Positions 1 to 64,000 of a stretch of DNA of 64,000 nucleotides are shown one piece after another. The translations under genes were made by a program, and so were the position numbers. The DNA is from Escherichia coli (GTDB taxonomy: Bacteria; Pseudomonadota; Gammaproteobacteria; Enterobacterales; Enterobacteriaceae). Under the pieces are notes generated by a model. That model was not told the DNA's origin, ran no database searches, and saw nothing but the letters and a program-made list of their open reading frames with translations. The stretch lies in assembly GCF_003790525.1 (NCBI RefSeq), contig NZ_CP033635.1, one strand, 5' to 3'. Positions within the stretch are counted from its first letter, which is position 1, and the number at the start of each line of letters is the position of its first letter.

Positions 1-1
1 A

Positions 2-373
2 GATGCGAATGGCGGCAAGTACGAAGGCTACCGTACCCATTACAAATGGGACAACGGACTTGCTCTGCGTGACTGGCGTTATGTTGTTCGCATTGCAAAC
101 ATCGATGTCAGCAATCTTTCAGAACCTTCCTCTGCCGCAAATATTGCGAAGTTGATGGTTAAAGCACTGCATCGCATTCCAAATCGTGGCATGGGTCGCC
201 CGGTGTTCTACATGAACCGCACTGTAGGCCAGGCTCTTGATCTGCAATCTCTGGAGAAAACATCTCTGGCGATCAGCGTAAAAGAGACAGAAGGCGAGTG
301 GTGGACTTCATTCCGTGGTGTACCAATCCGTGAAACTGATGCGCTTCTGGAAACAGAAGCCCGCGTGGTGTAA
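2..373 (+). CDS. Phage head protein, C-terminal part (probably major capsid protein); 5' end is upstream of the window
   Basis: Open frame runs from window position 2 with no stop until TAA at 371-373; position directly upstream of the tail tubular genes; identity as capsid is inference from gene order. Confidence 0.45.
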   Translation, partial: DANGGKYEGYRTHYKWDNGLALRDWRYVVRIANIDVSNLSEPSSAANIAKLMVKALHRIPNRGMGRPVFYMNRTVGQALDLQSLEKTSLAISVKETEGEWWTSFRGVPIRETDALLETEARVV

Positions 374-389
374 CGCCTGTTATTAACCT

Positions 390-409
390 GTGGGTCGTAA
401 CAGACCCAC
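390..409 (+). promoter_or_regulatory. Intercistronic stem-loop GTGGGTC-N6-GACCCAC after the head gene, no U-tract
   Basis: Perfect 7-bp inverted repeat read directly; lies between stop at 373 and the RBS (GGAG 414-417) of the next gene; possible RNA processing or stability element. Confidence 0.4.
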
Positions 410-424
410 TAATGGAGAAAGAAG

Positions 425-862
425 ATGATCACCGACAAACTGTTGATGTTCTCCGAAGCTCAGGCGGTTACGAATACCGCGGCTTCTACTGACGTAATCG
501 ATCTCGGTCCAATTGACGGAAAACGTCGTGATATCGGCGTGGGTTACCCGCTTGAGTTTTGGGCGCTGGTTAACACAGCCGCCGCGGCAAGCGGTGATGC
601 AACTGTAAACATCCAGTTGCAGACGAGTGAGAATAACAGCTCATGGACCACTATTTATGATAGTGGCGCACTGGCAAAGACCGCCCTGACAGCAGGTAAA
701 CGAGTTGTTTCTGCAAAGGTGCCTGCCGGTGTTCAGCGATATCTGCGTGTTAACTACTCCGTCGCAACTGGCCCACTAACGGCTGGCGAATTCACTGCTG
801 GTATCAGTCTTGATGTTGATGCCAATACGCCGTATCCGATCCGCTCAAAAGTAACTGGTTAA
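425..862 (+). CDS. Hypothetical phage virion protein (145 aa)
   Basis: ORF with ATG preceded by GGAG 8 nt upstream; sits in the structural operon. Confidence 0.6.
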   Translation: MITDKLLMFSEAQAVTNTAASTDVIDLGPIDGKRRDIGVGYPLEFWALVNTAAAASGDATVNIQLQTSENNSSWTTIYDSGALAKTALTAGKRVVSAKVPAGVQRYLRVNYSVATGPLTAGEFTAGISLDVDANTPYPIRSKVTG

Positions 863-872
863 GGTGATATCG

Positions 873-1208
873 ATGTCAGGTGAGAAACCAAGATACCGCG
901 TTCTGCGCCTCTCTCATATCCATAACACTCTGTGGCCGGAGGGGGCAGAAATCGAATACGAAGGTGAGCCCGGTAGCGCACTGGAACCTGTTAACGATGC
1001 AGCCAGACAGGCAAAAGCAAAAATTGCAGGAAAGGTGTCAATGGCAGCAACCAGCACCAAAATCATCAACGATGTGTCAGATGATGGTGAACTGGATAAG
1101 CTCCGTGAAGAGTACGAATTGCTCTTTAACGAGAAGCCACACCATAACGCCAAAGCCGAAACGCTCCGCGAGAAGATCGCAGATAAGCGTAAAGAACTGG
1201 GCGTGTAA
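873..1208 (+). CDS. Hypothetical phage protein (111 aa from ATG 873; ORF track begins at GTG 864)
   Basis: AAGGTGA RBS at 861-867 placed 5 nt before ATG 873. Confidence 0.55.
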   Translation: MSGEKPRYRVLRLSHIHNTLWPEGAEIEYEGEPGSALEPVNDAARQAKAKIAGKVSMAATSTKIINDVSDDGELDKLREEYELLFNEKPHHNAKAETLREKIADKRKELGV

Positions 1209-1226
1209 GCCTCGCGGATCAGACAA

Positions 1227-1246
1227 GGGGCTTCGGCCCCTTTATT
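1227..1246 (+). terminator. Intrinsic terminator inside the structural operon (GGGGC-UUCG-GCCCC followed by TTTATT)
   Basis: GC stem with UUCG tetraloop and T-rich tail read directly; placed after the head-proximal genes, analogous in position to the T7 T-phi terminator (established knowledge). Confidence 0.55.
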
Positions 1247-1258
1247 GCAGGAGTGTAT

Positions 1259-1582
1259 ATGGAACTCGTAAACCTCAAAACCGGCACTGACAGCTACCAG
1301 GATGAGAGCGGAGAAACCAGAACTCGCGATGAATACCCGTGGGGGCTGTGCATCACTCTTAATAACGACACATTGAATAAGCTGAAGGCGCAACCTCAGG
1401 GCGTCGGAACAGAAGTGATGATAACTGCAAAGGCTGTTATTCGAGGCCTGTCTGCCAGAGAAACTGACGATGGTGTTAATCGCAGCGCCGATCTGCAGAT
1501 CACTGATATGGCGATCGCTCCTGTTTCCGGGGATGTAGAAAAATCAGCGGCTGAAACCCTGTACGGCAATGGGGGTGAGTAA
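1259..1582 (+). CDS. Hypothetical phage virion protein (107 aa)
   Basis: GCAGGAG RBS 5 nt before ATG 1259; stop overlaps the next start (TAATG). Confidence 0.55.
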   Translation: MELVNLKTGTDSYQDESGETRTRDEYPWGLCITLNNDTLNKLKAQPQGVGTEVMITAKAVIRGLSARETDDGVNRSADLQITDMAIAPVSGDVEKSAAETLYGNGGE

Positions 1583-2187
1583 TGGCCTCTGTAGTAGAGA
1601 TCTGCAATCGTGCGCTGTCCAATATTGGCAATAGCCGCAGCATTAACAGCCTGACGGAAGCCAGCAAGGAAGCGGGGGAATGTTCGCTGCACTTTGAGGC
1701 CTGCCGTGATGCTGTGCTTTCTGATTTTGACTGGAACTTTGCTACCAAACGCGTGGCGCTTGCAGATACGAGCAATCCACCGCCTGACTGGGAATATGCG
1801 TACCAGTACCCGTCAGATTGTCTGCGCATTACTGAAATTATGCTTCCTGGTGTACGCAATCCAACAGCAGCAATGCGCGTTCAGTACGAAGTTGGTGCAG
1901 ACACCAACGGAACAGGAAAGTTGATCTACACAGACCAGCCTCAGGCATGGCTCAAGTATGTCTCTCTCGTTACAGATGTGAACATGTTTGATGCCATTTT
2001 TATGGAGGCGTTGGCCTGGCGTCTTGCGGCAGCTATTAACATGGCGCTGACTGGGAATGCAGACCTCGGTACGTTTGCCCTCAATATGTACAATCGCGTG
2101 ATTCTTAGTGCTGGCTCGCATAGCCAGAATGAATCACAGGAACCACAGCCACCGGTTGATGAGTTTACCATTGCGAGGTTGTCCTGA
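1582..2187 (+). CDS. Tail tubular protein A-like (T7 gp11-like)
   Basis: 201 aa; size, position and N-terminal sequence pattern resemble T7 gp11 from memory; stop/start overlap with neighbours. Confidence 0.6.
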   Translation: MASVVEICNRALSNIGNSRSINSLTEASKEAGECSLHFEACRDAVLSDFDWNFATKRVALADTSNPPPDWEYAYQYPSDCLRITEIMLPGVRNPTAAMRVQYEVGADTNGTGKLIYTDQPQAWLKYVSLVTDVNMFDAIFMEALAWRLAAAINMALTGNADLGTFALNMYNRVILSAGSHSQNESQEPQPPVDEFTIARLS

Positions 2188-4658
2188 TGGCTATCAGTTG
2201 GATCCAGCCCAGCTTTGCCGGTGGTGAGATTGGACCGTCGTTGTACGGGCGTATTGACATGGCGAAGTACCAGGTAGCATTGCGCAAGTGCGATAACTTT
2301 ATCGTGCGGCAGTATGGCGGCGTTGAGAATCGACCTGGTACGCGTTTTGTCGGTGCCGCCAAATACCCAAATCGGAAATGCCGCCTGATCCCGTTCCAAT
2401 TCTCGACGGTTCAGACTTATGCTCTGGAGTTCGGACACCAGTACATGCGCGTTATCAAAGATGGTGCGTTGGTGCTGAACAGCAGCAATGTTATTTATGA
2501 AATTGCCACGCCATATACTGAAGCCGATCTGTTCCGAATTAAATTCACGCAAAGCGCCGACGTGCTTACGCTGGTTCACCCGGCATACCCGCCGAAAGAG
2601 CTGCGCCGCTATGCGCATGACAACTGGCAACTGGTTGATGTGGTAACGAAGAACGGGCCATTTGAAGATATCAATATTGATGAGTCAGTGACGGTTTATG
2701 CCAGCGCCAGCACCGGGACAATTACGTTAACGGCAAGCGCCTCTATTTTTGGCGCGGAGCAGGTAGGCAAATTGTTCTATCTGGAACAGCCTGCAGTGGA
2801 TTCTGTGCCGGTATGGGAAACCAGTAAGAGTACGTCGATTGGCGATATTCGCCGTGCAGACAGTAACTACTATCGCGCCGTTACAGCAGGCAAAACAGGC
2901 ACTTTGCGCCCTTCGCATACAGAAGGCACATCATGGGATGGCTGGGGCGGATCCGGTGATGATGATACTGGCATTGAGTGGGAGTATCTGCACAGTGGTT
3001 TTGGCATTGCCCGTATAACTGCTGTAAATGGCACTACTGCAACTGCTGAGGTGATTTCCTATATCCCTTCGCAGGTCGTTGGCGAGGATAATGCCAGCTA
3101 TAAATGGGCTAAATATGCCTGGAACAGTGTTAATGGTTATCCTGGCACTGTTGTTTATTATCAACAACGTCTTTACTTCGCCGCATCGACTGCGTTCCCT
3201 CAGACCATCTGGGCCAGCCGTACCGGGGATTATAAGGATTTTGGCAAAAGCAATCCTACGCAGGATGACGACAGAATTATCTACACCTATGCCGGGCGTC
3301 AGGTTAATGAGATCCGTCACCTGATTGATGTTGGTTCTCTGGTGGCGCTGACTTCCGGAGGTGAGTACGTCATCACCGGCGACCAGAACAAAGTGTTAAC
3401 CCCATCATCATTTGCATTCAGCTCTCAGGGATCAAATGGCTCGAGTAATGTCCCACCAATTGCCGTAGCGAATATTGCTCTGTTCGTCCAGGAGAAAGGC
3501 AGTGTTGTCCGTGATCTGGCCTACTCATTCGATGTTGACGGCTATCAGGGGAACGACCTGACCATCCTTGCCAATCATCTTTTTCAGAAGCACAGCATTG
3601 TTGACTGGTGCTTCTCGATTGTCCCTTACTCCAGCGCCTTCTGCATCCGTGATGACGGTAAATTACTGGTGATGACCTATTTGCGTGATCAACAGGTTTT
3701 TGCATGGGCACCACAGTCCAGTACCGGAAAATATGAAAGCACATGCAGTATCAGCGAAGGCAATGAAGATGCGGTGTATTTCGTCGTTAACCGAACCGTT
3801 AACGGGCAAACAGTGAGATACATCGAGAGACTGTCCAGCCGTTTATTTACCAGCGATGAAGATGCTTTCTTTGTTGATTCTGGCCTTAGCTATGATGGAA
3901 GAAATACGTCTGACAGAACGATGACCATCACTGGTGGTTCTGGTGAATGGGATTACCGCGCGGAATATACAATCAGTGTTTCTGGTGGTGCGTACTTCAC
4001 CAGTAGTGATGTCGGTGCGCAACTACAGTTCCCTTATACCGGAACTGATCCTGATACTGGCGATGAAGTGTCAAAAGAATTACGTTGCGACATTATTTCT
4101 GTAACCAGCAATACCGCTGTAGTGGTTCGTGCTAACAGGAACGTCCCGCCATCCCTCAGGAATGTGGCCACCACGAACTGGCAGATGGCGCGCCGGACAT
4201 TTGGAGGCCTGTCTCATCTTGAAGGCCAGACCGTAAACATTCTTTCTGATGCGAATGTTGAGCCACAGAAAGTTGTTTCCGGAGGTGCCGTCACACTGGA
4301 ATCACCGGGGGCTGTAGTGCACATCGGCCTGCCAATAACTGCTGAATTCGAAACACTGGATATCAACATTAACGGACAGGAAACGCTGCTGGACAAAAAA
4401 CAGGTGATCCCCTCCGTTACTCTGGTTGTGAATGCCAGCCGCGGCATCTGGGCGACTACGCCTGGCGGTAAATGGTACGAACATCCACAGCGTGAATTCG
4501 AGTTCTACGATGATCCTGTTGATGATGCTACCGGAAAAGTAGAAGTGAAACTGGACAGTAACTGGGGCAAAAACGGACGTGTAAAAATCCGTCAGCTTGA
4601 CCCGTTGCCGCTGTCTGTTCTTGCCGTTATTCCTCGCCTTACTGTTGGGGGATTCTGA
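2187..4658 (+). CDS. Tail tubular protein B-like (T7 gp12-like, nozzle)
   Basis: 823 aa directly after the gp11-like gene; N-terminal GG...RPG pattern like gp12; TGATG overlap at both ends. Confidence 0.6.
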   Translation: MAISWIQPSFAGGEIGPSLYGRIDMAKYQVALRKCDNFIVRQYGGVENRPGTRFVGAAKYPNRKCRLIPFQFSTVQTYALEFGHQYMRVIKDGALVLNSSNVIYEIATPYTEADLFRIKFTQSADVLTLVHPAYPPKELRRYAHDNWQLVDVVTKNGPFEDINIDESVTVYASASTGTITLTASASIFGAEQVGKLFYLEQPAVDSVPVWETSKSTSIGDIRRADSNYYRAVTAGKTGTLRPSHTEGTSWDGWGGSGDDDTGIEWEYLHSGFGIARITAVNGTTATAEVISYIPSQVVGEDNASYKWAKYAWNSVNGYPGTVVYYQQRLYFAASTAFPQTIWASRTGDYKDFGKSNPTQDDDRIIYTYAGRQVNEIRHLIDVGSLVALTSGGEYVITGDQNKVLTPSSFAFSSQGSNGSSNVPPIAVANIALFVQEKGSVVRDLAYSFDVDGYQGNDLTILANHLFQKHSIVDWCFSIVPYSSAFCIRDDGKLLVMTYLRDQQVFAWAPQSSTGKYESTCSISEGNEDAVYFVVNRTVNGQTVRYIERLSSRLFTSDEDAFFVDSGLSYDGRNTSDRTMTITGGSGEWDYRAEYTISVSGGAYFTSSDVGAQLQFPYTGTDPDTGDEVSKELRCDIISVTSNTAVVVRANRNVPPSLRNVATTNWQMARRTFGGLSHLEGQTVNILSDANVEPQKVVSGGAVTLESPGAVVHIGLPITAEFETLDININGQETLLDKKQVIPSVTLVVNASRGIWATTPGGKWYEHPQREFEFYDDPVDDATGKVEVKLDSNWGKNGRVKIRQLDPLPLSVLAVIPRLTVGGF

Positions 4659-5122
4659 TGATCGATGTTCGAATTATTCCCGCTACCGAAGAGCATCTTC
4701 AGATGATTTTGCCGGATGTTCGTCAGGCTGATATTGACGAACTGTATGCGGTATCGCTGATGACTACCGAAGATGCGCTGCGCGTTGGTCTGCGCACTGC
4801 GACTATGGCCTGGTCAGGGTTCGCGAACGGAGAACTGGTAACCATGTTTGGTGTATCTCCGGCGTCAATGATCGGTGGCAATGGTACACCCTGGCTGGTC
4901 GGGACCAGCCGTATTGAAAAATATCAGAAGACATTTCTGCGCCACTGCCGCCCTGTATTGCAGCAGATGCTGGCAGTTTATCCGCGCCTGGAAAACTACG
5001 TCGACGAGCGAAACTATGTTGCCAAAGCATGGCTGCACTGGCTTGGATTCAGGCTTGAAGAGGCCGCGCCTTATGGTGCTCTTGGTCTTAATTTCCACAG
5101 ATTTCACATGGAGAGAAAATAA
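4658..5122 (+). CDS. Internal virion protein (gp13-like position)
   Basis: 154 aa; gene order only. Confidence 0.45.
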   Translation: MIDVRIIPATEEHLQMILPDVRQADIDELYAVSLMTTEDALRVGLRTATMAWSGFANGELVTMFGVSPASMIGGNGTPWLVGTSRIEKYQKTFLRHCRPVLQQMLAVYPRLENYVDERNYVAKAWLHWLGFRLEEAAPYGALGLNFHRFHMERK

Positions 5123-5667
5123 TGTGCGATCCGGTTATTGCTGGTGGCGCAATGCTCGCCATGAGTGGCATTCAGGCATACACCCAGTACCAACAGGGAA
5201 AGTATGCCTCGAAGGTTGCAGAAGCGAACGCAGATATAGCCACTGCTCAGGCAAATGATGCAATAAACATAGGTAACGCTGAAGCTGAGCAACGGCGCAG
5301 AGAGACCCGACAGCGGCTTGGTACACAGGCGGCGACAATGGGGGCTACCGGCGCTGATTTATCTACAGGTAACGCGCTGGATATATTTGGCGACACTGCT
5401 CAGTTTGGCGCTCTTGATGCGCTGACGACGGTGAATAACGCGCAACGCGAGGCTTACGGTTATCAGATGCAGGCTGCTAACTATAAAGCAGAAGCCAGTT
5501 CAGCCCGTAAACAGGGGAATGTGGGAGCAGCAACAACATTGCTCACTGCGCCTCTGAAGGCATACGGTGCGTACCAGATGTTTGGTGGGACGTGGAGTCC
5601 GTTTACTCAAAGCACTCCTGCGCCAATCGGGGCAGCAGCAGGAACCAGATTACCCGGAGGATTATAA
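5122..5667 (+). CDS. Internal virion protein (gp14-like)
   Basis: 181 aa, starts MC..., Ala/Gln-rich, same size class and position as T7 gp14. Confidence 0.5.
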   Translation: MCDPVIAGGAMLAMSGIQAYTQYQQGKYASKVAEANADIATAQANDAINIGNAEAEQRRRETRQRLGTQAATMGATGADLSTGNALDIFGDTAQFGALDALTTVNNAQREAYGYQMQAANYKAEASSARKQGNVGAATTLLTAPLKAYGAYQMFGGTWSPFTQSTPAPIGAAAGTRLPGGL

Positions 5668-8180
5668 TGCCAGTCGTACCAACAGTATCCGGACGTCAGG
5701 TTGAGAGCCGTGGAGTTCAGTCAGCAGGCTTGCAGACGTTTTCTCAGCCAGGTATTGGTGATGCTTTTGTTCTGGCAGGGGAAGAGGCAATTGATGTTTT
5801 TGGGCAGGCAAAACAGCGTGCCAATATTGCCTTGGCTCAGGAGGCATCTCTTAACCTCAGTCAGATAAGCAGTGATTTGCTGAATAATCCTGAAACAGGA
5901 TTGCTTAACCTGAAAGGGAAAAATGCTATTGGAAAAGGCCATGAGTATACGCAGCAGTTTGATGCTCAGGTCGAACAATTGGCTATGTCGCTGCCGGATG
6001 AACAGGCTCGTAATGCTTTCATGCAGCAGGCGCAGCAGCAGCGCATTCAGTTCACTACGCAGGCCGGGCGGCACGAGATAGGGCAAATAAATGCCTACGA
6101 AGAAGGCCAGTTTCAGGCGACGCTGCTGAACAATGGTAAAAATGCCGCAGCATTGTATGGCGACAACGCCGCATACGTATTGGCTAATAAGCAAACTTTC
6201 CAGCAAATTGAGGATTACGGCATTGCGCATGGCTGGAGCGACGAGCAAATCCAGGCCAAGAAAATCGAGTTTAAAGAGAAGGTTGCTGATGCCGCATTGT
6301 CCCAGTGGTCGGCAAACAATGCGACCGCATTCATCCAAAGTAATGGCGAGTTAAGTGATACTGCTGCTGGAGCTCGCCGTGCTGTAGCAGATAGTGACTC
6401 TTCCGAGCGTGCCCGTGGCATACGCAACAATAACCCAGGAAATCTCGAATACAGCAAAACTAATCCGTGGGTAGGCCAGACCGGTGATGATGGTCGATTT
6501 GCTAAATTCGAAACACCTGAACACGGGATTCGTGCATTAGGGCGGAACCTGATGTCGTATCAGAGGCAGGGTATTGATACCGTCAGCGAGATAATTAATC
6601 GCTGGGCACCGCCTACTGATAAAAATGACACTATGTCGTATATCAAAGCAGTGTGCGAACAACTTGGCGTTTCTGCTGATGAGCCTCTCGATGCATCTAA
6701 TCCTGATACCCTGAAGGCGCTTTGTGCAGCCATTATCCATCATGAGAACGGTAGCCAGCCATACAGTGATCAGCAGTTAACTGCTGGTGTCAGTGCAGCA
6801 CTTGGTTTATCAACAATTCCAACCAACATCAAACGCTATACCGGTAATGCAGCATTCGATGCGGCATCTCCTGAGGCGCAGGCAAGTTTTATGCGACAGG
6901 CGGATCAACTGCGTCGGCAGCAGCAGGCTGAATATAAAACGATGATTGACAGCCAGGTTCGCGATGCGACAGCTGCGTATATGCGTGGCGTTGAATTTCC
7001 TAACCCACCTGGTGAGGCTGATTTTATTGCAGCTTATGGAGTCAGAGAAGGAAACCTGCGATATACCGAGTTCAGAAATGCGCAAATCGCCGGACAGTAT
7101 ATAGGCTCTTTCCGCAACATGCCGACAAGCAGCATTACATCATATGTTGAGCAATTACGCCCGGATACTGGTGAGACAGGGGAGGGTTATGCGGCACGAG
7201 CCGCTCTTTATGACAACGTTGTGTCGGCTGCAAGTCAGGTGATAAAGCAGCGACAGGCTGATCCTGTACAGTTCTCTCTTGCCGCCGGACAGGCAAAGCC
7301 TATCGACATGAGCAATAAGGATAACTTTGGACAGAGCGTTGCCTTGCGTGCCGCTCAGGTCAGTGACCTTGCTAAGTCATATGGCACTCCACTGACGTTC
7401 TTTTCCAAAGACGAGGCCAATCAGATCGGTGTTTTCTTTCGTGATGCGCCCGTTTCCCAACAGGCAGCATATCTCGATACCATCAGGCAGAGCACTGGTG
7501 GTGGGCAGGTGTATATGTCAGCACTACAGCAGATCAGTGCCAACGCTCCATCTGCTGCCGTTGCCGGGATACTGATGGATAAGCCAGGTGGTATTTTGGC
7601 AGAAAAAAACTGGTTTAATCCGGATGTTTCCGTGTCTCCTGAAACCGCTGCGCAGACAATTCTTGCTGGCGCGGCGGCTCGTAAAGGTACTGATGACGCG
7701 AAAGGTATTCCGATGCCTAAAGATGCTGATCTTCGCCTTGAGTTTTCTGACATGGTGAAGGATGCATTTGCTGGTGATGCTCAGGGGGCATCAATGGCAT
7801 ACGAGATCGCAAAGGACTATTACGCTGGTGTGATGGCGAAAAAAGGCGTGGTATCAGGCGAAATTGACAATGATATCTGGAAACAGGCTGTTAACGTAGC
7901 TACAGGTGGCGTGCATGACTATAACGGAATGGGGAATGTTCTTTTGCCGTGGGGAATGTCTGCAGAGCAATTCGATAAGCAGGTTAATCAGGCTTGGAAT
8001 GAACAAGTTGTTGGCACAGGGATAAAAACACCGCCTGGTCAGTATGGTTTGCAAAGTTACGGCGATAGTCAGTACCTGGTGAAACTTGGTACTGGTTATC
8101 TGCTAAAAGATGATGGTTCTCCCGTTGTTCTTGATCTGACACAGAAGCGTCAGAGATTCTCCGGAGATATTCCGAAATGA
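5667..8180 (+). CDS. Internal virion / ejection protein (gp15-like position), 837 aa
   Basis: Start moved from ORF-track 5592 to ATG 5667, which overlaps the upstream stop (TAATG) and has GGAGG 7 nt upstream; contains a conserved-looking NNPGNL...W...RWAP motif block. Confidence 0.55.
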   Translation: MPVVPTVSGRQVESRGVQSAGLQTFSQPGIGDAFVLAGEEAIDVFGQAKQRANIALAQEASLNLSQISSDLLNNPETGLLNLKGKNAIGKGHEYTQQFDAQVEQLAMSLPDEQARNAFMQQAQQQRIQFTTQAGRHEIGQINAYEEGQFQATLLNNGKNAAALYGDNAAYVLANKQTFQQIEDYGIAHGWSDEQIQAKKIEFKEKVADAALSQWSANNATAFIQSNGELSDTAAGARRAVADSDSSERARGIRNNNPGNLEYSKTNPWVGQTGDDGRFAKFETPEHGIRALGRNLMSYQRQGIDTVSEIINRWAPPTDKNDTMSYIKAVCEQLGVSADEPLDASNPDTLKALCAAIIHHENGSQPYSDQQLTAGVSAALGLSTIPTNIKRYTGNAAFDAASPEAQASFMRQADQLRRQQQAEYKTMIDSQVRDATAAYMRGVEFPNPPGEADFIAAYGVREGNLRYTEFRNAQIAGQYIGSFRNMPTSSITSYVEQLRPDTGETGEGYAARAALYDNVVSAASQVIKQRQADPVQFSLAAGQAKPIDMSNKDNFGQSVALRAAQVSDLAKSYGTPLTFFSKDEANQIGVFFRDAPVSQQAAYLDTIRQSTGGGQVYMSALQQISANAPSAAVAGILMDKPGGILAEKNWFNPDVSVSPETAAQTILAGAAARKGTDDAKGIPMPKDADLRLEFSDMVKDAFAGDAQGASMAYEIAKDYYAGVMAKKGVVSGEIDNDIWKQAVNVATGGVHDYNGMGNVLLPWGMSAEQFDKQVNQAWNEQVVGTGIKTPPGQYGLQSYGDSQYLVKLGTGYLLKDDGSPVVLDLTQKRQRFSGDIPK

Positions 8181-9979
8181 GTTACTTTGGCCTTAATCCA
8201 GTAAACCAGAATCAGCAGCTTGACGAAGCAGCATCAAATCCAGTTGGCTTTAACAGCGATGTTGGTTTTTTCGACAATGCTGTAGGAGCGGCATTGTCTG
8301 GTTTGTACTCCGGGCTGGTGGCAAAGCCTGATCAGTTGCTCTGGGCAGGGATGGATAAAATCGTATCCCCGATTGCTCAGTTTGTTAACGAAAACACCTC
8401 GCTCAATGACACTTCAGTTTCATACATTGCCGAGCAGAGAAAACTAGCAGAGCAGCAGGTTAAGCGGCTGACGCCTGATGCCGCGACAACCGGAACCGCC
8501 GGGCAGGTTCTTTATGGGTTGTTCGATATGGGCGGGCAGGCTGTTATCGGTACAACGCTCGGTGGTCCGGTCGGAGGTGCTGCGGCGGTAACTTCGCTAC
8601 AGGGTTTTTCTGAGTTTGAACGGCTGACAGCACAGGGTGTTGATTTCAGGACGGCGCAGGAAGCGGGATTAGTGCAGGGTATTACTGCTGGTGCCGGAAC
8701 ACTGATCCCTATGAGCCTCGGGTTACGTGCTGGTGGTGCGCTGGCGGAAGGTGTGGCGGCTCAGCTTGCGCGGACGGGTGAAAGTTCAGTGCGACGCGCC
8801 GCAGCAACAGCAGTACGTGCAACGCCAGATATTGCCTATGCCGCAGGTACAAATATTGCGTTCGGTATGGCACAGCGTGGGCTTACTGCAAAAACGCTTC
8901 GTGATGGTGGCTATAGCGAAATGGCTAACCAGTATGATGTGTTGGATCGACAGGCAATTGCTATTGATGCTGTTCTTGGGGTGGCGTTTGGTGGTGTCGG
9001 CAGATTTATTAACTCTCGCGGCGAGTCTACAAGCGCACCAAATTTTTCACCAGTTGATATCGATGCTGCACTGGCGGCGAATGCCGCTCATCATGCTGAA
9101 ATTGATATTGCTCCCGGTGTGCCGATCAACGTGCTTTCGCGTAATTCGCACATTCAGGCTCTGCGAAAAGCCATGTCTGATGTTAGCCAGGGGAGACCTG
9201 TAGACGTTGCCAGCATTGTTGAGTCTGCATCTTTCAGTGAAATTCCTGGGCGCAAGAGTCTGCTTTCTCAGGCAGTTAATGAGGCTCTGTCATCTGTAGA
9301 TGATGGAGTAACGGCGCGCGCTATAGAAAATCGGTTGCTTGAAGAACAGGCCGCGCAGCTTTTGCCGCGTGGCGATAGACAGGTTTACCAGTCTGAAATC
9401 GCTAATAGCCAACGAATTATTGAAAATCTCACTGAACAGCGCGCACAAATTCTTGCAGAAGAGCCAACCGGTAGCGGTAAAGCTTTGTCTCGTGCTCGAT
9501 CAGATAAACAGGCCAGACTTCGCGATATTGATCAACGAATCCGGCAGGCACAAGAACGCCTGGAGTTTTCCCGTAACGCGTTGGCTCCGCACGAGCCTGG
9601 CGGTCAGTTTTTTGAAGCTCGAGCAGAACTGGCACGACGACAGCAGGCAGAAAGTGAACTTAATGCTCAGGCTGTTTCATTCTATAAAACAGCAGAGGTC
9701 AGGACGCCAGACGAAGTAGCTCCTTTTGAGCCCGGTAAGATATTGCAACAGACAGAACAAAAAATGATGGCAGATCCGGCAGGAGATATTGATCTGCGTA
9801 TAGCTGAAGACTCGCTGCTTGAATCTCCGGACATGATAATCACCGTGCTGGATGATGATGGTAATCCACAATCGCGCAGTGCGCGTGAAGTACTGGATGA
9901 AGCGAACAGGGAAAGTGAGCAGGCAATACAGGATTCCAGCCTGTTTGATGTTGCTGTGGCGTGTTTCTTGAGAGGTTAA
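8177..9979 (+). CDS. Internal virion / ejection protein, 600 aa, Gly/Ala-rich
   Basis: ATGA overlap with upstream gene; gene order. Confidence 0.5.
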   Translation: MSYFGLNPVNQNQQLDEAASNPVGFNSDVGFFDNAVGAALSGLYSGLVAKPDQLLWAGMDKIVSPIAQFVNENTSLNDTSVSYIAEQRKLAEQQVKRLTPDAATTGTAGQVLYGLFDMGGQAVIGTTLGGPVGGAAAVTSLQGFSEFERLTAQGVDFRTAQEAGLVQGITAGAGTLIPMSLGLRAGGALAEGVAAQLARTGESSVRRAAATAVRATPDIAYAAGTNIAFGMAQRGLTAKTLRDGGYSEMANQYDVLDRQAIAIDAVLGVAFGGVGRFINSRGESTSAPNFSPVDIDAALAANAAHHAEIDIAPGVPINVLSRNSHIQALRKAMSDVSQGRPVDVASIVESASFSEIPGRKSLLSQAVNEALSSVDDGVTARAIENRLLEEQAAQLLPRGDRQVYQSEIANSQRIIENLTEQRAQILAEEPTGSGKALSRARSDKQARLRDIDQRIRQAQERLEFSRNALAPHEPGGQFFEARAELARRQQAESELNAQAVSFYKTAEVRTPDEVAPFEPGKILQQTEQKMMADPAGDIDLRIAEDSLLESPDMIITVLDDDGNPQSRSAREVLDEANRESEQAIQDSSLFDVAVACFLRG

Positions 9980-9984
9980 ATTAA

Positions 9985-12459
9985 ATGAGACAGGAATGTA
10001 TACAAGCGGTCCAGCAGGCGGCGCAGCGCACGTTAACGGCGCGAGAAATACAGAACATTGAAGACCGCATTTATCGAAATATGCGCTCCATTGCTCGTGA
10101 TGACCCGATGTCGTGGCGACAACTTTCCGAATCAGAACGGTTGTATCGTGCAGCACAATTGGCATCTGAAGAATTACAGCGAGAAGCGGCATTAAAGAAA
10201 CGTCGTGTGGCCCTCACTATAGCCGCACGTCAGAGATTGGATAAATTTATCAATAGCTATCAAGGGGCTGATGGGAAACTTGGCGCTCTTAACCGTACTA
10301 TTGCTTTTAATGCAGACGGTAAATCGAATTTCCTCTCTGTTGAATCCAGAACAAAAGCCACCCGTGATTATGCATTGAGTCAATTGCAGGAGGCATTCGA
10401 AGCAGTTGATCCTCGCTTTTTTGGTCTGTTTGAAGATGAAGCGGGCGTACGTGACCTGGTATATGAAATGCGGGGGCAAAATACTGGCAATGCTAAAGCA
10501 AGAAAAGGTGCTAAGGCGTGGAGAGAAGTTACAGAGCTGCTGCGCCGCCGGTTTAATGATGCTGGTGGGGACATTGGCTATCTCGAAAACTGGGGGATCC
10601 CTCAACATCATTCTATGGAAAAGGTTGGGGCGGTATCAAAGGATAAGTGGGTTAGCGATGTTATAGGTAAGCTGGATCGCAAATATTATACCCGAGCCGA
10701 TGGACAACTGATGAACGATGCCGAGTTGTCTGAATTTCTTGGAGAGGCTTATAACACGATCGCTACTGGTGGGCTGAATAAGCTTACTGATACCGGAATG
10801 CGAATTTCCGGCGCACGTGCTAACCGTGGTAATGCATCACGACAGATACATTTCAAAGATGCAGATTCCTATCTGCAATATCAGCAACTTTATGGCGATC
10901 GCTCTCTATGGGAAATCATGGTCGGTCACCTGGAAGGTATCAGTAAAGATATTGCGCTGGTGGAAACATATGGCCCAAACCCCGATCATGTTTTCCGCTC
11001 CCTTCTTGATCAGGTTAAGGCAGAAACGGCAACAGCTAACCCGAGTAAAACCGGTAGCGTCGAGCGTCTGGCGAACAAAACAGAGAACTTGTACAACTTT
11101 ATTTCCGGAAAAACACAGCCTGTAGCGAATCCGCACATCGCGCGATGGTCTGACAATATCCGCAACTGGCTGGTTGCCAGCAGACTCGGATCCGCGTTGC
11201 TGTCATCGTTCTCTGATCTTGGAACCATGTATCTGTCTGCGAAGGTTACCAACCTTCCAATGAACCAGTTATTTCGCAACCAGCTTGAAGCTATGGACCC
11301 AACGAACCGTACAGAACTTGCGCGGGCGCGCCGCGCTGGCCTGGCGATGGAATCTCTACTTGGCAGCGTTAACCGCTGGGCGATGGATAATATGGGGCCG
11401 TCTGTGTCTCGTTGGGCGGCAACGGCGGTAATGCGTGCCAGTGGGCTTACAGCATGGTCAGATGCGCACAAGCGCGCCTATGGCGTAACCATGATGGGAA
11501 GCCTGGGAGAAGTAGTGTCACGGACACCAGACCTTCGTAGCCTCGATGACTCTGATTTTCGTATCCTGAAAAGCAAAGGGATTACTGACACAGACTGGAG
11601 CGTATGGAAGCTGGCGCAACAGGAGGACTGGGGGAACGGTAATAATACGATGCTGACACCGGAAAGCATTATGCGTATCCCTGATTCAGCAGTTAAACAT
11701 CTTGGTGAGCCTGAACGCGTGAAATTTGAGGCAATGCGTAAACTGCTCGGTGCCGTAACTGAAGAAGTTGATATGGCTGTTATTACACCGGGCGCACGTG
11801 AACAGATGTTCGTAGGGTCTGGTCTTCAGCGTGGAACATGGAAAGGTGAATTAACGAGAAGTGTTTTCCTGTTTAAATCGTTCCCTATCTCGGTAGTTAT
11901 GCGTCACTGGCATAGAGCTATGGGGATGCCGTCTGCTGGTGGGCGTGCGGCATATATAGCAACGTTTTTAGCAAGCACAACCATGCTTGGTGCTCTTTCC
12001 ATGCAGATTACTGATCTTATTAATGGGAGAAATCCAAAAGAAATGACCGGTGACAACATGGTTAAATTCTGGATAAATGCATTTTTAAAAGGTGGTGGGG
12101 CAGGGTTGTATGGTGATTTTCTTTTCTCTGACCACACCAGGTACGGGAGCGGCGCACTAGCGTCGATGCTTGGCCCGGTAGCTGGTCTGGTTGATGACGT
12201 AGTGAAGATTGCTCAGGGCATACCGTTAAATGCTGTGGAAGGGAAGAATGAGCAGACTGGTGGTGATCTGGTTAAGCTTGGGAAAGGTTTGATGCCTGGT
12301 GCGAATCTCTGGTACTTGAAGGCGGCTCTCGATCACATGATCTTTAATCAGATGCAGGAGTATTTTTCACCAGGCTATTTGCGTAAAATGGAGCAACGTT
12401 CGAAGAAAGAGTTTAACCAGACATACTGGTGGCGACCTCAGGATGTCACTCCGCAATAA
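9985..12459 (+). CDS. Internal virion / ejection protein (gp16-like position), 824 aa
   Basis: Last large gene of the structural operon; AGAGG RBS upstream. Confidence 0.5.
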   Translation: MRQECIQAVQQAAQRTLTAREIQNIEDRIYRNMRSIARDDPMSWRQLSESERLYRAAQLASEELQREAALKKRRVALTIAARQRLDKFINSYQGADGKLGALNRTIAFNADGKSNFLSVESRTKATRDYALSQLQEAFEAVDPRFFGLFEDEAGVRDLVYEMRGQNTGNAKARKGAKAWREVTELLRRRFNDAGGDIGYLENWGIPQHHSMEKVGAVSKDKWVSDVIGKLDRKYYTRADGQLMNDAELSEFLGEAYNTIATGGLNKLTDTGMRISGARANRGNASRQIHFKDADSYLQYQQLYGDRSLWEIMVGHLEGISKDIALVETYGPNPDHVFRSLLDQVKAETATANPSKTGSVERLANKTENLYNFISGKTQPVANPHIARWSDNIRNWLVASRLGSALLSSFSDLGTMYLSAKVTNLPMNQLFRNQLEAMDPTNRTELARARRAGLAMESLLGSVNRWAMDNMGPSVSRWAATAVMRASGLTAWSDAHKRAYGVTMMGSLGEVVSRTPDLRSLDDSDFRILKSKGITDTDWSVWKLAQQEDWGNGNNTMLTPESIMRIPDSAVKHLGEPERVKFEAMRKLLGAVTEEVDMAVITPGAREQMFVGSGLQRGTWKGELTRSVFLFKSFPISVVMRHWHRAMGMPSAGGRAAYIATFLASTTMLGALSMQITDLINGRNPKEMTGDNMVKFWINAFLKGGGAGLYGDFLFSDHTRYGSGALASMLGPVAGLVDDVVKIAQGIPLNAVEGKNEQTGGDLVKLGKGLMPGANLWYLKAALDHMIFNQMQEYFSPGYLRKMEQRSKKEFNQTYWWRPQDVTPQ

Positions 12460-12468
12460 GGAACAACA

Positions 12469-12882
12469 ATGAAGGAATTATTGCTGTTATCGGTATTTTT
12501 GATATCCGCTTGCTCGACATCCTATGATGTTTATGACGGTGTTGATAAGGCATATTGCGACAAAGTTAAAATGGATTTTTCTCTTGCCAAGACGGCGAAG
12601 GATAGTTGTATTGATCACTACGTCAAGACTTATACCAAGCCAGCCTCATCGGCATCTGATATTGCTGAAGGTGCTGTGTTTGAGTGTAACAAGGTGATAT
12701 CCATCGCAGCGAGTTCTTCATACGATGCTGCTGTATGTGCAATGGCTGAAAGAAACGGCATGTCAGTGCAAAAAATTAATAGCATGATAAGCAGTAATGA
12801 CGAAGCCAAAATAAGAACTGATATCAGCTCGGTGAAAAAAGATGCCATGAACAGAGTTGTAAAATATCAGTCATCTTTATAA
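12469..12882 (+). CDS. Prophage lipoprotein (signal peptide with lipobox L-I-S-A-C), 137 aa, AT-rich gene
   Basis: N-terminus MKELLLLSVFLISAC read directly; AAGGA RBS; sits at the start of the accessory island. Confidence 0.65.
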   Translation: MKELLLLSVFLISACSTSYDVYDGVDKAYCDKVKMDFSLAKTAKDSCIDHYVKTYTKPASSASDIAEGAVFECNKVISIAASSSYDAAVCAMAERNGMSVQKINSMISSNDEAKIRTDISSVKKDAMNRVVKYQSSL

Positions 12883-12897
12883 GTCGTGACATGTCAC

Positions 12898-12922
12898 AGG
12901 CCGCTTTCGCGGCCTTGTTTTT
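12898..12922 (+). terminator. Intrinsic terminator of the structural operon / lipoprotein gene
   Basis: AGGCCGC-TTTC-GCGGCCT hairpin followed by TGTTTTT. Confidence 0.6.
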
Positions 12923-13082
12923 AACGAATGCCACCGCCACCCGGGCGGGAATCCGCAGAACGCCCACCGCAGCGGGAGCCGTCAGCAGCAGTGTCGCTGT
13001 CGTGCTGACAACGACCGGCAAAGGCCTGAGTTGAAGCTACCAGAGACAACAAAACGAACAGTGCAGCAAATGCTTTTTTCAT
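12921..13082 (-). CDS. Candidate small secreted peptide (53 aa, Sec signal MKKAFAALFVLLSLVASTQAFA, two Cys)
   Basis: Internal ATG of the 77-aa ORF; convincing signal peptide but weak RBS; possible TTGACG / TATAGA promoter just upstream. Confidence 0.3.
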   Translation of the reverse strand: MKKAFAALFVLLSLVASTQAFAGRCQHDSDTAADGSRCGGRSADSRPGGGGIR

Positions 13083-13154
13083 TGTGAAATTTCCATCTAT
13101 AAGCCACCTCAATGTGGCGTCAATGAGTGTAGCACTGACTTTTGTTTCGCCCAC

Positions 13155-13176
13155 AAAAAAGCCCGCAGCGCGGGCT
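13155..13176 (-). terminator. Intrinsic terminator of the cargo operon
   Basis: AGCCCGC-GCU-GCGGGCU hairpin followed by six U on the - strand; overlaps the stop codon at 13175. Confidence 0.6.
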
Positions 13177-13615
13177 ATTCTTCTTCATCATTAAAAAGCG
13201 GATTGTTGTTTCCATCTGATGAAAGGAAAGGTATGTGTTCTCTTGAAAATCCAACAATGACAATTTCATTATCATTTTTTGCATAATGAATGCATTCATT
13301 AGAATGCCTTCCGCCAGGGTTGAAATTTAAGTTAATGGTATAATTCTTAAATGTGTTTGGATACCATGTTGGCCCACAATGATAATGCCAATAATTCTCT
13401 TGCTCATAATTGTCTGAGCCGGGAATTTTATCATGGTTATCATCAACCCACGAGGGCTTGTTTTTTCCAACAAGCGCCCTTCCATTGGCAACATCCTCTA
13501 AAAAACTTTGTATGATTTTTATTTCATCATCAGTAAGGAAAGGTCCGTCTACAGCGAAAGGGGTGTTGCTTTCCCCATGTAGAAAACTATTAGATATTCT
13601 AATGTTAAACTTCAA
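13175..13615 (-). CDS. Hypothetical cargo protein, about 146 aa, low GC, Asn-rich, no recognised domain
   Basis: Probable TTG start at 13615 with AGGAG RBS 6 nt upstream, 20 nt after the stop of the 55-aa ORF; ORF track shows a longer frame from 13756 that overlaps the upstream gene. Confidence 0.5.
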   Translation of the reverse strand: MKFNIRISNSFLHGESNTPFAVDGPFLTDDEIKIIQSFLEDVANGRALVGKNKPSWVDDNHDKIPGSDNYEQENYWHYHCGPTWYPNTFKNYTINLNFNPGGRHSNECIHYAKNDNEIVIVGFSREHIPFLSSDGNNNPLFNDEEE

Positions 13616-13635
13616 GGAAAACTCCTGATGTGCTT

Positions 13636-13803
13636 CTATTTGGAGCGAAATGCCGCCTTGAAGTCGCTGAAAGATGTTCCTGTCTGGTAAACCATATCCT
13701 TGTCGCGCTCTTTGCTTGCGCGGCCAAGCATAACTTTTCCAATGACATCCCAGCATTGCTTGGCTTGTTCATTGTGCTGAGTACGATTTTTCAACGCTGT
13801 CAT
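13636..13803 (-). CDS. Small protein (55 aa), first gene of the cargo operon; possible regulator or antitoxin-like partner
   Basis: ATG with AGGAGG RBS 6 nt upstream, placed immediately downstream of promoter P_A; translated by hand. Confidence 0.5.
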   Translation of the reverse strand: MTALKNRTQHNEQAKQCWDVIGKVMLGRASKERDKDMVYQTGTSFSDFKAAFRSK

Positions 13804-13815
13804 ATCGCGCCTCCT

Positions 13816-13858
13816 TTACCTTTAAGGTAATAGTACGCTATTCACCCACAGTCTGCAA
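13816..13858 (-). promoter_or_regulatory. Promoter P_A (-35 TTGCAG at 13853-13858, 17-bp spacer, -10 TACTAT at 13830-13835) with operator copy A (TTACC-TTTAA-GGTAA, 13816..13830)
   Basis: Hexamers and the 15-bp palindrome read directly; the operator abuts the -10 and the RBS. Confidence 0.55.
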
Positions 13859-13867
13859 TCTGTACAG

Positions 13868-13894
13868 AATTATTTAAAGGCACATCCCTGTGCC
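13868..13894 (-). terminator. Terminator-like hairpin after the antirepressor-like gene (GGCACA-GGGA-TGTGCC then TTTAAATAATT)
   Basis: Hairpin read directly; T-rich but interrupted tail. Confidence 0.45.
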
Positions 13895-13902
13895 GCCGCC
13901 CG

Positions 13903-14589
13903 TCAGAAGAACCCAGCCTTGTCGTTGATGTACTCCGCGTGGGTCTGGATATCACGCAGGCATTTGCTCACACCAACAATGTAGCAGAACATGGTGGTCA
14001 GCTCCGCCGCCGCGCCCGATACGTCGTGCCCGTCTTCCTGTAACTGGTTCAGCAGATTCATCAGCAGTGAGTTCTCCGTCAGGCCGAGAACACCAGACGG
14101 AGAATGAATCAGGCTGCGGTAGCCGGGCTTCAGTGGGGCACTGTAGGTTTTGTTCTCTATCTTCATTGCCTGCATCACTGCTGATGCTGTGGCGTTGGCT
14201 ACCTGGTCGGCAACTATCTTTATGCGTTCTTCCTGCGGGAGCGAGTTTTTAATGTAACTTCCGGTGCGGCGGATCTGAGGAAGAACCTCACCTGTAACCC
14301 ATTTACGAAAGCGGTAGGGGATAGTGCCTGGTGTCACTGCGTCGCGGCAGCGGAGGATCAGTGTGTAGAGGCCTGACTCGTTGATAATATTGGTTTCACC
14401 TTGACGGCCTAAGTTAAATTTAGCCCTTTCATCATCATCAAGAGATTTTATTGACATAGTGGGGTTTGTCAGTTGAAGAGCTTTAATAACGTCTTTGGCA
14501 ACAAACCAAGGATTTCCATCAATAACAATGGCTCGAATGGTGGCTTCTGATTCAAAATGAAAAACAGATGGGGTTACGTTAGCAGTCAT
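13903..14589 (-). CDS. Antirepressor-like protein with N-terminal BRO-N / AntA-type domain, 228 aa
   Basis: Motifs FHFE...IR..IDG.PWFVAKDV and ESGLY.LI read in the translation (BRO-N family, from memory); start set at ATG 14589 with AAGGTGA RBS rather than ORF-track 14742, which has no RBS and a Gly/Cys-rich non-protein-like extension. Confidence 0.8.
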   Translation of the reverse strand: MTANVTPSVFHFESEATIRAIVIDGNPWFVAKDVIKALQLTNPTMSIKSLDDDERAKFNLGRQGETNIINESGLYTLILRCRDAVTPGTIPYRFRKWVTGEVLPQIRRTGSYIKNSLPQEERIKIVADQVANATASAVMQAMKIENKTYSAPLKPGYRSLIHSPSGVLGLTENSLLMNLLNQLQEDGHDVSGAAAELTTMFCYIVGVSKCLRDIQTHAEYINDKAGFF

Positions 14590-14742
14590 AGTGATCACCT
14601 TTGTAGTTAGGTTAATCACCACTACCGACGCCAATCGGTTGGTGGTGAACTGTGCAGGGTTGGCGTAACCGGCTACAAAGGACCCGGCGCACCTTTCGGT
14701 GCCCCCACACAGCCCACCATAGAATAGGTGCGCTTTACACAT

Positions 14743-14761
14743 AAAAAAACCGCTTATGCGG
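14743..14761 (-). terminator. Short intrinsic terminator or attenuator in the leader of the antirepressor-like gene (CCGC-AUAA-GCGG followed by seven U)
   Basis: Read on the - strand; stem is only 4-5 bp, so call is tentative. Confidence 0.4.
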
Positions 14762-14855
14762 CATATGTGCCTCTGTAGTAACCCGGGACGCCAATCCCGG
14801 CACTGGATTTTGCCAGTGCCCGATTACTATGGCACAAGAGGAGTGCGATGTAAAT

Positions 14856-14898
14856 TTACCGAAAAGGTAATAATAAACACTCTACTTGGTAATTGCAA
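14856..14898 (-). promoter_or_regulatory. Promoter P_B (-35 TTGCAA at 14893-14898, 17-bp spacer, -10 TATTAT at 14870-14875) with operator copy B (TTACC-GAAAA-GGTAA, 14856..14870)
   Basis: Near-consensus sigma70 hexamers with exact 17-bp spacing; palindrome overlaps the -10 and start site. Confidence 0.6.
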
Positions 14899-14901
14899 AC
14901 C

Positions 14902-15159
14902 TTATCTGGTTTGTTTTCGTAATTGTTCGGCACAATAGTCGAGATGTGTTTGCAGATCCCGCATAGACATCTGTGAGCTGGTGACGTAGTTAATCAGTGC
15001 AGTCAGTTCGGCAAGTGGGCCATCGACATTAAATCCATCCTTATCGAGATCCCGGAGTAATTTCATCAAGTGCGATCCCTCCACCAGTGACCTGACGCCT
15101 CCCGGCGTGTGAATCCTTTCGGTAAATCCGTCTTCCAGTGGATAGTGATACTGCTGCAT
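14902..15159 (-). CDS. Small protein (85 aa) paralogous to the C-terminal domain of the adjacent antirepressor-like protein; candidate SOS-controlled small antirepressor
   Basis: By-eye alignment with the last ~70 aa of the 228-aa protein shows about 40 percent identity; ATG 15159 with GGAG RBS; LexA box directly upstream. Confidence 0.6.
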   Translation of the reverse strand: MQQYHYPLEDGFTERIHTPGGVRSLVEGSHLMKLLRDLDKDGFNVDGPLAELTALINYVTSSQMSMRDLQTHLDYCAEQLRKQTR

Positions 15160-15178
15160 CTTATCTTCTCCATGCAAT

Positions 15179-15198
15179 AACTGTATATTTATACAGTA
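15179..15198. promoter_or_regulatory. LexA (SOS) box AACTGTATATTTATACAGTA
   Basis: 18 of 20 positions match the consensus TACTGTATATATATACAGTA including both CTGT and ACAG arms; located immediately upstream of the 85-aa gene. Confidence 0.65.
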
Positions 15199-15235
15199 TC
15201 AAATAATTTGTTTGCTATCCAGCACGTTTTGCAAA

Positions 15236-15250
15236 TTACCCGAAAGGTAA
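15236..15250. promoter_or_regulatory. Operator copy C (TTACC-CGAAA-GGTAA) in the divergent region between the 85-aa gene and the tailspike gene, next to a TTGCAA hexamer (15229-15234)
   Basis: Third copy of the 15-bp palindrome; promoter partner hexamers not clearly assignable. Confidence 0.45.
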
Positions 15251-15354
15251 TATCTATTCGTATTTACAGTCTTTCTATCCATATGTGGTTTTTCAGGTAA
15301 TAGAATAACCAGATATGCGGCGCAACGGGTGCTGCGACTATCTGGAGATTTAAC

Positions 15355-17544
15355 ATGACGGTCTCAACCGAAGTTGACCACAACGAATACACCGGTAACG
15401 GCGTTACGACATCATTTCCGTATACCTTCCGTATTTTCAAAAAAACCGACCTGGTTGTTCAGGTGTCTGACCTGAACGGGAACGTAACAGAATTGGTTCT
15501 GGATACCGGTTATAAGGTAACTGGAGCGGGCACTTATAGTGGCGGTGAAGTGGTTCTCCAGTCGCCGCTTGCTGCTGGCTGGCGAATTACGATAGAGCGT
15601 GTGCTTGATGTGGTGCAGGAGACTGATCTTCGCAATCAGGGAAAATTTTTCCCCGAAGTTCATGAAGATGCATTTGACTACCTGACGATGCTGATCCAGC
15701 GATGTTTTGGGTGGTTCAGACGTGCATTGATGAAACCATCTTTGCTTGCAAAATATTACGATGCAAAGCAAAACAAAATTTCTAACCTTGCAGATCCATC
15801 ATTTGAGCAGGACGCTGTAAATAATCGCTCAATGCGTAATTATGTCGATGCTGCAATCGCCGGGGTTGTTGGTGGTTTTGGTTGGTTTATACCGTCAGGA
15901 AGCGGGGCAAGACAACGAACATTTCAAAGCAAAATGAGGGATATAATTTCTCCTTGTGATTACGAAGATAATATTTTTATGATTAAGGAGTTGATATCCA
16001 AAGGCAAAAATGCCGCTGTTTTTAACTCATATTATACTTTTGTTATTACTGTTGGCGAATGGGGTGATTTCCCTACACTCAAAGATGCAATCATTGCAGC
16101 CCAGTCAATGAGACCTATGTGGGATGGTGGTAATGCTTTCTGCGAAATAAGAATTAAGACCGGGCATATTATCAACTATCAAATTGAATTCAGTTCAGGT
16201 GTTGATTTGTCTTGGATTAAAATAACATCAGAAGACTCAGTGGTTTTCTCTGACACTCGTTTGTTTACTAAAATCGTTAGAACGTATTACGAATACAAGT
16301 ATTTATTTTACATTTGCGATGCAGCAAAAAGTCCTGTATTTGCTATTCAGATCGAAGAAAATAGAGATGATAGCGATGTTTGTGCATTTATTGTAACTCA
16401 AAAAGCTGAACTTAATTTCTATCCGTATTCAGGTGCTCGAAAGTTCTACGTTGGAATTCATGGTAGTTTTGGTGCAAAAATTAGTGCATATCATACCGGA
16501 TGTGCTCCTGATGAGGAAAGTGTTGCTGCATATATGCCAGAAGGGTATTACGTATGTGATTTTTCTTATAGCAGATACTCTTCCCTGCAACTGGTAAATA
16601 ATGTCAAGGCATCAATGCCTGTAAGCAAGTTTGAACGGTGCACAGAGAGTACGGTTGCGTCAGTTAATTGTATTTATAATGTTAAAGCAGATTTTCAGGG
16701 GTCAAGTGCAAGCTATTGTTATATAGGATGGAATGTAAGAGATGGTTCAAATGTTAATATACGCGACCATAAAACTATACATTGCTCATATCGTGGATTA
16801 ACCTGCATTCATACAGCATATGTTGATGCAAGACGACATGACGTTGAAGAAAGTGATGCAGAAACAAGTGGTAAAGTCCTTGAACCAAATATTGAAAAAG
16901 GTTTTTATGGATGTGCACTTGGTGTGCGTATTGATGGTGCGGGTTGCGTTGATGTTGCTGGTAATGATATGCGCAATTGTGGAACAGCCGTTAATGCAGA
17001 CACTGGTGCTGTTATTTCAGGAAAGGCTGTAGATATCTCAGGGGCTGAGCTGGGATTTGATTGCCATGCAGGAGCATCTGTTAATTTTCCAAGGCTATGG
17101 GGTACAGATATAAAAAAATTAATGCACCTCCAAGATGGTGTAAGGTTTAACTCTAATATTTGTCATGTATTTGGTGCAAATCCCACAAAAGATATTAGAT
17201 GGATTGATGTAGAGAGATCTGAAGCTTCTTTTATGAATGCAACGCTGGATGCAGATTCAGGATTTATTGCCGACTGTGGTAGTAGGATAACCATTGAAGG
17301 AAGTAAAGTTAAAAACCAAACAATAAGAAGTTTTTTTGGATCATATGTGGCTATAAATAATACTGTTGCTGACAGAACTTATTCAGATATAGCCGATGTT
17401 CCGCAGTTGACTATTAGTGGAGGATCTTTTATTTCTGCTACAGGATATTCTAATTCTGACTCCAGCCCTCTGAGGTTGAGCACAACACGAAATACACTTG
17501 GCGTTGGAGGAGCCATATTTTCAACCAATGGGGAAGTTTCATGA
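15355..17544 (+). CDS. Tailspike / tail fiber protein, 729 aa: conserved N-terminal virion-attachment domain plus divergent C-terminal receptor-binding part
   Basis: N-terminus carries the YTGNGVTT.F.Y.F pattern typical of podovirus tail fiber or tailspike adapters (from memory); C-terminal two thirds are AT-rich and Cys-rich; GGAG RBS 7 nt upstream. Confidence 0.7.
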   Translation: MTVSTEVDHNEYTGNGVTTSFPYTFRIFKKTDLVVQVSDLNGNVTELVLDTGYKVTGAGTYSGGEVVLQSPLAAGWRITIERVLDVVQETDLRNQGKFFPEVHEDAFDYLTMLIQRCFGWFRRALMKPSLLAKYYDAKQNKISNLADPSFEQDAVNNRSMRNYVDAAIAGVVGGFGWFIPSGSGARQRTFQSKMRDIISPCDYEDNIFMIKELISKGKNAAVFNSYYTFVITVGEWGDFPTLKDAIIAAQSMRPMWDGGNAFCEIRIKTGHIINYQIEFSSGVDLSWIKITSEDSVVFSDTRLFTKIVRTYYEYKYLFYICDAAKSPVFAIQIEENRDDSDVCAFIVTQKAELNFYPYSGARKFYVGIHGSFGAKISAYHTGCAPDEESVAAYMPEGYYVCDFSYSRYSSLQLVNNVKASMPVSKFERCTESTVASVNCIYNVKADFQGSSASYCYIGWNVRDGSNVNIRDHKTIHCSYRGLTCIHTAYVDARRHDVEESDAETSGKVLEPNIEKGFYGCALGVRIDGAGCVDVAGNDMRNCGTAVNADTGAVISGKAVDISGAELGFDCHAGASVNFPRLWGTDIKKLMHLQDGVRFNSNICHVFGANPTKDIRWIDVERSEASFMNATLDADSGFIADCGSRITIEGSKVKNQTIRSFFGSYVAINNTVADRTYSDIADVPQLTISGGSFISATGYSNSDSSPLRLSTTRNTLGVGGAIFSTNGEVS

Positions 17545-17837
17545 TTAAGAGCATTGATGTCACTCCATTTCTTCACTCGCTTTGCGCTTTTGCGGCTCAG
17601 GTACTGGTTGGTATTTTTACCGGAAACTGGGCTTACGGTGCGATAGCCGGTTGTACGTTCTTCATTGCGCGTGAACACACCCAGGCAGAATATCGCTGGA
17701 TAGAAAAGTTTGGGAAAGGGAAACGTATCAACATGCCGTGGTGGGGAGGTTTTGATCCACGCGTGTGGGATGTGGGAAGTCTGTTGGATTTTGCTGTTCC
17801 TGTTGTTTTTTGTTTTTGTGTTTATTTCTCTATTTGA
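17541..17837 (+). CDS. Small membrane protein (98 aa, two hydrophobic helices)
   Basis: ATGA overlap with the tailspike stop; hydrophobic stretches in translation. Confidence 0.5.
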   Translation: MIKSIDVTPFLHSLCAFAAQVLVGIFTGNWAYGAIAGCTFFIAREHTQAEYRWIEKFGKGKRINMPWWGGFDPRVWDVGSLLDFAVPVVFCFCVYFSI

Positions 17838-18039
17838 CTGCTACCGCGCCATTAAATGGTGCGGTATTCAACCTGCTCTTCACTGTTTGTTTCTTCAGAG
17901 TCATGTAAAAGGTGAGCTTTATTCTCGGCATGAAAAACAGGGAATTGACGATGTTAAAGTAACAAAAAACCATAAATGGTTTATTATGCGTAATGCTTTA
18001 CTGTTCAGGAGGTTGTTATGCATATAAACGGTGGAAAAC

Positions 18040-18444
18040 ATGTCAGCTCAACTAACCAGTGAAACTTTAAATCAGTGGCTTAGCATGAGTTCTCTGGCGG
18101 CGGTGATAGCAGGAGTTCCTCCTGAGGTTGCTTTGGGTGCTTTGGCTGGAGCGGTAATTTTTGTTACCTCTGCAGTAGAGTACCCCATCCGTCGCCGGGT
18201 GCTCCTGTCGATGCTCAGCTTTCTTTGCGGCCTTCTCTTTTACAAACCAGCAGCATCAATTCTTATCGGCATAGCCAGCCTGATCCCTACCATCACGCAG
18301 GACTCTTTTGAAAAAGGGATTGTTTTCTCTGCAGGCGCATTCGTGTCAGCAATTGTCGCTGTGCGTATTGGTATATGGCTCTATCACCGTTCCGATAATC
18401 CACGCGAGTTAATTCCGGGGAGAAAAGACGATGGTAACGCATGA
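18040..18444 (+). CDS. Membrane protein, holin or antiholin candidate (in-frame alternative start GTG 18031)
   Basis: Several predicted transmembrane stretches; two in-frame starts three codons apart (GTG-GAA-AAC-ATG). Confidence 0.45.
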   Translation: MSAQLTSETLNQWLSMSSLAAVIAGVPPEVALGALAGAVIFVTSAVEYPIRRRVLLSMLSFLCGLLFYKPAASILIGIASLIPTITQDSFEKGIVFSAGAFVSAIVAVRIGIWLYHRSDNPRELIPGRKDDGNA

Positions 18445-18739
18445 GTTTTTTTTGCTTATCACCAATGCAGTTATTTGCACTGGCATAGCAATTCGCGTTG
18501 TCACATTCCGGCGTAACGGCTCTCAACACCGAAGGTGGGGAGGATGGCTTGCTTATTTCCTGATTGTTGCTGCGGCCAGTATTCCTGTTCGTGTCGCCTA
18601 TGCAATCTGGTTACGTACGCCAATGGCTGTGGATTTATCTGAGGTCATTATCAACGCTGTCATGCTAGCTGCGGTTATTAAAACGCGCGGTAACGTCGTT
18701 CAAATTTTCAAAGTATCGAGGTCTAAACATGGAGATTAA
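18431..18739 (+). CDS. Holin candidate (102 aa, 2-3 transmembrane helices) immediately upstream of the endolysin
   Basis: Position and hydrophobicity pattern; overlaps neighbours at both ends. Confidence 0.5.
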
Positions 18740-19358
18740 ACAATTCCAGCGAGCTGCTGGTATCAGCGAGGCACTGGCCGCACGCTGGTTCTCGCATATA
18801 ACTTCTGCGATGAAAGAGTTTGGTATCAGCAAACCAGAAGATCAGGCTATGTTTATTGCTCAGGTCGGGCATGAGTCTGGAGGCTTCACCCGGTTGCAGG
18901 AGAATTTCAACTACAGCGTCAGCGGACTGGCTAACTTTGTTCGGGCTGGGCGTCTCACTCAGGGACAGGCCAACGCATTGGGGCGACGTGCAGGCGAACC
19001 ACCATTGCCACTTGAGCGCCAGAGAGCGATTGCCAATCTGGTGTACAGCAAACGCATGGGGAACAATGCCCCTGGTGATGGCTGGAACTACCGTGGGCGC
19101 GGGCTTATCCAGGTTACCGGTTTGAATAACTATCGTGACTGTGGAAACGGTCTTAAGGTTGACCTGCTGGAGAGTCCTGAACTGCTGGCGCAGGACGAAT
19201 ACGCGGCTCGTAGCGCGGCGTGGTTCTTTGCCAGCAAAGGATGCATGAAGTATACCGGCGATATTGCACGTGTAACTCTGATTATCAATGGTGGCCGGAA
19301 CGGCATCGACGACCGGCGCGCGCGATACATCAATGCCAGTAAGGTGCTGGCGGTATGA
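18729..19358 (+). CDS. Endolysin, glycoside hydrolase family 19 (chitinase-like) type
   Basis: Motifs [18 protein letters not shown] and NYRD read in the translation, recalled as GH19-type phage lysozyme signatures; position between holin and Rz. Confidence 0.8.
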
Positions 19359-19837
19359 TCTGGGCATTCGTAAAAGCATACTGGAAACAGTTGGTTATCA
19401 TGGCGATGCTTGCTGTTCTGGTCATATCAGGAGTTGTAGCCTGGAATGCACACGGTAGTCGTCAGTACGACGCCGGGTATGCGCAGGCGGAAGAAGACCG
19501 CAAAGACGAAGAAGACAAAGTTCGTCAGTACTACGAACAGGAGAAAGTGACCAATGAACGTGAAGCGCAGCAAAGAATCGACCAGGCGCGCAATGATGCT
19601 CTTGATGCTGCCGCTCGCGCTGGCAGGTTGCAGCAACAACTCTTTGCCATCCGTGAGCAGCTCAGGCAGTATAACGCCATTGTCGGCGCTGGGACGTCAG
19701 CCGCAGACACCGGAGTTTTGCTTGCCGACGTGCTCAGCAAATCTCTCGAGAGAAACAGACAACTGGCAGAGTATGCTGACCGGGCAGCCGAAGCCGGAAG
19801 AGTCTGCGAAAAACAGTACGACACCCTGACCAGATAG
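19355..19837 (+). CDS. Rz-like i-spanin (N-terminal transmembrane helix, coiled-coil periplasmic domain)
   Basis: ATGA overlap with endolysin stop; typical Rz architecture. Confidence 0.7.
19554..19829 (+). CDS. Rz1-like o-spanin lipoprotein, fully embedded in the Rz gene in the +1 frame
   Basis: Signal peptide ending in lipobox LAGC, Pro-rich mature part, embedded arrangement as in lambda Rz/Rz1 (established knowledge). Confidence 0.65.
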   Translation: MNVKRSKESTRRAMMLLMLPLALAGCSNNSLPSVSSSGSITPLSALGRQPQTPEFCLPTCSANLSRETDNWQSMLTGQPKPEESAKNSTTP

Positions 19838-19992
19838 CATGGTATTTTTCATGGCACTGATTTCCGGTGACGGTATATAAAACGGTACGGGAAAAGTTGA
19901 GCTTTGGAAAAATGTTATCACTCAATTGGTTATGGTGTCCGTGAATAATTGAGTGGGAATGATTTTGATCCCTGCACTATGAATGAACAAAA

Positions 19993-20018
19993 CCCTCTGT
20001 TACTACAGAGGGTTTTTT
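19993..20018. terminator. Bidirectional intrinsic terminator (CCCTCTGT-TACT-ACAGAGGG flanked by A-run and T-run) at the prophage / yfgI junction
   Basis: Perfect 8-bp stem with six T after it on + and four on -. Confidence 0.6.
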
Positions 20019-20056
20019 ATACTCACGAATCATAGGCTTGAAGTTACTGACATCGC

Positions 20057-20596
20057 TTAGTTAAACCAGCTGTCCGATTTGTTCTCTTCTGCTTTGCCCA
20101 CGCTTTTCATCAGATCGCGACCGCCTTCAGTCATATTTCTGTTTGCGTCAGCTTCAGATTGCACCACATCGGTTTGCGCAGCTTTGTGCTTCAGTTCCTG
20201 ATCGATAAATTCGTTTTCTCGCTTAACGCGGGCTTCTTCTTTCGCCAGCGCCAGTTTTTGTTTCTGAATCTCTAAGCTGCGTAGCTCATCTTCATAACTT
20301 TGATCGCGTTTTTTGTCCGCAGTGGCTTCGGCGTCCAGTTTATCCTGACGAGCTTTCTTATTCGCTGCTGCCGTTGCCGCTCTTTTATTAGCCGCGGCCT
20401 GGGCGTTTGCGCGACGTTGCTTCTCTTGCTGGATTTCCCTGTTGCGCTCCGCGACCCATTCGTCATGCTGCCTTTGCTCTTCATTTTTACCTTGCTGTTC
20501 CGCTTCTGCGACAGCAGAGAGTTGATCCTGCAATGATGAGGCGATAGCCGGATAGCTTAAGGAGGCTAAGATGGCGCAAAGAAAAACTTTCTTCAT
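20057..20596 (-). CDS. yfgI: YfgI, periplasmic protein (179 aa)
   Basis: Signal peptide plus Lys/Glu/Ala-rich repeats; matches recalled K-12 protein and gene order. Confidence 0.85.
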   Translation of the reverse strand: MKKVFLCAILASLSYPAIASSLQDQLSAVAEAEQQGKNEEQRQHDEWVAERNREIQQEKQRRANAQAAANKRAATAAANKKARQDKLDAEATADKKRDQSYEDELRSLEIQKQKLALAKEEARVKRENEFIDQELKHKAAQTDVVQSEADANRNMTEGGRDLMKSVGKAEENKSDSWFN

Positions 20597-20611
20597 GACT
20601 CCTCCTGATTA

Positions 20612-21130
20612 TTAGCTCTTTTCAGGACATTTGGTATTTGGCTGAATACGCGTTTCGTTATACGTCGTGGTAATAACAACGGCTAAACCTGTCGTAAACT
20701 GGCACTCTTTACCCACCTGGGTGGAGGTATACACTTTGGTGCCTTCCTTATACGTTAGAGAAACACCTTCCACTAAGGTTTTATCATTCACCATAGAACC
20801 CGCTGCCGCGCCAACAGCTCCGCCGCCAACTGCACCTGCCGTCGTTCCGGAATTGCTGCCAGACCCCACGTTGTGGCCGATTACACCGCCAGCGACTGCA
20901 CCAATAAGTGCGCCGAAGGCTTGTGCGTTTCGTTTATTTTGGGAGTTGTCTACGGCAACTTTTGCGGGAAGAATGGAAATAATATTAACGGTTTTAGTTT
21001 CTTGTTTGGTATTCAGTTGATCGGTTTGATAAACATCGGCGGCATGATCATCAGCATTTGACTGGCATCCTGCCAGAGTGAATGACGCTAACATTGCCAC
21101 AGGCAGAAGACATTTTTTAAATTTCATCAC
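20612..21130 (-). CDS. yfgH: YfgH, glycine-zipper outer-membrane lipoprotein (172 aa)
   Basis: Lipobox LAGC and Gly-rich zipper in translation; K-12 gene order. Confidence 0.85.
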   Translation of the reverse strand: MMKFKKCLLPVAMLASFTLAGCQSNADDHAADVYQTDQLNTKQETKTVNIISILPAKVAVDNSQNKRNAQAFGALIGAVAGGVIGHNVGSGSNSGTTAGAVGGGAVGAAAGSMVNDKTLVEGVSLTYKEGTKVYTSTQVGKECQFTTGLAVVITTTYNETRIQPNTKCPEKS

Positions 21131-21440
21131 TATTCCTTGTTATACACATTACGAAAAATAAGACATTTAAGATCATCAAAAGAGGAAAGTAAATGTATTG
21201 CGTATAAAGGAATAGATTAAATTTATTAAAATTCATGTGGGAAATAATTTATAAAAATACATCATTAAAATATATGTATTAATTTTATATTTATTTCGCA
21301 GCCAAACAGGATAAACATCAGTCAGGACAAAGACGTAAAATTTAAGATGAAAGAATATCTGCCGCTTTGATAATCCCAAAGAGCAAAAGCATCCGACAGC
21401 GAGGTGCCGTTATGTTCTGTGAAAGTGGAGAAGGTAACCG

Positions 21441-21632
21441 CTAACGTTGTACCGGTGATTCGACGGAGAGTGTGGATTGCTGAGCTTCTTTTTTGCTCTG
21501 ATGGTGCTGCCATGCACCGACGGACGAGTAGATAAAACGGCCAAAGAAGAAGATAAAGCTGATGAGCAGTACGATACGGGTCATGCGACTGTTAAATCGG
21601 TGTCGTTTTCGCATACTGGTTGCCTGACTCAC
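21441..21632 (-). CDS. yfgG: YfgG, small membrane protein (63 aa)
   Basis: Size and position between yfgH and pdeF as in K-12. Confidence 0.7.
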   Translation of the reverse strand: MSQATSMRKRHRFNSRMTRIVLLISFIFFFGRFIYSSVGAWQHHQSKKEAQQSTLSVESPVQR

Positions 21633-21983
21633 AAAAGGTTCCTTGAAGTATGTCCCACGCTGTGGACAGTACTTACATTAAGGCACAACAGGACAAAATG
21701 GTCAATTCTTCGTTATGTAAAAAAGCGTCAGTGGATACATATTTTAATGTTATGGAAGTTAATTTAATTATTTACAATGATGATGTAATAATGATGAATT
21801 AACATGATAAACGTAATAATTCATTAATCAGGGTTATTTTGTTTGATATATATCAATTGGAACTTTCATATGACACTTAGAATCAATGCTCTCTATAGTG
21901 ATGAATAATCATCATTCGAAGTCAGGTGGGATGCCTGTCTGAATACACCTCCTTCAGGATGTGGGGGATTCTGCTGAGCATCT

Positions 21984-24227
21984 ATGAAACTGAATGCAAC
22001 TTATATAAAAATACGTGATAAATGGTGGGGGCTTCCGCTGTTCCTGCCTTCTTTAATCTTGCCCATTTTCGCCCACATTAATACTTTCGCGCATATTTCT
22101 TCCGGTGAGGTTTTTCTCTTTTATCTGCCTCTGGCTCTGATGATCAGCATGATGATGTTTTTCAGCTGGGCGGCATTGCCAGGGATCGCCTTAGGGATTT
22201 TTGTCCGCAAATATGCAGAGCTGGGTTTTTACGAAACGCTCTCATTAACGGCTAATTTTATTATCATTATCATTCTCTGTTGGGGCGGTTACAGGGTCTT
22301 TACTCCCCGGCGTAACAACGTTTCACATGGTGATACCCGTTTAATTTCCCAGCGTATATTCTGGCAGATTGTGTTTCCTGCAACGCTGTTTCTGATACTT
22401 TTCCAGTTTGCTGCGTTTGTAGGATTACTGGCGAGCAGAGAAAATCTGGTCGGCGTCATGCCTTTTAACCTCGGGACCTTAATCAATTATCAGGCCTTAC
22501 TGGTGGGCAATCTGATTGGTGTCCCGCTGTGCTACTTCATCATTCGTGTAGTGCGAAATCCGTTTTATTTACGCAGTTATTATTCGCAATTAAAACAGCA
22601 GGTTGATGTCAAAGTCACCAAAAAAGAGTTCGCACTCTGGCTACTGGCATTAGGTGCTTTACTGCTGCTGTTATGCATGCCGTTAAATGAAAAAAGCACA
22701 ATTTTTAGCACCAACTATACCTTGTCATTATTGCTGCCCCTGATGATGTGGGGAGCGATGCGCTATGGTTATAAGCTGATTTCGCTGCTCTGGGCGGTCG
22801 TGTTGATGATCAGCATCCACAGCTATCAAAATTACATTCCCATTTATCCTGGCTATACCACGCAACTGACCATAACCTCCTCCAGTTATCTGGTATTCTC
22901 TTTTATTGTCAATTATATGGCTGTACTGGCAACCCGTCAGCGAGCGGTAGTCAGACGCATTCAGCGGCTTGCGTATGTGGACCCGGTGGTTCATCTGCCA
23001 AATGTTCGCGCCCTGAATCGCGCGTTGCGTGATGCCCCCTGGTCTGCGCTTTGTTATTTACGCATCCCTGGCATGGAAATGCTGGTTAAGAACTATGGCA
23101 TCATGCTACGGATTCAATACAAGCAAAAACTTTCTCACTGGCTGTCACCCTTGCTGGAACCGGGTGAAGATGTTTATCAGCTTTCGGGTAACGATCTCGC
23201 GCTGCGACTGAATACAGAATCGCACCAGGAGCGCATTACCGAACTGGATAGCCATCTCAAGCAATTTCGTTTCTTTTGGGATGGAATGCCGATGCAACCG
23301 CAGATTGGCGTCAGTTACTGCTATGTGCGCTCGCCAGTGAATCATATCTACCTGCTGCTGGGAGAGCTAAATACGGTCGCCGAGCTTTCCATCGTGACCA
23401 ACGCCCCGGAAAATATGCAGCGTCGCGGGGCAATGTATTTGCAACGCGAATTGAAAGATAAAGTCGCGATGATGAATCGGCTACAGCAGGCGCTGGAACA
23501 CAACCATTTTTTCCTGATGGCCCAGCCGATTACCGGTATGCGTGGTGATGTCTACCATGAAATTCTTCTGCGCATGAAAGGTGAGAATGATGAACTGATC
23601 AGCCCCGACAGCTTCTTGCCGGTCGCGCACGAATTTGGTTTATCGTCGAGTATCGACATGTGGGTCATTGAGCATACGCTGCAATTTATGGCTGAAAACA
23701 GAGCGAAGATGCCCGCTCACCGTTTTGCGATTAATCTGTCGCCAACCTCGGTATGTCAGGCGCGTTTTCCCGTTGAAGTCAGTCAGCTGCTGGCTAAATA
23801 TCAAATTGAAGCGTGGCAACTTATTTTTGAAGTCACCGAAAGTAATGCTCTGACCAATGTTAAGCAGGCGCAAATCACCTTGCAGCATCTTCAGGAATTA
23901 GGCTGCCAGATTGCGATTGATGATTTCGGCACCGGCTATGCCAGCTATGCGCGGCTTAAAAATGTGAATGCCGATTTGCTTAAAATTGACGGCAGTTTTA
24001 TCCGCAATATTGTGTCAAATAGTCTGGATTATCAGATAGTGGCGTCGATTTGCCACCTGGCGCGAATGAAGAAAATGCGGGTAGTGGCAGAGTACGTTGA
24101 AAACGAAGAGATCCGCGAGGCGGTGTTCTCTTTGGGGATCGATTATATGCAGGGTTATCTTATTGGTAAGCCGCAACCGTTAATTGATACGCTGAATGAA
24201 ATCGAACCCATTCGCGAAAGTGCCTGA
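21984..24227 (+). CDS. pdeF: Cyclic-di-GMP phosphodiesterase PdeF (YfgF), membrane MASE1 domain plus GGDEF-like and EAL domains
   Basis: 747 aa with N-terminal multi-helix membrane region and C-terminal EAL-type motifs; K-12 order after ppx. Confidence 0.9.
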   Translation: MKLNATYIKIRDKWWGLPLFLPSLILPIFAHINTFAHISSGEVFLFYLPLALMISMMMFFSWAALPGIALGIFVRKYAELGFYETLSLTANFIIIIILCWGGYRVFTPRRNNVSHGDTRLISQRIFWQIVFPATLFLILFQFAAFVGLLASRENLVGVMPFNLGTLINYQALLVGNLIGVPLCYFIIRVVRNPFYLRSYYSQLKQQVDVKVTKKEFALWLLALGALLLLLCMPLNEKSTIFSTNYTLSLLLPLMMWGAMRYGYKLISLLWAVVLMISIHSYQNYIPIYPGYTTQLTITSSSYLVFSFIVNYMAVLATRQRAVVRRIQRLAYVDPVVHLPNVRALNRALRDAPWSALCYLRIPGMEMLVKNYGIMLRIQYKQKLSHWLSPLLEPGEDVYQLSGNDLALRLNTESHQERITELDSHLKQFRFFWDGMPMQPQIGVSYCYVRSPVNHIYLLLGELNTVAELSIVTNAPENMQRRGAMYLQRELKDKVAMMNRLQQALEHNHFFLMAQPITGMRGDVYHEILLRMKGENDELISPDSFLPVAHEFGLSSSIDMWVIEHTLQFMAENRAKMPAHRFAINLSPTSVCQARFPVEVSQLLAKYQIEAWQLIFEVTESNALTNVKQAQITLQHLQELGCQIAIDDFGTGYASYARLKNVNADLLKIDGSFIRNIVSNSLDYQIVASICHLARMKKMRVVAEYVENEEIREAVFSLGIDYMQGYLIGKPQPLIDTLNEIEPIRESA

Positions 24228-24232
24228 ATAAT

Positions 24233-24259
24233 GCGGGCCGACATTTCTCGTCGGCCCGC
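24233..24259. terminator. Convergent-gene hairpin GCGGGCCGAC-N7-GTCGGCCCGC between pdeF and ppx (no clear U-tract)
   Basis: Perfect 10-bp inverted repeat read directly. Confidence 0.45.
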
Positions 24260-24265
24260 AAAGCA

Positions 24266-27878
<3,613 letters not shown>

Positions 27879-28049
27879 TACCACTTTTACTCCGTTTTAT
27901 TCACGGGACACTGCCTGGATATTATGGCGAGCAATATTGGCAGATGTCCAACTATGCCAGAAAAGGGGGAAAAAAACTGCTGGAGCTTGCGATTTACAGG
28001 TGAATTGAAAAACGCCAGCGGCAGAGCTGGCGCTTTAACTACGGGGGCA

Positions 28050-28687
28050 TTACTCGTCGGCAGCGTAGCCCTGCGGCGGCAGACGTTGACCATCCAGCCA
28101 CGCGGCGTTTTCGTGCATTTTCAGACGACCATCGGCAAACCAGCTAATCACCAGTGGATAAATAGCGTGTTCCTGGGTTTGCACGCGGGCGGTGATGTCA
28201 TCTTCCGTATCACCAGCAAATACCGGGACTTTCGCCTGTAAAATAACCGGGCCACCGTCCAGTTCATCGGTGACGAAATGCACCGATGTACCGTGCTCCT
28301 CATCGCCATTTTCCAGCGCCTGACGATGGGTGTGTAATCCGGGATATTTCGGCAGCAGAGAAGGGTGAATGTTCAGCAAACGCCCGGCATAATGGGAGAC
28401 AAACGCCGGGCTGAGAATGCGCATAAAACCAGCCAGCACGACCACATCGGGTGCGTACATGTCGATTTCATGAATCAACTCCCGGTCATAGGCTTCACGA
28501 CTGTCAAACGCGCTGGTGATGAGCGTATGTGTTGCAATACCCGCCTGGCGGGCGCGTTCAAGGCCGAACGCGTCGGCCTTATTGCTGAAAACTGCCCGTA
28601 CGGTGCCTTTAATTTTGTTGGTTTTGCAGGCGTCAATAATTGCCTGCAAATTACTTCCGTTGCCGGAAATAAGCACCACAATATTCA

Positions 28688-28688
<1 letters not shown>
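28050..28688 (-). CDS. purN: Phosphoribosylglycinamide formyltransferase
   Basis: 212 aa, MNIVVLISGNGSNLQ N-terminus. Confidence 0.95.
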
Positions 28689-29743
<1,055 letters not shown>

Positions 29744-30049
29744 TTACTTGCGGTAGAAAAATAAAATTCGGCGCAATTCTAACAGGGAAAGCAAACGTTT
29801 GCGAGACTGCTTTACACAACCTTTTTGTACGTCTTTTCCCCAGGCGCGCGGCAAAAGAATACTTGTACCAGGGTAAAGGTTAGTTTTCGGATGGAATAAT
29901 CTTCTTCCATAACCATTTGAATATAAAATAACTTTATCTCAAACCGTTATCATTTTGACTAAAGTCAACGAAAATAATATTGCCGCCTTGAAGAAAGGAG
30001 GTATAATCCGTCGATTTTTTTTGTGGCTGCCCCTCAAAGGAGAAAGAGT

Positions 30050-30676
30050 ATGAAGATCGTGGAAGTCAAACACCCACTCGTCAAACACAAGCTGGGACTG
30101 ATGCGTGAGCAAGATATCAGCACCAAGCGCTTTCGCGAACTCGCTTCCGAAGTGGGTAGCCTGCTGACTTACGAAGCGACCGCCGACCTCGAAACGGAAA
30201 AAGTCACTATCGAAGGCTGGAACGGCCCGGTAGAAATCGACCAGATCAAAGGTAAGAAAATTACCGTTGTGCCAATTCTGCGTGCCGGTCTGGGGATGAT
30301 GGACGGTGTGCTGGAAAACGTTCCGAGCGCGCGCATCAGCGTCGTCGGTATGTACCGTAATGAAGAAACGCTGGAGCCGGTACCGTACTTCCAGAAACTG
30401 GTTTCTAACATCGATGAGCGTATGGCGCTGATCGTTGACCCAATGCTGGCAACCGGTGGTTCCGTTATCGCGACCATCGACCTGCTGAAAAAAGCGGGCT
30501 GCAGCAGCATCAAAGTTCTGGTGCTGGTAGCTGCGCCAGAAGGTATCGCTGCGCTGGAAAAAGCGCACCCGGACGTCGAACTGTATACTGCATCGATTGA
30601 CCAGGGACTGAACGAGCACGGATACATTATTCCGGGCCTCGGCGATGCCGGTGACAAAATCTTTGGTACGAAATAA
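30050..30676 (+). CDS. upp: Uracil phosphoribosyltransferase
   Basis: 208 aa from [18 protein letters not shown]-track N-terminal extension trimmed. Confidence 0.95.
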
Positions 30677-30693
30677 AGAATAAAAATAATTAA

Positions 30694-30721
30694 AGCCGAC
30701 TTTAAGAGTCGGCTTTTTTTT
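30694..30721 (+). terminator. Intrinsic terminator / attenuator between upp and uraA
   Basis: AGCCGAC-N7-GTCGGCT hairpin followed by eight T. Confidence 0.6.
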
Positions 30722-30761
30722 GAGTAAAGCGCCTATAACACATAATACAGAGGATAATACT

Positions 30762-32051
30762 ATGACGCGCCGTGCTATCGGGGTGAGTGAAAGACCGCCA
30801 CTTTTACAGACAATCCCGCTTAGTTTGCAACATTTGTTCGCCATGTTTGGTGCAACCGTCCTGGTGCCCGTCTTATTTCATATTAACCCGGCGACTGTAC
30901 TGTTATTTAACGGTATAGGAACGCTGCTGTATCTCTTCATCTGTAAAGGGAAAATCCCGGCTTATCTTGGTTCCAGCTTTGCCTTTATTTCACCGGTATT
31001 GTTACTGTTGCCGTTAGGGTATGAAGTCGCGCTGGGCGGCTTTATTATGTGCGGCGTGCTGTTCTGCCTGGTTTCTTTTATCGTGAAGAAAGCGGGGACC
31101 GGCTGGCTGGACGTGCTGTTTCCACCTGCGGCAATGGGCGCAATCGTTGCCGTCATCGGTCTGGAGTTGGCGGGCGTAGCTGCCGGTATGGCAGGTTTAC
31201 TCCCGGCTGAAGGGCAAACGCCAGACTCCAAAACCATCATCATCTCCATTACCACCCTGGCGGTCACGGTTTTAGGTTCCGTGCTGTTTCGTGGTTTCCT
31301 GGCAATTATCCCGATTTTAATTGGCGTGCTGGTGGGCTACGCGCTCTCTTTCGCAATGGGAATTGTCGATACCACGCCGATTATTAATGCTCACTGGTTT
31401 GCGCTGCCAACCCTCTATACGCCGCGCTTCGAGTGGTTTGCCATTCTGACTATTCTACCAGCGGCGTTAGTGGTTATTGCCGAACACGTAGGGCACCTGG
31501 TGGTAACGGCTAATATCGTCAAAAAAGATCTGCTGCGCGATCCAGGTCTGCACCGTTCGATGTTTGCTAACGGCTTGTCGACCGTGATCTCCGGCTTCTT
31601 TGGCTCCACGCCAAACACCACTTACGGAGAAAACATTGGCGTGATGGCGATCACCCGTGTTTACAGTACCTGGGTTATCGGCGGTGCGGCGATTTTCGCT
31701 ATCCTGCTTTCCTGCGTCGGTAAACTGGCTGCTGCTATCCAGATGATTCCATTGCCGGTGATGGGCGGCGTTTCGCTGCTGCTTTACGGTGTCATCGGTG
31801 CTTCCGGTATTCGTGTGTTGATCGAATCGAAAGTGGATTACAACAAAGCACAGAACCTGATCCTGACTTCCGTTATTTTGATCATCGGCGTCAGTGGCGC
31901 GAAGGTAAACATTGGCGCGGCGGAGCTGAAAGGTATGGCGCTGGCGACCATCGTCGGTATCGGCTTAAGTTTGATCTTCAAACTGATTAGTATGCTGCGC
32001 CCTGAAGAAGTGGTGCTGGACGCAGAAGACGCGGATATAACAGACAAATAA
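30762..32051 (+). CDS. uraA: Uracil permease
   Basis: 429 aa from [10 protein letters not shown]; polytopic membrane protein. Confidence 0.95.
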
Positions 32052-32145
32052 TGTACCGACCGGGCAGTGTTGCTGCCCGGTTCAAACATCATGGGATTCT
32101 GTGGTAAACTTCTCGCGATTTTGTGAAATCCTGGTTGAGGTATCT

Positions 32146-32847
32146 CTGAACACACCGGCACAGCTCTCTTTGCCACTTTATCTTCCTGACGACGAAACCT
32201 TTGCAAGTTTCTGGCCGGGGGATAACTCCTCTTTACTGGCCGCGCTGCAAAACGTGCTGCGTCAGGAACATAGCGGTTACATCTATCTCTGGGCACGCGA
32301 AGGCGCGGGGCGCAGCCATCTGCTGCACGCGGCTTGCGCGGAATTGTCACAGCGTGGCGATGCGGTGGGTTATGTCCCGCTGGATAAACGCACCTGGTTT
32401 GTTCCGGAAGTGCTCGACGGTATGGAGCATTTGTCGCTGGTCTGTATCGACAACATTGAGTGTATTGCAGGCGATGAGTTGTGGGAGATGGCGATTTTCG
32501 ATCTCTACAATCGAATTCTGGAATCGGGTAAAACACGGTTGTTGATCACCGGCGATCGTCCACCGCGGCAGTTGAATCTGGGATTACCGGATCTCGCGTC
32601 GCGTCTCGACTGGGGGCAGATCTACAAATTGCAGCCACTTTCTGATGAAGATAAGTTGCAGGCGCTACAGTTACGCGCTCGTTTGCGTGGTTTTGAACTG
32701 CCGGAAGATGTGGGGCGTTTCTTGCTGAAGCGGCTCGACAGAGAAATGCGCACGTTATTTATGACGCTGGATCAGTTGGATCGTGCGTCGATTACCGCGC
32801 AACGTAAGCTGACCATTCCGTTTGTGAAAGAAATTCTGAAGTTGTAG
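32146..32847 (+). CDS. hda: DnaA regulatory inactivator Hda (non-AUG start; ORF-track frame begins at GTG 32101)
   Basis: Established knowledge places the Hda start at an in-frame CTG giving 233 aa; CTG present at 32146. Confidence 0.8.
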
Positions 32848-32883
32848 ACAAGACGTTTATTGTCGGAAATGCACCCATAGTAT

Positions 32884-32926
32884 TCGTCGGCCGGATAAGA
32901 CGCGGCAAGCGTCGCATCCGGCAATG
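32884..32926. repeat. REP (repetitive extragenic palindromic) element
   Basis: GCCGGATAAG...GCATCCGGC-type palindromic unit in the hda / yfgD intergenic region. Confidence 0.6.
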
Positions 32927-32952
32927 TGCTTCAACTAGCGATGGAGCACTTC

Positions 32953-33312
32953 TTAACCCACGATTTCCAGTACCTGCTCCGGTGGACGACCAATCCGCGC
33001 TTTGCCATTCGCGACCACAATCGGGCGCTCCATTAGCTTTGGATTATCCACCATTGCCTGAATCAGCGCCCCTTCGCTAAGCGAACTGTCAGCCAGGTTC
33101 AGTTCTTTATAAAGATCCTCTTTCTGGCGCATCAATTCACGAGCGCTATTCATTCCCAGCATTTTCAGCAAATCACGCAGCGTTGCCGCATCGGCGGGTG
33201 TCTGAAGGTAGAGCACCACTTCTGGCTCCACGCCGTTTTCTTTCAGCAGGTTCAGCGTTTCCCGGCTCTTTGAACAGCGTGGGTTATGGTAGATTTTTAC
33301 CTGTTTGGTCAT
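32953..33312 (-). CDS. yfgD: ArsC-family protein YfgD (119 aa)
   Basis: Size and position as in K-12; N-terminal ...YHNPRCSKSR motif. Confidence 0.85.
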   Translation of the reverse strand: MTKQVKIYHNPRCSKSRETLNLLKENGVEPEVVLYLQTPADAATLRDLLKMLGMNSARELMRQKEDLYKELNLADSSLSEGALIQAMVDNPKLMERPIVVANGKARIGRPPEQVLEIVG

Positions 33313-33332
33313 TGTTCTTCCTTTAATGCGAA

Positions 33333-34796
33333 TTACATCTTGGTATAAGGCTTAAAGCGTTCCTGCAGCTGGCGCAACTGGTCGATGCGCGCATCGTAAC
33401 GCGCTTGTTGCAGGCTGCCTAATTTCACCTGCGAACTGGCGCTACTCAACAAGGAAATGGCCTGATCGAGTCGCCCGGCGAGCGCATAACCTTCTGCTCG
33501 CGCAGCCAGTTCCTGATCGCGGTTATTTAGCGCGGCTTCCGCCTGTGCCAGTAAATCCCAGCCGTTGCTGTCATCTTTATTATTAAAAGTGTAGCGATTC
33601 AGAATATTGGCCGCTTCTTGTGGTTGACCGCCTTGCAGATAAGCGTTCGCCAGGTTGAGCTGCAACACCGGATTGGTGCGCAAATCACGGGCATTTTTCA
33701 GGCGATTGATTGCCTCATTGGCTTTGTTTTGCCCAAGATCGATATCGGTAGCCAGATCGAGATACCATGCGTTACCAGGTTCTGCCGCCAGTAACGGTTG
33801 CAGCGTTTTACGCGCCTCATCGTATTTATTGGCTTCCATCGCCTGTAGAGCACGACCATATTGCGCCGCTCGTTGCTGACGAACGTTTCCTTTCGCCCAT
33901 TCATCCAGCAAATCACTGGTGAGCTGGTTACGTCCGGAATTATACATCCCCAGTGTGCGCACTTTTGCCAGATAGAAATCTTCTGACGATTGCACCACCA
34001 TCGGGCGCATCTGATTGGCACGGTTACGGGCATCAGCCAGACGGCTTTCCGGTAGTGGGTGAGTGAGCAGAATTTCTGGTGGGCGCGAGGAGTAACGCGC
34101 CTGATCGAGTAATTTTTCGAGGAAGGTCGGCATCGCCTGCGGATCGAATCCCGAGCGTTGCAGCACCTGAATACCAATGCGGTCCGCTTCCTGTTCATTT
34201 TGCTGGGTGAAACTGATCATCCCCTGGCGCGTTCCCGCCAGTGTACCGGTCAGCGCCGCCATCCCCGCCTGCGGACTGGCCATCGCCAGTAAAATAGAAC
34301 CTAACGCGCCGACCCAGGTCAGCGGCGCGCTGCGCTGCTGATCTTCCATCGCTCGCGCCAGGTGACGTTGGGTGACGTGGGAGATTTCGTGCGCCATAAC
34401 TGAAGCCAGTTGACTTTCGTTATCGGAATAACGGAACAGGGCAGAGTGCAGCACCACGTTGCCGCCAAAGAAAGCAAAGGCGTTAATTTCGTCGTTGTTG
34501 ATCAGAAAGAAATGAAACGGTGTCTTAACCGAATTGGCATGCGAAACCAGACGCATCCCCAGCGAATTAATATATTGCGTTAACAGCGGGTCATTAATTA
34601 ACGGCGCGCTGCCGCGTAGCTGGCGGACATAATAGTCGCCCATCTGCATTTCCTGGCCAATGGAAAGCGTGCTTCCTGCGGAGGTTCCCATATCCGGCAA
34701 GGTGTCTGCGCTGTCGGCAAACGCCGGGGCTACCTGACCAATGGTCATAGCAGCAATGAGGGTTGCAACCAGGTTTTTTTTCAACTGCCTGAACAT
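33333..34796 (-). CDS. bepA: Periplasmic beta-barrel assembly-enhancing protease BepA (M48 peptidase with TPR domain)
   Basis: 487 aa with HEISH zinc motif and signal peptide. Confidence 0.9.
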
Positions 34797-35008
34797 AACC
34801 TCTATCCTGTATTTCTGAAGATAGTCATTTGACCGATACTGTGAAATATCGTTCCCACCGCGCCGCCTTTGAGTGTAACGGCGAAGATTAGCCCACTCAA
34901 ATGACTTTTCAGTTTCCTGAATCCGTCATAAAAAGCGAAGTCTTTTTTGTGACATTTCGATACAATTGCGGATCGCAATCCCGCTCTTGAGGTTCAGGGA
35001 AGGTCTTT

Positions 35009-36070
35009 ATGCTCGAAATGTTGATGCAATGGTATCGCCGCCGTTTTAGCGACCCGGAAGCGATTGCCTTGCTGGTTATTTTAGTTGCCGGATTTGGCAT
35101 TATCTTTTTCTTTAGTGGCCTGCTTGCTCCGTTGCTGGTGGCTATTGTGCTGGCCTATTTGCTGGAATGGCCAACCGTGCGCCTGCAATCTATTGGCTGC
35201 TCCCGCCGCTGGGCGACGTCGATTGTATTGGTGGTTTTCGTCGGTATATTGCTACTGATGGCGTTCGTGGTGCTGCCTATCGCCTGGCAACAGGGCATCT
35301 ACTTAATCCGCGATATGCCGGGGATGCTCAATAAGCTTTCTGACTTTGCCGCCACGTTGCCGCGCCGCTATCCGGCGTTAATGGACGCGGGCATTATTGA
35401 TGCAATGGCCGAAAATATGCGCAGTCGGATGCTGACCATGGGCGATTCGGTGGTGAAAATTTCCCTCGCCTCGCTGGTCGGTTTGCTGACCATAGCCGTC
35501 TATCTGGTGCTGGTGCCATTGATGGTCTTCTTCCTGCTGAAAGACAAAGAGCAGATGCTGAACGCCGTTCGTCGGGTGCTGCCGCGTAACCGTGGGCTGG
35601 CAGGACAGGTGTGGAAGGAGATGAATCAACAAATCACCAACTATATCCGCGGCAAAGTGCTGGAGATGATCGTGGTGGGGATCGCCACCTGGCTGGGGTT
35701 CTTACTCTTCGGGCTGAACTATTCGCTGCTGCTGGCGGTGCTGGTCGGCTTCTCGGTACTTATTCCGTACATTGGTGCATTTGTGGTGACCATTCCGGTG
35801 GTTGGCGTGGCGCTATTCCAGTTTGGTGCTGGCACGGAATTCTGGAGCTGCTTCGCGGTGTATCTGATTATTCAGGCGCTGGACGGCAACCTGTTAGTAC
35901 CTGTGTTGTTCTCCGAAGCGGTTAACCTGCATCCGCTGGTCATTATTTTATCAGTAGTGATCTTCGGTGGTTTGTGGGGATTCTGGGGCGTATTCTTCGC
36001 CATTCCATTGGCGACGCTGATCAAAGCCGTGATTCACGCCTGGCCCGATGGGCAAATCGCGCAAGAATAA
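35009..36070 (+). CDS. perM: Predicted permease PerM (AI-2E transporter family)
   Basis: 353 aa polytopic membrane protein, K-12 order. Confidence 0.9.
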   Translation: MLEMLMQWYRRRFSDPEAIALLVILVAGFGIIFFFSGLLAPLLVAIVLAYLLEWPTVRLQSIGCSRRWATSIVLVVFVGILLLMAFVVLPIAWQQGIYLIRDMPGMLNKLSDFAATLPRRYPALMDAGIIDAMAENMRSRMLTMGDSVVKISLASLVGLLTIAVYLVLVPLMVFFLLKDKEQMLNAVRRVLPRNRGLAGQVWKEMNQQITNYIRGKVLEMIVVGIATWLGFLLFGLNYSLLLAVLVGFSVLIPYIGAFVVTIPVVGVALFQFGAGTEFWSCFAVYLIIQALDGNLLVPVLFSEAVNLHPLVIILSVVIFGGLWGFWGVFFAIPLATLIKAVIHAWPDGQIAQE

Positions 36071-36074
36071 TCTT

Positions 36075-36109
36075 CAGCCCGACGAACTGTTTCGCCGGGC
36101 TGATTTTTA
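36075..36109 (+). terminator. Intrinsic terminator after perM
   Basis: Long imperfect hairpin (CAGCCCGACGAA...TTCGCCGGGCTG) followed by ATTTTTA. Confidence 0.55.
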
Positions 36110-36955
36110 GGGTTCCTGACGTAAATAAATAGCCCGATAACAAATACTCACCAGCACTGCACCGCCGATAATATTACCCAGCATCACCGGGAGCAGATTG
36201 GCGGTAATAAAATGGCTGACCGTCAGTGCCGGAAAATGGTCTGCGCTACTGTGCGCCAGTTGCCAGAAGGAGGTAGGGGCGAAATGGCGAATGGCAATGG
36301 CGAACGGAATCACAAACAAATTGGCGATACAGTGCTCAAAACCACTGGCGACAAACAGGGTGATGGGCAAAATCATGGCGACGATTTTGTCGCATAACGA
36401 ACGTCCGCAATAACTCATCCACAGCGCCAGGCAAACCATCACATTGCACATAATGCCGAGGCTGACTGATTCAGTAAATGTATGATGCATTTTGCCCTCG
36501 GCGCAGTGTAAAACCGCGACTCCCCACATCGCGTTTTCACTCATCACCAGCCCGGAAAACCAAATTAACAAACTGAAACAGGCAATACCTGCCAGATTAC
36601 CGCAGGCCACCAGAAGTGCATTAATCAGCCATGTTCGCCAGCTAATAACGCCCCGACTTTTTGCCATCACCGTCATTACCGACGAGGTGAACAGGCTGGT
36701 GCCGCAAACCGCCAGCAAAATAAAGCCGAGCGTAAAGCAAAGGCCTCCCACCAGATGGGTTAATGCCTGTGAAGACGGGGCATCGGCGATAACGGTAAGG
36801 TAAAAAGTAAATCCGATCGCCATAAACACGCCTGCGGACATCGCCATTAAAAAGACCGACACTTTGCTGCGGGCAATTTTATGGGCGGCAATCCGTTCAG
36901 CGATTGCCGCTTTTCTGGCGCTCAACTGCAAGTCGAAAGAGAGTTTGTTTCTCAT
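36107..36955 (-). CDS. focB: Formate channel FocB
   Basis: 282 aa FNT-family membrane protein downstream of hyfR. Confidence 0.9.
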   Translation of the reverse strand: MRNKLSFDLQLSARKAAIAERIAAHKIARSKVSVFLMAMSAGVFMAIGFTFYLTVIADAPSSQALTHLVGGLCFTLGFILLAVCGTSLFTSSVMTVMAKSRGVISWRTWLINALLVACGNLAGIACFSLLIWFSGLVMSENAMWGVAVLHCAEGKMHHTFTESVSLGIMCNVMVCLALWMSYCGRSLCDKIVAMILPITLFVASGFEHCIANLFVIPFAIAIRHFAPTSFWQLAHSSADHFPALTVSHFITANLLPVMLGNIIGGAVLVSICYRAIYLRQEP

Positions 36956-36976
36956 GAATACTCCTGCAAAAGCAGA

Positions 36977-38989
36977 TTACAACACCTCGCGAACCGAGAT
37001 CCCCAGACGCTGCATTCGTGACAGCAGCGTGGTGCGCTTCATCCCTAATCGTGTCGCCGCGCCACGGGGCCCGGCAACAATGCCATTGGTTTCTCGCAAT
37101 ACCTGAACAATGCGCTGACGTTCTTCTTCGTCATTCTCTGGCGTCGTCGGGTGCAGCAACTGCGCCATTGAACTGCGAAGCGCTGAATCTTCATTTAGCG
37201 TCGGCAGTAAACGGCTTTGTCGGACATTAAGATGTAAATTCAGACTGTTACCGCGAGTCAGTAGTACCGCTCGCTCAATCACGTTTTCCAGCTCGCGCAC
37301 GTTGCCCGGCCAGTCCCACGACATCAACTGGCGTAGCGCCTCGGTCGGGATGGCGTCAATTGCGCGATTCATATGGCGCGCCATTTTTTGCGTGAAATGC
37401 TTTGCTAAAAGAGGGATATCTTCCGGACGGTCGCGCAGTGGCGGCAGTTCCAGTGGGAAGACATTCAGGCGATAAAAGAGATCGCTGCGAAACTGGCGAT
37501 CTTCAACCATTTGCCACAAATCACGGTTGGTGGCGGCAATGACTCTGACATTTACCGGGATCGTTCTACTCCCGCCGAGACGCTCAATCTCCCGTTCCTG
37601 CAATACGCGCAGCAGTTTAGGCTGAAGTTCTAACGGCAGATCGCCAATTTCATCGAGAAACAACGTGCCGCCATCGGCAATTTCAAAACGACCACGATGG
37701 GTATTAATCGCACCAGTAAATGCCCCTTTGTCATGACCGAATAACTCACTTTCCAGAAGACTGGCGGGGATGGCAGCGCAGTTGATTTTGACCAGTGGCT
37801 TGTCGCGTCGTGGGCTAAGTTGATGGATCGCTCTGGCGATCACCTCTTTGCCGGTTCCGGTTTCACCACAAATCAACACCGTACTGTCGCTCTTCGCCAC
37901 AATATCTACCTGCTGGAGCAGGTCTTCCATTGCCTGGCTTTGATAGATAATGTCACCGACGCCCAGATTCGAAAGGAGCTGCTCGCTAAGCTGGTGGTTT
38001 TCTTGCTGCAAGCTTTCCTGCAAATCGGTCATGCTGCGCCAGGCATCGGCATTGCCAACGGCAATAGCGATGCGATCGGCAATATGTTGTAGTAGCTGGC
38101 AGTTTTCCTCACTAAAGAGAGTGGAAGAGGTATGCGCCAGCAACAATGCACCCGGTGTATGGTTGCCAAAGGTGAGCGGTATAAGGAGCGCAGATTCGCA
38201 GCCGTTAGATGCAAGTAAGTGTAATAACGGGTCGCGTTGCCAGAGAAACAGATCGTCTGCACGGTGCGTCAAGGTCGGTTGTCGGGTTTGTAGCGTTTGT
38301 GTCAGCAATACACTGTCGCCAGCCATATTGCGTGGCAGACACGCACAATGTGAGGCAGAAAGATCGCTGCACCACAGGCTGAACTTCTCGTTCTTTCGAT
38401 GATCGCCCAGTACCATACTGACTGAAGCCAGACCGAAAAAATGATGGATCTCACGAGCGACGTCAGCGATCAGATTGTCGAGATCAAGATGTGACAACAC
38501 TGCATTAGTGATATCCACCAGTACCCGATGATGATCGCGATCTTTCTCCAGCAAACGCAGCGCCACCTGCTGTTCTTCATCATTGAGCCATGATTGCAGA
38601 ACCGGAGTGATTATGTGTGCCAGCCAGTTAAACAGTGTGCAATCCTGGGGAGTAAAACGACTGCCGTGGGTGCGAATAAAGCGTAGCTCCGCCATTCCAC
38701 TACTGCCGAGAAGGACGGCGTGGCGCGAATAATCGACCATCTCACCCTGATACTTTGTTGTTGCCGTCACATCGCTGCCATCATCATGGTAGCGGTAATA
38801 GAAGTTGCTTTTGAGAACATGCAGTTCAATAAGTTGTACCGGGCTGAACGGCGGCGGCAGCGGGATGAAGGCGCGTAATAAAGACGCCTTGCCGTGTTTC
38901 TGCGCTAACCGCTCCGCGAGCATTCCGTTTACCGCTTCAATTGTTATTCCTTGCGGCGGGGCAAACATCGCCTCGTCTGACATAGCCAT
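36977..38989 (-). CDS. hyfR: Sigma54-dependent transcriptional activator HyfR
   Basis: GAF-like N-terminus, AAA+ sigma54-interaction motifs ([14 protein letters not shown]), C-terminal HTH. Confidence 0.9.
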
Positions 38990-39018
38990 CAACAGTCCTT
39001 ATTAATGAGAAATCCTTC

Positions 39019-39432
39019 TCACGCAATTTTTCTGGCCATCAGATAGATGGCCGGTTCCTGCACAATTTCATCCAACAGATGAATGAATTGAATGCTACGC
39101 GCCTGCCACGCCGACGTCGCGTCATCTGCCAGTGGCGCGAATGCCCGGGTCAACAGGGCGGTGTGGCTGGCGTCAATAACAATCTCACCAAAAGTCATCA
39201 CCCCCAGCATCTTACGTCGGGCTTGCTCCTCTTCGACCAGTGCAAGCCAATCTTCGTATTCCGTCAGTGGGCAGCGGAAGGCGACATTCAGACAATCAAT
39301 CACGCCAACGTGATGGCCGATAGCTAGCGAGTAATACATTACCTGAGAGCTGTGTTCCGGCATCTCGTCGCTACTGGCGACAAACTTTTTTCGCAGCGTC
39401 CAGAAAACAATTTCCCCGCACTCTTCAGTCAT
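39019..39432 (-). CDS. hyfJ: Hydrogenase-4 component J
   Basis: 137 aa from [14 protein letters not shown]-track extension trimmed. Confidence 0.85.
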
Positions 39433-40183
39433 GTAACCCCCGGAGTACGCGAAAGAGTTGCTGAACGATACTATTGAGACGTGGATCGTCGGCATCGCGC
39501 AACCAGGTGTTAACCCGATTTCCTGTAGGATCGTCGCTTAAATGGCGCAGGAGTCGATCGCAAATTTCTCGCCCTTGACGATAGCCCGCCAGCCGCCTCG
39601 CTTCTCGCTCAATGGCGATACGCTGTGATGGCGGGATCTGCGGCCACAGCGGTTGCATGGTCACCCCGGTGGGATCGCGATAATCCACCGCGTGAATCTT
39701 CTGTTGCAGCAAACCGAGCGCCACGGCGAAACCGTGAATGGTGGCGGCCGGTGTTGGCGGGCAGCCGGGGATCCAAACATCAATGGGGACAATGGTGTCG
39801 CTGCCGCCCCAGACGCTGTAAAGATCGTGGAAAATACCGCCGCCGACACCGCACGCGCCGTAGGAAACACAAATTTTATGATCGGGGGCAGACTCATATG
39901 CCCGAAGTGCAGGCATACGCATCGCACGGGTGACTGCGCCAGTAAATAACAAAATATCGGCGTGACGCGGTGATGAAACAACCTTAATGCCAAAACGTTC
40001 TGCGTCGAATACGGGTGTGATGGCGGCAAAAATTTCGATTTCGCAGGCGTTACAGCCGCCGCAATCGACGCGATAAACGTAAGCCGAGCGACGGATATCC
40101 TGTAGCAAATGCTGCTTCATCTTTTGCGTTTGCTCGTCCAGCGTAATGGGCTGGCTGACATGTTGCGTAAGCACTGGACTCAT
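39425..40183 (-). CDS. hyfI: Hydrogenase-4 small subunit-like component I
   Basis: 252 aa, NuoB-like Cys motifs. Confidence 0.9.
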
Positions 40184-40725
40184 AGCTGCTCCTTAGCCAC
40201 CAGCGGTTCATTTGTGTCGTCGTTGATCAGCGTCGCGCGTTGTTTGCATTCCGGGCAGACGCTCGCTTGCGCCCGTAACATTTCGCGGTTTTGTGGTGCA
40301 TTTTGTTGCTGTGCCAACAGTTCTGCAGCCAGTGCGACGGTTTTTTGCGGGGCAAACGGGCGTTCGCAACGGCTGCAACGTTGTAGATGGAACGTCGCGC
40401 GGGTATAGAGATCGGCTTTATTGGTGACGGTCAGTTCAAAGTTATTGGTAAGCTGAATGGCTCTGGTCGGGCACACTTCTTCACAACGTCCGCAGTAAAT
40501 ACAACGCCCCAGATAGAGCTGCCAGGTGCGCGTATTTTGCTGGTCGTCGGTCTGGATAGTCAGCGCATTTGCCGGACAAGCACAGGCGCAGGCACCGCAG
40601 GCAATACATTGGCTGGGCATCAGGTCCGGTTTCCCGCGAAAGCCTGGGCTGACCTCCAGTGGCGCGAAGGGATACTTCACCGTCGCGGTTCCGGCGCGCA
40701 TAATAGTTTTCAGTAACTTCAGCAT
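40180..40725 (-). CDS. hyfH: Hydrogenase-4 ferredoxin-type component H
   Basis: 181 aa with two 4Fe-4S Cys clusters. Confidence 0.9.
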
Positions 40726-40734
40726 TTTCTGTCC

Positions 40735-42450
40735 TTACTTCAGCGGCGAACGGTTACGATCAATGCCGTAGCGTTCGATCTCTTTATACGGCACGGTTTT
40801 TGACTGGCGCTTGCGCACATCAACCAGCGTCACACGGTCGGTACAGGAGTAACAGGGATCAAGGCTACCGATAATCAGCGGTGCGTCAGAAACGGTATTG
40901 CCGCGCAGCATGTAACGCAGCACTGGCCAGTTGGCGTAGGTGGCGGCACGACAGCGCCAGCGGAACAATTTTTGGTTATCACCGAGCATGCTCCAGTGCA
41001 CGTCTTCACCGCGTGGCGCTTCAACAAAGCCCAGCGCGAATGCGTGAGGTTTATAGCTAAAGCCTTCGGTCAGCAGTGGGGTATCCGGCATGTTGTCGAG
41101 GGCAAATTCCAGCATTGCCAGCGAATCAAACGTCTCTTTGACACGGACCATCACGCGGGAGAAGACATCGCCGCCGGTAAAGGTAAACAGCGTTTTGGGA
41201 ATATTACCGTAGTCGGCGTAGGGGTGATCAAAGCGCAAATCACGGGCAAAACCACTGCCGCGGATCAGCGGCCCGACAGGGCTATAATCACGGGCGATTT
41301 GTCGGTCGAGAATGCCAATGCCCTGAGTGCGTTGTTCCATATTCGGCGTGGCAAGCAGCATCTCTACCAGCTCCGACACGTCGGCGCGCATCTCGCGCAC
41401 CAGTTTCAGCGTTTGCAGACGTTGCTCTTTGAGAATATCGCGGCGAACACCACCAATCAGATTCAGACCGTAGGTTTTACGCGACCCGGTCAGCAATTCC
41501 GCCATCGTCATCGACTTTTCCCGCACGCGGAAAAATTGCATAAAGCCGGTATCAAAACCAACAAAATGGCAGGAGAGGCCAAGGTTGAGCAAATGACTAT
41601 GCAGCCGTTCGACTTCCAGCAGAATCGAGCGAATAGTATGCGCTCGTTGCGGCACCTCAATCCCCAGTGCATTTTCAACCGAGTTGGTATAGGCCACACT
41701 GTGGGCAAAACCGCAAATCCCACACACGCGGTCGGATAAGAAGGTCACTTCGTTGTAGCCCATCCGCGTTTCTGCCAGTTTCTCCATGCCGCGATGGACA
41801 TAAAACAGGCGGTAATCAGCATCGACAATTTGCTCGCCATCCACAAACAAGCGGAAGTGACCTGGTTCATCGGAGGTGATATGCAGCGGGCCGACAGGGA
41901 TCACCCGCGCATCGCTGTTGCCCTCGTTGATAAACGGATACGTTTCGGTATCAGTCGTCGGTTCTGGGCGCAGTCGATAATCCATCGCGTCTTTGCGCAG
42001 CGGATGCATATCTTCCGGCCAGTCATCGGGCAACACCAGCCGACGCTGATCCGGCAGGCCAACCGGAATCAGCCCGTACATATCGCGAATTTCTCGCTCG
42101 CCCCAGACCGCGGCAGGGACGCGCGGTGTGACTGACGGAAACTCCCGACTGTCGGCATCGACCAGTGCCTTCACCACGATCCAGCATTTTTCGGCCCCTT
42201 CCATAGAAAGGGCATAATAAACCGCGTAATGACCGTTAAGTGTCCGCTCGTCGTTGCCAAACAGGACTGGAAGCCAGCCATCATGTTGATAATAAAGATA
42301 ATGCACAACGTCAGGCAGCAGATTGATTTTCACCGTAATGGTGACCTGTTCAGGCGTTTGTCGCTCTTCATCCAGCACCGCGCCGGGGAACTGCGTTTTC
42401 AGGGCGGCGAGAATCGCTTCGCCACGATTTGACGATGAATTAACGTTCAC
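40735..42450 (-). CDS. hyfG: Hydrogenase-4 large subunit component G (start uncertain; GTG at 42450 chosen)
   Basis: NiFe large-subunit-like; ORF-track start 42495 would overlap hyfF by 56 nt. Confidence 0.85.
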
Positions 42451-44020
42451 TGTGTTTCTCCGAAACAGATGCGGTGCCTGAAGGCAAAAAATCATGCCAG
42501 GTGCTACGTTGTGCAGGCAGGTCGTGCGTCCCTGAGAGGACTATAGTGGAAGCGCCCGCCAGGATCCTGATGACAGGTTGTGGAATATGCGTTCCCATCG
42601 CCAGCATCATGACCAGCAGAATCACCATTGGCGAGGTGGTCAACCAGCCAAGTTCACCCCGGTTAACGGCCTGCGGCGGTTTCGCCATTAACACCCGCGC
42701 AGCCATCCGTACCAGGCCCGCCAGCACCAGCGTTAACAGCAATAACAGCAGGACGATAAGCAGCAGATGATTACGCGCCAGCCCTGCGGTAACGGTCATA
42801 AATTCGCTAAGAAAAATGTTGAAGGGCGGCATCCCGGCCAGCGCCAGCGCACCGCCGCCAAACAGCACGGCGGTAAATGGCATGATTTTGAGCATTCCGC
42901 AGACGACGTTGAGATCGCGCGTGCCGTACTTGAGCAGTACATTGCCGGAACCGCAGAACAGCAGCGTTTTTGCCAGACTGTGGTTTAAGGTGTGCAGCAG
43001 CGCGGCAAAAATTCCCAGCGGCCCGCCAATGCCTAACGCCACCGCGACCAGTCCCATGTTCTCCACGCTGGAGTACGCCAGCAGACGCTTAATGTCCCGC
43101 TGTACCAGAATGAAAAATGCCGCCACGGCAACCGACAACATGCCGAAGATGAGCAACAACCGGTTGGGGAAATCGCTGCCGATGGCCTGGCAAATAATGA
43201 TGTAATAGCGAATCAGCACCAACAGCGCGCAGTTCAGCAATACGGCGGAGAGCAGGGCGCTGACCGGACTCGGCGCTTCACTGTGAGCATCTGGCAGCCA
43301 GGCGTGCATGGGGAATAGCCCGGTTTTAGTGCCAAAGCCAATTAGCACAAACACAAAGGCCAACAGCATTAATGTTGGGTCAAGCAAGGACGATTGCTTA
43401 AGAACCTCGCTCCAGAATATCGCCATTTCTGCCTGCGGCATAACGCTGGCGGCGTTGGCGTATACCAGCACGGTACCGAACAGACCAAAAGCGACACCAA
43501 CAGTACAAATAATGATGTACTTCCATGCAGCTTCCAGCGATGAACGCTGACCGTAAATGCCTACCAGAAACGCCGAGCTTAAGGTGGTGGCTTCGATCGC
43601 CGCCCACATCACAATCAGGTTATTGCTGGTAACAACCAGCAGCATGGTGAACAAAAACAGATGGAAGAAACCGTAGTAATCGCACAGCGTAACGGGTGAA
43701 AGCTCGCCGTGCTCCACTTCATGACGCATGTAGCCAATCGAGTAAACACCGGTGAGAAAGCCAATCACACCAAGAATGGCGAGGAACAAACCGCCCAGAC
43801 CATCAATATGAAGCCACAGTCCCGCAGCGAATATTTCTCCCGCATCAGCGGCTGTTTGGACCACCCAGAGTGCCAGAATCAGCAGCAGTGTGATCCCTAA
43901 GCTATGTAATACTGTCACCGCGCGAGTCGGAGAGTGCCCCCGTTTCCGGCAGGCAAAACAGAGCAGCGAAAAAAGCAGCGGCGTGAGCAGGAGTAAAGCG
44001 AACATCACAGAATAACTCAT
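42440..44020 (-). CDS. hyfF: Hydrogenase-4 membrane component F (NuoL/M/N-like antiporter subunit)
   Basis: 526 aa polytopic membrane protein. Confidence 0.9.
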
Positions 44021-44024
44021 CTCA

Positions 44025-44675
44025 TTATCCCTTCAGCGCGGTCAAGTTGTTCACGTTCAGCGTGCCGTGGGTACGCCATATTTTTCTTGCCAGTAACACC
44101 ATCACAATGACGGCGAAGATGGCGTCGGTAGCGATACCAATTTCCACCAGTTCCGGTGCACGCCAGGCAAGAAGCGCCAGCACCAGATGGGAGCCGTTTT
44201 CCATCAGGCAGTAACCAAAAATTTGCCGCAGGATATTGCGCTGGCTGACAATGCACAGCAGGCCAAGCAGAAAATGACCTAACGCCACCGCCAGCGCCGG
44301 TTTCAGCCCGGTAGCCATCGGTAGCTTCACGGGCTGAACGACAAATGCGCAAAGCAGGACAATTAACGCCGCGAGCAGTGTCATCATTGCCGGACCGAAT
44401 AACGCTTTTTCCGGGAGGTTCTGGGGAATATTTCGTGCAGCGTAAGTCATGATTAACGGTACCAGCAGCACTTTGGTGATAAAGGCGCTGGCGGACCAGA
44501 TCAGCAGTTGCTCTGCGGCGAACAGGCACGAGAGAGTGGCGAAAATAGACACCAGCACCAGCGACTGGCAGGCGTAAAATCCGCATGACAGGCGATAGCT
44601 TTTGACACTAATCACAAACAGCGATGTCAGCATCATCAGTCCCGCCAGATTATTTACGATCATAGAACCGGTCAT
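44025..44675 (-). CDS. hyfE: Hydrogenase-4 membrane component E
   Basis: 216 aa membrane protein. Confidence 0.9.
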
Positions 44676-44686
44676 TCATCATCTCC

Positions 44687-46126
44687 TTACTGCAACCAGG
44701 TCGCGGCGATTACGCTGGAAATCAGCGACATCACAATCAGTACAATCAACACCAGGCGCATTGATCCTGGCAGCGGTGCGGCATCGGCGACGGCCTCGCT
44801 CGGTTTGCCAGGCACGACGCGACCAAACCAGCGAATAAACCAGGCGAAACTGGCGACCGATTCAATCATCAGCAGAATCATGGCGGGCAGCAGGATCCAG
44901 TACTCCACTGACAACGAAAAACCGGCAGCAAACAGCGGGAATTTACTGAAGAAGCCGTTGAACGGCGGTACGCCAGTAATCGCCAGCGCGGCTACGCAGA
45001 AACCCACGCCTGGCAACGGCAGGGTGTGCAATACGCCACGCAGACGCGGCAACAAGCGCGTGCCGCAGCTGTAACTCAGCGCACCTGCTACAAGGAAAAA
45101 CAGGCTTTTAGCGAACGCGTGGTTGACGATGTAGGCGATGCTGCCCTCCAGCGACAGCCGCGAGCCGAAGATGGAGAGCGACAAGCCGAAAAACATCCAG
45201 CCAAGTTGAGTGATGGTCGACCAGGCCAGCAACCGCTTCATATCCTGCTGTGGCAAATACATCAGGAAGCCGTAAAGAATGGTGACCAGTGCCATAACCA
45301 TGCCAACGCCGCCAATCACATGCGGGATATTGCCGCCGTCGATAATGGCACGGGCAAAAATGTAAACGCCCACTTTCACCATCGATGCGGCGTGGAGATA
45401 GGCGCTGATCGGTGTTGGCGCTTCCATTGCATCCGGTAGCCACGCTTGCATCGGTAGCTGGGCCGATTTCCCCCACGCGGCAAACAGAATGCCGCCATAA
45501 ACCAGATAACGTGCGTCGCCGTGTAACTCGCTCATCGCGCTAAGCGCAAACGTTCCGGTCTGCAAAAACAGCGTGGCGGCGGCAAGATACAACCCCAGCG
45601 AACCGATATGAGTGATAAGTAACGCTTTTAGTGCTGAACGCTGCGCTTTATCGCTCTGGTAATAACTGATCAACGCCCAGGAGCAGCCGCCCGTAATTTC
45701 AAAAAACAACAACTGACCGAGCAGCGTTGAGGAGAGTACCAGTCCCGCCATCGCGCCGATAAACACCAGCAAAAATGCGTAATAACGATTCGTGCCGTTA
45801 TGCGGGTGTTCGCGATTTTTATCCGTCAGATAACCCGTGGAGTAGATCGTGACCAGCAAACCGAGGAACACCACCACAAACAGAATCAGCGTACTCACGC
45901 GATCAATGACCAGGCCAAACAACGCCACATCCCCCACGTTGACCAACGTCAACGTGACGGCAACTTTATCGGCCTGATAAAACGCGGAGATCAGCGACAA
46001 CATGCACAGCGTGGTCAGCGCGGCGAACAAAATCCCCCATTCGGCGGCCCGACGTTGTGGCGAAAACGAAACGACCAGTGCGCCGATAAAAGGCAGCAAT
46101 AACGTCGTCAGAGCAAGATTTTCCAT
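44687..46126 (-). CDS. hyfD: Hydrogenase-4 membrane component D
   Basis: 479 aa antiporter-like subunit. Confidence 0.9.
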   Translation of the reverse strand: MENLALTTLLLPFIGALVVSFSPQRRAAEWGILFAALTTLCMLSLISAFYQADKVAVTLTLVNVGDVALFGLVIDRVSTLILFVVVFLGLLVTIYSTGYLTDKNREHPHNGTNRYYAFLLVFIGAMAGLVLSSTLLGQLLFFEITGGCSWALISYYQSDKAQRSALKALLITHIGSLGLYLAAATLFLQTGTFALSAMSELHGDARYLVYGGILFAAWGKSAQLPMQAWLPDAMEAPTPISAYLHAASMVKVGVYIFARAIIDGGNIPHVIGGVGMVMALVTILYGFLMYLPQQDMKRLLAWSTITQLGWMFFGLSLSIFGSRLSLEGSIAYIVNHAFAKSLFFLVAGALSYSCGTRLLPRLRGVLHTLPLPGVGFCVAALAITGVPPFNGFFSKFPLFAAGFSLSVEYWILLPAMILLMIESVASFAWFIRWFGRVVPGKPSEAVADAAPLPGSMRLVLIVLIVMSLISSVIAATWLQ

Positions 46127-46142
46127 ATTCCGTCAGTGCTCC

Positions 46143-47090
46143 TTACAGACCGGTTAACCAGAAGACCCAGGCAAGCGCAGCAAGGCTGAAGCCAAGCCAG
46201 GTCACATGGTGAATGAGTAAAAAACGCCCGCGTGCCAGCGTGTTTTCTGCGATAGAGGCCAGAACAAAAATCAGCAAAACCTTGAGCAGCGTAACGACAA
46301 GTGAAGTCAGCAGGCAGGTGAGAGAAAGCTCTTGCGCGCGCCCAAAGGGCAGAAACAGGGCCACAAACAGTGATGCCATCACGACCTGTTTCAGCCCCAG
46401 CCCCAACTTCGCCAGCGCCAGCCCGGCACCGGAATATTCGGTCAGCGGGCCTTCCTGTAATTCCTGTTCTGCTTCAGCAACATCAAAGGGAATTTTTCCC
46501 ATCTCAATGAAGCAGGCAAAACCACAGGCCAGTAACGCCAGTACGGTGGTTAGCGGCGAGTTCCAGCCCGTCGCCAGCGTCTTGCTGATCATCTCGATAT
46601 GCGTGGAATCCGCTATCAGCGCCAATACCAGCAGTGAGAGAATGAGCATGGGTTCGACCAGAATGCCGAGCGTTAACTCGCGACTGGCACCGATTCCCGC
46701 AAAGGGGCTTCCGGTATCCAGCCCGGAAAGAGCAAAGAAAAAACGAAATAGGGCAAGAAGATAGATAAGGGTGATCAGATCGCCGCCGCCCGCAAAAGGG
46801 GAAACAGTAATAAATAGTGGTAGGGCCATCGCCAGCACCAGCATGCTGCTGATTAATACCCACGGCATCAGGCGGAACATCAGACCTGAAGATGTCGGCG
46901 CAACTTCCTGGCGTTTAAACAGTTTGTGGATATCGCGATAATCCTGCCAGATCCCCGGTCCGCGACGGGAGTGCATACGCGCGCGTATCTGCCGGGAAAT
47001 CCCCGTAAAAAGCGGGGTTAGCGCCAGCAGAATCACGGCCTGTGCTAACGCAAAAATGATCAGATATCCGTCGCAAAGAGTTTGTCTCAT
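46143..47090 (-). CDS. hyfC: Hydrogenase-4 membrane component C (NuoH-like)
   Basis: 315 aa from MRQTLCDGYL. Confidence 0.9.
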   Translation of the reverse strand: MRQTLCDGYLIIFALAQAVILLALTPLFTGISRQIRARMHSRRGPGIWQDYRDIHKLFKRQEVAPTSSGLMFRLMPWVLISSMLVLAMALPLFITVSPFAGGGDLITLIYLLALFRFFFALSGLDTGSPFAGIGASRELTLGILVEPMLILSLLVLALIADSTHIEMISKTLATGWNSPLTTVLALLACGFACFIEMGKIPFDVAEAEQELQEGPLTEYSGAGLALAKLGLGLKQVVMASLFVALFLPFGRAQELSLTCLLTSLVVTLLKVLLIFVLASIAENTLARGRFLLIHHVTWLGFSLAALAWVFWLTGL

Positions 47091-47100
47091 GGTGATTTCC

Positions 47101-49119
47101 TTAGACGGCAATAGCGATTAGCAGCACAACCAGTGCGGCGACCACATACAGGCAATAGAGACGAAAGTCGCCGCTTTGCAGATGCTGTATTTCTTTGGCC
47201 AGCCGTTGGGTGGCGCTCACGATGGGGCGGATCACCCGCTCATCCCAGAAGGGTTCTGTGCTCTGAGCCCTGGCGGTGACGTGCGCAAGACCTTTGTTCA
47301 GCCTCAGCGTAGGGTCGAGCTGTTGTCGTAGACGAAATAGCGCACAAAAGACCACACGCAGCGGCTGCATCACGCCATTGCCTGACGGGGCCATCGCATT
47401 ATCCCAGCCGTAGCCGCATGCCCAGGCATCTCCTGTGCGACGAAACGCTGCGCGGCGCGAACGACACCACAGCCAGTAAAGGCCAGGCAGCAAAGGCATC
47501 GCCAGTAGTAACAGCAACAGTAATGAGGGAGTGACCCGTGTATGAAACGTGCCGGGTACAAGTGCTATTCCGCTGGCGACAGTGACGGGAGGGGTATTGG
47601 TAAACGCATGGGCAATGTGCATTATCTTCGGTGCCAGCCAACTGGCACTAAGCGCAATGAATACGCAGAGTGCCGCGAGCAGTAGCATGGCGACGATCAT
47701 CGTATTTGGCACGTCCTGTGCCTCTTCAGCGTGTGTACTGCGCGGCGCACCACAGAAAGTAATGCCGTACATTTTGACGAAGCACATTACTGCCAGCCCA
47801 CCAGTGACTGCCAGCATCACCATAGCAATAGGACCCGCAAGTTGTAGCGCTACGGCTTCCACACGACTTAGTGAGAACAGCGACTGCCAGGTGTACCATT
47901 CGCTGATAAAACCATTCAGCGGAGGAATGGCTGATATCGCGAGGCAACCAATCAGGCATGCTGCGGCTGTCCACGGCATCCGTTTTGCCAGTGCCCCCAT
48001 TTTTTCCATGTCGTGGGTATGCAAACGCGAAATAATCGCACCCGCGCCGAGAAATAGCAGCCCTTTGAACAGCGCATGGTTGAGCAGATGAAACAGTGCG
48101 CCGAGCAGTCCAACCATGGTGAGCAGCGGGTCGTGCAGTGACAGACCGACCATGGACACACCGACCGCCAGCAAAATAATGCCGACGTTTTCGACGGTAC
48201 TCCAGGCCAGCAGCCGTTTGATATCCTGTTCCGCCAGCGCATACAGCACGCCCAGGAGCGCGGAGATTGCGCCGATCGCCATCACCAGAATGCCCCACCA
48301 CAGCGGCAAACCCGTTTGCGCCAGCAGATCCATCGCCACTTTCAGGATGCCGAAAATACCGATTTTGACCATTACGCCAGACATCAACGCCGAAGCGTGC
48401 GATGGTGCGGCAGGGTGAGCGCGCGGCAACCAGCTGTGCAACGGCATCATCCCGGCTTTCGCGCCAAAACCGAAGAAGGCCAGCAGGAACACCGCCGACG
48501 CCAGCCCCGGAGAAAGTGAAAGCGTGCGGAAACTGGCAAAATCGAGGCTGCCGCTTTCGCGCCCCATCAGCAAGAAGGCGATCATAATCAGCACCGATCC
48601 GGCGTGGGCGATAAAAACGTAGAGCATGCCAGCGTTGATTGACGTTTTATCCTGCCTGGCAATGACCAGAAACCAGGAAGACAGCGACATCATTTCAAAC
48701 AGCACGATGAACCAAAAAGCGTTATCCATCACCAGCAGGGCAACCATCGAGGCGATGAAAAGATTCATAAAGAAGCCCATCGCCGCCGCGCCTTTGCCCT
48801 CGTATTCGCGCATATAAGTCAATGAATAGAGCGAACAAACCACCACCAGCAAGGAGATAACCAGCACCATAAATGCCGAGAGGCTATCCATTCGCAGGGT
48901 TAAATCGGCAAAGTCAAAAGGCGTGGCAAAACGGGCGACTAAAGTTACGCCTGCATGTAATTGCGTAATTCCGCTGATGATGCCAATCACGCCGCCCACC
49001 AGCGATGTGATGCCGGAAAGCTTAATAGCCAGTCTGTCCAGACCGAGTAAAAACAGCGAAGCCAGACTGGCAAACAGATAGAGGATCAGCGACCAGGTTA
49101 ATAATTGCAGGGCATCCAT
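47101..49119 (-). CDS. hyfB: Hydrogenase-4 membrane component B
   Basis: 672 aa antiporter-like subunit. Confidence 0.9.
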   Translation of the reverse strand: MDALQLLTWSLILYLFASLASLFLLGLDRLAIKLSGITSLVGGVIGIISGITQLHAGVTLVARFATPFDFADLTLRMDSLSAFMVLVISLLVVVCSLYSLTYMREYEGKGAAAMGFFMNLFIASMVALLVMDNAFWFIVLFEMMSLSSWFLVIARQDKTSINAGMLYVFIAHAGSVLIMIAFLLMGRESGSLDFASFRTLSLSPGLASAVFLLAFFGFGAKAGMMPLHSWLPRAHPAAPSHASALMSGVMVKIGIFGILKVAMDLLAQTGLPLWWGILVMAIGAISALLGVLYALAEQDIKRLLAWSTVENVGIILLAVGVSMVGLSLHDPLLTMVGLLGALFHLLNHALFKGLLFLGAGAIISRLHTHDMEKMGALAKRMPWTAAACLIGCLAISAIPPLNGFISEWYTWQSLFSLSRVEAVALQLAGPIAMVMLAVTGGLAVMCFVKMYGITFCGAPRSTHAEEAQDVPNTMIVAMLLLAALCVFIALSASWLAPKIMHIAHAFTNTPPVTVASGIALVPGTFHTRVTPSLLLLLLLAMPLLPGLYWLWCRSRRAAFRRTGDAWACGYGWDNAMAPSGNGVMQPLRVVFCALFRLRQQLDPTLRLNKGLAHVTARAQSTEPFWDERVIRPIVSATQRLAKEIQHLQSGDFRLYCLYVVAALVVLLIAIAV

Positions 49120-49736
49120 TAGCGTTGCTCCTGAGTGAGGGAAAGGGGATCCTCCCCGCCATTGGCAAACCAGCTTGCGGCAAGGCGCTGTTTTTCTTTC
49201 ATCTGACGTTGCAGTCTATCGTCGGTGATCAGCCGTAACGCCTGATTCGGACAAGCGCGAACGCAGGCCGGACCTTCTGGCAAGAAATCACACAGGTCGC
49301 ATTTCACCGCGACGGTCTGGACACCCGGTTCCCAGCGCAGCAAAGCATGTTGGGTCGACACGTTTTCTTCGCCGTCTTTGAGTGAGCCCTCAGCCTGAAA
49401 AACATATTGCGCAGGGGCATTCACCGGACGGCTTCCTGAAGCGCTGATTGCGCCAAATGGGCAGACCACGGCGCAAAGCTTGCAACCAATACAAAGGCTT
49501 TCGTTGAGTTGGATCGCATCATCCCTCTGGGAGATGGCATTGACCGGGCAGACCTGCAGGCAAGGGGCTTCCTCACAGTGATGACACACGACAGGGGCAG
49601 TGAGTGTTGACGTCTTCGCCAGGGCCAGGCGCGGGTGTTGCTGTAAACCTTGCGTTTTATGCACGTCCGAACAGGCAGCGAGACAGGTATTACATCCTGT
49701 ACACCACAGTGGTTCGGCCACCACAAAGCGGTTCAT
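49119..49736 (-). CDS. hyfA: Hydrogenase-4 ferredoxin component A
   Basis: 205 aa from MNRFVVAEPLWCTGC, multiple 4Fe-4S motifs. Confidence 0.9.
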   Translation of the reverse strand: MNRFVVAEPLWCTGCNTCLAACSDVHKTQGLQQHPRLALAKTSTLTAPVVCHHCEEAPCLQVCPVNAISQRDDAIQLNESLCIGCKLCAVVCPFGAISASGSRPVNAPAQYVFQAEGSLKDGEENVSTQHALLRWEPGVQTVAVKCDLCDFLPEGPACVRACPNQALRLITDDRLQRQMKEKQRLAASWFANGGEDPLSLTQEQR

Positions 49737-49777
49737 GTCGGCTCCTTGAAAATGATATGAAACATTGCATTTCATAT

Positions 49778-49793
49778 TGCATAAAGAATGCCA
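49778..49793 (-). promoter_or_regulatory. Sigma54-type promoter (-24 TGGCAT, -12 TGCA) upstream of hyfA
   Basis: TGGCAT-N5-aTGCA read on the - strand with GG and GC in the canonical 12-nt register; hyf is known to be sigma54- and HyfR-dependent. Confidence 0.5.
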
Positions 49794-49988
49794 GTCTGAT
49801 TAATTTAATATATTCAATAAGTTATGAATTAACTGTATTCTGAACGGTACAAAAATGATGGTCATTAACGTTCAGCAATAAATGGATTCGACACCCGTGT
49901 CGCAGGGGAAAGCGAGAATGTGATCTTGATCACGAGAAGTGAGGTGTGCTGGCCGCAAGCACAGCCAGCACGGAATGGAGCAAAGTAA

Positions 49989-50459
49989 TCAGGCGTGTTC
50001 TTTCAGCCAGTTCAGCACAACGTCGTGGTGATTGCTGGTTTTGAAATCGTCAAAGACATGTTCGATTTTGCCATCAGCGTCAATCAGGAAGCTGATGCGA
50101 TGAATACCATCGTAGGTTTTGCCCATGAAGGACTTTTCACCCCAGACGCCGAATTGTTCGCACACCTGGTGGTCCTCATCAGACAGGAGCGTAAAGTTAA
50201 GCAGCTCTTTTTCCGCAAAACGGGAGAGTTTTTCGGGTTTATCGGTGCTGATACCCAGCACATCGACGCCCGCTTTTTTCAACTCATCCATGTTATCGCG
50301 TAAGCCGCAGGCCTGTACGGTACAGCCGGGGGTCATGGCTTTCGGGTAGAAATAAACCAGAACACGCTGTCCCTGGAAGTCGGTCAAATTAACTTGTTCT
50401 CCGTCTTGATCCGGCAAGCTAAATTTCGGTGCGATATCACCGGCTTTCAGTGGATTCAT
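49989..50459 (-). CDS. bcp: Thiol peroxidase (bacterioferritin comigratory protein)
   Basis: 156 aa peroxiredoxin with TPGCT motif. Confidence 0.95.
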   Translation of the reverse strand: MNPLKAGDIAPKFSLPDQDGEQVNLTDFQGQRVLVYFYPKAMTPGCTVQACGLRDNMDELKKAGVDVLGISTDKPEKLSRFAEKELLNFTLLSDEDHQVCEQFGVWGEKSFMGKTYDGIHRISFLIDADGKIEHVFDDFKTSNHHDVVLNWLKEHA

Positions 50460-51031
50460 TACTTAACTCCATCCTGTTCATCATGTTGGGAATAATTGAC
50501 GACGTTAATACTGCCTTGTGCATTGAGTTCTGTACATAGGGCTTTGAACGCTTGCTCAATATTTGCTGCGTCCGCAGATGCGGGGCTGTGGGCAGTTATC
50601 TGAATATGCAACTGCGCAGCCCGTTCATTTTCAGCAGGTTGCGTGCGCGACACCAGCTCCGCAATGTTCATATGATGCGCGTCGAAAAGTGCTGTGAAGC
50701 GTTCAATTAAATGCGGGGAGTCTGCCACATCGACCTGAACCCAGACAGATGCTGGCATTGGCGGACGCGGACGCGCCGTCGTGCGCTTCATCACGATTAA
50801 AAGATCCAGTTCGGCACCTTTCAACGGTAACGTTGATTCAATCAGAGTAATGGCATTCCATGAACCGGAAAGCAGCATGATAAACGTGAACTCTTCTCCC
50901 AGCATCGCCAGGCGACTGTCTTCAATATTACAGCCGCAACTACTGACATGACGGGTGATGGTGTTCACTATTCCAGGGCGATCGGCACCCAACGCAGTGA
51001 TCACCAGATAATGTTGCGATGACAGTGTCAA
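50459..51031 (-). CDS. gcvR: Glycine cleavage system transcriptional repressor (TTG start)
   Basis: 190 aa from (M)TLSSQHYLVITALGADRPGIV; TTG at 51031. Confidence 0.85.
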   Translation of the reverse strand: MTLSSQHYLVITALGADRPGIVNTITRHVSSCGCNIEDSRLAMLGEEFTFIMLLSGSWNAITLIESTLPLKGAELDLLIVMKRTTARPRPPMPASVWVQVDVADSPHLIERFTALFDAHHMNIAELVSRTQPAENERAAQLHIQITAHSPASADAANIEQAFKALCTELNAQGSINVVNYSQHDEQDGVK

Positions 51032-51176
51032 ACTGGTTATTCCTTCAAGGGGTGAGTTGTTCTTAAGGAAAGCATAAAAAAAACATGCATACAACAATCA
51101 GAACGGTTCTGTCTGCTTGCTTTTAATGCCATACCAAACGTACCATTGAGACACTTGTTTGCACAGAGGATGGCCC

Positions 51177-52055
51177 ATGTTCACGGGAAGTATTGTCGCG
51201 ATTGTTACTCCGATGGATGAAAAAGGTAATGTCTGTCGGGCTAGCTTGAAAAAACTGATTGATTATCATGTCGCCAGCGGTACTTCGGCGATCGTTTCTG
51301 TTGGCACCACTGGCGAGTCCGCTACCTTAAATCATGACGAACATGCTGATGTGGTGATGATGACGCTGGAGCTGGCTGACGGGCGCATTCCGGTGATTGC
51401 CGGGACCGGTGCTAACGCTACTGCGGAAGCCATTAGCCTGACGCAGCGCTTCAATGACAGCGGTATCGTCGGCTGCCTGACGGTAACCCCTTACTACAAT
51501 CGTCCGTCGCAAGAAGGTTTGTATCAGCATTTCAAAGCCATCGCTGAACATACTGACCTGCCGCAAATTCTGTATAATGTGCCGTCCCGTACTGGCTGCG
51601 ATCTGCTCCCGGAAACGGTGGGCCGTCTGGCGAAAGTAAAAAATATTATCGGAATCAAAGAGGCAACAGGGAACTTAACGCGTGTAAACCAGATCAAAGA
51701 GCTGGTTTCAGATGATTTTGTTCTGCTGAGCGGCGATGATGCGAGCGCGCTGGACTTCATGCAATTAGGCGGTCATGGGGTTATTTCCGTTACGGCTAAC
51801 GTCGCAGCGCGTGATATGGCCCAGATGTGCAAACTGGCAGCAGAAGGGCATTTTGCCGAGGCACGCGTTATTAATCAGCGTCTGATGCCATTACACAACA
51901 AACTATTTGTCGAACCCAATCCAATCCCTGTGAAATGGGCATGTAAGGAACTGGGTCTTGTGGCGACCGATACGCTGCGCCTGCCAATGACACCTATCAC
52001 CGACAGTGGTCGTGAGACGGTCAGAGCGGCGCTTAAGCATGCCGGTTTGCTGTAA
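51177..52055 (+). CDS. dapA: 4-hydroxy-tetrahydrodipicolinate synthase
   Basis: 292 aa from [15 protein letters not shown]. Confidence 0.95.
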
Positions 52056-52071
52056 AGTTTAGGGAGATTTG

Positions 52072-53106
52072 ATGGCTTACTCTGTTCAAAAGTCGCGCCT
52101 GGCAAAGGTTGCGGGTGTTTCGCTTGTTTTATTACTCGCTGCCTGTAGTTCTGACTCACGCTATAAGCGTCAGGTCAGTGGTGATGAAGCCTACCTGGAA
52201 GCGGCACCGCTTGCGGAGCTTCATGCCCCGGCTGGAATGATTTTGCCGGTGACCTCCGGTGATTATGCAATCCCGGTGACCAACGGTAGTGGTGCTGTCG
52301 GTAAGGCGCTGGACATTCGTCCACCAGCCCAGCCGCTGGCACTGGTTTCTGGCGCGCGTACCCAGTTCACGGGCGATACCGCTTCATTGCTGGTGGAAAA
52401 TGGTCGTGGCAATACTCTGTGGCCGCAGGTGGTTAGCGTGCTGCAGGCGAAAAACTACACCATCACCCAACGTGATGATGCTGGTCAGACACTGACCACC
52501 GATTGGGTACAATGGAACCGTCTGGACGAAGACGAGCAGTATCGTGGTCGTTATCAAATCTCTGTTAAGCCGCAGGGTTATCAGCAGGCGGTTACGGTTA
52601 AACTGCTGAACCTGGAACAGGCGGGCAAACCGGTTGCAGACGCGGCTTCCATGCAGCGTTACAGCACGGAGATGATGAACGTTATTTCCGCCGGTCTGGA
52701 TAAATCTGCCACTGACGCCGCGAACGCTGCGCAAAATCGTGCCTCCACCACTATGGACGTACAAAGTGCAGCTGATGACACCGGTTTACCGATGCTGGTC
52801 GTACGCGGGCCGTTCAATGTGGTTTGGCAACGTCTGCCAGCGGCGCTGGAAAAAGTGGGCATGAAAGTGACCGACAGCACCCGTTCGCAGGGTAACATGG
52901 CCGTAACTTACAAGCCGCTGTCTGACAGCGACTGGCAGGAACTGGGCGCGAGCGATCCAGGCCTGGCATCCGGTGACTATAAACTGCAGGTTGGCGATTT
53001 AGATAACCGCAGCAGCCTACAGTTCATCGATCCGAAAGGTCATACTCTGACTCAGAGTCAGAATGACGCGCTGGTAGCTGTCTTCCAGGCTGCGTTTAGC
53101 AAGTAA
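52072..53106 (+). CDS. bamC: Outer membrane protein assembly factor BamC (lipoprotein)
   Basis: 344 aa, lipobox LAAC. Confidence 0.95.
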
Positions 53107-53210
53107 AAATACAGGGCTGGAGTCATCCGGCCCTTTTTTCTGATATGATACGCAAACGTGTGCGTCGGCAGAAAAACGCGATTTTAGCGGTAATTCGCAC
53201 GAAATTTGTT

Positions 53211-53255
<45 letters not shown>

Positions 53256-53318
53256 ACATCTGGCACACCAGACAGCAATAGATTTTAAAACGTTAATTCA
53301 CACCCAGGAGTGATAAAG

Positions 53319-54032
53319 ATGCAAAAGCAAGCTGAGTTGTATCGTGGTAAAGCGAAAACCGTATACAGCACGGAAAACCCGGACCTGTTGGTGCTCGAAT
53401 TCCGCAATGATACGTCAGCAGGGGATGGCGCGCGCATTGAGCAGTTTGATCGCAAAGGTATGGTGAACAACAAGTTCAACTACTTCATTATGAGCAAACT
53501 GGCTGAAGCGGGTATCCCGACTCAAATGGAGCGTCTGCTCTCCGATACCGAATGTCTGGTGAAAAAGCTGGATATGGTGCCGGTTGAGTGTGTCGTGCGT
53601 AACCGTGCTGCTGGCTCTCTGGTGAAACGTCTTGGAATCGAAGAAGGTATTGAGCTGAACCCGCCACTGTTCGATCTGTTCCTGAAAAACGACGCCATGC
53701 ACGATCCGATGGTCAACGAATCTTACTGCGAAACCTTTGGCTGGGTGAGCAAAGAGAACCTGGCGCGTATGAAAGAGCTGACCTACAAAGCGAACGACGT
53801 GCTGAAAAAACTGTTCGATGATGCTGGTCTCATTCTGGTCGACTTCAAGCTGGAGTTTGGTCTGTACAAAGGCGAAGTGGTTCTGGGCGATGAGTTCTCC
53901 CCGGACGGCAGCCGCCTGTGGGACAAAGAAACGCTGGAGAAAATGGACAAAGACCGTTTCCGCCAGAGCCTCGGTGGCCTGATCGAAGCCTATGAAGCCG
54001 TTGCCCGCCGCCTGGGTGTACAGCTGGACTGA
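53319..54032 (+). CDS. purC: SAICAR synthetase
   Basis: 237 aa from [16 protein letters not shown]. Confidence 0.95.
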
Positions 54033-54199
54033 TTTTTCTATTCATCATCTTGCCGTGCTGCTGGCACGGCAAGACAACCGCTCTCATAAGATGTGCATTG
54101 AACGCTCATTCCTCCGCCATTTCATCCCGCTTTCCTGTGGTAATCTTCCTCTGAACCACCTACGATCATTTCTATAATGAATATATTGTTGAGGTATCT

Positions 54200-55063
54200 A
54201 TGCGTTGGCAAGGGCGACGTGAAAGTGACAATGTTGAAGACAGGCGCAATAGCTCCGGCGGTCCGTCAATGGGCGGTCCCGGTTTTCGCCTGCCAAGCGG
54301 TAAAGGCGGGCTGATTTTACTGATAGTCGTGCTGGTTGCAGGCTACTATGGCGTTGATTTAACCGGGTTGATGACCGGACAGCCGGTTTCCCAACAGCAA
54401 TCAACGCGGTCAATTAGCCCTAATGAAGACGAAGCCGCAAAATTCACCTCGGTGATTCTGGCAACCACGGAAGACACCTGGGGACAGCAATTCGAGAAGA
54501 TGGGTAAAACCTATCAGCAACCGAAGCTGGTCATGTACCGTGGAATGACGCGTACCGGCTGCGGGGCGGGACAGTCCATAATGGGGCCATTCTATTGCCC
54601 GGCGGATGGCACAGTTTATATCGATCTCTCCTTCTATGATGACATGAAAGACAAACTTGGCGCGGATGGCGATTTTGCCCAGGGGTACGTTATCGCTCAT
54701 GAAGTCGGTCATCATGTGCAGAAACTGCTAGGCATCGAGCCGAAAGTTCGTCAACTGCAACAAAACGCGACGCAGGCGGAAGTAAACCGCTTATCTGTGC
54801 GTATGGAACTCCAGGCCGACTGTTTTGCCGGTGTCTGGGGGCATAGTATGCAGCAGCAAGGTGTTCTGGAAACCGGCGATCTGGAAGAGGCGCTGAACGC
54901 GGCGCAGGCCATCGGCGATGACCGTTTACAACAGCAAAGTCAGGGGCGAGTAGTACCAGACAGTTTCACTCATGGCACTTCTCAGCAACGCTACAGCTGG
55001 TTTAAACGTGGTTTCGACAGCGGCGATCCGGCACAATGCAATACTTTTGGTAAAAGCATTTAA
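54200..55063 (+). CDS. ypfJ: Putative zinc metallopeptidase YpfJ
   Basis: 287 aa with HEVGHH motif and N-terminal membrane anchor. Confidence 0.9.
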
Positions 55064-55077
55064 CTTCCGGGGCAGGG

Positions 55078-57093
55078 ATGGCTGAACTGACTGCGCTTCA
55101 CACATTAACAGCGCAAATGAAACGTGAAGGGATCCGCCGCTTGCTGGTGTTGAGCGGGGAAGAGGGTTGGTGTTTTGATCATGCGCTTAAGTTGCGTGAT
55201 GCCTTACCTGGCGACTGGCTGTGGATTTCGCCGCAGCCAGATGCTGAAAACCACTGTTCTCCCTCGGCACTACAAACTTTACTTGGGCGCGAGTTCCGGC
55301 ATGCGGTATTCGACGCCCGCCACGGCTTTGATGCCGCTGCCTTTGCGGCACTTAGCGGAACGTTGAAAGCGGGAAGCTGGCTAGTGTTGTTACTCCCTGT
55401 ATGGGATGAGTGGGAAAACCAACCTGATGCCGACTCGCTGCGCTGGAGTGATTGCCCTGACCCTATTGCGACGCCGCATTTTGTCCAGCATTTCAAACGC
55501 GTACTTACGGCGAATAACGACGCTATCCTCTGGCGGCAAAACCAGCCGTTCTCGTTGGCGCATTTTACTCCCCGTACTGACTGGCACCCCGCGACCGGCG
55601 CACCACAGCCAGAACAACAGCAACTCTTACAGCAGCTACTGACCATGCCATTGGGCGTGGCGGTGGTAACGGCTGCGCGTGGGCGCGGTAAATCGGCGCT
55701 GGCAGGGCAACTCATTTCTCGTATTGCGGGTAGTGCGATTGTCACCGCGCCCGCAAAAGCGGCAACGTATGTACTGGCACAATTTGCGGGCGAGAAGTTT
55801 CGCTTTATTGCACCGGATGCCTTGTTAGCCAGCGATGAGCAAGCCGACTGGCTGGTGGTCGATGAAGCCGCAGCCATACCTGCGCCGTTGTTGCATCAAC
55901 TGGTATCGCGTTTTCCTCGAACGTTGTTAACCACTACGGTGCAGGGCTACGAAGGCACCGGACGTGGTTTTTTGCTGAAATTTTGCGCTCGCTTTCCGCA
56001 TTTACACCGTTTTGAACTGCAACAACCGATCCGCTGGGCGCAGGGATGCCCGCTGGAGAAAATGGTCAGCGAGGCACTGGTGTTTGACGATGAAAACTTC
56101 ACTCACGAACCACAAGGTGACATCGTCATTTCTGCTTTTGAACAGACGTTATGGCGAAGCGAACCAGAAACGCCGTTAAAGGTATATCAGCTATTGTCTG
56201 GCGCGCACTACCGGACCTCGCCGCTGGATTTACGCCGGATGATGGATGCACCAGGGCAACATTTTTTACAGGCGGCTGGCGAAAACGAGATTGCCGGAGC
56301 GCTGTGGCTGGTGGATGAGGGGGGATTATCTCAACAACTCAGTCAGGCGGTATGGGCAGGTTTTCGTCGCCCTCGGGGTAATCTGGTGGCCCAGTCGCTG
56401 GCGGCGCACGGCAGCAATCCACTGGCAGCGACATTGCGTGGACGGCGGGTAAGCCGGATAGCAGTTCATCCGGCGCGTCAGCGGGAAGGCACAGGGCGGC
56501 AACTTATTGCTGGTGCTTTGCAATATACGCATGACCTCGACTATCTTTCGGTGAGTTTTGGTTACACCGGGGAGTTATGGCGTTTCTGGCAACGCTGCGG
56601 TTTTGTGCTGGTGCGAATGGGTAATCATCGTGAAGCCAGCAGCGGTTGCTATACGGCGATGGCACTGTTACCGATGAGTGATGCGGGTAAACAGCTGGCT
56701 GAACGTGAGCATTACCGTTTACGTCGCGATGCGCAAGCTCTCGCGCAGTGGAATGGCGAAATGCTTCCCGTTGATCCACTAAACGATGCCGTCCTTTCTG
56801 ACGACGACTGGCTTGAACTGGCCGGTTTTGCTTTCGCTCATCGTCCGCTATTAACGTCGTTAGGTTGCTTAATGCGTCTGTTACAAACCAGCGAAATGGC
56901 ATTACCGGCGCTGCGTGGGCGTTTACAGAAAAACGCCAGTGACGCGCAGTTATGTACCACACTTAAACTTTCAGGCCGTAAGCTGTTACTGGTCCGTCAG
57001 CGGGAAGAGGCCGCGCAGGCGCTATACGCACTTGATGATGTTCGCACTGAGCGTTTGCGCGATCGCATAACGCAATGGCAATTTTTTCACTGA
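55078..57093 (+). CDS. tmcA: tRNA(Met) cytidine acetyltransferase
   Basis: 671 aa, helicase-like Walker A (ARGRGKS) plus GNAT-like C-terminal part. Confidence 0.9.
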   Translation: MAELTALHTLTAQMKREGIRRLLVLSGEEGWCFDHALKLRDALPGDWLWISPQPDAENHCSPSALQTLLGREFRHAVFDARHGFDAAAFAALSGTLKAGSWLVLLLPVWDEWENQPDADSLRWSDCPDPIATPHFVQHFKRVLTANNDAILWRQNQPFSLAHFTPRTDWHPATGAPQPEQQQLLQQLLTMPLGVAVVTAARGRGKSALAGQLISRIAGSAIVTAPAKAATYVLAQFAGEKFRFIAPDALLASDEQADWLVVDEAAAIPAPLLHQLVSRFPRTLLTTTVQGYEGTGRGFLLKFCARFPHLHRFELQQPIRWAQGCPLEKMVSEALVFDDENFTHEPQGDIVISAFEQTLWRSEPETPLKVYQLLSGAHYRTSPLDLRRMMDAPGQHFLQAAGENEIAGALWLVDEGGLSQQLSQAVWAGFRRPRGNLVAQSLAAHGSNPLAATLRGRRVSRIAVHPARQREGTGRQLIAGALQYTHDLDYLSVSFGYTGELWRFWQRCGFVLVRMGNHREASSGCYTAMALLPMSDAGKQLAEREHYRLRRDAQALAQWNGEMLPVDPLNDAVLSDDDWLELAGFAFAHRPLLTSLGCLMRLLQTSEMALPALRGRLQKNASDAQLCTTLKLSGRKLLLVRQREEAAQALYALDDVRTERLRDRITQWQFFH

Positions 57094-57166
57094 CTCCTTC
57101 AATTTTCTCCCATGGTCATTGTGAGTCAGCGGCGTAAAATTAATGACATCAGTTAAGGAGTTCGCC

Positions 57167-57865
57167 ATGAAACATGACCATTTTGTTGTTCAAAGCCCGG
57201 ATAAACCTGCGCAACAATTGTTACTGCTTTTCCACGGTGTCGGGGATAACCCGGTGGCAATGGGGGAAATAGGCAGCTGGTTTGCGCCGCTATTTCCTGA
57301 TGCGCTGGTGGTGAGTGTCGGAGGCGCGGAGCCGAGCGGTAATCCGGCGGGGCGTCAGTGGTTTTCGGTGCAGGGTATTACGGAAGATAATCGCCAGGCG
57401 CGTGTGGATGCCATCATGCCGACGTTTATTGAAACGGTGCGCTACTGGCAGAAACAGAGCGGAGTAGGGGCTAACGCCACGGCGCTAATCGGTTTCTCTC
57501 AAGGCGCGATTATGGCGCTGGAGAGCATTAAAGCCGAACCGGGCCTTGCCTCACGCGTCATTGCCTTTAACGGACGGTATGCGAGCCTGCCGGAAACTGC
57601 GTCTACAGCCACGACAATTCACCTGATTCATGGCGGTGAAGATCCGGTTATCGATCTGGCGCATGCGGTTGCGGCGCAGGAAGCGTTAATCAGTGCCGGT
57701 GGTGACGTGACGCTGGATATCGTGGAGGATTTAGGCCATGCGATCGACAATCGCAGTATGCAATTTGCTCTGGATCACTTGCGTTATACCATTCCGAAAC
57801 ATTATTTCGACGAAGCGCTAAGCGGCGGTAAGCCTGGCGATGATGATGTGATTGAAATGATGTAA
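57167..57865 (+). CDS. ypfH: Esterase YpfH
   Basis: 232 aa from MKHDHFVVQSPDKPAQQ. Confidence 0.9.
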   Translation: MKHDHFVVQSPDKPAQQLLLLFHGVGDNPVAMGEIGSWFAPLFPDALVVSVGGAEPSGNPAGRQWFSVQGITEDNRQARVDAIMPTFIETVRYWQKQSGVGANATALIGFSQGAIMALESIKAEPGLASRVIAFNGRYASLPETASTATTIHLIHGGEDPVIDLAHAVAAQEALISAGGDVTLDIVEDLGHAIDNRSMQFALDHLRYTIPKHYFDEALSGGKPGDDDVIEMM

Positions 57866-57870
57866 TAATA

Positions 57871-57940
57871 GCCGGGTAGGTCTGATAAGACTGTATCAGG
57901 CATCATGGCCGGATGCGGCGTTAACGCCTTATCCGGCCAC
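57871..57940. repeat. REP element cluster
   Basis: GGCCGGATGCGGCGTTAACGCCTTATCCGGCC-type palindromes between ypfH and ypfN. Confidence 0.6.
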
Positions 57941-57945
57941 TTAGC

Positions 57946-58146
57946 TTACTTCTTCGGTTGATCCTTTTTCGGCCAGTCGTCGTCATCGTCCCACTTATCG
58001 TTGAAATCACGATGCGGGGGAAGCTCCGGCTTGTTGGCGAGAAATTTCTTATGGTCGACGCGCTTGAGATCTTTAATCACGTTCAGCAGGACGCCTACCA
58101 AAAAGACAATCACCAGAATCCACCAATATTTAGCCAGCCAGTCCAT
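57946..58146 (-). CDS. ypfN: Small inner-membrane protein YpfN (66 aa)
   Basis: [22 protein letters not shown]-terminus; ORF-track extension trimmed. Confidence 0.85.
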
Positions 58147-58173
58147 GCTTATTTCCTCTTGCGGAACCACTCA

Positions 58174-59301
58174 TCACGCGACGAGCTGTTCCATGATACG
58201 TTGATACATACGGGCAAGTAGCTGCAGGTCGGCAGCGTTCACACATTCATTAATTTTATGAATAGTGGCATTGACCGGCCCGAGTTCCACCACCTGCGCC
58301 CCCATGCGGGCAATAAAGCGCCCGTCGGACGTTCCGCCTGTGGTCAGTAGCTGCGGTTTAATTTCATTATAGTGCTCAACCGCGTTAACGACCGCATCCA
58401 CCAGTTTACCGCGTGCGGTCAAAAATGGCTGCCCGGAAAGCCACCAATCCACCGTATAGCGCAGTTGATGTTTTTCAAGCAGGGCAAGTACCTGCGCTTT
58501 GATCATCTCATCCGTCAGTTCGGTGCTGAAGCGGAAGTTAAACTGCACAAACAGTTCACCCGGAATAACGTTGTTACTGCCCGTTCCCGCCTGAATATTG
58601 GCAATCTGCATACTGGTCGCCGGGAAAAATTCATTGCCCTGATCCCACTCAATAGCCACTAATTCATTAAGGAAAGGTGCTGCGCGATGTACCGGATTGT
58701 CAGCCAGATGCGGGTAGGCAACATGCCCCTGAACGCCATGAATGGTAAGGTTGCAGGTTAATGATCCGCGACGACCATTTTTCACCACATCACCTACCAC
58801 TTCGATACTCGACGGTTCGCCGACCAGGCAGTAATCGAGACGCTCATTACGTGCCATTAACGCCTCGACGACTTTTACCGTACCGTTGTGGGCACTGGCT
58901 TCTTCATCAGAGGTGATCAGAAATGCCAGTCGCCCCGTATGGTTGGGATGTTGTGCGACAAAACGTTCTGCCGCTACCACCATCGCCGCCAGCGAGCCTT
59001 TCATATCTGCCGCACCGCGCCCGAATAACATGCCGTCACGAATGGTGGGTTCAAACGGCGGATTGATCCAACGGTCGGCGTCGCCAGGCGGCACCACGTC
59101 GGTATGCCCGGCAAAGGCTAACGTTTCACCTTGCCCACGCCATGCCCAAAAATTCTGCGTATCGGCAAAGTCCATGCGTTCAACGGTAAAACCGATCGCC
59201 TGCAAACGTTCAATCAACAAAGCCTGGCATCCTGCGTCATCAGGACTCAGGGAAGGGCGGCGAATAAGCTGTTGTGTCAGCTCAATAACCGGGCACGACA
59301 T
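58174..59301 (-). CDS. dapE: Succinyl-diaminopimelate desuccinylase
   Basis: 375 aa M20 peptidase-family protein. Confidence 0.95.
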
Positions 59302-59304
59302 AGA

Positions 59305-59679
<375 letters not shown>

Positions 59680-60041
59680 TTATGAGAATAAATACTCATT
59701 TAAGGGTGAAAACATTTTGCCTGCAAATGATCATCAGGAAATATAACATTATCGAAGTATTCAAATTAACAACTATTAAATAACATTAAACATTTTTAAC
59801 GTAAACATTAAGAATATTCATCTTGTTATCTGTCTGTATTTTAACCAGAATTAAATCAGTATTAGATGCCGTATGAATATCTCGAAATGTTGCTGTGTAT
59901 CACATACAAATTATCACCGCAGGACCATAGTATTTACATAAGGTTTGTCCCCCGGAGGTAGTCATCGCAGCAATCGAGTAAATTAGCTTCACCACGGTAT
60001 ATTGTTTCCGTAGAATACCCATAATTATAAGAGAGGTTGTT

Positions 60042-60101
60042 ATGATTGAACGTGAACTGGGGAACTGGAAAGACTTTATCGAAGTTATGCTTCGTAAGTA
60101 A
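60042..60101 (+). CDS. ypfM: Small protein YpfM (19 aa, MIERELGNWKDFIEVMLRK)
   Basis: Not in the ORF track because of length; ATG with GAGAGG RBS 6 nt upstream; matches recalled K-12 small protein. Confidence 0.7.
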   Translation: MIERELGNWKDFIEVMLRK

Positions 60102-60161
60102 TTCCTGAGACAAAGTACAAACAGCAAGAACCCGCTGAGCAGGTTCTTAATCGGAAAGTTG

Positions 60162-60194
60162 AAAAAGGCGACACATTAGCATGTCGCCTTTTTT
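60162..60194. terminator. Bidirectional intrinsic terminator between ypfM and acrD
   Basis: GGCGACA-N8-TGTCGCC hairpin flanked by A-run and T-run. Confidence 0.6.
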
Positions 60195-60199
60195 ATTGC

Positions 60200-63100
60200 T
60201 TATTCCGGGCGCGGCTTCAGCGGGAAGCGGCGGCGCACCAGCACAAAGAACAGCGGCACGAAGTAAATAGCCAGAATAGTGGCCGAAATCATCCCGCCCA
60301 TTACGCCAGTACCCACCGCATGCTGACCACCGGAACCGGCACCCGTGCTGGTTGCCATTGGCAATACGCCGAAGATAAATGCCAGCGAAGTCATCAGAAT
60401 CGGGCGTAAACGCTGACGGCAGGCGTGGAGCGTCGCTTCAAACAGGTCGTGGCCTTTTTGGTTCATCTCGTTAGCAAACTCGACGATCAGGATGGCATTT
60501 TTCGCCGATAAACCAATGACCGTTAACAGGCCCACCTGGAAGTAAACGTCGTTTTCCAGCCCGCGCATCCAGGTTGCCAGCAGCGCGCCGATAACCCCCA
60601 GCGGCACGACCAGCATTACCGAGAACGGCACCGACCAGCTTTCATACAACGCCGCAAGACACAGGAATACCACCAGCAAGGAAATGGCGTACAGCGCCGG
60701 AGCCTGCGCGCCGGAAAGCCGCTCCTGATACGACATCGCCGTCCACTCCAGACCAAAGCCGTTTGGCAACTGCTTCACTAACGATTCCATAATATCCATC
60801 GCCGTACCGGTACTGACCCCCGGTGCGGCTTCCCCTACAATCTCTACCGCAGAATAACCGTTATAGCGTTCCAGACGCGGCGAGCCTGTCTCCCAGCGTG
60901 AGGTCGCGAAAGCAGAGAAGGGCACCATGCCGCCATCTTTATTTCGGACATACCAGAGATTGATGTCATCTGGCAGCATGCGATACGGCGCAGCTGCCTG
61001 CACATAGACTTTCTTCACGCGACCGCGATCCATAAAGTCATTCACATAGCTCGAACCCCAGGCGGTTTGCAGTGTGTCGTTAATATCGTCGATAGCAACG
61101 CCCAGCGCCTGAGCTTTACGCTGGTCGATATCAATCTGCAACTGCGGACTGTCGTCGAGGCCGTTATGGCGCACACGGGTTAGCTCCGGGTTTTCCGCCG
61201 CCAGCGCCAGCAACTGGTTACGTGCTGCCATCAGCGCATCGTGACCCGCTCCAGCGTGGTCCTGCAACTCCATATCAAAACCCGCAGAACTACCAAGACC
61301 GCTAATTGCTGGCGGGCTGCTGGCGATAACGCGAGCTTCTTTAATCTTGTTAAACGCCTTCGTTGCACGCTCGATAATGGCAAACGAGGTGCCGGTCTTA
61401 CTGTCGCGTTCGCTCCAGTCTTTCAGGCGGATAAACATTCTCGCCACGTTTTGCCCGTTACCCCCAGGGCCAGAACCAACAGTGGCAAACACCGACATGA
61501 TGTTGTCTTTTTCATGGGTGAAGTAGTATTTCTCGATTTGCTCAACGACTTTCAGGGTCTGTTGTTGGGTTGAACCGCTGGGCAACTGTACCGAGGTAGT
61601 AAACATGCCACGGTCTTCCAGTGGCAAGAACGACGTCGGCAAACGCAGGAACAGGAACACCATGCCGCCAAGCAGCAGGACATAAATCACAATCCAGCGC
61701 AGGCTACGGTGGAGAATTTTCGCCACCCCTTTTTCGTAGCGTTCGGCGTTGCGGTTAAACATCTGGTTAAACCAGGCAAAAAAGCCTTTTTGCCCGTGAT
61801 GCTCACCTTTTTTCAGTGGCTTAAGTAGCGTGGCACACAGAGCCGGAGTGAGGATCATCGCTACCAGTACTGACAGCACCATCGCTGCAACAATGGTAAT
61901 AGAGAACTGGCGATAGATGGCACCGGTGGTGCCGCCGAAGAAGGCCATTGGTACAAATACCGCCGAAAGCACCATCGCAATCCCGACCAGTGCCCCCTGG
62001 ATCTGCCCCATCGATTTACGTGTGGCTTCGCGAGGAGTGAGTCCTTCCTCACTCATAATACGTTCGACGTTTTCCACCACCACGATGGCGTCATCCACCA
62101 GCAGACCGATCGCCAGCACCATCGCGAACATGGTTAAGGTGTTGACGCTGTAACCGAAGGCATAAAGTACGGAGAAGGTTCCCATCAACACCACCGGCAC
62201 GGCGATAGTGGGTATCAGCGTGGCGCGGAAGTTTTGCAGGAACAGATACATAACGAGGAAAACCAGAGCGATAGCTTCCAGCAGCGTTTTCACCACGTCT
62301 TCAATGGAGGCTTTAACAAACGAGGTGGTTTCATACGCCACCTTGTATTCCAGTCCGTGCGGGAAATACTGCGCCAGCTCGTCGAGACGATTGAGCACCA
62401 GCTCCGCTGTCGCCATTTCGTTCGCGCCGGAGGCCAGTTTTACCCCCAGCCCGGAGGCTGGCATACCATTGAAGCGGCTAAGATAATCGTATTTTTCCGC
62501 CCCCATTTCGATGGTGGCGACATCGCCCAGCCTTACCTCTGAGCCGTCCTGATTCACCCGCAAGGTGATATCGCGGAACTGTTCTGGTGTTTGTAGCAGT
62601 GACTGGGCGTTAATGGTGGCGTTGAGCGCCTGCTTATCGACGGAAGGCGTACCACCAAGTTGCCCAACCGCAATCTGCGCGTTCTGTGACTCAATGGCAT
62701 CAGTGACATCTTTAGCCGTCATCTGGAAACTGTTGAGTTTCGCCGGGTCCAGCCAGATACGCATGGAATATTGCGAACCATAGGCATCGATATCCCCGAC
62801 GCCATTCACGCGGCTTAACGGATCCTGAATATTACTGGCAACGTAATCGGCAATATCCTGTTTATCCATCGAACCATCGGTAGAGACGAAGGCAATGGTC
62901 AGAATATTGGTATCGCCGGTTTTACGCACCGTCACGCCCTGATTTTGCACCGCCTGCGGTAACTTTCGCATGGCTGATTGCAGCTGGTTTTGTACTTGCT
63001 GCACGGCTTCGTCCGGATCGGTGCCTGCTTTAAAACTTAAAGTGACAGATGCCTGGCCGGTGCCACTGCTCTGAGACGACATATACATGAGATTATCGAG

Positions 63101-63313
63101 GCCGGTCATATTTTGCTCGATAACCTGGGTCACGGTGTTTTCCAGCGTCTGGGCCGATGCGCCGGGATAGTTAGCGGTCACTCGCACATTCGGTGGCGCG
63201 AGATCGGGGTATTGTTCAACGGGCAATGAAAAAATCGCCAGGGTACCTGTCAGACACAACAGGATTGCCAGCACCCAGGCAAAAATGGGGCGATCAATAA
63301 AGAAATTCGCCAT
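60200..63313 (-). CDS. acrD: RND aminoglycoside / multidrug efflux pump AcrD
   Basis: 1037 aa RND transporter, [19 protein letters not shown]-terminus. Confidence 0.95.
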
Positions 63314-63476
63314 TAAAAGAGGACCTCGTGTTTCTGCGTATCGTTGTAGGCTTGACTTGCTTCACTGTAGCGGCAAGGTACGAGCCAATCGTGGAGAAAA
63401 AAAGGAGTTAATGTAAATTATCATGCCCTTTTATACTGAACCTTAAGTGCCACTATTCTTTGGTCAATAAGAGGCA

Positions 63477-64000
63477 TTACATCAGCTGACTTTCCTCACC
63501 CTCCGCAGAGCGAAAGCTAATACTCACTAACGTGCCGCCGCCGGAAGGTTGCGAAAAAGTCAGCGTCCCACCCAATCTTTCCGCGCGTTCGCGCATGATA
63601 TTCAGACCATAATGGCCTTCGGGTTCTTTCGGTTCACCGATGCCAATCCCGTTGTCGCGAATATAGACTGTGTGATTGCCATCCGGCGCGGTGACGCAGC
63701 TAACGGCGATTTCGCTGGCGTTGGCGTGCTTCATCGCATTCAGCACCGCTTCGCGAATAATTTGCAACAAATGCACCTGCATTTGCGCATCCAGCGCCAG
63801 GGTTGGCAGACGGCAGTCGAGGGTCAGTTTGGCGCTGGTTTGATTTTGTAACGTATCCAGCATTTCCCTCAACGCGGAGGGGAGATCCGCCTGCTGCAGC
63901 GTCAGGCGGAAAGTAGTTAACAGCTCGCGTAACTGCCGATAAGCATCATTCAACGCCTGGGAAAAATCGGCCATGATACTTTGTGCGGTGGCATTATCTT
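63477..64000 (-). CDS. narQ: Nitrate/nitrite sensor histidine kinase NarQ, C-terminal part (5' end beyond window)
   Basis: HATPase_c-like motifs (RDNGIGIG, GHYGL..MRERA); frame continues past the window end. Confidence 0.85.
   Translation of the reverse strand, partial: DNATAQSIMADFSQALNDAYRQLRELLTTFRLTLQQADLPSALREMLDTLQNQTSAKLTLDCRLPTLALDAQMQVHLLQIIREAVLNAMKHANASEIAVSCVTAPDGNHTVYIRDNGIGIGEPKEPEGHYGLNIMRERAERLGGTLTFSQPSGGGTLVSISFRSAEGEESQLM

What the first reader, a model, noticed from the sequence alone, without database searches (positions are those of the whole stretch)
12469..12882. Prophage lipoprotein at the head of the accessory island, candidate superinfection-exclusion factor
Seen: lipobox signal peptide, four Cys, AT-rich coding sequence, own RBS, located right after the last ejection-protein gene. 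Established knowledge: prophage lipoproteins such as Cor and Llp block receptors, and P22 sieA occupies the comparable position. Inference only for function.
Basis: partly seen in the sequence, partly recalled or inferred. Interest (0 to 1): 0.5.

Follow-up and report, generated by a model that had tools for sequence, protein, structure and literature searches.

The report
Uncharacterised prophage lipoprotein in exclusion-type slot
A real but uncharacterised small outer-membrane lipoprotein gene fills a swappable one-gene slot behind the DNA-ejection genes of a phiV10/epsilon15-like E. coli prophage; it is a reasonable, untested candidate for blocking incoming phages.

Summary
ORF 12469-12882 (+) encodes a 137-aa protein with a rule-conforming lipobox (Cys15, Ser at +2), four further Cys, 39.4% GC against 48% for the prophage, an AAGGA ribosome-binding site and an intrinsic terminator at 12898-12915. 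The prophage is phiV10/epsilon15-like (Uetakevirus), not P22-like.

The gene fills an exact cassette (12464-12884) between a shared RBS and a shared terminator. Related prophages carry small membrane proteins of unknown function there instead. The layout of ejection genes, slot, C4-RNA/antirepressor region and tailspike mirrors P22 gene 16 / sieA / immI / gene 9.

The family (phrog_8691) is tiny. It has no Pfam, NCBIfam, PADLOC or PDB relative. All members keep the lipobox and a 17 / 25-26 / 17 Cys spacing, which fits two antiparallel helices stapled by two disulfides. Distant members sit in Morganellaceae defence-rich islands and on 2.4-4 kb plasmids.

Best reading: a periplasm-facing outer-membrane binding protein that acts as an envelope-level exclusion or immunity factor. 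Its target is unknown and nothing was tested functionally.

There is no homology to Cor, Llp, SieA, Spackle, Ltp or LprI. No promoter was seen for lysogenic expression. Interest is moderate.

The parts
12469..12882 (+). Lipoprotein gene: 137-aa precursor, 123-aa mature protein starting at lipid-modified Cys15. Member of phrog_8691.
   Evidence: ORF. phrog_8691 match E 1.6e-91 over the full length. PROSITE lipobox rule met, Ser at +2, Cys at 15/30/47/73/90. AF2 model pLDDT 85, all-helical.
12458..12462 (+). Ribosome-binding site AAGGA, overlapping the TAA stop of the upstream gene, 6 nt before the ATG. It is shared by all alleles of the slot.
   Evidence: Sequence. All alternative slot genes also start 9 nt after the stop. 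Homology to other Uetakeviruses runs up to 12462/12463.
12464..12884 (+). Variable cassette: the stretch with no DNA homology to Uetakevirus genomes that carry other slot alleles. It coincides with the ORF.
   Evidence: blastn of window 12000-15600 against L002, L003, L031, L048 and L066: homology stops at 12459-12463 and resumes at 12885/12886.
12898..12925 (+). Intrinsic terminator: a 7-bp stem with 6 G-C pairs, a 4-nt loop and the tail TGTTTTTAAC. It closes the late structural operon and is shared by all slot alleles.
   Evidence: Terminator scan. RNA fold -17.7 kcal/mol, z = -3.2. A terminator is annotated at the same place in phiV10. Homology resumes at 12885.
9985..12459 (+). Upstream neighbour: the last internal-virion (ejection-type) protein, 824 aa. 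The lipoprotein gene is packed against its 3' end, and no promoter-like site was found on the + strand in the last 470 nt of it.
   Evidence: phrog_684 'virion structural protein', E 0. Series of T7 gp14-like, SLT-containing and large core proteins. Promoter scan.

Best explanation
The gene is an accessory, horizontally swapped single-gene cassette.

**How the protein is made (inferred from sequence rules).** The product is exported by Sec, lipid-modified at Cys15 and, because residue +2 is Ser, sorted by Lol to the inner leaflet of the outer membrane.

**What the protein looks like (predicted).** The mature ~13-kDa domain is a compact helical bundle. Two long antiparallel helices would be stapled by two DsbA-formed disulfides, C30-C90 and C47-C73. 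It has no enzyme-like features, so it most likely works by binding another envelope component.

**What it most likely does (inferred from context).** It is an envelope-level exclusion or immunity factor. It would interfere, from the periplasmic side of the outer membrane, with the entry machinery of an incoming phage. The target could be the trans-envelope conduit built by ejection proteins or an outer-membrane component that conduit needs.

**When it is made.** Its place at the end of the late operon means it is made at least during lytic growth. Whether it is also made in the lysogen is unknown.

**Shown versus inferred.** Shown: the gene, the lipobox, the invariant Cys pattern, the exact cassette boundaries, the alternative slot occupants and the carriage on mobile elements. 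Inferred: localisation, disulfide pairing, the binding mode, and the target and phenotype.
For: - **Real, constrained gene.** Full-length phrog_8691 match. Homologues at 55%, 44% and 26-28% identity keep the lipobox, Ser/Thr/Gly at +2 and a Cys spacing of 17 / 25-26 / 17, with C1+C4 equal to C2+C3. With the predicted helices 24-55 and 74-96, this fits an antiparallel hairpin held by two disulfides, which implies an oxidising, periplasmic location.
- **Exact cassette.** Homology to other Uetakeviruses stops at 12462/3 and resumes at 12885, between a shared RBS and a shared terminator.
- **Same slot, other membrane proteins.** phiV10 has a 46-aa two-TM protein there. Others have a 57-aa two-TM protein plus a 98-aa multi-TM protein, or a 62-aa protein. 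In 5,426 complete E. coli genomes the counts are 218, 53 and 21 for the 57+98 pair, the 46-aa protein and the lipoprotein.
- **Synteny parallels P22.** The order is ejection genes, slot, C4/isrK RNA plus Ant region, tailspike. P22 sieA lies between genes 16 and 9, and its escape mutants map to the ejection proteins gp16 and gp20 (PMC10461980).
- **Independence from the phage.** Distant members lie in Morganellaceae integrase/AlpA/DUF3987/YfjJ islands beside SIR2-HerA, dGTPase-like, Gabija-like and restriction-modification genes. One is among only two CDS on 2.4-kb Col3M plasmids. The gene therefore seems to act without phage partners.
- **Not a spanin and not paired.** The o-spanin is encoded separately at 19554-19829. 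The neighbouring 53-aa gene occurs with any slot allele.
Against: - No functional data exist, and no paper was found on this protein.
- The gene starts 9 nt after the late ejection gene, and no promoter-like site was found on the + strand in the 470 nt scanned upstream. In Cedecea the gap is 2 nt. Prophage-state expression, the usual hallmark of superinfection exclusion, is therefore not evident.
- The defence-island association is weak. The gene sits next to the conserved backbone and IS remnants of those islands rather than inside a defined system.
- No isolated phage among 50,697 records carries it.
Confidence: 0.45

Rival explanations
1. It is an immunity or inhibitor protein against a non-phage envelope attack. 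It would be a periplasmic lipoprotein that binds and neutralises a peptidoglycan-degrading or other periplasm-acting toxin, such as a T6SS effector, a bacteriocin or a lysozyme/lytic transglycosylase. In style it would resemble LprI/DUF1311, Tai/Tsi-type immunity proteins or T4 Spackle.
For: - Apart from the protein itself, Foldseek against AFDB50 gave only two hits below E 1e-3. One is a Serratia protein labelled DUF1311 (TM 0.72), and weaker DUF1311-labelled hits follow.
- DUF1311/LprI proteins are also four-Cys helical exported proteins. E. coli YecT, confirmed here as PF07007, shares the 17-residue spacing of the first Cys pair.
- Carriage on 2.4-kb plasmids and in islands of Proteus, Providencia and Morganella would suit an orphan immunity gene.
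- An SLT-domain ejection protein is encoded three genes upstream.
Against: - A profile-profile comparison of the family with a YecT/LprI alignment gives probability 0.7%.
- Pfam LprI is not among even the weak hits.
- The Pfam Spackle match has E 0.42 and covers the signal peptide.
- No toxin gene is adjacent in any context examined.
Confidence: 0.17
2. It serves the phage's own lytic cycle, made late with the virion proteins. It might tune lysis or envelope integrity. It might instead prevent released progeny from wasting their DNA on debris of the lysed cell, as T5 Llp does for FhuA. In that case it would not protect the lysogen.
For: - The gene is the last one of the late structural operon. 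It has a 9-nt gap, no upstream promoter-like site and the operon terminator immediately after it.
- The same tight packing behind the ejection gene is seen in Cedecea (2 nt), with P0018 (38 nt) and with P0022.
Against: - The slot is dispensable and filled by unrelated proteins in most relatives.
- Holins, endolysin, i-spanin and o-spanin are all encoded elsewhere.
- Homologues on plasmids and islands work without any phage lytic genes.
Confidence: 0.15
3. It is a host-fitness or virulence moron unrelated to phage defence. It would be an outer-membrane lipoprotein that changes serum resistance, adhesion or envelope stress tolerance, as lambda Bor or plasmid TraT do.
For: - It is AT-rich cargo in a prophage.
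- It occurs in human, porcine, avian and canine isolates.
- It is carried on several kinds of mobile element.
Against: - There is no similarity to Bor, TraT or Lom families in Pfam or PHROGs.
- There is no own promoter of the kind typical of such morons.
- It is rare, in 21 of 5,426 complete E. coli genomes, with no evident pathotype link.
Confidence: 0.08

Closest known systems
P22 SieA (superinfection exclusion A)
   Same: - Both are encoded between the last ejection-protein gene and the antirepressor (immI-type) region and tailspike of a short-tailed temperate phage (PMC10461980).
- Both are a single accessory envelope protein, absent from many relatives and present as non-homologous or highly divergent types.
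- SieA acts on the ejection-protein conduit, which is the mechanism proposed here.
   Different: - SieA is a polytopic inner-membrane protein with its own promoter PsieA. This protein is a lipobox lipoprotein predicted for the outer membrane, with no promoter-like site upstream.
- There is no sequence relation.
- The host phage type differs: P22-like versus epsilon15/phiV10-like.
T5 Llp and phi80/N15 Cor (receptor-blocking lipoproteins)
   Same: Both are small phage-encoded outer-membrane lipoproteins with disulfide-forming Cys that act by binding rather than catalysis.
   Different: - No match to these families appears in the PHROGs or Pfam scans.
- This protein is about twice the size and predicted all-helical.
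- Llp and Cor target FhuA, the receptor of their own phages. epsilon15-like phages bind O-antigen, and no outer-membrane protein receptor is implicated here.
Ltp of Streptococcus phage TP-J34
   Same: Both are prophage-encoded lipoproteins of about 140 aa with a helical extracytoplasmic domain. Ltp blocks DNA injection by binding a tail protein that forms the entry channel (cited in PMC10461980).
   Different: - Ltp belongs to a Gram-positive host and is anchored on the cytoplasmic membrane.
- No fold match to any solved structure was found.
LprI / DUF1311 (PF07007) lysozyme-inhibitor lipoprotein family
   Same: - Both are exported helical proteins with four conserved Cys.
- The first Cys pair is 17 residues apart in E. 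coli YecT as well.
- One AFDB50 Foldseek hit labelled DUF1311 has TM 0.72.
   Different: - hhalign probability is 0.7%, and there is no Pfam hit.
- The second Cys pair spacing is 24 in YecT against 17 here, and C1+C4 does not equal C2+C3 in YecT.
- In this family both Cys of each pair lie on one long helix.
T4 Spackle (periplasmic inhibitor of the tail lysozyme gp5)
   Same: Both are small exported helical phage proteins made during infection. Spackle excludes by neutralising a cell-wall-degrading entry protein. An SLT-domain ejection protein is encoded nearby here.
   Different: The Pfam T4_Spackle match has E 0.42 and covers mainly the signal peptide. There is no structural match in the PDB.

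Membership tests
Bacterial lipoprotein (Lgt/LspA/Lnt substrate) | N-terminal signal peptide ending in a lipobox [LVI][ASTVI][GAS]C (PROSITE PS51257 rule: K/R in the first 7 residues, an uncharged stretch, Cys at position 15-35) | tested here: met
   MKELLLLSVFLISAC meets the rule, as do all 10 family members checked. One member also gives a weak Pfam LPAM_1 hit.
Bacterial lipoprotein (Lgt/LspA/Lnt substrate) | Actual lipid modification and outer-membrane localisation (no Asp at +2) | not testable with these tools
   Residue +2 is Ser, and Ser/Thr/Gly in homologues. By the +2 rule this predicts Lol sorting to the outer membrane. Globomycin sensitivity and fractionation would be needed to show it.
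phrog_8691 (uncharacterised phage protein family) | Full-length significant match to the family profile | tested here: met
   E 1.6e-91 over residues 1-137 of 137. The distant members P0018, P0020, P0022 and P0025 also hit it, with E from 2e-33 to 2.5e-8.
Cor / Llp receptor-blocking lipoproteins | Sequence or fold homology to Cor or Llp | tested here: not met
   No such family appears among the PHROGs hits or Pfam hits. No solved-structure match was found.
Cor / Llp receptor-blocking lipoproteins | Blocks the outer-membrane receptor (FhuA) used by the encoding phage | not testable with these tools
   This needs plating and adsorption assays. The phage type here is O-antigen-specific (tailspike gene at 15355-17544).
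P22 SieA | Polytopic inner-membrane protein homologous to SieA types A-C | tested here: not met
   The only hydrophobic segment is the cleaved signal peptide. The mature part is a soluble helical bundle. No PHROGs or Pfam link was found.
P22 SieA | Gene located between the last ejection-protein gene and the tailspike gene of a temperate podophage | tested here: met
   compared with PMC10461980 section 13. This is a positional analogy only.
P22 SieA | Expressed from the prophage by its own promoter | tested here: not met
   The intergenic gap is 9 nt. No promoter-like site lies on the + strand between 12000 and 12468 at the scan's threshold. A consensus scan cannot exclude a weak or non-sigma-70 promoter.
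LprI / DUF1311 (PF07007) | Significant match to the Pfam profile or to a family alignment | tested here: not met
   There is no PF07007 hit for any of the 8 members. hhalign against the YecT alignment gives probability 0.7%. YecT itself hits PF07007 at 1.4e-17.
LprI / DUF1311 (PF07007) | Shared fold | tested here: inconclusive
   One AFDB50 hit labelled DUF1311 has TM 0.72 and E 3e-5. No solved structure of any kind matches.
T4 Spackle (PF25676) | Significant match to the Pfam profile | tested here: not met
   E 0.42 over residues 1-56, which include the signal peptide.
Known anti-phage defence systems (PADLOC-DB v2) | Match to any of 5,027 defence-protein models | tested here: not met
   The window protein, P0020 and P0018 match no family. 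P0021 and P0022 give only chance-level hits, E 0.006 and 0.015.
o-spanin (Rz1-like) | Short proline-rich lipoprotein encoded in or next to the i-spanin gene of the lysis cassette | tested here: not met
   A separate embedded lipoprotein ORF (LALAGC lipobox) lies at 19554-19829 inside the DUF2514 gene. The finding's protein is 137 aa, helical, has one Pro and lies 6.7 kb from the lysis genes.

The most novel reading that the evidence does not exclude
phrog_8691 would be a new, self-sufficient family of envelope-level anti-phage proteins. A disulfide-stapled helical lipoprotein on the inner face of the outer membrane would jam the trans-periplasmic ejection conduit of short-tailed phages from the outer-membrane side. 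It would be the outer-membrane counterpart of inner-membrane SieA. The post-ejection-gene slot of epsilon15-like prophages would then be a dedicated hot spot where alternative exclusion cassettes (lipoprotein, two-TM and multi-TM proteins) are exchanged. The same module would be reused by defence islands and 2.4-kb plasmids in Morganellaceae.
Probability: 0.25. Interest if true: 0.6.

Novelty: new variant of a known kind. Interest (0 to 1): 0.4.

Why it matters
**If the exclusion reading is right.**
- It would add an unrelated protein family to the short list of phage-encoded lipoproteins that block infection at the envelope.
- It would define a cassette slot in epsilon15/phiV10-like prophages, present in about 10% of complete E. 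coli genomes, where entry-blocking genes are exchanged.
- phiV10-type phages are used for O157 detection and typing, and prophage-borne exclusion shapes the host range of therapeutic phages.
- A single 414-bp gene with a clear plasmid-expression assay is an easy target.

**If it is not.** It remains one more uncharacterised prophage moron.

Tried and rejected
- **Known families by sequence.** Pfam, NCBIfam, PADLOC and PDB sequences gave nothing significant. The weak hits to Linker_histone, T4_Spackle, the CC_3452 family and phrog_3392 are at chance level.
- **LprI/DUF1311 lead.** I fetched E. coli YecT, confirmed it as PF07007 and built an alignment. hhalign gave probability 0.7%, so I rejected membership.
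- **Isolated phages.** Megablast and tblastn of the protein and of two distant homologues against 50,697 phage records found nothing.
- **Wider family search.** The search for related loci with the family alignment failed because no stretch was conserved enough.
- **Selection analysis.** The E. coli alleles are too alike (0-3 nt differences among the full-length alleles), and dS against Cedecea is saturated.
- **Partner gene.** The 65-69-aa ORFs upstream of the plasmid and island homologues are unrelated to each other; one is an IS fragment. The convergent 53-aa gene occurs with every slot allele. No partner was found.
- **Spanin role.** Rejected, because the o-spanin is encoded elsewhere.
- **Literature.** Nothing was found on this protein or its accession.
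- **Plasmid partner gene.** The 146-aa partner on the 2.4-kb plasmid has no Pfam or NCBIfam match, and no Rfam RNA was found on that plasmid.

Full report
**1. The observation**

The ORF at 12469..12882 (+) exists and encodes 137 aa.
- Its N-terminus MKELLLLSVFLISAC meets the PROSITE PS51257 lipobox rule, with the modified Cys at position 15 and Ser at +2.
- There are five Cys in all, at 15, 30, 47, 73 and 90. That is four in the mature protein.
- The gene is 39.4% GC. The three upstream ejection-protein genes are 48.9-51.4%, and the prophage part of the window is 48.4%.
- AAGGA lies 6 nt before the ATG and overlaps the stop codon of the upstream gene; the gap is 9 nt.
- A strong intrinsic terminator follows at 12898-12915: seven pairs, six of them G-C, then a T-run, -17.7 kcal/mol, z = -3.2.

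**2. The setting**

The window is E. coli chromosome. It matches strains MS 198-1, CEA601S and WWCOL-236 at 100% over 901 bases.

The prophage is not P22-like. Its annotation shows a Bbp16-type cement protein, an epsilon15 gp10-type staple, a T7 gp14-like core protein and an SLT-containing core protein. Its closest phages are HEMP4, phiv142-3 and phiV10, genus Uetakevirus. The prophage abuts yfgI/yfgH/pdeF/ppx.

The upstream gene 9985..12459 (824 aa, phrog_684) is the last of the internal-virion or ejection-type proteins.

Downstream on the minus strand lie:
- a 53-aa secreted protein;
- a 146-aa low-GC ORF;
- a 55-aa ORF;
- a BRO-N/Ant gene preceded by C4 antisense RNA and isrK;
- an epsilon15 gp19-like ORF.

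The tailspike gene follows at 15355.

The order of ejection genes, slot, antirepressor region and tailspike mirrors P22 16 / sieA / immI / 9. In P22-like prophages sieA always lies between genes 16 and 9 (PMC10461980).

**3. The gene is a cassette in a variable slot**

DNA homology to other Uetakeviruses ends at 12462/12463 and resumes at 12885. The swapped unit is therefore exactly the ORF, between a shared RBS and the shared operon terminator.

Among 80 related IMG/VR loci the first gene after the ejection gene starts 9 nt after the stop in nearly all cases (the 62-aa allele and two very short ORFs are the exceptions). It is one of the following:
- a 57-aa two-TM protein, followed by a 98-aa multi-TM protein;
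- this lipoprotein, in 21 loci, two of them truncated to 120 aa;
- the 46-aa two-TM protein of phiV10;
- a 62-aa protein.

All of these are of unknown function in PHROGs.

In 5,426 complete E. coli genomes:

| Feature | Genomes |
|---|---|
| 901-bp probe 12300-13200 (ejection-gene 3' end, lipoprotein gene and the flank shared by several alleles) | about 559 |
| 57 + 98 membrane pair | 218 |
| 46-aa allele | 53 |
| Lipoprotein | 21, at 98.3% nt identity or more |

The lipoprotein is thus a minority allele of a slot that otherwise holds small membrane proteins.

**4. The protein family**

It matches phrog_8691 over its whole length and nothing significant in Pfam, NCBIfam or PADLOC.

A search of 5.8 billion clusters found 17 proteins, from Escherichia, Enterobacter, Citrobacter and Cedecea. 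An exhaustive HMMER search of 1.84 billion representatives found only 7 with E up to 1e-3. A profile search added Morganellaceae members.

All ten members examined keep the lipobox, a non-Asp +2 residue and a Cys spacing of 17 / 25-26 / 17, with C1+C4 equal to C2+C3.

AlphaFold2 gives a confident all-helical model, pLDDT 85, with helices 24-55, 62-72, 74-96, 100-106, 109-115 and 119-136. Each 17-residue Cys pair lies on one long helix. The equal sums mean that C30 faces C90 and C47 faces C73 if the two helices run antiparallel. That would be a hairpin stapled by two disulfides. This is my inference; I could not inspect the coordinates.

**5. Testing the DUF1311/LprI lead**

LprI-family proteins are four-Cys helical exported proteins described as lysozyme inhibitors. 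I fetched E. coli YecT, confirmed it as PF07007 (E 1.4e-17) and built an alignment of it and relatives at about 60% identity. Comparing profiles gave probability 0.7%.

YecT shares the 17-residue first Cys spacing, but its second pair is 24 residues apart. Membership is therefore not supported. A very remote structural kinship cannot be excluded.

**6. Where else the family occurs**

- P0016 (Cedecea, 55% identity), P0018 (44%) and P0022 (26%) sit in the same place in epsilon15-like prophages. P0022 follows an extra 191-aa secreted protein.
- P0020 and P0024 (Providencia, Morganella) lie in integrase/AlpA/DUF3987/YfjJ integrative islands. Their variable cargo includes SIR2-HerA, an HD/dGTPase-like gene, an OLD-ATPase plus UvrD pair (Gabija-like), type I and III restriction-modification systems and BrxR. 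There the gene sits beside IS remnants near the island backbone.
- P0025 is on 4,044-bp Proteus plasmids and is one of only two CDS on 2.4-kb Col3M plasmids of Providencia.

The gene is therefore mobile cargo of three kinds of element and appears to function on its own.

**7. Mechanism**

What is shown is the anatomy. What follows is inference.
- The lipobox and Ser at +2 predict an outer-membrane lipoprotein facing the periplasm.
- The invariant Cys pattern predicts DsbA-dependent disulfides.
- The small helical domain without catalytic motifs predicts action by binding.

Taken together, the slot, its exclusively membrane-protein alleles, the SieA-like synteny and the carriage on defence-rich islands and minimal plasmids point the same way. 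The most likely role is envelope-level exclusion of incoming phage DNA. It could target the ejection conduit or an outer-membrane component the conduit needs.

Against this, the gene is tightly packed behind the late ejection gene. No promoter-like site was found on the + strand in the 470 nt scanned upstream. It is thus certainly a late gene and only possibly a lysogen-expressed one. P22 sieA has its own promoter but is also up-regulated on induction.

Rival readings:
- a periplasmic inhibitor or immunity protein against a non-phage attack, or against cell-wall hydrolases;
- a lytic-cycle helper;
- a Bor/TraT-like fitness factor.

It is not the o-spanin, which is encoded at 19554-19829.

**8. 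A possible link to the ejection protein**

The 824-aa protein has a two-haplotype patch at residues 608-714, with 22-24 substitutions. All 21 lipoprotein-bearing loci carry the window's haplotype. The two-TM alleles mostly carry the other, with about six exceptions.

This may be simple linkage over 0.3-0.7 kb, or co-adaptation. The 80 loci were chosen by similarity to the query and are not independent, so I draw no conclusion.

**9. Verdict**

It is a real, uncharacterised, mobile lipoprotein in a slot positionally equivalent to sieA. It is unrelated to any known exclusion protein, and no function has been tested.

It is best described as a new variant of a known kind: a prophage-encoded envelope protein that is a candidate for exclusion. 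Interest is moderate. A specialist would not be surprised by the category. The cassette slot, the disulfide-stapled fold without solved relatives and the carriage on 2.4-kb plasmids still make it a clean, cheap experimental target.

Noticed in passing
window 14638-14724 (-) and 14743-14819 (-): C4 antisense RNA (RF01695, 79.5 bits) and isrK (RF01394, 74.7 bits) lie just upstream of the BRO-N/Ant gene at 13903-14589 (-). This is a P1/P7 immI-type antirepressor control module. It sits between the ejection genes and the tailspike, as immI does in P22.
   Followed up: partly
window 12921-13082 (-): A 53-aa protein with a signal peptide (MKKAFAALFVLLSLVASTQAFA...) matches phrog_14503, 'membrane associated protein', a moron. 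It is convergent with the lipoprotein gene. It occurs with other slot alleles too, so it is not a partner.
   Followed up: partly
window 13175-13615 (-): A 146-aa ORF of 35.6% GC matches phrog_5954 and has its own terminator at 13176-13160. It has no NCBIfam or PADLOC match. In other strains this position holds a YafO-family toxin, a DUF4760 protein or a membrane-anchored protein, so it is a second variable slot.
   Followed up: partly
window 9985-12459 (+), residues 608-714 of the 824-aa protein: There is a two-haplotype patch of 22-24 amino-acid substitutions in the last ejection-type protein. All 21 lipoprotein-bearing IMG/VR loci carry the window's haplotype, and most loci with two-TM alleles carry the other, with about six exceptions. 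Whether this is linkage or co-adaptation is not resolved.
   Followed up: partly
L031 4910-5392; L003 4793-4933; L002 4920-5276: Alternative occupants of the same slot are a 57-aa two-TM protein plus a 98-aa multi-TM protein (218 of 5,426 E. coli genomes) and the 46-aa two-TM protein phiV10 p21 (53 genomes). All are of unknown function.
   Followed up: yes
L105 (NZ_CP135992.1, 2,428 bp) 263-691; L019 (NZ_CP066834.1, 4,044 bp) 365-793; L016: A 28%-identical homologue is one of only two CDS on a 2.4-kb Col3M plasmid of Providencia. It also occurs on 4-kb Proteus plasmids, and on a small metagenomic contig with repeated units beside a pentapeptide-repeat (Qnr-like) gene. The 146-aa partner has no family match.
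   Followed up: partly
L008-L010 and L100-L104, gene at 10001-10420: Providencia and Morganella homologues sit in integrase/AlpA/DUF3987/YfjJ islands. The variable cargo of these islands includes SIR2-HerA, an HD/dGTPase-like gene, an OLD-ATPase plus UvrD pair, type I and III restriction-modification systems, BrxR and a ThiF-ThiF-UvrA-like trio.
   Followed up: partly
window 19554-19829 (+): An embedded o-spanin ORF with lipobox LALAGC lies inside the DUF2514 (i-spanin) gene at 19355-19837. The lysis cassette is therefore complete without the finding's lipoprotein.
   Followed up: yes
L001 17583-18440 versus window 14877-14901; L001 23699-24157: The MS 198-1 copy of the prophage carries an extra 729-bp gene between the Ant region and the gp19-like ORF. 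It also has an IS200C after the lysis genes. Both are absent from the window.
   Followed up: no
L038 and L040, slot gene: These two loci carry a truncated 120-aa allele of the lipoprotein, with a premature stop and 7 nt differences. The gene may be decaying in some lineages.
   Followed up: no
L012 9366-9941 and L013 1133-1708: In the distant epsilon15-like phage that carries P0022, a 191-aa Cys-rich protein with a signal peptide (phrog_11983, unknown function) lies between the ejection gene and the lipoprotein gene. That slot therefore holds two exported proteins.
   Followed up: no

What the first reader, a model, noticed from the sequence alone, without database searches (positions are those of the whole stretch)
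12886..12897. Perfect 12-bp palindrome GTGACATGTCAC between the lipoprotein stop codon and the terminator hairpin
Seen: exact palindrome four nt after the stop codon and immediately 5' of the terminator stem. It could be a protein-binding site or part of a larger terminator structure.
Basis: seen in the sequence. Interest (0 to 1): 0.25.

Follow-up and report, generated by a model that had tools for sequence, protein, structure and literature searches.

The report
Repeated operator-like palindrome at phage terminators
The 12-bp palindrome is one of three identical copies of a strongly conserved phage control site, GTGAC-NN-GTCAC, that travels with a small uncharacterised DNA-binding protein and sits beside transcription terminators at the borders of exchangeable gene cassettes.

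Summary
The palindrome GTGACATGTCAC is at 12886-12897, 3 nt after the lipoprotein stop codon and 1 nt before the terminator stem. On its own it is unremarkable: the window holds 16 such 12-bp palindromes and about 16-19 are expected. Comparison changes that. It is exact in 175 of 183 distinct related loci that carry it. These loci have at least 10 different upstream cassettes, 6 spacers, 15 hairpin-loop alleles and even different hairpins. Complete relatives (phiV10, SPN1S, TL-2011b, an E. coli MS 198-1 prophage) carry two or three exact copies. One lies over the stop codon of a 112-aa ribbon-helix-helix/zinc-ribbon protein (phiV10 p55, phrog_536) before terS. One lies beside the terL terminator. 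The third is this site. The window misses the other two because it covers only the late half of the prophage. GTGAC-NN-GTCAC also lies at the 3' end of p55-family genes in lambdoid, N15-like (51 of 51 loci), Mu-like and ZF40 phages. Further copies lie elsewhere in Vibrio and P2-like phage genomes. The half-sites match host matS (GTGAC-N3-GTCAC) with one base pair less. Best reading: an operator for the p55-family protein that acts on transcription at terminator-flanked module borders. Binding and effect are untested.

The parts
12886..12897 (.). Palindrome GTGACATGTCAC, an instance of the GTGAC-NN-GTCAC element ('site 1' of three in complete relatives).
   Evidence: Exact in 175 of 183 distinct related loci that carry it. 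It corresponds to copy 35881 of 3 in the MS 198-1 prophage.
12898..12923 (+). Intrinsic terminator: stem AGGCCGC/GCGGCCT with loop TTTC (12898-12915), then T tract TGTTTTTA. It is strong for rightward transcripts and has no U tract for leftward ones.
   Evidence: Stem kept in 94 of 97 sequences, with 15 loop alleles.
12469..12882 (+). Lipoprotein cassette ORF (137 aa, lipobox LISAC). It is one of at least 10 alternative cassettes that end at the palindrome.
   Evidence: Homology with other phages stops just after the upstream gene's stop codon and resumes at 12885.
9985..12459 (+). 824-aa virion structural gene (phiV10 p20-like), the conserved left arm of the cassette slot.
12921..13082 (-). 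Convergent small secreted or membrane-anchored peptide gene (53 aa). Its stop lies 5 nt from the hairpin stem. It is the last gene of the leftward ant operon.
   Evidence: The right flank of the hairpin is itself variable.

Best explanation
The palindrome is one copy of a repeated cis-element, GTGAC-NN-GTCAC, which in this lineage is always GTGACATGTCAC. It is most likely the DNA operator for a dimer of a small phage-encoded ribbon-helix-helix plus zinc-ribbon protein (phiV10 p55 / epsilon15 gp49 family, phrog_536). That gene lies about 20 kb upstream in prophages of this type, outside the window. Complete relatives carry up to three copies. One lies over the stop codon of the p55 gene, 20-40 bp before the terminator that precedes terS. 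One lies 4 bp from the terminator after terL. The third is here, 1 bp before the terminator that closes the virion-gene block. Bound at these terminator-flanked module borders, the protein probably changes what RNA polymerase does at the adjacent terminator. I favour help with rightward late read-through towards the tailspike and lysis genes. A roadblock that makes the one-way terminators two-way is the alternative. Because the site is needed and its neighbours are dispensable, it also ends up as the exact junction at which accessory cassettes are exchanged. Shown: conservation, copy number, the gene-site linkage and the RHH-like fold. Inferred: binding by p55 and the effect on termination.
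Against: No binding data exist. The link to p55 is statistical and positional. In ZF40, phiKO2 and the Mu-like prophage some copies lie inside coding regions with no terminator nearby, so the terminator link is not universal. The Yersinia P2-like phage and L452 have the motif elsewhere but not at the gene's own 3' end. Relative to rightward transcription, the palindrome precedes the hairpin at sites 1 and 3 but follows it at site 2, which no single simple mechanism explains. One further strong GGCCGC-type hairpin in the MS 198-1 prophage (38711) has no palindrome. Several phages that carry p55 also have a Q-type antiterminator, so p55 is not generally the late regulator. The window's own genome was not available upstream, so the presence of p55 there is inferred from the closest relative (97.8% identity).
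Confidence: 0.55

Rival explanations
1. The site is a matS-like site bound by the host protein MatP. The phage would use or perturb the host Ter-macrodomain, MukBEF or ZapB machinery. The p55 linkage would then be secondary.
For: The half-sites are identical to matS: GTGAC[AG]N[TC]GTCAC, with E. coli consensus GTGACATTGTCAC. The phage site equals matS minus the central base pair. In the 'phages' collection, p55-family hits come from Escherichia, Salmonella, Klebsiella, Yersinia, Vibrio and Aeromonas phages among others. From memory, these are orders that possess MatP. No MatP homologue is detectable in phiV10, so any MatP involved would be the host's.
Against: The spacing is 2 bp in every phage copy examined, and no N3 form was found where I looked for it (phiV10, ZF40, the Yersinia phage, P22 and the window). 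MatP is a fixed dimer, so a 1-bp deletion should misalign the half-sites (inference). matS is reported to be absent from 500 Escherichia and Salmonella prophages and counter-selected there (PMC3603311). The prophage sits next to guaA, which from my knowledge of the K-12 map is outside the Ter macrodomain. MatP binding would not explain the tight link to the 3' end of one phage gene.
Confidence: 0.1
2. The element acts in RNA. It would be a small stem-loop in the 3' UTR just 5' of the terminator hairpin. It could be part of the terminator, an insulator or stabiliser, or the target of an RNA-binding antiterminator or nuclease.
For: In all three Uetakevirus sites and the Edwardsiella prophage the order on the terminated transcript is stop codon, palindrome, hairpin, U tract. 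Most minimum-energy folds draw it as a separate 4-5 bp hairpin next to the terminator.
Against: The hairpin alone is -1.2 kcal/mol, no better than shuffles. There are no compensatory changes, and the would-be loop does not vary in this lineage while the neighbouring terminator loop has 15 alleles. The spacer to the terminator ranges from 1 nt to a whole gene. Copies occur inside genes on either strand in other phages. No Rfam family matches at the site. The linked protein has a DNA-binding RHH-like fold.
Confidence: 0.12
3. The site is only a conserved 'linker'. It would be a short island of identity, together with the terminator, at which homologous or RecET-type recombination swaps neighbouring cassettes. 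It would have no binding function of its own.
For: All three sites are exact mosaic junctions. At least 10 left cassettes abut site 1, at least 6 cassettes abut site 2, and site 3 has two right-flank classes. Left-cassette classes combine freely with right-flank classes and loop alleles, which is a four-gamete pattern. These phages encode RecT or RecE-type recombinases.
Against: A linker need not be a perfect dyad, need not stay invariant while its immediate neighbours mutate, and need not recur beside different hairpins. It also would not track one protein family across unrelated phage types with the half-sites fixed and only the centre changing. Junction behaviour follows naturally from an essential site flanked by dispensable DNA.
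Confidence: 0.08
4. It is a chance palindrome with no function.
For: The window has as many 12-bp palindromes as expected by chance. The site is unique in the window.
Against: The conservation, recurrence and gene linkage listed above. Two or three exact copies per roughly 40-kb genome are seen where about 0.002-0.003 are expected.
Confidence: 0.01

Closest known systems
matS / MatP (E. coli Ter macrodomain organiser)
   Different: The phage site is 12 bp with an N2 centre, not 13 bp with N3. It lies in a prophage near guaA rather than in Ter. Profile-sequence comparison of p55 with MatP is not significant. p55 has a Cys4 zinc ribbon and lacks MatP's four-helix bundle. matS is reported absent from prophages.
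Ribbon-helix-helix repressor/operator pairs of phages and plasmids (P22 Arc and Mnt, CopG, omega, ParG, type II antitoxins)
   Same: A small dimeric RHH protein is paired with a short dyad-symmetric site encoded next to its gene (fold; linkage).
   Different: Known operators overlap promoters upstream of the regulated gene. Here the site overlaps the 3' end or stop codon of the regulator gene. The other copies sit beside terminators or inside genes, and no promoter is consistently associated. The GTGACA/CATGAT match at site 3 is weak and is impossible in the Edwardsiella arrangement.
Lambda/P22 Q-qut-tR' late antitermination (also N-nut and HK022 put)
   Same: A small regulator gene is the last early gene before a terminator that precedes the terminase genes. 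Rightward late transcripts would have to cross further terminators. P22 annotation shows the classical layout.
   Different: There is no Q homologue. The site is not tied to a promoter or pause element. It recurs at internal terminators. No boxA/boxB or put-like RNA was found. p55 coexists with true Q proteins in other phages.
Conserved boundary or 'linker' sequences at mosaic junctions of lambdoid phages, and moron gene-terminator units (named from my own knowledge of the literature, not checked here)
   Same: Exact junctions between alternative cassettes and a conserved short block that includes a terminator.
   Different: Here the boundary block contains a discrete repeated dyad tied to a specific protein family. 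That has not, to my knowledge, been shown for those linkers.

Membership tests
matS (MatP site) | 13-bp motif GTGAC-R-N-Y-GTCAC | tested here: not met
   The site is 12 bp, GTGAC-AT-GTCAC. No N3 form occurs in the window, phiV10, ZF40, the Yersinia phage or P22. The motif definition comes from PMC3603311 and PMC8669397.
matS (MatP site) | Confined to the Ter macrodomain of the host chromosome | tested here: not met
   The prophage is integrated beside guaA/yfgI. That this locus lies outside Ter rests on my knowledge of the K-12 map.
matS (MatP site) | Bound by MatP | not testable with these tools
   This needs EMSA or ChIP. No MatP homologue is encoded by phiV10.
Intrinsic terminator (palindrome as part of it) | G+C-rich hairpin directly followed by a U tract | tested here: met
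   This holds for 12898-12923 only. The palindrome lies outside this unit.
Intrinsic terminator (palindrome as part of it) | The element pairs within or extends the terminator stem at fixed spacing and evolves by compensatory change | tested here: not met
   There are 6 spacer alleles, alternative hairpins, and a gene inserted between the two in L306. No compensatory changes are seen. No extended stem is consistent across the 12 contexts folded.
RHH-protein operator | Short inverted repeat with conserved half-sites, repeated in the element that encodes the protein | tested here: met
   The half-sites GTGAC/GTCAC are invariant, with centres AT, TG, GG, CT, CG, AG, AC or GT. Each genome examined has 1-3 copies. 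Only one copy falls inside the window.
RHH-protein operator | A cognate protein with a ribbon-helix-helix fold is encoded nearby | tested here: met
RHH-protein operator | Direct, sequence-specific binding of the protein to the site | not testable with these tools
   This needs EMSA, footprinting or ChIP.
Q/qut, N/nut or put antitermination sites | Promoter-proximal binding element with a pause site, or boxA/boxB or put RNA structures | tested here: not met
   Only a weak promoter-like match overlaps site 3 (9 of 12). None is possible at sites 1 and 2 or in the Edwardsiella layout. No Rfam hit lies at the site.
Site-specific recombination core (attP, attC, dif-like) | A dedicated recombinase is present and the site is duplicated at both cassette ends | tested here: inconclusive
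   Cassettes carry the palindrome at one end only. The only integrase is the P4-type Int, whose attP region lies elsewhere. No further test was made.

The most novel reading that the evidence does not exclude
The p55 (phrog_536) proteins and their GTGAC-N2-GTCAC sites form an undescribed, widespread phage system. In it a MatP-like RHH protein bound at a few fixed DNA sites acts on elongating RNA polymerase at neighbouring terminators, as a DNA-site-dependent, terminator-proximal switch for late genes. Alternatively it acts as a phage counterpart of MatP/matS that organises phage DNA or shields it from host SMC (MukBEF) or Ter machinery.
Probability: 0.15. Interest if true: 0.85.

Novelty: new variant of a known kind. 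Interest (0 to 1): 0.6.

Why it matters
If the reading is right, a bare 12-mer points to a regulator-site pair present in many temperate phages of Enterobacterales, Vibrio and Aeromonas. These include podo-, myo-, lambdoid, N15-like, Mu-like and P2-like genomes. No paper in the searched library mentions it, and Pfam and NCBIfam have no family for the protein. It would give epsilon15/phiV10-type phages, which lack a Q homologue, a candidate mechanism for getting late transcription across internal terminators. It would also explain why accessory lysogenic-conversion cassettes are swapped at exactly the same nucleotide. The identity of the half-sites with host matS, which prophages otherwise avoid, raises a directly testable question of cross-talk with chromosome organisation. 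Practically, the motif is a good marker for cassette slots and module borders in prophage annotation.

Tried and rejected
- Chance: rejected by conservation and recurrence.
- Extended terminator or sib-like long stem: the leftward RNA of the window can pair AUGUCAC with GUGGCAU upstream of the hairpin. This depends on one right-flank class and is absent in the other 11 contexts.
- Hidden ORF through the palindrome (ATG at 12891, or GTG at 12886): spacer indels shift the frame, so no ORF is conserved.
- Promoter: GTGACA resembles a -35 element, but there is no conserved -10 at sites 1 and 2. Site 3 gives only a 9 of 12 match.
- Known RNA family: none at the site.
- CRP/FNR, LexA, SlmA (GTGAGTACTCAC), PhoB, OmpR, and the Arc and Mnt operators were compared from memory. 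Spacing or core bases do not fit.
- Phage-encoded MatP: none found.
- p55-MatP sequence homology: not significant.
- Literature: no paper holds the 12-mer, and nothing on Uetakevirus palindromes or late control was found.
- Cross-tabulating the motif against p55 in the hairpin-derived contigs was uninformative, because those loci are too short to reach p55.
- Scans of the large collections for the bare 12-mer were not possible, because a pattern needs 14 specified bases.

Full report
**Observation.** The sequence GTGACATGTCAC is at window 12886-12897. It lies 3 nt after the TAA of a 137-aa lipoprotein ORF (12469-12882). It lies 1 nt before the stem of a canonical terminator: AGGCCGC-TTTC-GCGGCCT followed by TGTTTTTA, 12898-12923. 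On the other strand a small secreted-peptide gene (12921-13082) converges on the same hairpin. As a palindrome it is nothing special. The window contains 16 perfect 12-bp palindromes. That compares with 15.6 expected for random sequence and 19 +/- 5 in dinucleotide shuffles. The 12-mer has no second copy in the window even at 2 mismatches.

**Context.** The left 20 kb of the window is the late half of a phiV10/epsilon15-type (Uetakevirus) prophage inserted next to guaA/yfgI. The rest is host DNA identical to E. coli SMS-3-5. Gene order is: virion genes, the 824-aa structural gene, the lipoprotein cassette, palindrome plus terminator, a leftward ant operon, then tailspike and lysis genes. The ant operon contains a Bro-N antirepressor preceded by Rfam C4 and isrK RNAs. 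The early and regulatory half of the prophage is not in the window.

**Conservation at this site.** In phiV10, TL-2011b, phiv142-3 and others, homology with the window begins exactly at C-GTGACATGTCAC, with unrelated DNA to the left.

I sampled loci without regard to the palindrome, anchoring on the C-terminus of the upstream structural protein from E. coli, Klebsiella and Salmonella phages. This gave 197 distinct downstream regions:
- 183 carry the palindrome and 175 of those are exact.
- The 8 variants are single, uncompensated changes.
- 14 more distant loci lack it, and one of those keeps a relic.

Around it everything else varies:
- at least 10 unrelated left cassettes, several of which use the TGA inside the palindrome as their stop codon;
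- six spacer alleles (A, G, AA, GA, AAA, TCCAACAAACA);
- 15 loop alleles on a conserved GGCCGC/GCGGCC stem;
- many right flanks.

Four loci pair the palindrome with a different hairpin (AGCCCGC...GCGGGCT). In L306 a whole gene separates palindrome and hairpin.

So the hairpin evolves like a structure, with the stem kept and the loop free. The palindrome evolves like a recognised sequence, and it is not part of the terminator. RNA folding agrees. The mini-hairpin is -1.2 kcal/mol, no better than shuffles. No extended stem is shared among 12 contexts.

**More copies.** Complete genomes showed what the window could not:
- phiV10 has a second exact copy at 2262, 4 bp from the annotated terminator after terL (a different hairpin), abutting a leftward cassette.
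- SPN1S has three exact copies (2174, 19662, 38653).
- TL-2011b has two.
- The closest complete relative of the window's prophage is E. coli MS 198-1 (97.8% identity, same lipoprotein cassette). It has exactly three copies: 16073, 18338 and 35881 in L457 coordinates. About 0.0025 exact copies are expected per 41 kb.

Site 2, after terL, is present in 79 of 80 TerL-anchored loci and abuts at least 6 different cassettes. Site 3 is present in 73 of 77 loci. It overlaps the TGA of the last early-right gene, a 112-aa 'transcriptional regulator' (phiV10 p55, phrog_536). A strong terminator follows 20-40 bp downstream, and then terS.

On the transcript that each terminator ends, the order is always stop codon, palindrome, hairpin, U tract.

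**Link to the p55 family.** Homologues of p55 occur in quite different phages. GTGAC-NN-GTCAC sits on or next to the 3' end of the homologue in most of them.

| Phage or locus | Identity to p55 | Motif and position |
|---|---|---|
| Edwardsiella lambdoid prophage | 79% | Stop inside GTGACATGTCAC, then a terminator |
| Pectobacterium myovirus ZF40 | 66% | 2 nt after the stop; three exact copies in the genome |
| L451 | 61% | GTGACCTGTCAC over the stop |
| phiKO2 | 37% | GTGACTGGTCAC over the stop; a second copy in repA |
| N15-like viral contigs | 44-94% to phiKO2 p45 | 51 of 51 loci: 49 GTGACTGGTCAC, one GTGACGGGTCAC, one GTGACATGTCAC |
| Mu-like prophage (L454) | 38% | GTGACCGGTCAC 36 nt before the stop; GTGACTGGTCAC in MuA |
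| L455 | 32% | GTGACAGGTCAC 15 nt after the stop |
| Vibrio phage K303 | 31% | GTGACACGTCAC twice in 7.7 kb, one 31 bp before terS |
| Yersinia P2-like phage | 40% | GTGACATGTCAC plus a 1-mismatch copy 33 bp away, 3.4 kb downstream of the gene |
| Aeromonas phage | 30% | Altered half-site, GTGACCGGACAC, three times in 6.9 kb |

In total, 237 kb of p55-bearing DNA holds 15 motifs against 0.23 expected. Other viral contigs (709 kb) hold 2 against 0.68 expected. Host DNA (94 kb) and P22, which has no homologue, hold none. Nine of the twelve bases lie beyond the stop codon, so protein coding cannot explain the link.

**Mechanism.** The following are well supported: the element is under strong sequence-specific selection, it recurs, and it is tied to the p55 family. 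I infer that p55 binds it.

Its role is less certain. In Uetakeviruses each copy lies within 42 bp of a strong terminator. p55 is the last gene before the terminator that precedes terS, and these phages lack a Q homologue. That suggests control of read-through into and along the late region.

Three facts argue against a simple version of this idea. At site 2 the palindrome follows the hairpin for rightward transcription. One further strong hairpin (38711 in MS 198-1) has no palindrome. In other phages copies lie inside genes, or p55 coexists with Q. A roadblock that makes the one-way terminators effective against convergent transcription is an alternative.

The exact mosaic junctions at all three sites, and the free recombination of left and right neighbours, follow from an indispensable site flanked by dispensable cassettes. 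A direct role in recombination is not excluded.

**Verdict.** The 'larger terminator structure' guess is not. The finding is more interesting than it looked. It is one visible copy of an apparently undescribed regulator-site pair that is widespread in temperate phages of enteric and related bacteria.

Noticed in passing
window 14638-14832 (- strand): Rfam hits to C4 antisense RNA (79.5 bits), isrK (74.7 bits) and c4-a1b1 (44.1 bits, just under threshold) lie directly upstream of the Bro-N antirepressor gene 13903-14742. This suggests P1-type immI (c4/icd/ant) control of ant in this podovirus-type prophage.
   Followed up: no
window 13160-13176: A second terminator-like hairpin, AGCCCGCAGCGCGGGCT, has T-rich tails on both strands. 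It lies between the small peptide gene and the 193-aa ORF. The same hairpin type is fused directly to the palindrome in loci L300, L301, L305 and L307.
   Followed up: partly
window 12464-12885: The lipoprotein gene is a replaceable cassette. Other phages carry a 46-aa two-TM protein, roughly 100-130-aa membrane proteins or other genes in the same slot, from just after the structural gene's stop to the palindrome. No function was assigned to any of them.
   Followed up: partly
window 26439-26450 and 33384-33395 (host DNA): The 12-bp palindrome GATGCGCGCATC occurs twice in the host part of the window.
   Followed up: no
L457 16126-16200 (E. coli MS 198-1 prophage); phiV10 record start: Two direct repeats, GGTACTATTACCAC and GGTAACTATTACCAC, lie between the site-3 terminator and the probable ATGATG start of terS. 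They may be a terminase or pac-related site. The annotated TTG start of terS lies upstream of the terminator hairpin and is probably mis-called.
   Followed up: no
L445 (TL-2011b) 31300-34115: Two antirepressor genes with the same C-terminal coding sequence converge on the palindrome and terminator from opposite sides. Inverted copies of the GC-rich tail sequence flank the block, which suggests a past inversion or duplication around the hairpin.
   Followed up: no
L446 (SPN1S) 26722-26733: A one-mismatch copy, GTGACATGTCAT, overlaps the stop codon of the Rz-like spanin at the end of the lysis operon, next to attP. phiV10 has no counterpart.
   Followed up: no
L364 (phiV10) 5306-5317; L445 16873-16884: A one-mismatch copy, GTGACATGGCAC, is conserved inside the small gene after the portal gene. 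It could be a weak fourth site or simply a coding constraint.
   Followed up: no
L450 (phiKO2) 3632, 6072, 11111, 14345: The annotated plasmid-partition sites GTGCGACCACGGTCGCAC are dispersed 18-bp palindromes, often near terminators or promoters. This is a similar lifestyle of dispersed dyads in the same genome that also carries GTGACTGGTCAC.
   Followed up: no

Follow-up and report, generated by a model that had tools for sequence, protein, structure and literature searches.

A conserved 53-codon gene of an epsilon15/phiV10-like Escherichia coli prophage is probably a moron that encodes a small exported mini-domain peptide

We analysed a window of 64,000 nucleotides from Escherichia coli (NCBI RefSeq assembly GCF_003790525.1, contig NZ_CP033635.1) and propose, with a probability of roughly 0.75, that a 53-codon frame on its minus strand is a real, self-contained gene of the moron type in an epsilon15/phiV10-like prophage, with a promoter of its own and a product that would be exported as a mini-domain peptide of 31 residues. 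The frame starts with ATG at 13082 and ends with TAA at 12923-12921, and its extent (12921..13082, minus strand, stop included) is supported by an ORF scan, a PGAP CDS, a PHROG match and purifying selection. The 53-aa product, MKKAFAALFVLLSLVASTQAFAGRCQHDSDTAADGSRCGGRSADSRPGGGGIR, divides into a predicted signal peptide (residues 1-22; 13082..13017, minus strand) and a predicted mature peptide, GRCQHDSDTAADGSRCGGRSADSRPGGGGIR (residues 23-53; 13016..12924, minus strand), whose 31 residues include 8 Gly, 5 Arg and 2 Cys (C25 and C38). A sequence-only reading of this DNA had described the frame, its Sec-type signal with an AxA site and a 31-residue Gly/Arg-rich remainder with two cysteines, all of which are present as described, and had placed it next to the terminator of the structural operon, from whose hairpin at 12898-12915 the stop codon is indeed only 5 nt away.

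The gene is already annotated in RefSeq and in PHROGs and is thus not a new gene call. RefSeq protein WP_000708858.1, a PGAP 'hypothetical protein', is the identical product at the same coordinates in annotated genomes, and PHROG 14503 ('membrane associated protein', moron category) matches residues 1-53 of 53 with E=2.3e-40; comparison with these two entries revealed no sequence difference. Close relatives are named 'transmembrane anchored protein' in other sources, and both names are automatic annotations. What makes the locus of interest is not the gene call but the very strong purifying selection on a 31-residue peptide, its spread as an autonomous unit among unrelated phages and small plasmids, and its membership of a widespread mini-domain that lacks a Pfam-A model.

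Length alone does not make the frame significant, because 48 ORFs of at least 30 aa lie in the 4.5 kb around it. It stands above this chance background because of its dN/dS, its intactness in an unbiased sample and the PGAP call of the same CDS. Homologues with 68-98% identity were found in Shigella, Klebsiella, Citrobacter, Cronobacter, Franconibacter, Salmonella, Pectobacterium, Dickeya and Rahnella, and share the nearly invariant core C-x-H-D-x-D-T-A-A-D-G-S-R-C-G-G-R-S-A-D-S-R-P-G-G. A codon-by-codon comparison of the 25-codon mature core across eight diverged loci gave pS values of 0.41-1.0, at which synonymous sites are saturated, and pN values of 0-0.16, with codon switches that include AGC<->TCN for Ser and CGN<->AGA for Arg; between the Pectobacterium and Dickeya loci (L085 and L090) the core differs by 15 synonymous and 0 non-synonymous changes. 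The signal-peptide region of the same eight loci has a pN of 0.1-0.5 with its hydrophobicity kept.

The first set of related loci held only 100%-identical proteins, a selection bias for which its all-synonymous pattern was not used as evidence; all 20 variable sites among these alleles, chosen as they were for protein identity, are third codon positions. A second sample was anchored on the downstream terminator sequence only and was chosen without reference to the ORF, yielding 116 usable loci. The ORF is present in 80 of these, intact in 79 (36 distinct DNA alleles) and disrupted in one, and its segregating changes comprise 39 synonymous and 11 non-synonymous differences against 41.7 and 117.3 available sites, respectively (binomial p=3e-14). 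Disruption of the frame in close relatives had been named beforehand as an outcome that would overturn the reading, and this test fails to refute it.

A chance frame in a non-coding region, either a terminator-flanking spacer or a small RNA, would be in keeping with the weak Shine-Dalgarno sequence, the lack of a called consensus promoter and the many spurious ORFs of similar size nearby. We give this explanation next to no credence, given the saturation of synonymous sites with an unchanged peptide across genera, the 39 to 11 ratio in the unbiased sample, the restriction of indels between homologues to whole codons and, within the set selected for protein identity, the third-position changes; nor does any Rfam family match the ORF or its leader. 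The Shine-Dalgarno sequences of diverged homologues are canonical (AGGAGG, GAGGA, GAGGT, AAGGA) despite unrelated upstream DNA. Within the reach of comparative sequence analysis, the chance-ORF explanation is refuted, and the substitution patterns indicate that the frame is a genuine protein-coding gene, for which a weak Shine-Dalgarno sequence and a non-consensus promoter are no bar here. The earlier description of a small Sec-exported peptide of uncertain coding status is supported by purifying selection in frame, by an AxA-G type cleavage site in 53 of 53 family members and by the ribosome-binding sites of the diverged homologues. We also considered a 77-aa long form with a GTG start at 13154, which lies behind calls of PHROG 3117, and rejected it; its additional codons would overlap the promoter and leader, and diverged homologues lack them, having a Shine-Dalgarno sequence of their own directly before the MKK start.

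The DNA upstream of the start codon is conserved over its last ~70 nt whatever gene lies further upstream, and it contains what appear to be the elements of an independent transcription unit. A probable -10 element, TACACT (13131..13126), is preceded by TG (13134..13133) to give an extended -10 at 13126..13134 on the minus strand, and the first T, the A and the final T of the hexamer (TAnnnT) are invariant in 20 of 20 diverse leaders. A weak -35-like hexamer, TGGGCG (13148..13153, minus strand; TGGACG or TGGATA in relatives), can be read 16 nt upstream of it and is a putative element. The consensus promoter scan called no promoter on the minus strand. The sequence-only reading had suggested TTGACG as a -35 element, and the hexamer does exist at 13123..13118 (minus strand) with TATAGA 16 nt downstream. 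As a promoter this pair was rejected: TTGACG is not kept in relatives and sits between the conserved -10 and the leader hairpin, downstream of the former, which places the promoter further upstream, where it is probably the one with the TACACT hexamer.

The predicted 5'-UTR hairpin (13103..13118, minus strand) is formed by GCCAC (13118..13114) and GTGGC (13107..13103) around the loop ATTGAG. RNAalifold predicts the same five pairs from the aligned leaders, with compensatory changes in three of the five, and none of 500 shuffles reached the observed covariation score; sliding the partner strands lowered pairing from 86% to 25-58%. The hairpin is followed by a leader box identified in the leader alignment, CTTATAGATGG (13083..13102, minus strand; CTACACAYGG in relatives), whose GG is kept in at least 90% of leaders. 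It includes the Shine-Dalgarno GGA at 13094..13092, in agreement with the weak ribosome-binding site noted before. Rfam searches returned no family for the leader or the ORF and only a chance-level Trp_leader match (E=0.42) further upstream. In this lineage the leader also holds a five-codon upstream ORF, ATGGAAATTTCACAATGA (13080-13098, minus strand), whose stop overlaps the main start (ATGA); other lineages lack this ATG or have it in a different register (ACACGG, ATACGG), and the ORF is probably incidental.

Both ends of the unit lie at terminators. Downstream, a GC-rich hairpin at 12898..12915, found by the terminator scan, is common to the two convergent units. On the plus strand it forms the full intrinsic terminator of the structural operon, and on the peptide strand it is a 3' hairpin without a U-tract; in diverged homologues the stop codon is followed by a different hairpin, in some cases with a T-run behind it. 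Upstream, the intrinsic terminator of the preceding minus-strand gene (13160..13176, minus strand) marks the high-coordinate edge of the cassette, as judged from the terminator scan and from breaks in homology. These breaks between related loci fall at 12884-12886 (60 loci) and at 13160-13198 (72 loci). At the low-coordinate edge a perfect 12-bp palindrome, GTGACATGTCAC (12886..12897), unique in the window, lies between the stop of a 137-aa lipoprotein gene and the shared terminator, at the homology break. The palindrome is exact in the Cronobacter version of the locus and has one mismatch in that of Klebsiella (GTGACATGTCAT), and it may serve to bind a protein or mark a boundary of recombination.

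The surrounding DNA is a prophage of the epsilon15/phiV10-like (Uetakevirus) group, with phiv142-3 and HEMP4 as the best phage matches (99.5-99.6% identity), followed by TL-2011b and phiV10, and the ~316-bp segment that contains the gene is present in about 540 complete E. coli genomes. Within this setting the ORF differs in composition, with a GC content of 55-58% vs 33-45% in its flanks. Among 80 viral loci with 23 distinct peptides, roughly 70 copies occupy the same slot in a Uetakevirus-type gene arrangement, behind the BRO-N/antirepressor gene and convergent on the gene of an 824-aa virion protein; in E. coli types a YafO toxin gene, a DUF4760 gene or, as here, a 146-aa ORF is inserted between the antirepressor and peptide genes. 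Copies also occur in unrelated contexts. Those of Pectobacterium and Dickeya belong to unrelated phages and lie beside a MuF/polyvalent protein gene, another E. coli phage has the gene behind a RelB/YafQ module, a Rahnella megaplasmid carries it in a prophage-like region, and on a lambdoid contig it comes third in a cI-Rap1a-peptide operon (8-nt gap), an arrangement that implies lysogenic expression. On mobilisable plasmids of 3.1-3.4 kb in Salmonella and Klebsiella it is the only annotated non-mobilisation gene, with no partner ORF evident. From the conserved upstream elements and the cI operon, respectively, we infer that the gene has its own promoter and is expressed in lysogens.

The peptide gene is dispensable, being absent from 36 of the 116 terminator-anchored loci. 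In some of these loci (such as L102 and L117) all that is left of it is a 3' piece of ~20 or ~42 nt joined to the preceding gene or the terminator, and such deletion scars argue that the gene was lost rather than never present.

Morons are self-contained promoter-ORF-terminator units, such as bor and lom of lambda and gp15 of HK97. The peptide unit resembles them in being a small independent unit between modules, bounded by terminators, on the strand opposite the late operon and of atypical GC content, and in being present or absent among close relatives and common to unrelated phages. Presence and absence among similar phages, sharing with unrelated phages and atypical composition are thus all observed, as are, with regard to an own promoter and terminator, a -10 conserved in 20 of 20 leaders, the leader hairpin and the flanking hairpins, set against a consensus scan that calls no promoter. 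It differs from these systems in that the peptide is unrelated to any characterised moron protein and that in many relatives the unit lies directly behind the antirepressor gene, which suggests a long-standing resident and not a recent insertion.

The N-terminal segment has the layout of a Sec signal peptide, with a basic n-region (MKK), a 13-residue hydrophobic core (AFAALFVLLSLVA) and a c-region (STQAFA) that places AFA at -3 to -1. Among 53 family members, position -3 is A in 38, S in 9 and V in 6, position -1 is A in 51, S in 1 and V in 1, and position +1 is G in 52 and A in 1, so that the signal peptidase I rule of small residues at -3 and -1 is kept while the rest of the segment drifts. 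We infer Sec export with cleavage by signal peptidase I after Ala22. The first cysteine lies in A-G-[RN]-C, or in AGSGRC in Pectobacterium and Dickeya; a lipobox ([LVI][ASTVI][GAS]C) does not allow Arg or Asn at -1, which excludes a lipoprotein processed by signal peptidase II. Both cysteines are kept without exception in sets of 88 and 145 domain sequences, and C25 and C38 most likely form a periplasmic disulfide.

The main rival to a released peptide is an uncleaved signal-anchor, which would keep the small product in the inner membrane with its 31 C-terminal residues in the periplasm, working like MgrB-type modulators of membrane sensors or transporters. It would suit the names 'transmembrane anchored protein' and 'membrane associated protein', the hydrophobic stretch of ~19 residues that results if STQAFA is counted (residues 4-22) and the many domain-family relatives that tether the domain through a membrane or lipoprotein anchor. 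Yet the names are automatic annotations, the strictly hydrophobic core spans only 13 residues, and a near-perfect signal peptidase I site is retained in 53 of 53 members while other residues drift. We therefore regard the anchored form as unlikely and favour the cleaved, exported peptide.

The mature part is, by profile searches, a free-standing copy of a widespread mini-domain without a Pfam-A model. A profile of the mature part, searched against 1.84 billion representatives with a cut-off of E<=1e-3, matched 187 protein clusters (50% identity), members of which include a Rhizobium protein, and tblastn added a match in a Caballeronia plasmid. The Cys-bracketed domain is ~28 residues long, G-N-C-x4-[DQ]-x-A-x-D-G-S-R-C-G-x-R-[SA]-A-x2-R-P-G-G, and can be summarised by the pattern C-x12-C-G-x-R-[SA]-A-x2-R-P-G-G; a four-Cys subfamily reads GNCPCPYN-x-A-x-NGSRCGGRSAYSRPGG-x2-P-x-CY. 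Considering all retrieved proteins, the close family included, 150 of 207 domain copies form the very C-terminus of their proteins, which are 36-372 aa long; other copies directly follow a signal peptide, and a few are in tandem. One hydrophobic segment precedes the domain in 93 of 140 family proteins, which predicts an extracytoplasmic location, and two segments precede it in 29, in which the domain would be cytoplasmic if both were to span the inner membrane. About a fifth of the mini-domain proteins (P0060-P0062, P0066, P0104, P0113 and others) combine a lipoprotein or signal sequence with an Ala/Gly/Val-rich hydrophobic segment before the C-terminal domain. Partner domains are rare and of cell-envelope type, namely SH3b, PG_binding_1 and _2, secretin N-domain and NucA/NucB DNase. 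A longer lipoprotein of the family is encoded in a lambdoid prophage between Q and the holin gene on the opposite strand, a position typical of morons. Where it belongs to a larger protein, the domain has the look of a module for anchoring or binding, joined to parts that vary.

Searches of Pfam-A, NCBIfam, PADLOC and PDB gave no match for the peptide or the domain. AF2 modelling was poor with the close-family alignment (pLDDT 61) and became moderately confident when 88 diverse domain sequences were used (pLDDT 75, with 80-85 for the first 20 residues), still showing no recognisable fold, and a Foldseek search of the AF2 model returned no structural neighbour.

Our best guess at function, held tentatively, is an envelope-acting lysogenic-conversion factor. 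Transcription would start at the gene's own sigma-70-type promoter (-10 TACACT) and produce a short leader that begins with the conserved hairpin, followed by translation of the 53-aa preprotein. Residues 1-22 would act as the Sec signal peptide and be cut off by signal peptidase I after AFA, releasing a hydrophilic peptide of 31 residues into the periplasm, where a C25-C38 disulfide would close a 12-residue loop. The free binding module may then occupy a conserved envelope ligand or host protein, and the lysogen or plasmid host might gain from this by, for instance, superinfection exclusion or a defence against envelope-targeting attack. The guess of a binding module is made because mobile elements carry the domain alone, without partners, and larger proteins use it as a module. 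It is conceivable, if rather speculative, that phages of several types and small plasmids spread this minimal mini-domain as a self-contained unit since it binds and masks a conserved envelope target and so shields the carrier, by exclusion or immunity, from incoming phages, colicins or other attack on the envelope. If the proposal is true, the peptide would be among the smallest periplasmic conversion factors known, and its target, if found, could point to a new and highly compact means by which mobile elements alter the Gram-negative envelope.

A small, Gly-rich peptide with a leader and two cysteines, possibly disulfide-linked, could also be a secreted weapon or signal, that is, a Sec-dependent bacteriocin or microcin or an arbitrium-like communication peptide. 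Its position as sole cargo of small ColE1-like mobilisable plasmids would fit this as well, for such plasmids often carry bacteriocins. The genetic context speaks otherwise: no immunity, exporter or receptor gene lies alongside in any context examined, and a solitary gene without partners argues against a toxin, a bacteriocin or a signalling pair. Compared with class II microcins, the peptide has a Sec-type signal in place of a double-glycine leader, which would deliver it to the periplasm only, and neither the 3.1-3.4 kb plasmids nor the phage loci carry partner ORFs. Compared with arbitrium, there is no neighbour gene conserved across contexts, and the mature sequence, with its nearly invariant core, is almost identical across unrelated phages and plasmids, whereas arbitrium peptides vary by phage. 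We consider a weapon or signal very improbable, and the bacteriocin and communication-peptide readings are essentially excluded.

The closest functional analogy is Spackle of phage T4, a small phage-encoded protein with a Sec signal that acts in periplasmic or envelope exclusion. The likeness is one of functional analogy only and consists in phage origin, a Sec signal and a predicted periplasmic action in the infected or lysogenic cell; the two differ in that they share no sequence similarity and that the 31-aa peptide, which is absent from PADLOC, is much smaller than mature Spackle. The only Spackle match in the region, on the neighbouring lipoprotein, is meaningless (E=0.82). The mini-domain also resembles the extracellular calcium-binding domain Excalibur (PF05901), likewise a short extracytoplasmic module bracketed by Cys, in which an Asp/Gly-rich loop ends in ...DG-x-x-C. 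Excalibur either stands alone behind a signal peptide or is linked to secreted nucleases and SH3b domains, and the mini-domain is similarly joined to nuclease and SH3b domains. The two differ in spacing (D-x-A-A-DGSRCG here vs DxDxDGxxCE) and in the GxR[SA]AxxRPGG tail, which has no counterpart in Excalibur, and the Excalibur HMM matched neither the peptide nor 10 diverse domain copies at E<=10. We also likened CQHD of the peptide to what we take to be the loop CKPHDC of the lysozyme inhibitor Ivy, and DGSRC...RPGG to what is presumably the TolB box of colicin E9, DGSGW...PWGG; both were set aside as leads only, because the spacing differs and the domain family at large does not keep the His.

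A search of a literature library found no paper there that pairs 'transmembrane anchored protein' with 'phage' and none with the first motif strings, and the shorter motif strings matched only an unrelated lung-cancer paper. Phage phiv142-3, which is 99.6% identical to the prophage at the peptide locus, has been studied for its upstream gene orf10 and its tail fibre gene orf6 (PMC7724020). In that study orf10 is reported to raise serum resistance and capsule gene expression, its partial deletion to reduce serum resistance, and the peptide gene, Orf11 of phiv142-3, is outside the list of genes significantly up-regulated in serum (PMC7724020). The gene directly upstream of the peptide unit in the window (13175-13756, minus strand) corresponds to orf10, for which models differ between a 52-aa fragment (GenBank Orf10), 146 aa (PGAP, 13175-13615) and 193 aa (the longest ORF here), which makes it uncertain which of them underlies the published phenotype.

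Further upstream, 14638-14832 (minus strand) matches the Rfam families C4 antisense RNA (79.5 bits), isrK (74.7 bits) and c4 a1/b1 target (44.1 bits), just upstream of the BRO-N/antirepressor gene and overlapping its start, a sign that the prophage has an immI module of the P1/P7 type for antirepressor control. Regulation of the peptide leader by the nearby C4 or isrK RNAs was rejected, as their duplex energies are no better than those of shuffled sequences (268/300 and 170/300 as good, respectively). On the other side of the cassette, the last gene of the structural operon (12469-12882, plus strand) encodes the 137-aa lipoprotein, which is Cys-rich, has the lipobox ISAC and belongs to PHROG 8691. 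It is distantly related (25% identity over 72 aa) to a 134-aa Klebsiella protein in the same place, whose gene adjoins a Rap1a-family T6SS-immunity gene. A functional link between the peptide and Rap1a genes is no more than a hint, since these are adjacent or near in two contexts but not in most others. In the Dickeya locus L090 a second small secreted peptide gene (4677-4835, plus strand) lies 165 nt upstream of the peptide homologue and encodes 52 aa with a predicted signal peptide followed by a His/Gly-rich part, KGGHYPGGHGSSHKGGKYHNPRTGNHYEKRH.

Follow-up and report, generated by a model that had tools for sequence, protein, structure and literature searches.

A two-gene unit of an Escherichia coli prophage, encoding proteins of 55 and 146 amino acids, is best explained as a toxin-antitoxin pair in which the larger protein belongs to a new family with a RelE-type fold and the smaller one is a novel antitoxin lacking a DNA-binding domain. 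The pair would be carried as an exchangeable cassette in a repressor-controlled slot beside an antirepressor gene. We put the probability of this reading at roughly 0.65. The initial annotation had named toxin-antitoxin, abortive-infection and exclusion functions as candidates, and it is the first of these that has gained support, from the predicted RelE/ParE-type fold of the 146-aa protein, from an obligatory partner with a C-terminal motif and from the YafO-type pair that phage TL-2011b carries in the same slot.

The window, by which we mean the whole stretch of 64,000 nucleotides that was analyzed, matches the genome of Escherichia phage phiv142-3 (genus Uetakevirus, epsilon15-like) at 99.7%. 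The genes flanking the pair on one side are a virion structural gene (9985-12459) and two small accessory genes of envelope type. Those on the other side are a gene for a Bro-N antirepressor, a small paralogue of its C-terminal part and a tail fibre gene. The pair sits directly downstream of the antirepressor gene, which is itself preceded by a C4 antisense RNA, its a1/b1 targets and an isrK-like RNA. Read along the minus strand, the unit consists of a promoter-like site, a 15-bp palindrome, AGGAGG, the 55-aa open reading frame (ORF), a 20-nt gap, the 146-aa ORF and a terminator. Every element that had been described from the sequence at the outset, namely an operator-controlled promoter, the ribosome-binding sites, the two ORFs, the TTG start and the terminator, was present:

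13853-13858, minus strand: -35-like hexamer TTGCAG, read by eye and kept in TL-2011b
13830-13835, minus strand: -10-like hexamer TACTAT, 17 nt past TTGCAG, read by eye
13816-13830, unstranded: operator palindrome TTACCTTAAAGGTAA (TTACC-N5-GGTAA), perfect over 15 bp, located by an exact-pattern count
13810-13815, minus strand: Shine-Dalgarno sequence AGGAGG, 6 nt 5' of the ATG of the 55-aa ORF
13636-13803, minus strand: 55-aa ORF, candidate antitoxin, with ATG at 13803 and stop codon TAG at 13638-13636
13616-13635, minus strand: gap between the ORFs, exactly 20 nt, containing AGGAG
13622-13626, minus strand: Shine-Dalgarno sequence AGGAG within the gap, 6 nt 5' of the TTG
13175-13615, minus strand: 146-aa ORF, candidate RelE/ParE-fold toxin, with TTG at 13615 and stop codon at 13177-13175
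13448-13468, minus strand: motif GKNKPSW in the 146-aa ORF
13373-13390, minus strand: motif WHYHCG in the 146-aa ORF
13150-13176, minus strand: intrinsic terminator from a terminator scan, with a 7-bp GC-rich stem (13176-13160) and a T-run
13199-13811, minus strand: exchangeable two-gene cassette, at both edges of which blastn homology to TL-2011b ends

Two other leftward units in the window have corresponding hexamers, with which the -35-like hexamer (13858-13853) aligns. Together the two hexamers have 8 of 12 matches, a score below the threshold of the promoter scan and absent from its listing. The operator TTACCTTAAAGGTAA covers the last base of the -10-like hexamer and the predicted transcription start, and the terminator stem is followed by TTTTTTGTGGG. 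An Rfam search inside 13175-13803 found nothing significant, returning only a chance match to Trp_leader (E value of 0.36).

The gene calls are consistent across genomes. PGAP annotates the same two coding sequences in E. coli (WP_000125783.1 and WP_000671198.1), both as "hypothetical," and the TTG start and an MKF or MKI N terminus of the 146-aa ORF are conserved in relatives at 75% identity. A longer in-frame version of the second ORF (193 aa, ATG at 13756) was rejected; it overlaps the first ORF, and the extension is blocked by stop codons in relatives, whose stop-to-stop segments for this frame span 149 to 164 aa. The AT and Asn richness remarked on in the initial annotation proved real: the GC content of the toxin gene is 35.6%, compared with 47% for the 55-aa gene and 50.8% for the window, and 20 of the 146 residues are Asn. 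Both genes are under purifying selection, with dN/dS ratios against a 75%-identical relative of 0.06 for the toxin and 0.16 for its partner.

Relatives of the 146-aa protein make up a small family: searches of billions of proteins gave 34 clusters at 90% identity and, at 50% identity, 68 representatives; all are unnamed. Those in the AlphaFold database are all labeled "uncharacterized" and come from Enterobacterales, Pasteurellaceae, Aeromonas and Neisseria and, more remotely, Moraxella. The genomic context was a prophage or phage contig in every case inspected. Related loci were sampled as 77 viral loci plus several genomic loci.

Searches by sequence assigned neither protein to a characterized family. 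Pfam gave no match for the 146-aa protein, the 55-aa protein or sets of 25 and 56 members of the toxin family; NCBIfam gave none for either protein, and the defence models of PADLOC-DB 2.0 returned no family up to an E value of 1 for either. In PHROGs, both matched only families annotated as of unknown function (phrog_8607 for the 55-aa ORF). Neither the toxin profile nor the 55-aa protein found a match among PDB sequences, and the toxin did not match the profiles of RelE/ParE member families (among them ParE_toxin, YafQ, YoeB, HigB, YafO and BrnT).

The AlphaFold model of the 146-aa protein (pLDDT of 91.6, pTM of 0.86) is a compact alpha/beta fold in which an N-terminal strand and helices pack against an antiparallel beta-sheet, the arrangement of the RelE/ParE fold. 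Fold comparison gave figures of 7.6 for Thermus RelE, 7.4 for YafQ, 6.9 for both YoeB and HigB, 5.9 for ParE and 4.7 for BrnT, with about 80 residues aligned to targets of about 88. Profile and structure searches had been proposed from the outset as a check on this protein; the sequence profiles came back empty, and Foldseek against PDB ranked proteins of the RelE/ParE superfamily first, with nonsignificant E values (0.17 or worse) and target-normalized TM-scores of 0.5 to 0.66. On the predicted model, a RelE/ParE-type fold is well supported but not certain.

Across 56 diverse members, G50, N52, K53, H77, H79, N99 and H127 are invariant, and W76, Y78, G81, H110, Y111 and F130 are conserved in at least 90%. 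An HYHCGP stretch that had looked conserved in the single sequence falls within this pattern: WHYHCG is the most conserved segment of the family, and H77 and H79 are the invariant histidines within it.

The 146-aa protein is consistently accompanied by a partner. All 81 related loci with a full-length toxin gene have an upstream ORF of at least 40 aa on the same strand that ends near the toxin start, and the spacing between the two genes varies, the extremes being a gap of 22 nt and an overlap of 16 nt. This layout, in which two small neighboring genes share an orientation, are coupled and start with the candidate antitoxin, is that of type II systems. Jackhmmer found a homologue of the 55-aa protein at 46 loci, and the remaining loci examined carry the same C-terminal motif by inspection. 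This motif of about 35 residues comprises a hydrophobic stretch and an Arg, 8 to 10 further residues, an aromatic residue and S-F/V-x-D-F/I/L-x-x-A. In the 55-aa protein, it corresponds to R28, which is the Arg that is invariant across partners, followed by a strand (M37-Y39) and a helix (F45-R53). The N-terminal part varies among lineages from absent to about 150 residues: it is missing from the 55- to 70-aa versions in P22-like and epsilon15-like enterobacterial phages, measures about 50 to 70 residues in lambdoid prophages of Klebsiella, in which the partner follows a third gene, and reaches about 130 to 150 residues with a hydrophobic segment in Pasteurellaceae-type phages. As judged from these alignments, the partner has the build of a modular antitoxin, with a fixed, putatively toxin-binding tail and a variable head.

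A fusion of the toxin to the 55-aa protein through a (GGGGS)6 linker, modeled with a paired alignment, gave an overall pTM of 0.77, with the linker disordered and partner residues 15 to 54 at pLDDT values of 89 to 96. The pTM suggests that the toxin and its partner are placed confidently relative to one another. In this model, the 55-aa protein forms a helix (residues 1 to 25), a strand (37 to 39) and a second helix (45 to 53), and the strand has no other strand of the partner to pair with. We propose that the 55-aa protein is a direct protein inhibitor, which would bind the toxin through its C-terminal segment, that is, the invariant Arg28, the short beta-strand and the terminal helix. Type II antitoxins typically have a DNA-binding domain and autoregulate their operon. 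No such domain was found in the 55-aa protein by sequence searches or in its predicted structure, which consists only of helix, strand and helix. In one lineage (related loci L050 and L053), a stop codon interrupts the toxin gene past codon 45 and a 211-aa partner is intact; a toxin-antitoxin pair would be expected to decay in this direction, losing the toxin and retaining the partner.

Comparison with TL-2011b revealed how the pair is inserted. By blastn, the flanks of the window at 12884-13198 and 13812-14380 are about 96% identical to TL-2011b, and the interior is unrelated. There the slot holds gp45-gp44, which comprise a 59-aa ORF and a 181-aa protein; the latter is a YafO-family toxin according to RefSeq, and PF13957 is found in several of its close relatives. 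The promoter, operator and terminator are conserved around this different cargo, the terminator with its hairpin inverted. Because TL-2011b keeps these elements around an unrelated pair, they belong to the phage backbone, and only the two ORFs are cargo. The low GC content and the exchange of the two-ORF cassette fit the suggestion that the unit is an acquired moron, but the promoter, operator and terminator are backbone elements, and the operator points to the immunity repressor, whose control would probably set the unit apart from a classical moron with autonomous expression.

The operator links the pair to the regulatory circuit of the prophage. Exact copies of TTACC-N5-GGTAA occur three times in the window, against 0.01 expected, each directly 3' of a -10-like hexamer; the leftward units concerned are the pair, the antirepressor gene and the small antirepressor-like ORF. 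In the phiv142-3 genome, 15 copies with at most one mismatch were found, against 0.6 expected. Six of these bracket the repressor gene, Orf43, in a layout like that of OR and OL, and the others lie ahead of early and late gene blocks. Since the copies bracket Orf43 and precede other phage promoters, we propose that the primary immunity repressor controls the pair promoter, and from this distribution the operator of the pair is most likely that of the primary repressor. Orf43 has two helix-turn-helix (HTH) domains and no protease domain, as would suit a repressor whose inactivation depends on an antirepressor.

Transcription of the pair would then be set by a promoter of the phage backbone rather than by antitoxin autoregulation, with TTACC-N5-GGTAA most likely bound by the two-HTH repressor. 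To judge from the operator copies, the promoter is probably off in a quiet lysogen and on at induction or infection, so that the pair would stay largely silent in a stable lysogen and be switched on together with the neighboring antirepressor gene once immunity is lifted. If the promoter is truly repressed in lysogens, the classical logic of addiction does not apply. Three other explanations of the palindrome were set aside. Antitoxin autoregulation was rejected, as the same operator precedes unrelated cargo and other promoters, and a LexA box and an MqsA-type ACCT-N3-AGGT site were both dropped by eye, the core shared by the copies being TTACC...GGTAA, clustered at the phage repressor gene. 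In Klebsiella lambdoid prophages, TTACC-N5-GGTAA is likewise found ahead of the module in its three-gene form, an observation that the repressor model does not fully explain.

We found one published study of this locus (PMC7724020) and none besides. It concerns "orf10" of phiv142-3 (QGF19616.1, 52 aa; GenBank MN187550), which corresponds to 13327-13485 of the window on the minus strand and lies out of frame within the 146-aa gene. The orf10 knock-out primers map to 13486-13545 and 13267-13326, so that the deletion takes out approximately codons 44 to 96 of the toxin, with both the GKNKPSW and the WHYHCG motif, but does not touch the 55-aa gene. In chicken serum, expression of the region rose 2^4.12-fold, as part of a response shared by most prophage genes and notably by orf40 and orf41 (PMC7724020), which lie just downstream of the repressor-flanking operators; this parallel fits common repressor control. 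The mutant grew normally in LB, survived at about 60% in 50% chicken serum, a mild loss of serum resistance, had kps transcripts about 2-fold lower and reached reduced loads in blood and heart, and bacterial loads were restored by a plasmid (PMC7724020). These data show that the toxin-gene region is transcribed and that loss of the toxin is tolerated without harm.

Operator and expression data also bear on another reading, in which the pair is a tool of the phage lytic cycle, with a RelE-like RNase that shuts down or remodels host translation at induction or infection, following a logic like that of T4 RegB, and with the 55-aa protein as an inhibitor for timing or dosage. Its case draws on the shared operator, which brackets the primary repressor gene and precedes early genes, on the adjoining antirepressor bearing the same operator, on the 2^4.12-fold rise of the toxin region along with the early genes orf40 and orf41 (PMC7724020) and on the family's occurrence in early (nin) or late regions of other phages, always inside phage genomes. 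Against this, the cassette is dispensable and exchangeable, given that TL-2011b has another pair and that other phage relatives match only the flanks of the pair region, and the module is carried by just 76 of 5,426 complete E. coli genomes, full length in all carriers. So rare and dispensable a cassette excludes an essential lytic function while still allowing an accessory one, and we regard this reading as unlikely.

The phenotypes of the deletion mutant could also reflect the loss of a protein that has a RelE-like fold but does not arrest growth. Such a protein would be a regulator or virulence-associated factor, with the 55-aa protein as cofactor, and would raise both serum resistance and the expression of K1 capsule genes. 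Removal of 13327-13485 did lower serum survival, kps transcripts and blood and heart loads, the last of which a plasmid restored (PMC7724020). However, the effects are small, and either an RNase toxin or the FRT scar could have produced them indirectly. The starting point of the study was a misframed 52-aa ORF, and PMC7724020 does not state how far the complementing fragment extends. The invariant set of His and Lys residues and the obligatory, abutting partner are, moreover, the signature of an enzyme and its inhibitor, and we consider this reading quite improbable.

For the toxin-antitoxin pair itself, the arrangement of conserved residues bears on the target. In the predicted structure, H77 and H79 fall within a strand at 75 to 79, H110 and Y111 within one at 108 to 113, and H127 just past one at 117 to 124. 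YafQ and YoeB have catalytic histidines on these strands and past the last strand. RNase activity is the preferred reading because the histidines of the toxin resemble this layout, and the placement of the invariant residues in an active site, taken from the order of secondary-structure elements and the confidence values of the model, would agree with it. The invariant His, Lys and Tyr residues suggest the RNase branch of the RelE/ParE superfamily. In our working model, the 146-aa protein is therefore a toxin of the RelE/ParE superfamily and most likely acts as an endonuclease on mRNA in a ribosome-dependent manner, with putative catalysis by His77, His79 and His127, assisted by His110 and Tyr111, and a basic GxNK loop. 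A ParE-like toxin that poisons DNA gyrase, or one with some other non-RNA target, appears very unlikely.

That the 52-aa orf10 is the real gene and the 146-aa frame spurious is hardly credible: orf10 is annotated in GenBank MN187550 and had phenotypes assigned to it in PMC7724020, but its frame was rejected because relatives at 75% identity have an early stop codon in it and more distant ones have several, whereas the 146-aa frame is open in related loci, with the interrupted L050/L053 copy as the sole exception, and has 68 representatives in the library at 50% identity, a dN/dS of 0.06, a pLDDT of 91.6 and a PGAP call. The literature on this locus accordingly calls for correction. The "orf10" virulence gene is an out-of-frame artifact, and the phenotypes of serum resistance and chicken colonization are to be reassigned.

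These findings provide a predicted function for protein families that are uncharacterized everywhere, represented by PHROG 5954 and 8607, WP_000671198.1 and WP_000125783.1 and all relatives in the AlphaFold database, and that range over the prophages of Enterobacterales, Pasteurellaceae, Aeromonas, Neisseria and Moraxella. They also describe an unusual wiring, in which RelE-type pairs (the present one and the YafO-type pair of TL-2011b) occupy an immunity-repressor-controlled slot beside an antirepressor, and they turn the role of such toxins during prophage induction into a directly testable question. A more tentative extension is that the primary immunity repressor, rather than the cognate antitoxin, may gate expression of the toxin family. 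The toxin might then act when the phage is induced or infects, whether as an exclusion device, a commitment switch or a phage-timed block on translation. Each antitoxin might pair a fixed toxin-binding peptide at the C terminus with interchangeable N-terminal domains, possibly sensors, and such a system might be what truly underlies the serum-resistance and colonization phenotype published for orf10 in avian pathogenic E. coli.

Set against the mRNA interferases RelE, YafQ, YoeB and HigB, the 146-aa protein shows no detectable sequence or profile similarity, is about 60% longer and contains two insertions with invariant residues (GxNKxSW and N99). Unlike the antitoxins of those systems, the 55-aa protein falls into no known family and lacks a DNA-binding domain, and the promoter of the pair would be controlled through a phage operator rather than by the antitoxin.

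YafO (PF13957) is close in position, since gp45-gp44 of TL-2011b occupies exactly the same slot with the same promoter and operator. Its motif order is also similar by eye to that of the 146-aa protein: HxH, hhY, a hydrophobic strand with a His and a C-terminal "LF.D" tail. The motif order and the shared slot prompted a test of homology, which was rejected: hhalign probabilities were 0.2% for the gp44 family and 1.2% for E. coli YafO (validated as PF13957 with an E value of 1.8e-39) and stayed this low with relaxed alignment settings. PF13957 matched neither the 146-aa protein nor its family members, and the upstream partners of YafO-type pairs are unrelated to the 55-aa protein. E. coli yafNO lies in the SOS-regulated dinB-yafN-yafO-yafP operon, which ties its expression to a stress signal. 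YafO and the present toxin would thus be alike in that expression follows a signal of stress or induction and not only autoregulation.

The surroundings of the pair recall the immI regions of P1 and P7 (c4 RNA, icd, ant) and of P22 (mnt, arc, ant), in that here, too, the antirepressor gene is preceded by a C4 RNA, and the use of one repressor operator at many promoters resembles the operators of P1 C1, which are dispersed over the genome. The operator and the tandem-HTH repressor are, in contrast, unrelated to P1 C1, P22 Mnt and P22 Arc. To our knowledge, the components of classical immI regions include no toxin-antitoxin pair.

P1 Phd-Doc and HigBA likewise combine a protein toxin and its inhibitor in two genes as accessory cargo of a temperate phage. 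Those systems regulate their own expression and, in the carrier state, work through addiction or abortive infection, whereas the operator found here predicts expression mainly once immunity has been lifted; PADLOC, for its part, finds no match for the present pair. The kind of system is therefore already known, and what is new are the family, the architecture of the antitoxin and the regulatory wiring.

The palindrome TTACC-N5-GGTAA is a dispersed operator. Each of its three exact copies in the window is immediately preceded by a -10-like hexamer, and in the whole genome of Escherichia phage phiv142-3 (L087), where one mismatch was allowed, the palindrome occurs 15 times, with 6 of the 15 copies flanking the tandem-HTH repressor gene Orf43 on both sides. 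It is probably the operator for the primary immunity repressor, and it seems to have escaped earlier description. The features of the window considered here are as follows.

12469-12882, plus strand: 137-aa protein of unknown function (phrog_8691) with a lipoprotein-like signal
12921-13085, minus strand: 54-aa protein with a signal peptide (phrog_14503, annotated as "membrane associated protein" in the moron category)
13327-13485, minus strand: phiv142-3 Orf10 (QGF19616.1), an out-of-frame ORF within the 146-aa gene
13816-13830, 14856-14870, and 15236-15250: copies of TTACC-N5-GGTAA
14638-14832, minus strand: C4 antisense RNA, isrK-like RNA, and a1/b1 target element (Rfam)
14902-15159, minus strand: 85-aa ORF (phrog_450), paralogous to the C-terminal portion of the neighboring antirepressor
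15355-17544: tail fiber gene of low GC content (~36-40%)

The 85-aa ORF has a separate promoter and operator copy of its own, and the genes for the 137-aa and 54-aa proteins are two more small accessory genes adjoining the pair formed by the 55-aa partner and the 146-aa candidate toxin. The phiv142-3 gene named "orf10" has been reported to confer serum resistance (PMC7724020). That gene is the out-of-frame ORF inside the 146-aa gene, and its published deletion takes out codons ~44-96 of the candidate toxin.

Related modules were found in other phages. In the nin region of Klebsiella lambdoid prophages (L003-L006, L046, and L048), the toxin is part of a three-gene module, following proteins of 95 aa and 102-123 aa, with TTACC-N5-GGTAA located ~40 nt 5' of the first gene; the palindrome pattern is identical despite the different phage backbone. 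The partner proteins in Pasteurellaceae-type phage contigs (L049-L085) are 185-211 aa long (phrog_18778) and have a hydrophobic N-terminal segment. The module comes after a long protein resembling a tape measure in L050 and after a MuF/ART polyvalent protein in L008, and in both L050 and L053 a stop breaks the toxin while the partner is intact.

The sister phage TL-2011b (L002, 4052-4135) and the window phage (13150-13230) carry unrelated toxin genes with alike C-terminal tails, NPLFNDEEE versus EDLFSDKWKE, and a common terminator hairpin that is inverted between them, which may reflect a recombination junction or else a common C-terminal signal. In a second E. coli strain (L086, 5521 onward), an endosialidase-type gene replaces the tail fiber gene in an otherwise identical region, a replacement indicating that receptor-binding modules undergo swapping; in this strain, an additional ORF of 242 aa separates the antirepressor from the 85-aa ORF.

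The C4 (79.5 bits), isrK-like (74.7 bits), and a1/b1 elements, the last scoring 44.1 bits, slightly below its gathering score of 46.7, all lie immediately 5' of the Bro-N antirepressor gene (ant). The 279-aa ORF at 13903-14742 is therefore too long, and its true start is at ~14562. These elements represent, in an epsilon15-like phage, antisense control of ant of the same type as that found in P1 and P7.

What the first reader, a model, noticed from the sequence alone, without database searches (positions are those of the whole stretch)
13816..15250. Three copies of a 15-bp palindromic operator TTACC-N5-GGTAA, two embedded in near-consensus sigma70 promoters
Seen: TTACC-TTTAA-GGTAA (13816..13830), TTACC-GAAAA-GGTAA (14856..14870) and TTACC-CGAAA-GGTAA (15236..15250), each extended to GGTAATA. 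Copies A and B overlap the -10 of - strand promoters with TTGCAG/TTGCAA at -35, exact 17-bp spacers and TACTAT/TATTAT at -10. Copy C lies beside another TTGCAA hexamer in the divergent region before the tailspike gene. Inference: one dimeric repressor co-regulates the cargo operon, the antirepressor-like gene and the region in front of the 85-aa gene.
Basis: seen in the sequence. Interest (0 to 1): 0.75.

Follow-up and report, generated by a model that had tools for sequence, protein, structure and literature searches.

The report
Prophage master-repressor operators, three copies
The three palindromes are real and are almost certainly binding sites for the main repressor of an epsilon15/phiV10-type E. 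coli prophage, a motif already annotated in phage epsilon15, so this is a correct but largely ordinary observation.

Summary
There are three exact TTACC-N5-GGTAA sites, at 13816, 14856 and 15236, against 0.01 expected by chance. All lie in the phage part of the window (1-19964); the 44 kb of host DNA has none.

The motif is not local. It is the most over-represented palindrome in every Uetakevirus genome examined: phiV10, epsilon15, SPC32H, Tyrion, Klebsiella BUCT711 and an E. coli prophage identical to the window over 3 kb. Each genome carries 8-11 exact copies at syntenic positions. These include three sites between the repressor gene and the cro-like gene.

The epsilon15 RefSeq record already annotates these sites as 'protein_bind: repressor'. 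One of them is the site syntenic with copy C.

- **The binder:** most likely the SPC32H-type Rep (PDB 5D50), whose gene lies outside the window. The local 55-aa protein is unlikely, because its gene is missing from phages that carry the motif.
- **Copy A:** covers the start site of a promoter for a variable cargo operon.
- **Copy B:** covers the start site of the upstream promoter of an isrK-C4-antirepressor operon. This mirrors P1's C1-controlled operator Oc4/Op51.
- **Copy C:** lies between the LexA-controlled small antirepressor gene and the tailspike promoter.

Verdict: real and functional, a new member of a known kind, of modest interest.

The parts
13816..13830 (.). Operator copy A (TTACCTTTAAGGTAA). 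It covers about -7 to +8 of the minus-strand cargo promoter.
   Evidence: Exact match. The same promoter and operator occur in phiv142-3, WWCOL-236 and TL-2011b. An operator directly after a different -10 stands in front of different cargo in ZX5 and EC.W1-9.
13830..13858 (-). Putative cargo promoter: TTGCAG (13858-13853), 17 nt, TACTAT (13835-13830).
   Evidence: Read from the sequence. It matches 7 of 12 consensus positions and is not listed by the scan. It is conserved with the operator in relatives.
13175..13803 (-). Cargo operon: 55-aa gene (13803-13636) and 146-aa gene (TTG start at 13615, ending at 13175). Function unknown.
   Evidence: ORFs. RefSeq CDSs in the identical prophage. PHROG 8607 and 5954 are families of unknown function. 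No Pfam, NCBIfam, PADLOC or PDB hits.
13160..13176 (.). Bidirectional terminator-like hairpin that ends the cargo operon.
   Evidence: Terminator scan, both strands.
13903..14589 (-). Large antirepressor: Bro-N domain plus a C-terminal SPC32H-Ant-like domain (aa 147-223).
   Evidence: PHROG anti-repressor families. Residues 147-223 match PDB 5D50_E at E=1.1e-13. It is 82% identical to ZX5 ORF4, whose overexpression favours the lytic cycle.
14638..14724 (-). C4 antisense RNA in the antirepressor leader. Its loop CCUUUGUAG (14681-14673) pairs with CUACAAAGG (14606-14598) over the antirepressor ribosome-binding site.
   Evidence: Rfam RF01695, 79.5 bits. 9-nt complementarity.
14743..14819 (-). 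isrK-type sRNA with an intrinsic terminator (14762-14749). Its 5' half overlaps a c4-a1b1-like C4 target.
   Evidence: Rfam RF01394, 74.7 bits. RF03163, 44.1 bits, at 14780-14832, just under the gathering score. Terminator.
14826..14854 (-). Promoter P2 for isrK/C4: TTTACA (14854-14849), 17 nt, TG-CATAGT (14831-26). Its predicted start is 14819, the Rfam 5' end of isrK.
   Evidence: Promoter scan. The Stx-phage isrK promoter has the same geometry of 6 nt between the -10 and the RNA 5' end.
14856..14870 (.). Operator copy B (TTACCGAAAAGGTAA). It covers -7 to +8 of upstream promoter P1 and -37 to -51 of P2.
   Evidence: Exact match. Conserved in phiV10, phiv142-3, Tyrion, EC.W1-9, TL-2011b and ZX5, each with a different spacer sequence.
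14870..14898 (-). Promoter P1: TTGCAA, 17 nt, TATTAT. An extra GGTAA half-site lies at 14888-14892.
   Evidence: Promoter scan, 9 of 12. The -35 and -10 are retained in relatives although the sequence drifts.
14902..15159 (-). Small antirepressor Ant (85 aa), SPC32H type.
   Evidence: PDB 5D50_E, E=1.4e-46. Present in 35 phage records, all from enterobacterial hosts.
15181..15196 (.). LexA box CTGT-N8-ACAG (20-mer TACTGTATAAATATACAGTT on the minus strand). It overlaps the predicted -10 and start site of the small ant promoter.
   Evidence: Read from the sequence and conserved in all relatives. LexA control of SPC32H ant is from my memory of Kim & Ryu 2013, a paper not held here.
15236..15250 (.). 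Operator copy C (TTACCCGAAAGGTAA) in the divergent region between small ant and the tailspike gene.
   Evidence: Exact match. The syntenic site in epsilon15 (19895-19911) is annotated 'protein_bind: repressor'. Present in SPC32H, Tyrion, 65FD, PAS61, BUCT711 and ZX5.
15277..15317 (+). Conserved tailspike promoter-like module: box ATCCATATGTGGTT (15277-15290), GGTAAT half-site with TAGAAT (15296-15306), and an inverted partner AACCAGATATG (15307-15317).
   Evidence: The same box-plus--10 module follows a Rep operator upstream of the head, tailspike and lysis genes in phiV10, epsilon15, SPC32H and Tyrion.
15355..17544 (+). Tailspike gene, with an epsilon15/phiV10-type N-terminus.
   Evidence: ORF. 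Annotation of homologues.

Best explanation
The three palindromes are operators for the prophage's master repressor Rep. Their consensus is ATTACC-NN-W-NN-GGTAAT.

**Rep.** It belongs to the SPC32H Rep / epsilon15 gp38 / phiV10 gp40 family. It has helix-turn-helix domains and is reported to act as a tetramer. Its gene lies outside the window, about 13 kb before window position 1 in prophage order.

**State in the lysogen (inferred).**
- O_A: Rep occludes the start site of the promoter of a variable cargo operon (55-aa and 146-aa genes).
- O_B: Rep occludes the start site of the upstream promoter P1 of the isrK-C4-antirepressor operon.
- The downstream promoter P2 can keep making the C4 and isrK RNAs, which hold the large antirepressor off post-transcriptionally.
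- O_C: Rep sits in the divergent region, at about -57 from the small ant start and about -70 from the tailspike promoter-like module.

**Induction (inferred).**
1. DNA damage removes LexA from the box over the small ant promoter.
2. The 85-aa Ant is made and strips Rep from DNA.
3. All Rep-controlled promoters open.
4. These include P1, which drives the second antirepressor (a Bro-N domain fused to an Ant-like domain). This gives positive feedback.
5. The cargo operon and the late restart promoter for the tailspike also open.

**Shown here:** the motif, its conservation and genome-wide distribution, the homologies, and the RNA elements.

**Inferred:** physical binding of Rep, the direction of regulation at each site, and the feedback loop.
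For: - **Non-random and phage-specific.** 3 exact copies against 0.01 expected, and none in 44 kb of host DNA.
- **Phylogenetic footprint.** In at least 10 related phages the half-sites TTACC/GGTAA are invariant while the 5-bp spacer and flanks differ. In the pooled logo of 48 sites, the central position is A or T in 94 of 96 symmetrised entries, and the flanking A/T in 70 of 96.
- **Dominant palindrome.** TTACC with a 5-bp gap is by far the commonest 5-N-5 palindrome in phiV10, epsilon15 and BUCT711: 8-11 copies against at most 2 for any other at that spacing.
- **Operator-type distribution.** Each complete genome has 8-11 exact copies plus 4-8 one-mismatch sites, at syntenic positions. These include 3 sites between the rep and cro-like genes and 2-3 downstream of rep.
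- **Prior annotation.** The epsilon15 RefSeq record labels seven of these sites 'protein_bind: repressor, lysogeny', including the one syntenic with copy C.
- **Rep travels with the motif.** A Rep homologue is present in every complete genome carrying the motif. The WWCOL-236 Rep is 99.5% identical to phiV10's, 78% to Tyrion's and 43% to those of epsilon15 and SPC32H.
- **The identical prophage encodes Rep.** The prophage that is 100% identical to window 12400-15400 encodes a Rep matching PDB 5D50_A at E=3.5e-42.
- **Ant homologies.** The 85-aa protein matches SPC32H Ant, 5D50_E, at E=1.4e-46. The large antirepressor's C-terminus carries the same domain.
- **Experimental support in a close relative.** In ZX5, which has the same three-site layout, Rep overexpression cut endolysin and holin transcripts by more than 99.9%. 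Overexpression of the Bro-N antirepressor favoured the lytic cycle (PMC9782041).
- **Geometry.** The half-site centres are 10 bp apart, which suits a pair of helix-turn-helix domains in successive major grooves.
- **Precedent for copy B.** P1's record annotates a C1 operator (Oc4/Op51) on the upstream of two tandem promoters in front of c4-icd-ant.
Against: - No binding experiment is available to me. The SPC32H and epsilon15 primary papers are not in the held library. The claim that Rep binds this very sequence therefore rests on an annotation, on distribution, and on my memory of those papers.
- The window does not contain its own rep gene, and its exact source genome is not in the complete-genome collection. 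Rep presence is inferred from near-identical prophages.
- Copy C and the other late-region sites lie about 57-70 bp upstream of the predicted start sites. That position is not typical for simple occlusion, so their mode of action is uncertain.
- I found no heteroimmune relative with a different motif, so repressor-operator covariation could not be tested.
- Promoters A and P1 are only consensus-level predictions.
Confidence: 0.85

Rival explanations
1. The sites are bound by the locally encoded 55-aa protein (13636-13803). It would autoregulate its own operon and co-regulate the neighbouring antirepressor genes, like Arc/Mnt in P22 immI or an antitoxin in a toxin-antitoxin operon.
For: Copy A lies 12 bp upstream of the 55-aa start codon and overlaps its promoter. 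Small proteins encoded next to ant genes regulate them in P22 (my own knowledge). TL-2011b carries a YafO-family toxin annotation in the equivalent slot.
Against: - The 55-aa gene occurs only in the window, WWCOL-236 and phiv142-3.
- phiV10, epsilon15, Tyrion and SPC32H lack it, yet carry 8-11 exact sites each, including B- and C-type sites.
- It has no Pfam, NCBIfam or PADLOC hit and belongs to a PHROG of unknown function.
- The cargo behind copy A is swapped in ZX5, EC.W1-9 and TL-2011b while the operator stays.
Confidence: 0.03
2. The principal ligand is another core phage regulator rather than Rep. Candidates are the Cro-like protein encoded divergently from rep, or the regulator encoded just before the terminase genes (epsilon15 gp49 / phiV10 gp55). 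At the late-region sites, including copy C, it would act as an activator from about -60 to -70.
For: - Sites upstream of the head, tailspike and lysis genes sit at fixed distances from a conserved promoter-like module: 37 bp for tailspike and lysis, 47 bp for head, about one helical turn apart. That spacing is typical of upstream activator sites.
- In lambdoid switches Cro shares operators with the repressor (my own knowledge).
Against: - Copies A and B cover transcription start sites, which are repressor positions.
- Triple sites between rep and cro and the epsilon15 annotation point to the repressor.
- Rep overexpression silences lysis genes in ZX5.
- Cro sharing the sites would be additional to Rep binding, not an alternative to it.
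Confidence: 0.1
3. The repeats are chance palindromes or remnants of a duplicated promoter cassette, without a shared ligand.
For: Copies A and B share a similar promoter layout, which could reflect duplication.
Against: - 0.01 copies expected by chance.
- Sequence outside the half-sites is not conserved between copies.
- The half-sites are invariant across phages of four host genera, while the DNA around them is only about 78% identical to the window.
Confidence: 0.01

Closest known systems
Repressor-binding sites of Salmonella phage epsilon15 (17-mers ATTACC-N5-GGTAAT annotated 'protein_bind: repressor' in NC_004775) and the Rep/Ant switch of phage SPC32H (PDB 5D50)
   Same: - Identical half-sites, spacing and flanking A/T.
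- Copy C is syntenic with the annotated epsilon15 site 19895-19911.
- The small Ant matches 5D50_E at E=1.4e-46 and is about 87% identical to SPC32H Ant by tblastn.
- The associated Rep is homologous to 5D50_A.
- A LexA box sits over the small ant promoter.
   Different: - epsilon15 and SPC32H lack the large Bro-N antirepressor operon and the cargo operon, so copies A and B have no counterpart there.
- The epsilon15 record leaves several sites unannotated, such as the three between rep and cro.
- The E. coli-type Rep is only 43% identical to the Salmonella one.
Phage P1 immI region: C1 operator Oc4 (Op51) on the upstream of two tandem promoters (P51a/P51b), then the a1/b1 targets, C4 RNA, the a2/b2 targets, icd and ant
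   Same: - The order is the same: prophage-repressor operator on the upstream promoter, a second downstream promoter, an a1b1-like target, C4 RNA, a C4 target over the ribosome-binding site, then the antirepressor.
- The master repressor also has many dispersed operators in the genome.
   Different: - P1's operator is an asymmetric 17-mer for C1, whereas here it is a palindrome for an unrelated helix-turn-helix repressor.
- There is no icd gene.
- An isrK-type sRNA with its own terminator is present.
- The antirepressor is a fusion of Bro-N and an SPC32H-Ant domain.
Gifsy-1 isrK-orf45-anrP module and the isrK-C4-ant modules of Stx phages
   Same: isrK and C4 RNAs lie upstream of an antirepressor gene. 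The isrK promoter geometry is identical.
   Different: In the Stx phage examined, the module has only the isrK promoter and no palindromic operator upstream. The Rep-controlled P1 with copy B is an addition seen in the Uetakevirus version.
P22 immI (Arc and Mnt operators controlling Pant)
   Same: An antirepressor gene next to the tailspike gene, under its own operator control.
   Different: No Arc/Mnt-type ribbon-helix-helix regulator is detectable beside the sites. The operator sequence is unrelated and is shared with the main immunity region.

Membership tests
Uetakevirus (epsilon15/SPC32H-type) Rep operators | A 15-17 bp palindrome with invariant TTACC/GGTAA half-sites, a 5-bp spacer with A or T at its centre, and flanking A/T | tested here: met
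   All three copies fit. Their central bases are T, A and A. Logo built from 48 sites in five genomes.
Uetakevirus (epsilon15/SPC32H-type) Rep operators | Synteny with a site annotated as repressor-binding in epsilon15 | tested here: met
   Copy C corresponds to epsilon15 19895-19911, between gp19 (Ant) and the tail fibre gene. Copies A and B have no epsilon15 counterpart because those genes are absent there.
Uetakevirus (epsilon15/SPC32H-type) Rep operators | The same motif occurs in the rep-cro intergenic region of the same phage, and a Rep homologue is encoded | tested here: inconclusive
   The window stops short of the immunity region. The condition is met in the prophage that is 100% identical over 12400-15400 (WWCOL-236) and in phiV10, Tyrion, epsilon15, SPC32H and BUCT711.
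Uetakevirus (epsilon15/SPC32H-type) Rep operators | Physical binding by Rep | not testable with these tools
   Needs EMSA, footprinting or ChIP. The primary SPC32H papers are not held.
SPC32H-type Rep/Ant lytic switch | A small (~86 aa) antirepressor homologous to SPC32H Ant | tested here: met
   5D50_E, E=1.4e-46, residues 2-84.
SPC32H-type Rep/Ant lytic switch | A LexA box overlapping the ant promoter | tested here: met
   CTGT-N8-ACAG at 15181-15196, with 18 of 20 matches to TACTGTATATATATACAGTA. It is conserved in all relatives. LexA binding itself was not tested.
P1/P7 immI-type antirepressor operon | A C4 antisense RNA in the leader, with a loop complementary to the ribosome-binding site of the downstream gene | tested here: met
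   RF01695, 79.5 bits. The 9-nt pairing covers the ant Shine-Dalgarno sequence.
P1/P7 immI-type antirepressor operon | A master-repressor operator on the upstream of two tandem promoters | tested here: inconclusive
   The layout matches the P1 annotation. P1 and P2 here are consensus predictions only.
P1/P7 immI-type antirepressor operon | An icd gene translationally coupled to ant, and a C1-type asymmetric operator | tested here: not met
   There is no ORF between C4 and ant, and the operator is palindromic. The region therefore works like immI but is not a member of that family.
P22 immI Arc/Mnt control | An adjacent small ribbon-helix-helix repressor whose presence tracks the operator | tested here: not met
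   The 55-aa protein has no Pfam hit and is absent from genomes that have the motif.
Type II toxin-antitoxin autoregulatory operator | A recognisable antitoxin/toxin pair downstream of the palindrome | tested here: not met
   No Pfam, NCBIfam, PADLOC or PDB hit for the 55-aa or 146-aa proteins.
Mycobacteriophage L5-type stoperators | Asymmetric sites oriented with the direction of transcription, dispersed through the genome | tested here: not met
   The sites are dispersed but are perfect palindromes, so they have no orientation.

The most novel reading that the evidence does not exclude
The Rep operators may be part of a two-layer commitment circuit that has not been described.
- The LexA-gated small Ant fires first.
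- Loss of Rep from copy B then unlocks a second antirepressor, which is a Bro-N domain fused to the same Ant fold. That second antirepressor is additionally braked by the C4 and isrK RNAs.
- Together these would give a positive-feedback, P1-immI-like amplifier grafted onto an SPC32H-type switch.

In parallel, every late transcription unit (head, tailspike, lysis) carries a Rep operator at a helically phased distance from a second conserved palindrome (AACCA-N4-TGGTT). This suggests that Rep gates late promoters directly, together with an unidentified second factor, and that copy A defines a Rep-silenced slot for exchangeable cargo genes expressed only on induction or infection.
Probability: 0.3. 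Interest if true: 0.5.

Novelty: new member of a known kind. Interest (0 to 1): 0.3.

Why it matters
The finding gives a simple sequence rule (ATTACC-N5-GGTAAT) for which genes of phiV10/epsilon15-type prophages are silenced by the master repressor. These prophages are widespread in E. coli: matches to this 3-kb region occur in 1029 of 5426 complete genomes.

The rule implies three things here:
- The accessory cargo genes behind copy A are probably induction- or infection-specific rather than lysogen-expressed.
- These phages carry two antirepressors with the same Rep-binding fold under different controls: LexA for one, and Rep plus antisense RNA for the other.
- The P1-style immI logic has been re-used with a different repressor.

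None of this overturns current understanding. It extends a characterised switch (SPC32H Rep/Ant) to extra targets.

Tried and rejected
1. **Local regulator hypotheses (Arc/Mnt-like or antitoxin).** Rejected on gene distribution and the lack of any domain hit.
2. **Covariation test with a heteroimmune relative.** I fetched the most distant phage carrying a small Ant homologue, Klebsiella BUCT711 (64% Ant identity). It has the same TTACC-N5-GGTAA motif. No alternative specificity was found, so the test could not be done.
3. **Does the isrK-C4-ant module carry the resident repressor's operator in other phage types?** In Stx phage phi296 there is only the isrK promoter and no palindrome. This generalisation is not supported.
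4. **Finding the window's own genome to read its immunity region.** The best complete genome is 100% identical over 12400-15400 only. Over 13000-21000 the best is 98.5%, in three aligned pieces.
5. **Reading the primary papers.** The epsilon15 genome paper, the SPC32H J Virol 2013 and PNAS 2016 papers, and the P1 genome paper are not held. I used database annotations and a second-hand description instead.
6. **A plus-strand sigma-70 promoter built on the TTGCAA beside copy C.** The would-be -10 is not conserved in Tyrion, epsilon15 or 65FD. Rejected.
7. **Near-matches with 1-2 mismatches in the window.** Uninformative: they exceed the shuffle expectation even though many lie in host DNA.
Full report
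**1. The observation**

- TTACCTTTAAGGTAA at 13816-13830
- TTACCGAAAAGGTAA at 14856-14870
- TTACCCGAAAGGTAA at 15236-15250

They are the only exact TTACC-N5-GGTAA matches in the 64-kb window. Dinucleotide-preserving shuffles give 0.01 per window, and none reached three.

They are moderate rather than near-consensus:
- Promoter A (TTGCAG/TACTAT) matches 7 of 12 positions and was not picked up by the promoter scan.
- Promoter B (TTGCAA/TATTAT) matches 9 of 12.

The palindromes overlap the -10 hexamers by one base and mainly cover the predicted start sites, about -7 to +8.

Matches with one or two mismatches are not informative, because they exceed the shuffle expectation even though many lie in host DNA.

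**2. What the region is**

The window starts inside the structural genes of an epsilon15/phiV10-type podovirus prophage (genus Uetakevirus). It is integrated at guaA/yfgI. The attachment core ATTGAGTGGGAATGATT is at 19948-19964, and host DNA follows. All three sites therefore lie in phage DNA, and the 44 kb of host DNA has none.

Between the last internal-virion gene (9985-12459) and the tailspike gene (15355-17544) lies a block transcribed on the minus strand. In order of transcription it contains:
- **A small antirepressor gene, 85 aa (15159-14902).** It is homologous to SPC32H Ant, PDB 5D50 chain E, E=1.4e-46. A near-perfect LexA box precedes it at 15181-15196.
- **An operon for a large antirepressor (14589-13903).** It has a Bro-N domain, and its C-terminal residues 147-223 are again homologous to SPC32H Ant (E=1.1e-13). 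Its 270-nt leader encodes an isrK-type sRNA with a terminator (14819-14743) and a C4 antisense RNA (14724-14638). The C4 loop CCUUUGUAG is complementary to CUACAAAGG over the antirepressor's ribosome-binding site.
- **A two-gene cargo operon (55 aa and 146 aa) of unknown function.** It ends at a bidirectional terminator.

**3. The motif is prophage-wide and genus-wide**

All eight related loci fetched first contain the motif. Aligned, the half-sites are invariant while the 5-bp spacer differs in nearly every copy and the flanks drift. This is the signature of a symmetric protein-binding site.

Whole genomes show 8-11 exact copies plus 4-8 one-mismatch sites each. This holds in phiV10, epsilon15, SPC32H, Tyrion, the Klebsiella phage BUCT711, and the E. 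coli WWCOL-236 prophage that is 100% identical to window 12400-15400.

The copies sit at the same map positions:
- three between the repressor gene and the divergent cro-like gene;
- two or three just downstream of the repressor gene, at the head of the early-left operon;
- one after the cro terminator;
- two after the replication genes;
- two at the terminase gene;
- one each in front of the head genes, the tailspike gene and the lysis genes;
- one beside the integrase gene.

A de novo count of all 5-N-5 palindromes puts TTACC with a 5-bp gap far ahead of any other. The pooled consensus is ATTACC-NN-W-NN-GGTAAT. In SPC32H's rep-cro region these are the only repeated or palindromic elements.

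**4. Who binds**

The epsilon15 RefSeq record annotates seven of these 17-mers as 'protein_bind: repressor; lysogeny'. One of them is 19895-19911, between gp19 (the small Ant) and the tail-fibre gene, which is the syntenic equivalent of copy C.

A Rep homologue is encoded in every complete genome that carries the motif. The Rep of the near-identical prophage matches the SPC32H repressor crystal structure chain at E=3.5e-42, and the N-terminal region is well conserved in that alignment.

SPC32H Rep is described as binding palindromic sites as a tetramer and as being disassembled by a tetrameric Ant. I take this second-hand from PMC9638917. The primary papers, Kim & Ryu 2013 and Kim et al. 2016, are not held, and beyond that I know them only from memory.

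In the close relative ZX5, which has the same three-site layout, Rep overexpression abolished endolysin and holin transcription. Overexpression of the Bro-N antirepressor, which is 82% identical to the one here, favoured the lytic cycle (PMC9782041).

Its gene is absent from phiV10, epsilon15, Tyrion and SPC32H, and it has no detectable DNA-binding domain.

**5. How each copy probably works (inference)**

*Copy A.* It covers the start site of the cargo promoter. In TL-2011b the same promoter and operator drive different genes. In ZX5 and EC.W1-9 a different promoter, again with the operator directly after its -10, drives yet other genes. Copy A therefore looks like a Rep-silenced slot for exchangeable cargo. 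That cargo would be expressed on induction or infection rather than in the lysogen.

*Copy B.* It covers the start site of an upstream promoter P1. Directly downstream lies a second promoter P2: TTTACA, 17 nt, TG-CATAGT. Its predicted start coincides with the Rfam 5' end of isrK. It has the same geometry as the isrK promoter of a Stx phage, which lacks any operator.

This layout parallels the annotated P1 immI region. There, the C1 operator Oc4/Op51 sits on the upstream promoter P51a, followed by P51b, the a1/b1 targets, C4, the a2/b2 targets and ant. The likely logic is as follows. In the lysogen P2 supplies C4 and isrK and keeps the large antirepressor off. When Rep is removed, P1 adds transcription and the second antirepressor reinforces Rep inactivation.

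*Copy C.* It lies about 57 bp upstream of the predicted small-ant start and about 70 bp upstream of a conserved tailspike promoter-like module. Its mode of action is the least certain.

**6. An extra regularity seen on the way**

A second palindrome of the form AACCA-N4-TGGTT (perfect copies: AACCATATATGGTT in phiV10, AACCATAAATGGTT at window 17968) recurs in these genomes. phiV10 has 9 sites with at most one mismatch, against 1.06 expected.

In the window it occurs at three places:
- 14898-14911, abutting the -35 of P1;
- 15277-15290, in the tailspike promoter module, with an inverted partner at 15307-15317;
- 17968-17981, before the holin gene.

In relatives it sits in front of the head, tailspike and lysis genes and after the cro terminator. 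The Rep operator lies 37 bp upstream of this box at the tailspike and lysis genes and 47 bp upstream at the head genes, one helical turn apart. This suggests a phased interplay with an unidentified second factor. I did not resolve it.

**7. Comparison with known systems and novelty**

The motif itself is already annotated for epsilon15, and the Rep/Ant switch has been solved structurally for SPC32H. The three sites are therefore new instances of a known operator class. Copy C has a direct annotated counterpart. Copies A and B do not, because epsilon15 and SPC32H lack those genes.

The region works like P1 immI but is not a member of that family: it has no icd gene and a different type of operator and repressor. 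It is neither Arc/Mnt-like nor a toxin-antitoxin operator.

I rate it a new member of a known kind, with interest 0.3. Two readings remain open and have moderate interest: a two-antirepressor feedback circuit, and a Rep-plus-second-box architecture of the late promoters.

**8. Limits**

- No binding data were available.
- The window lacks its own rep gene.
- The promoters are predictions.
- No heteroimmune relative was available for a covariation test.

Noticed in passing
window 14898-14911, 15277-15290 (inverted partner 15307-15317), 17968-17981; phiV10 L009 3305, 20539, 20918, 24736, 33132: A second conserved palindrome, AACCA-N4-TGGTT, recurs next to Rep operators. It lies in front of the head, tailspike and lysis genes, at the -35 of the antirepressor promoter P1, and after the cro terminator. 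phiV10 has 9 sites against 1.06 expected. The Rep operator lies 37 or 47 bp upstream of it. The ligand is unknown, possibly a late activator.
   Followed up: partly
window 14638-14724 and 14743-14819 (minus strand); targets at 14598-14606 and 14780-14832: The large antirepressor's leader carries a C4 antisense RNA (79.5 bits) and an isrK-type sRNA with a terminator (74.7 bits). The C4 loop pairs with 9 nt over the antirepressor's ribosome-binding site. A c4-a1b1-like target overlaps isrK (44.1 bits, just under the gathering score).
   Followed up: yes
window 14826-14854 (minus strand): A second promoter (TTTACA, 17 nt, TG-CATAGT) lies immediately downstream of copy B. Its predicted start is 14819, the isrK 5' end. 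The Stx-phage isrK promoter has the same geometry.
   Followed up: yes
window 15181-15196 and 14902-15159: A near-consensus LexA box lies over the promoter of the 85-aa gene. That gene is a close homologue of the structurally solved SPC32H antirepressor (5D50_E), so SOS induction here probably works by antirepression, not by repressor cleavage.
   Followed up: yes
window 13903-14589, residues 147-223 of the product: The Bro-N antirepressor carries a C-terminal domain 41% identical to the small antirepressor. The prophage therefore encodes the same Rep-binding fold twice, under different controls.
   Followed up: yes
window 13175-13803; L001 2794-3493; L016 155-956; L008 2781-3582: The genes behind copy A differ between otherwise near-identical phages: 55 aa and 146 aa here, a YafO-family toxin annotation in TL-2011b, and other hypothetical proteins in ZX5 and EC.W1-9. 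The operator is kept in all of them. This looks like a Rep-controlled exchangeable cargo slot. The 146-aa protein has no hit in Pfam, NCBIfam, PADLOC or the PDB.
   Followed up: partly
L009, L012, L013, L014, L015 (whole genomes): The operator half-sites are identical in Uetakeviruses of E. coli, Salmonella, Enterobacter and Klebsiella, although the WWCOL-236 Rep is only 43% identical overall to those of epsilon15 and SPC32H. The genus may be broadly homoimmune at the level of DNA recognition. No variant specificity was found.
   Followed up: partly
window 19948-19964: The attR core ATTGAGTGGGAATGATT marks the prophage end. yfgI-type host genes follow, so only positions 1-19964 of the window are phage DNA and the immunity region lies upstream of the window.
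   Followed up: yes
window, whole: Matches to TTACC-N5-GGTAA with up to 2 mismatches number 45 against 18 expected from shuffles, and many lie in host DNA. The cause is unexplained, probably a compositional or codon effect.
   Followed up: no
window 12469-12882 and 12921-13082: A 137-aa lipoprotein-like gene lies on the plus strand (PHROG 8691, function unknown) and a 53-aa membrane-anchored ORF on the minus strand. They sit between the virion genes and the cargo operon and are flanked by terminators. They are probably morons outside Rep-operator control.
   Followed up: no
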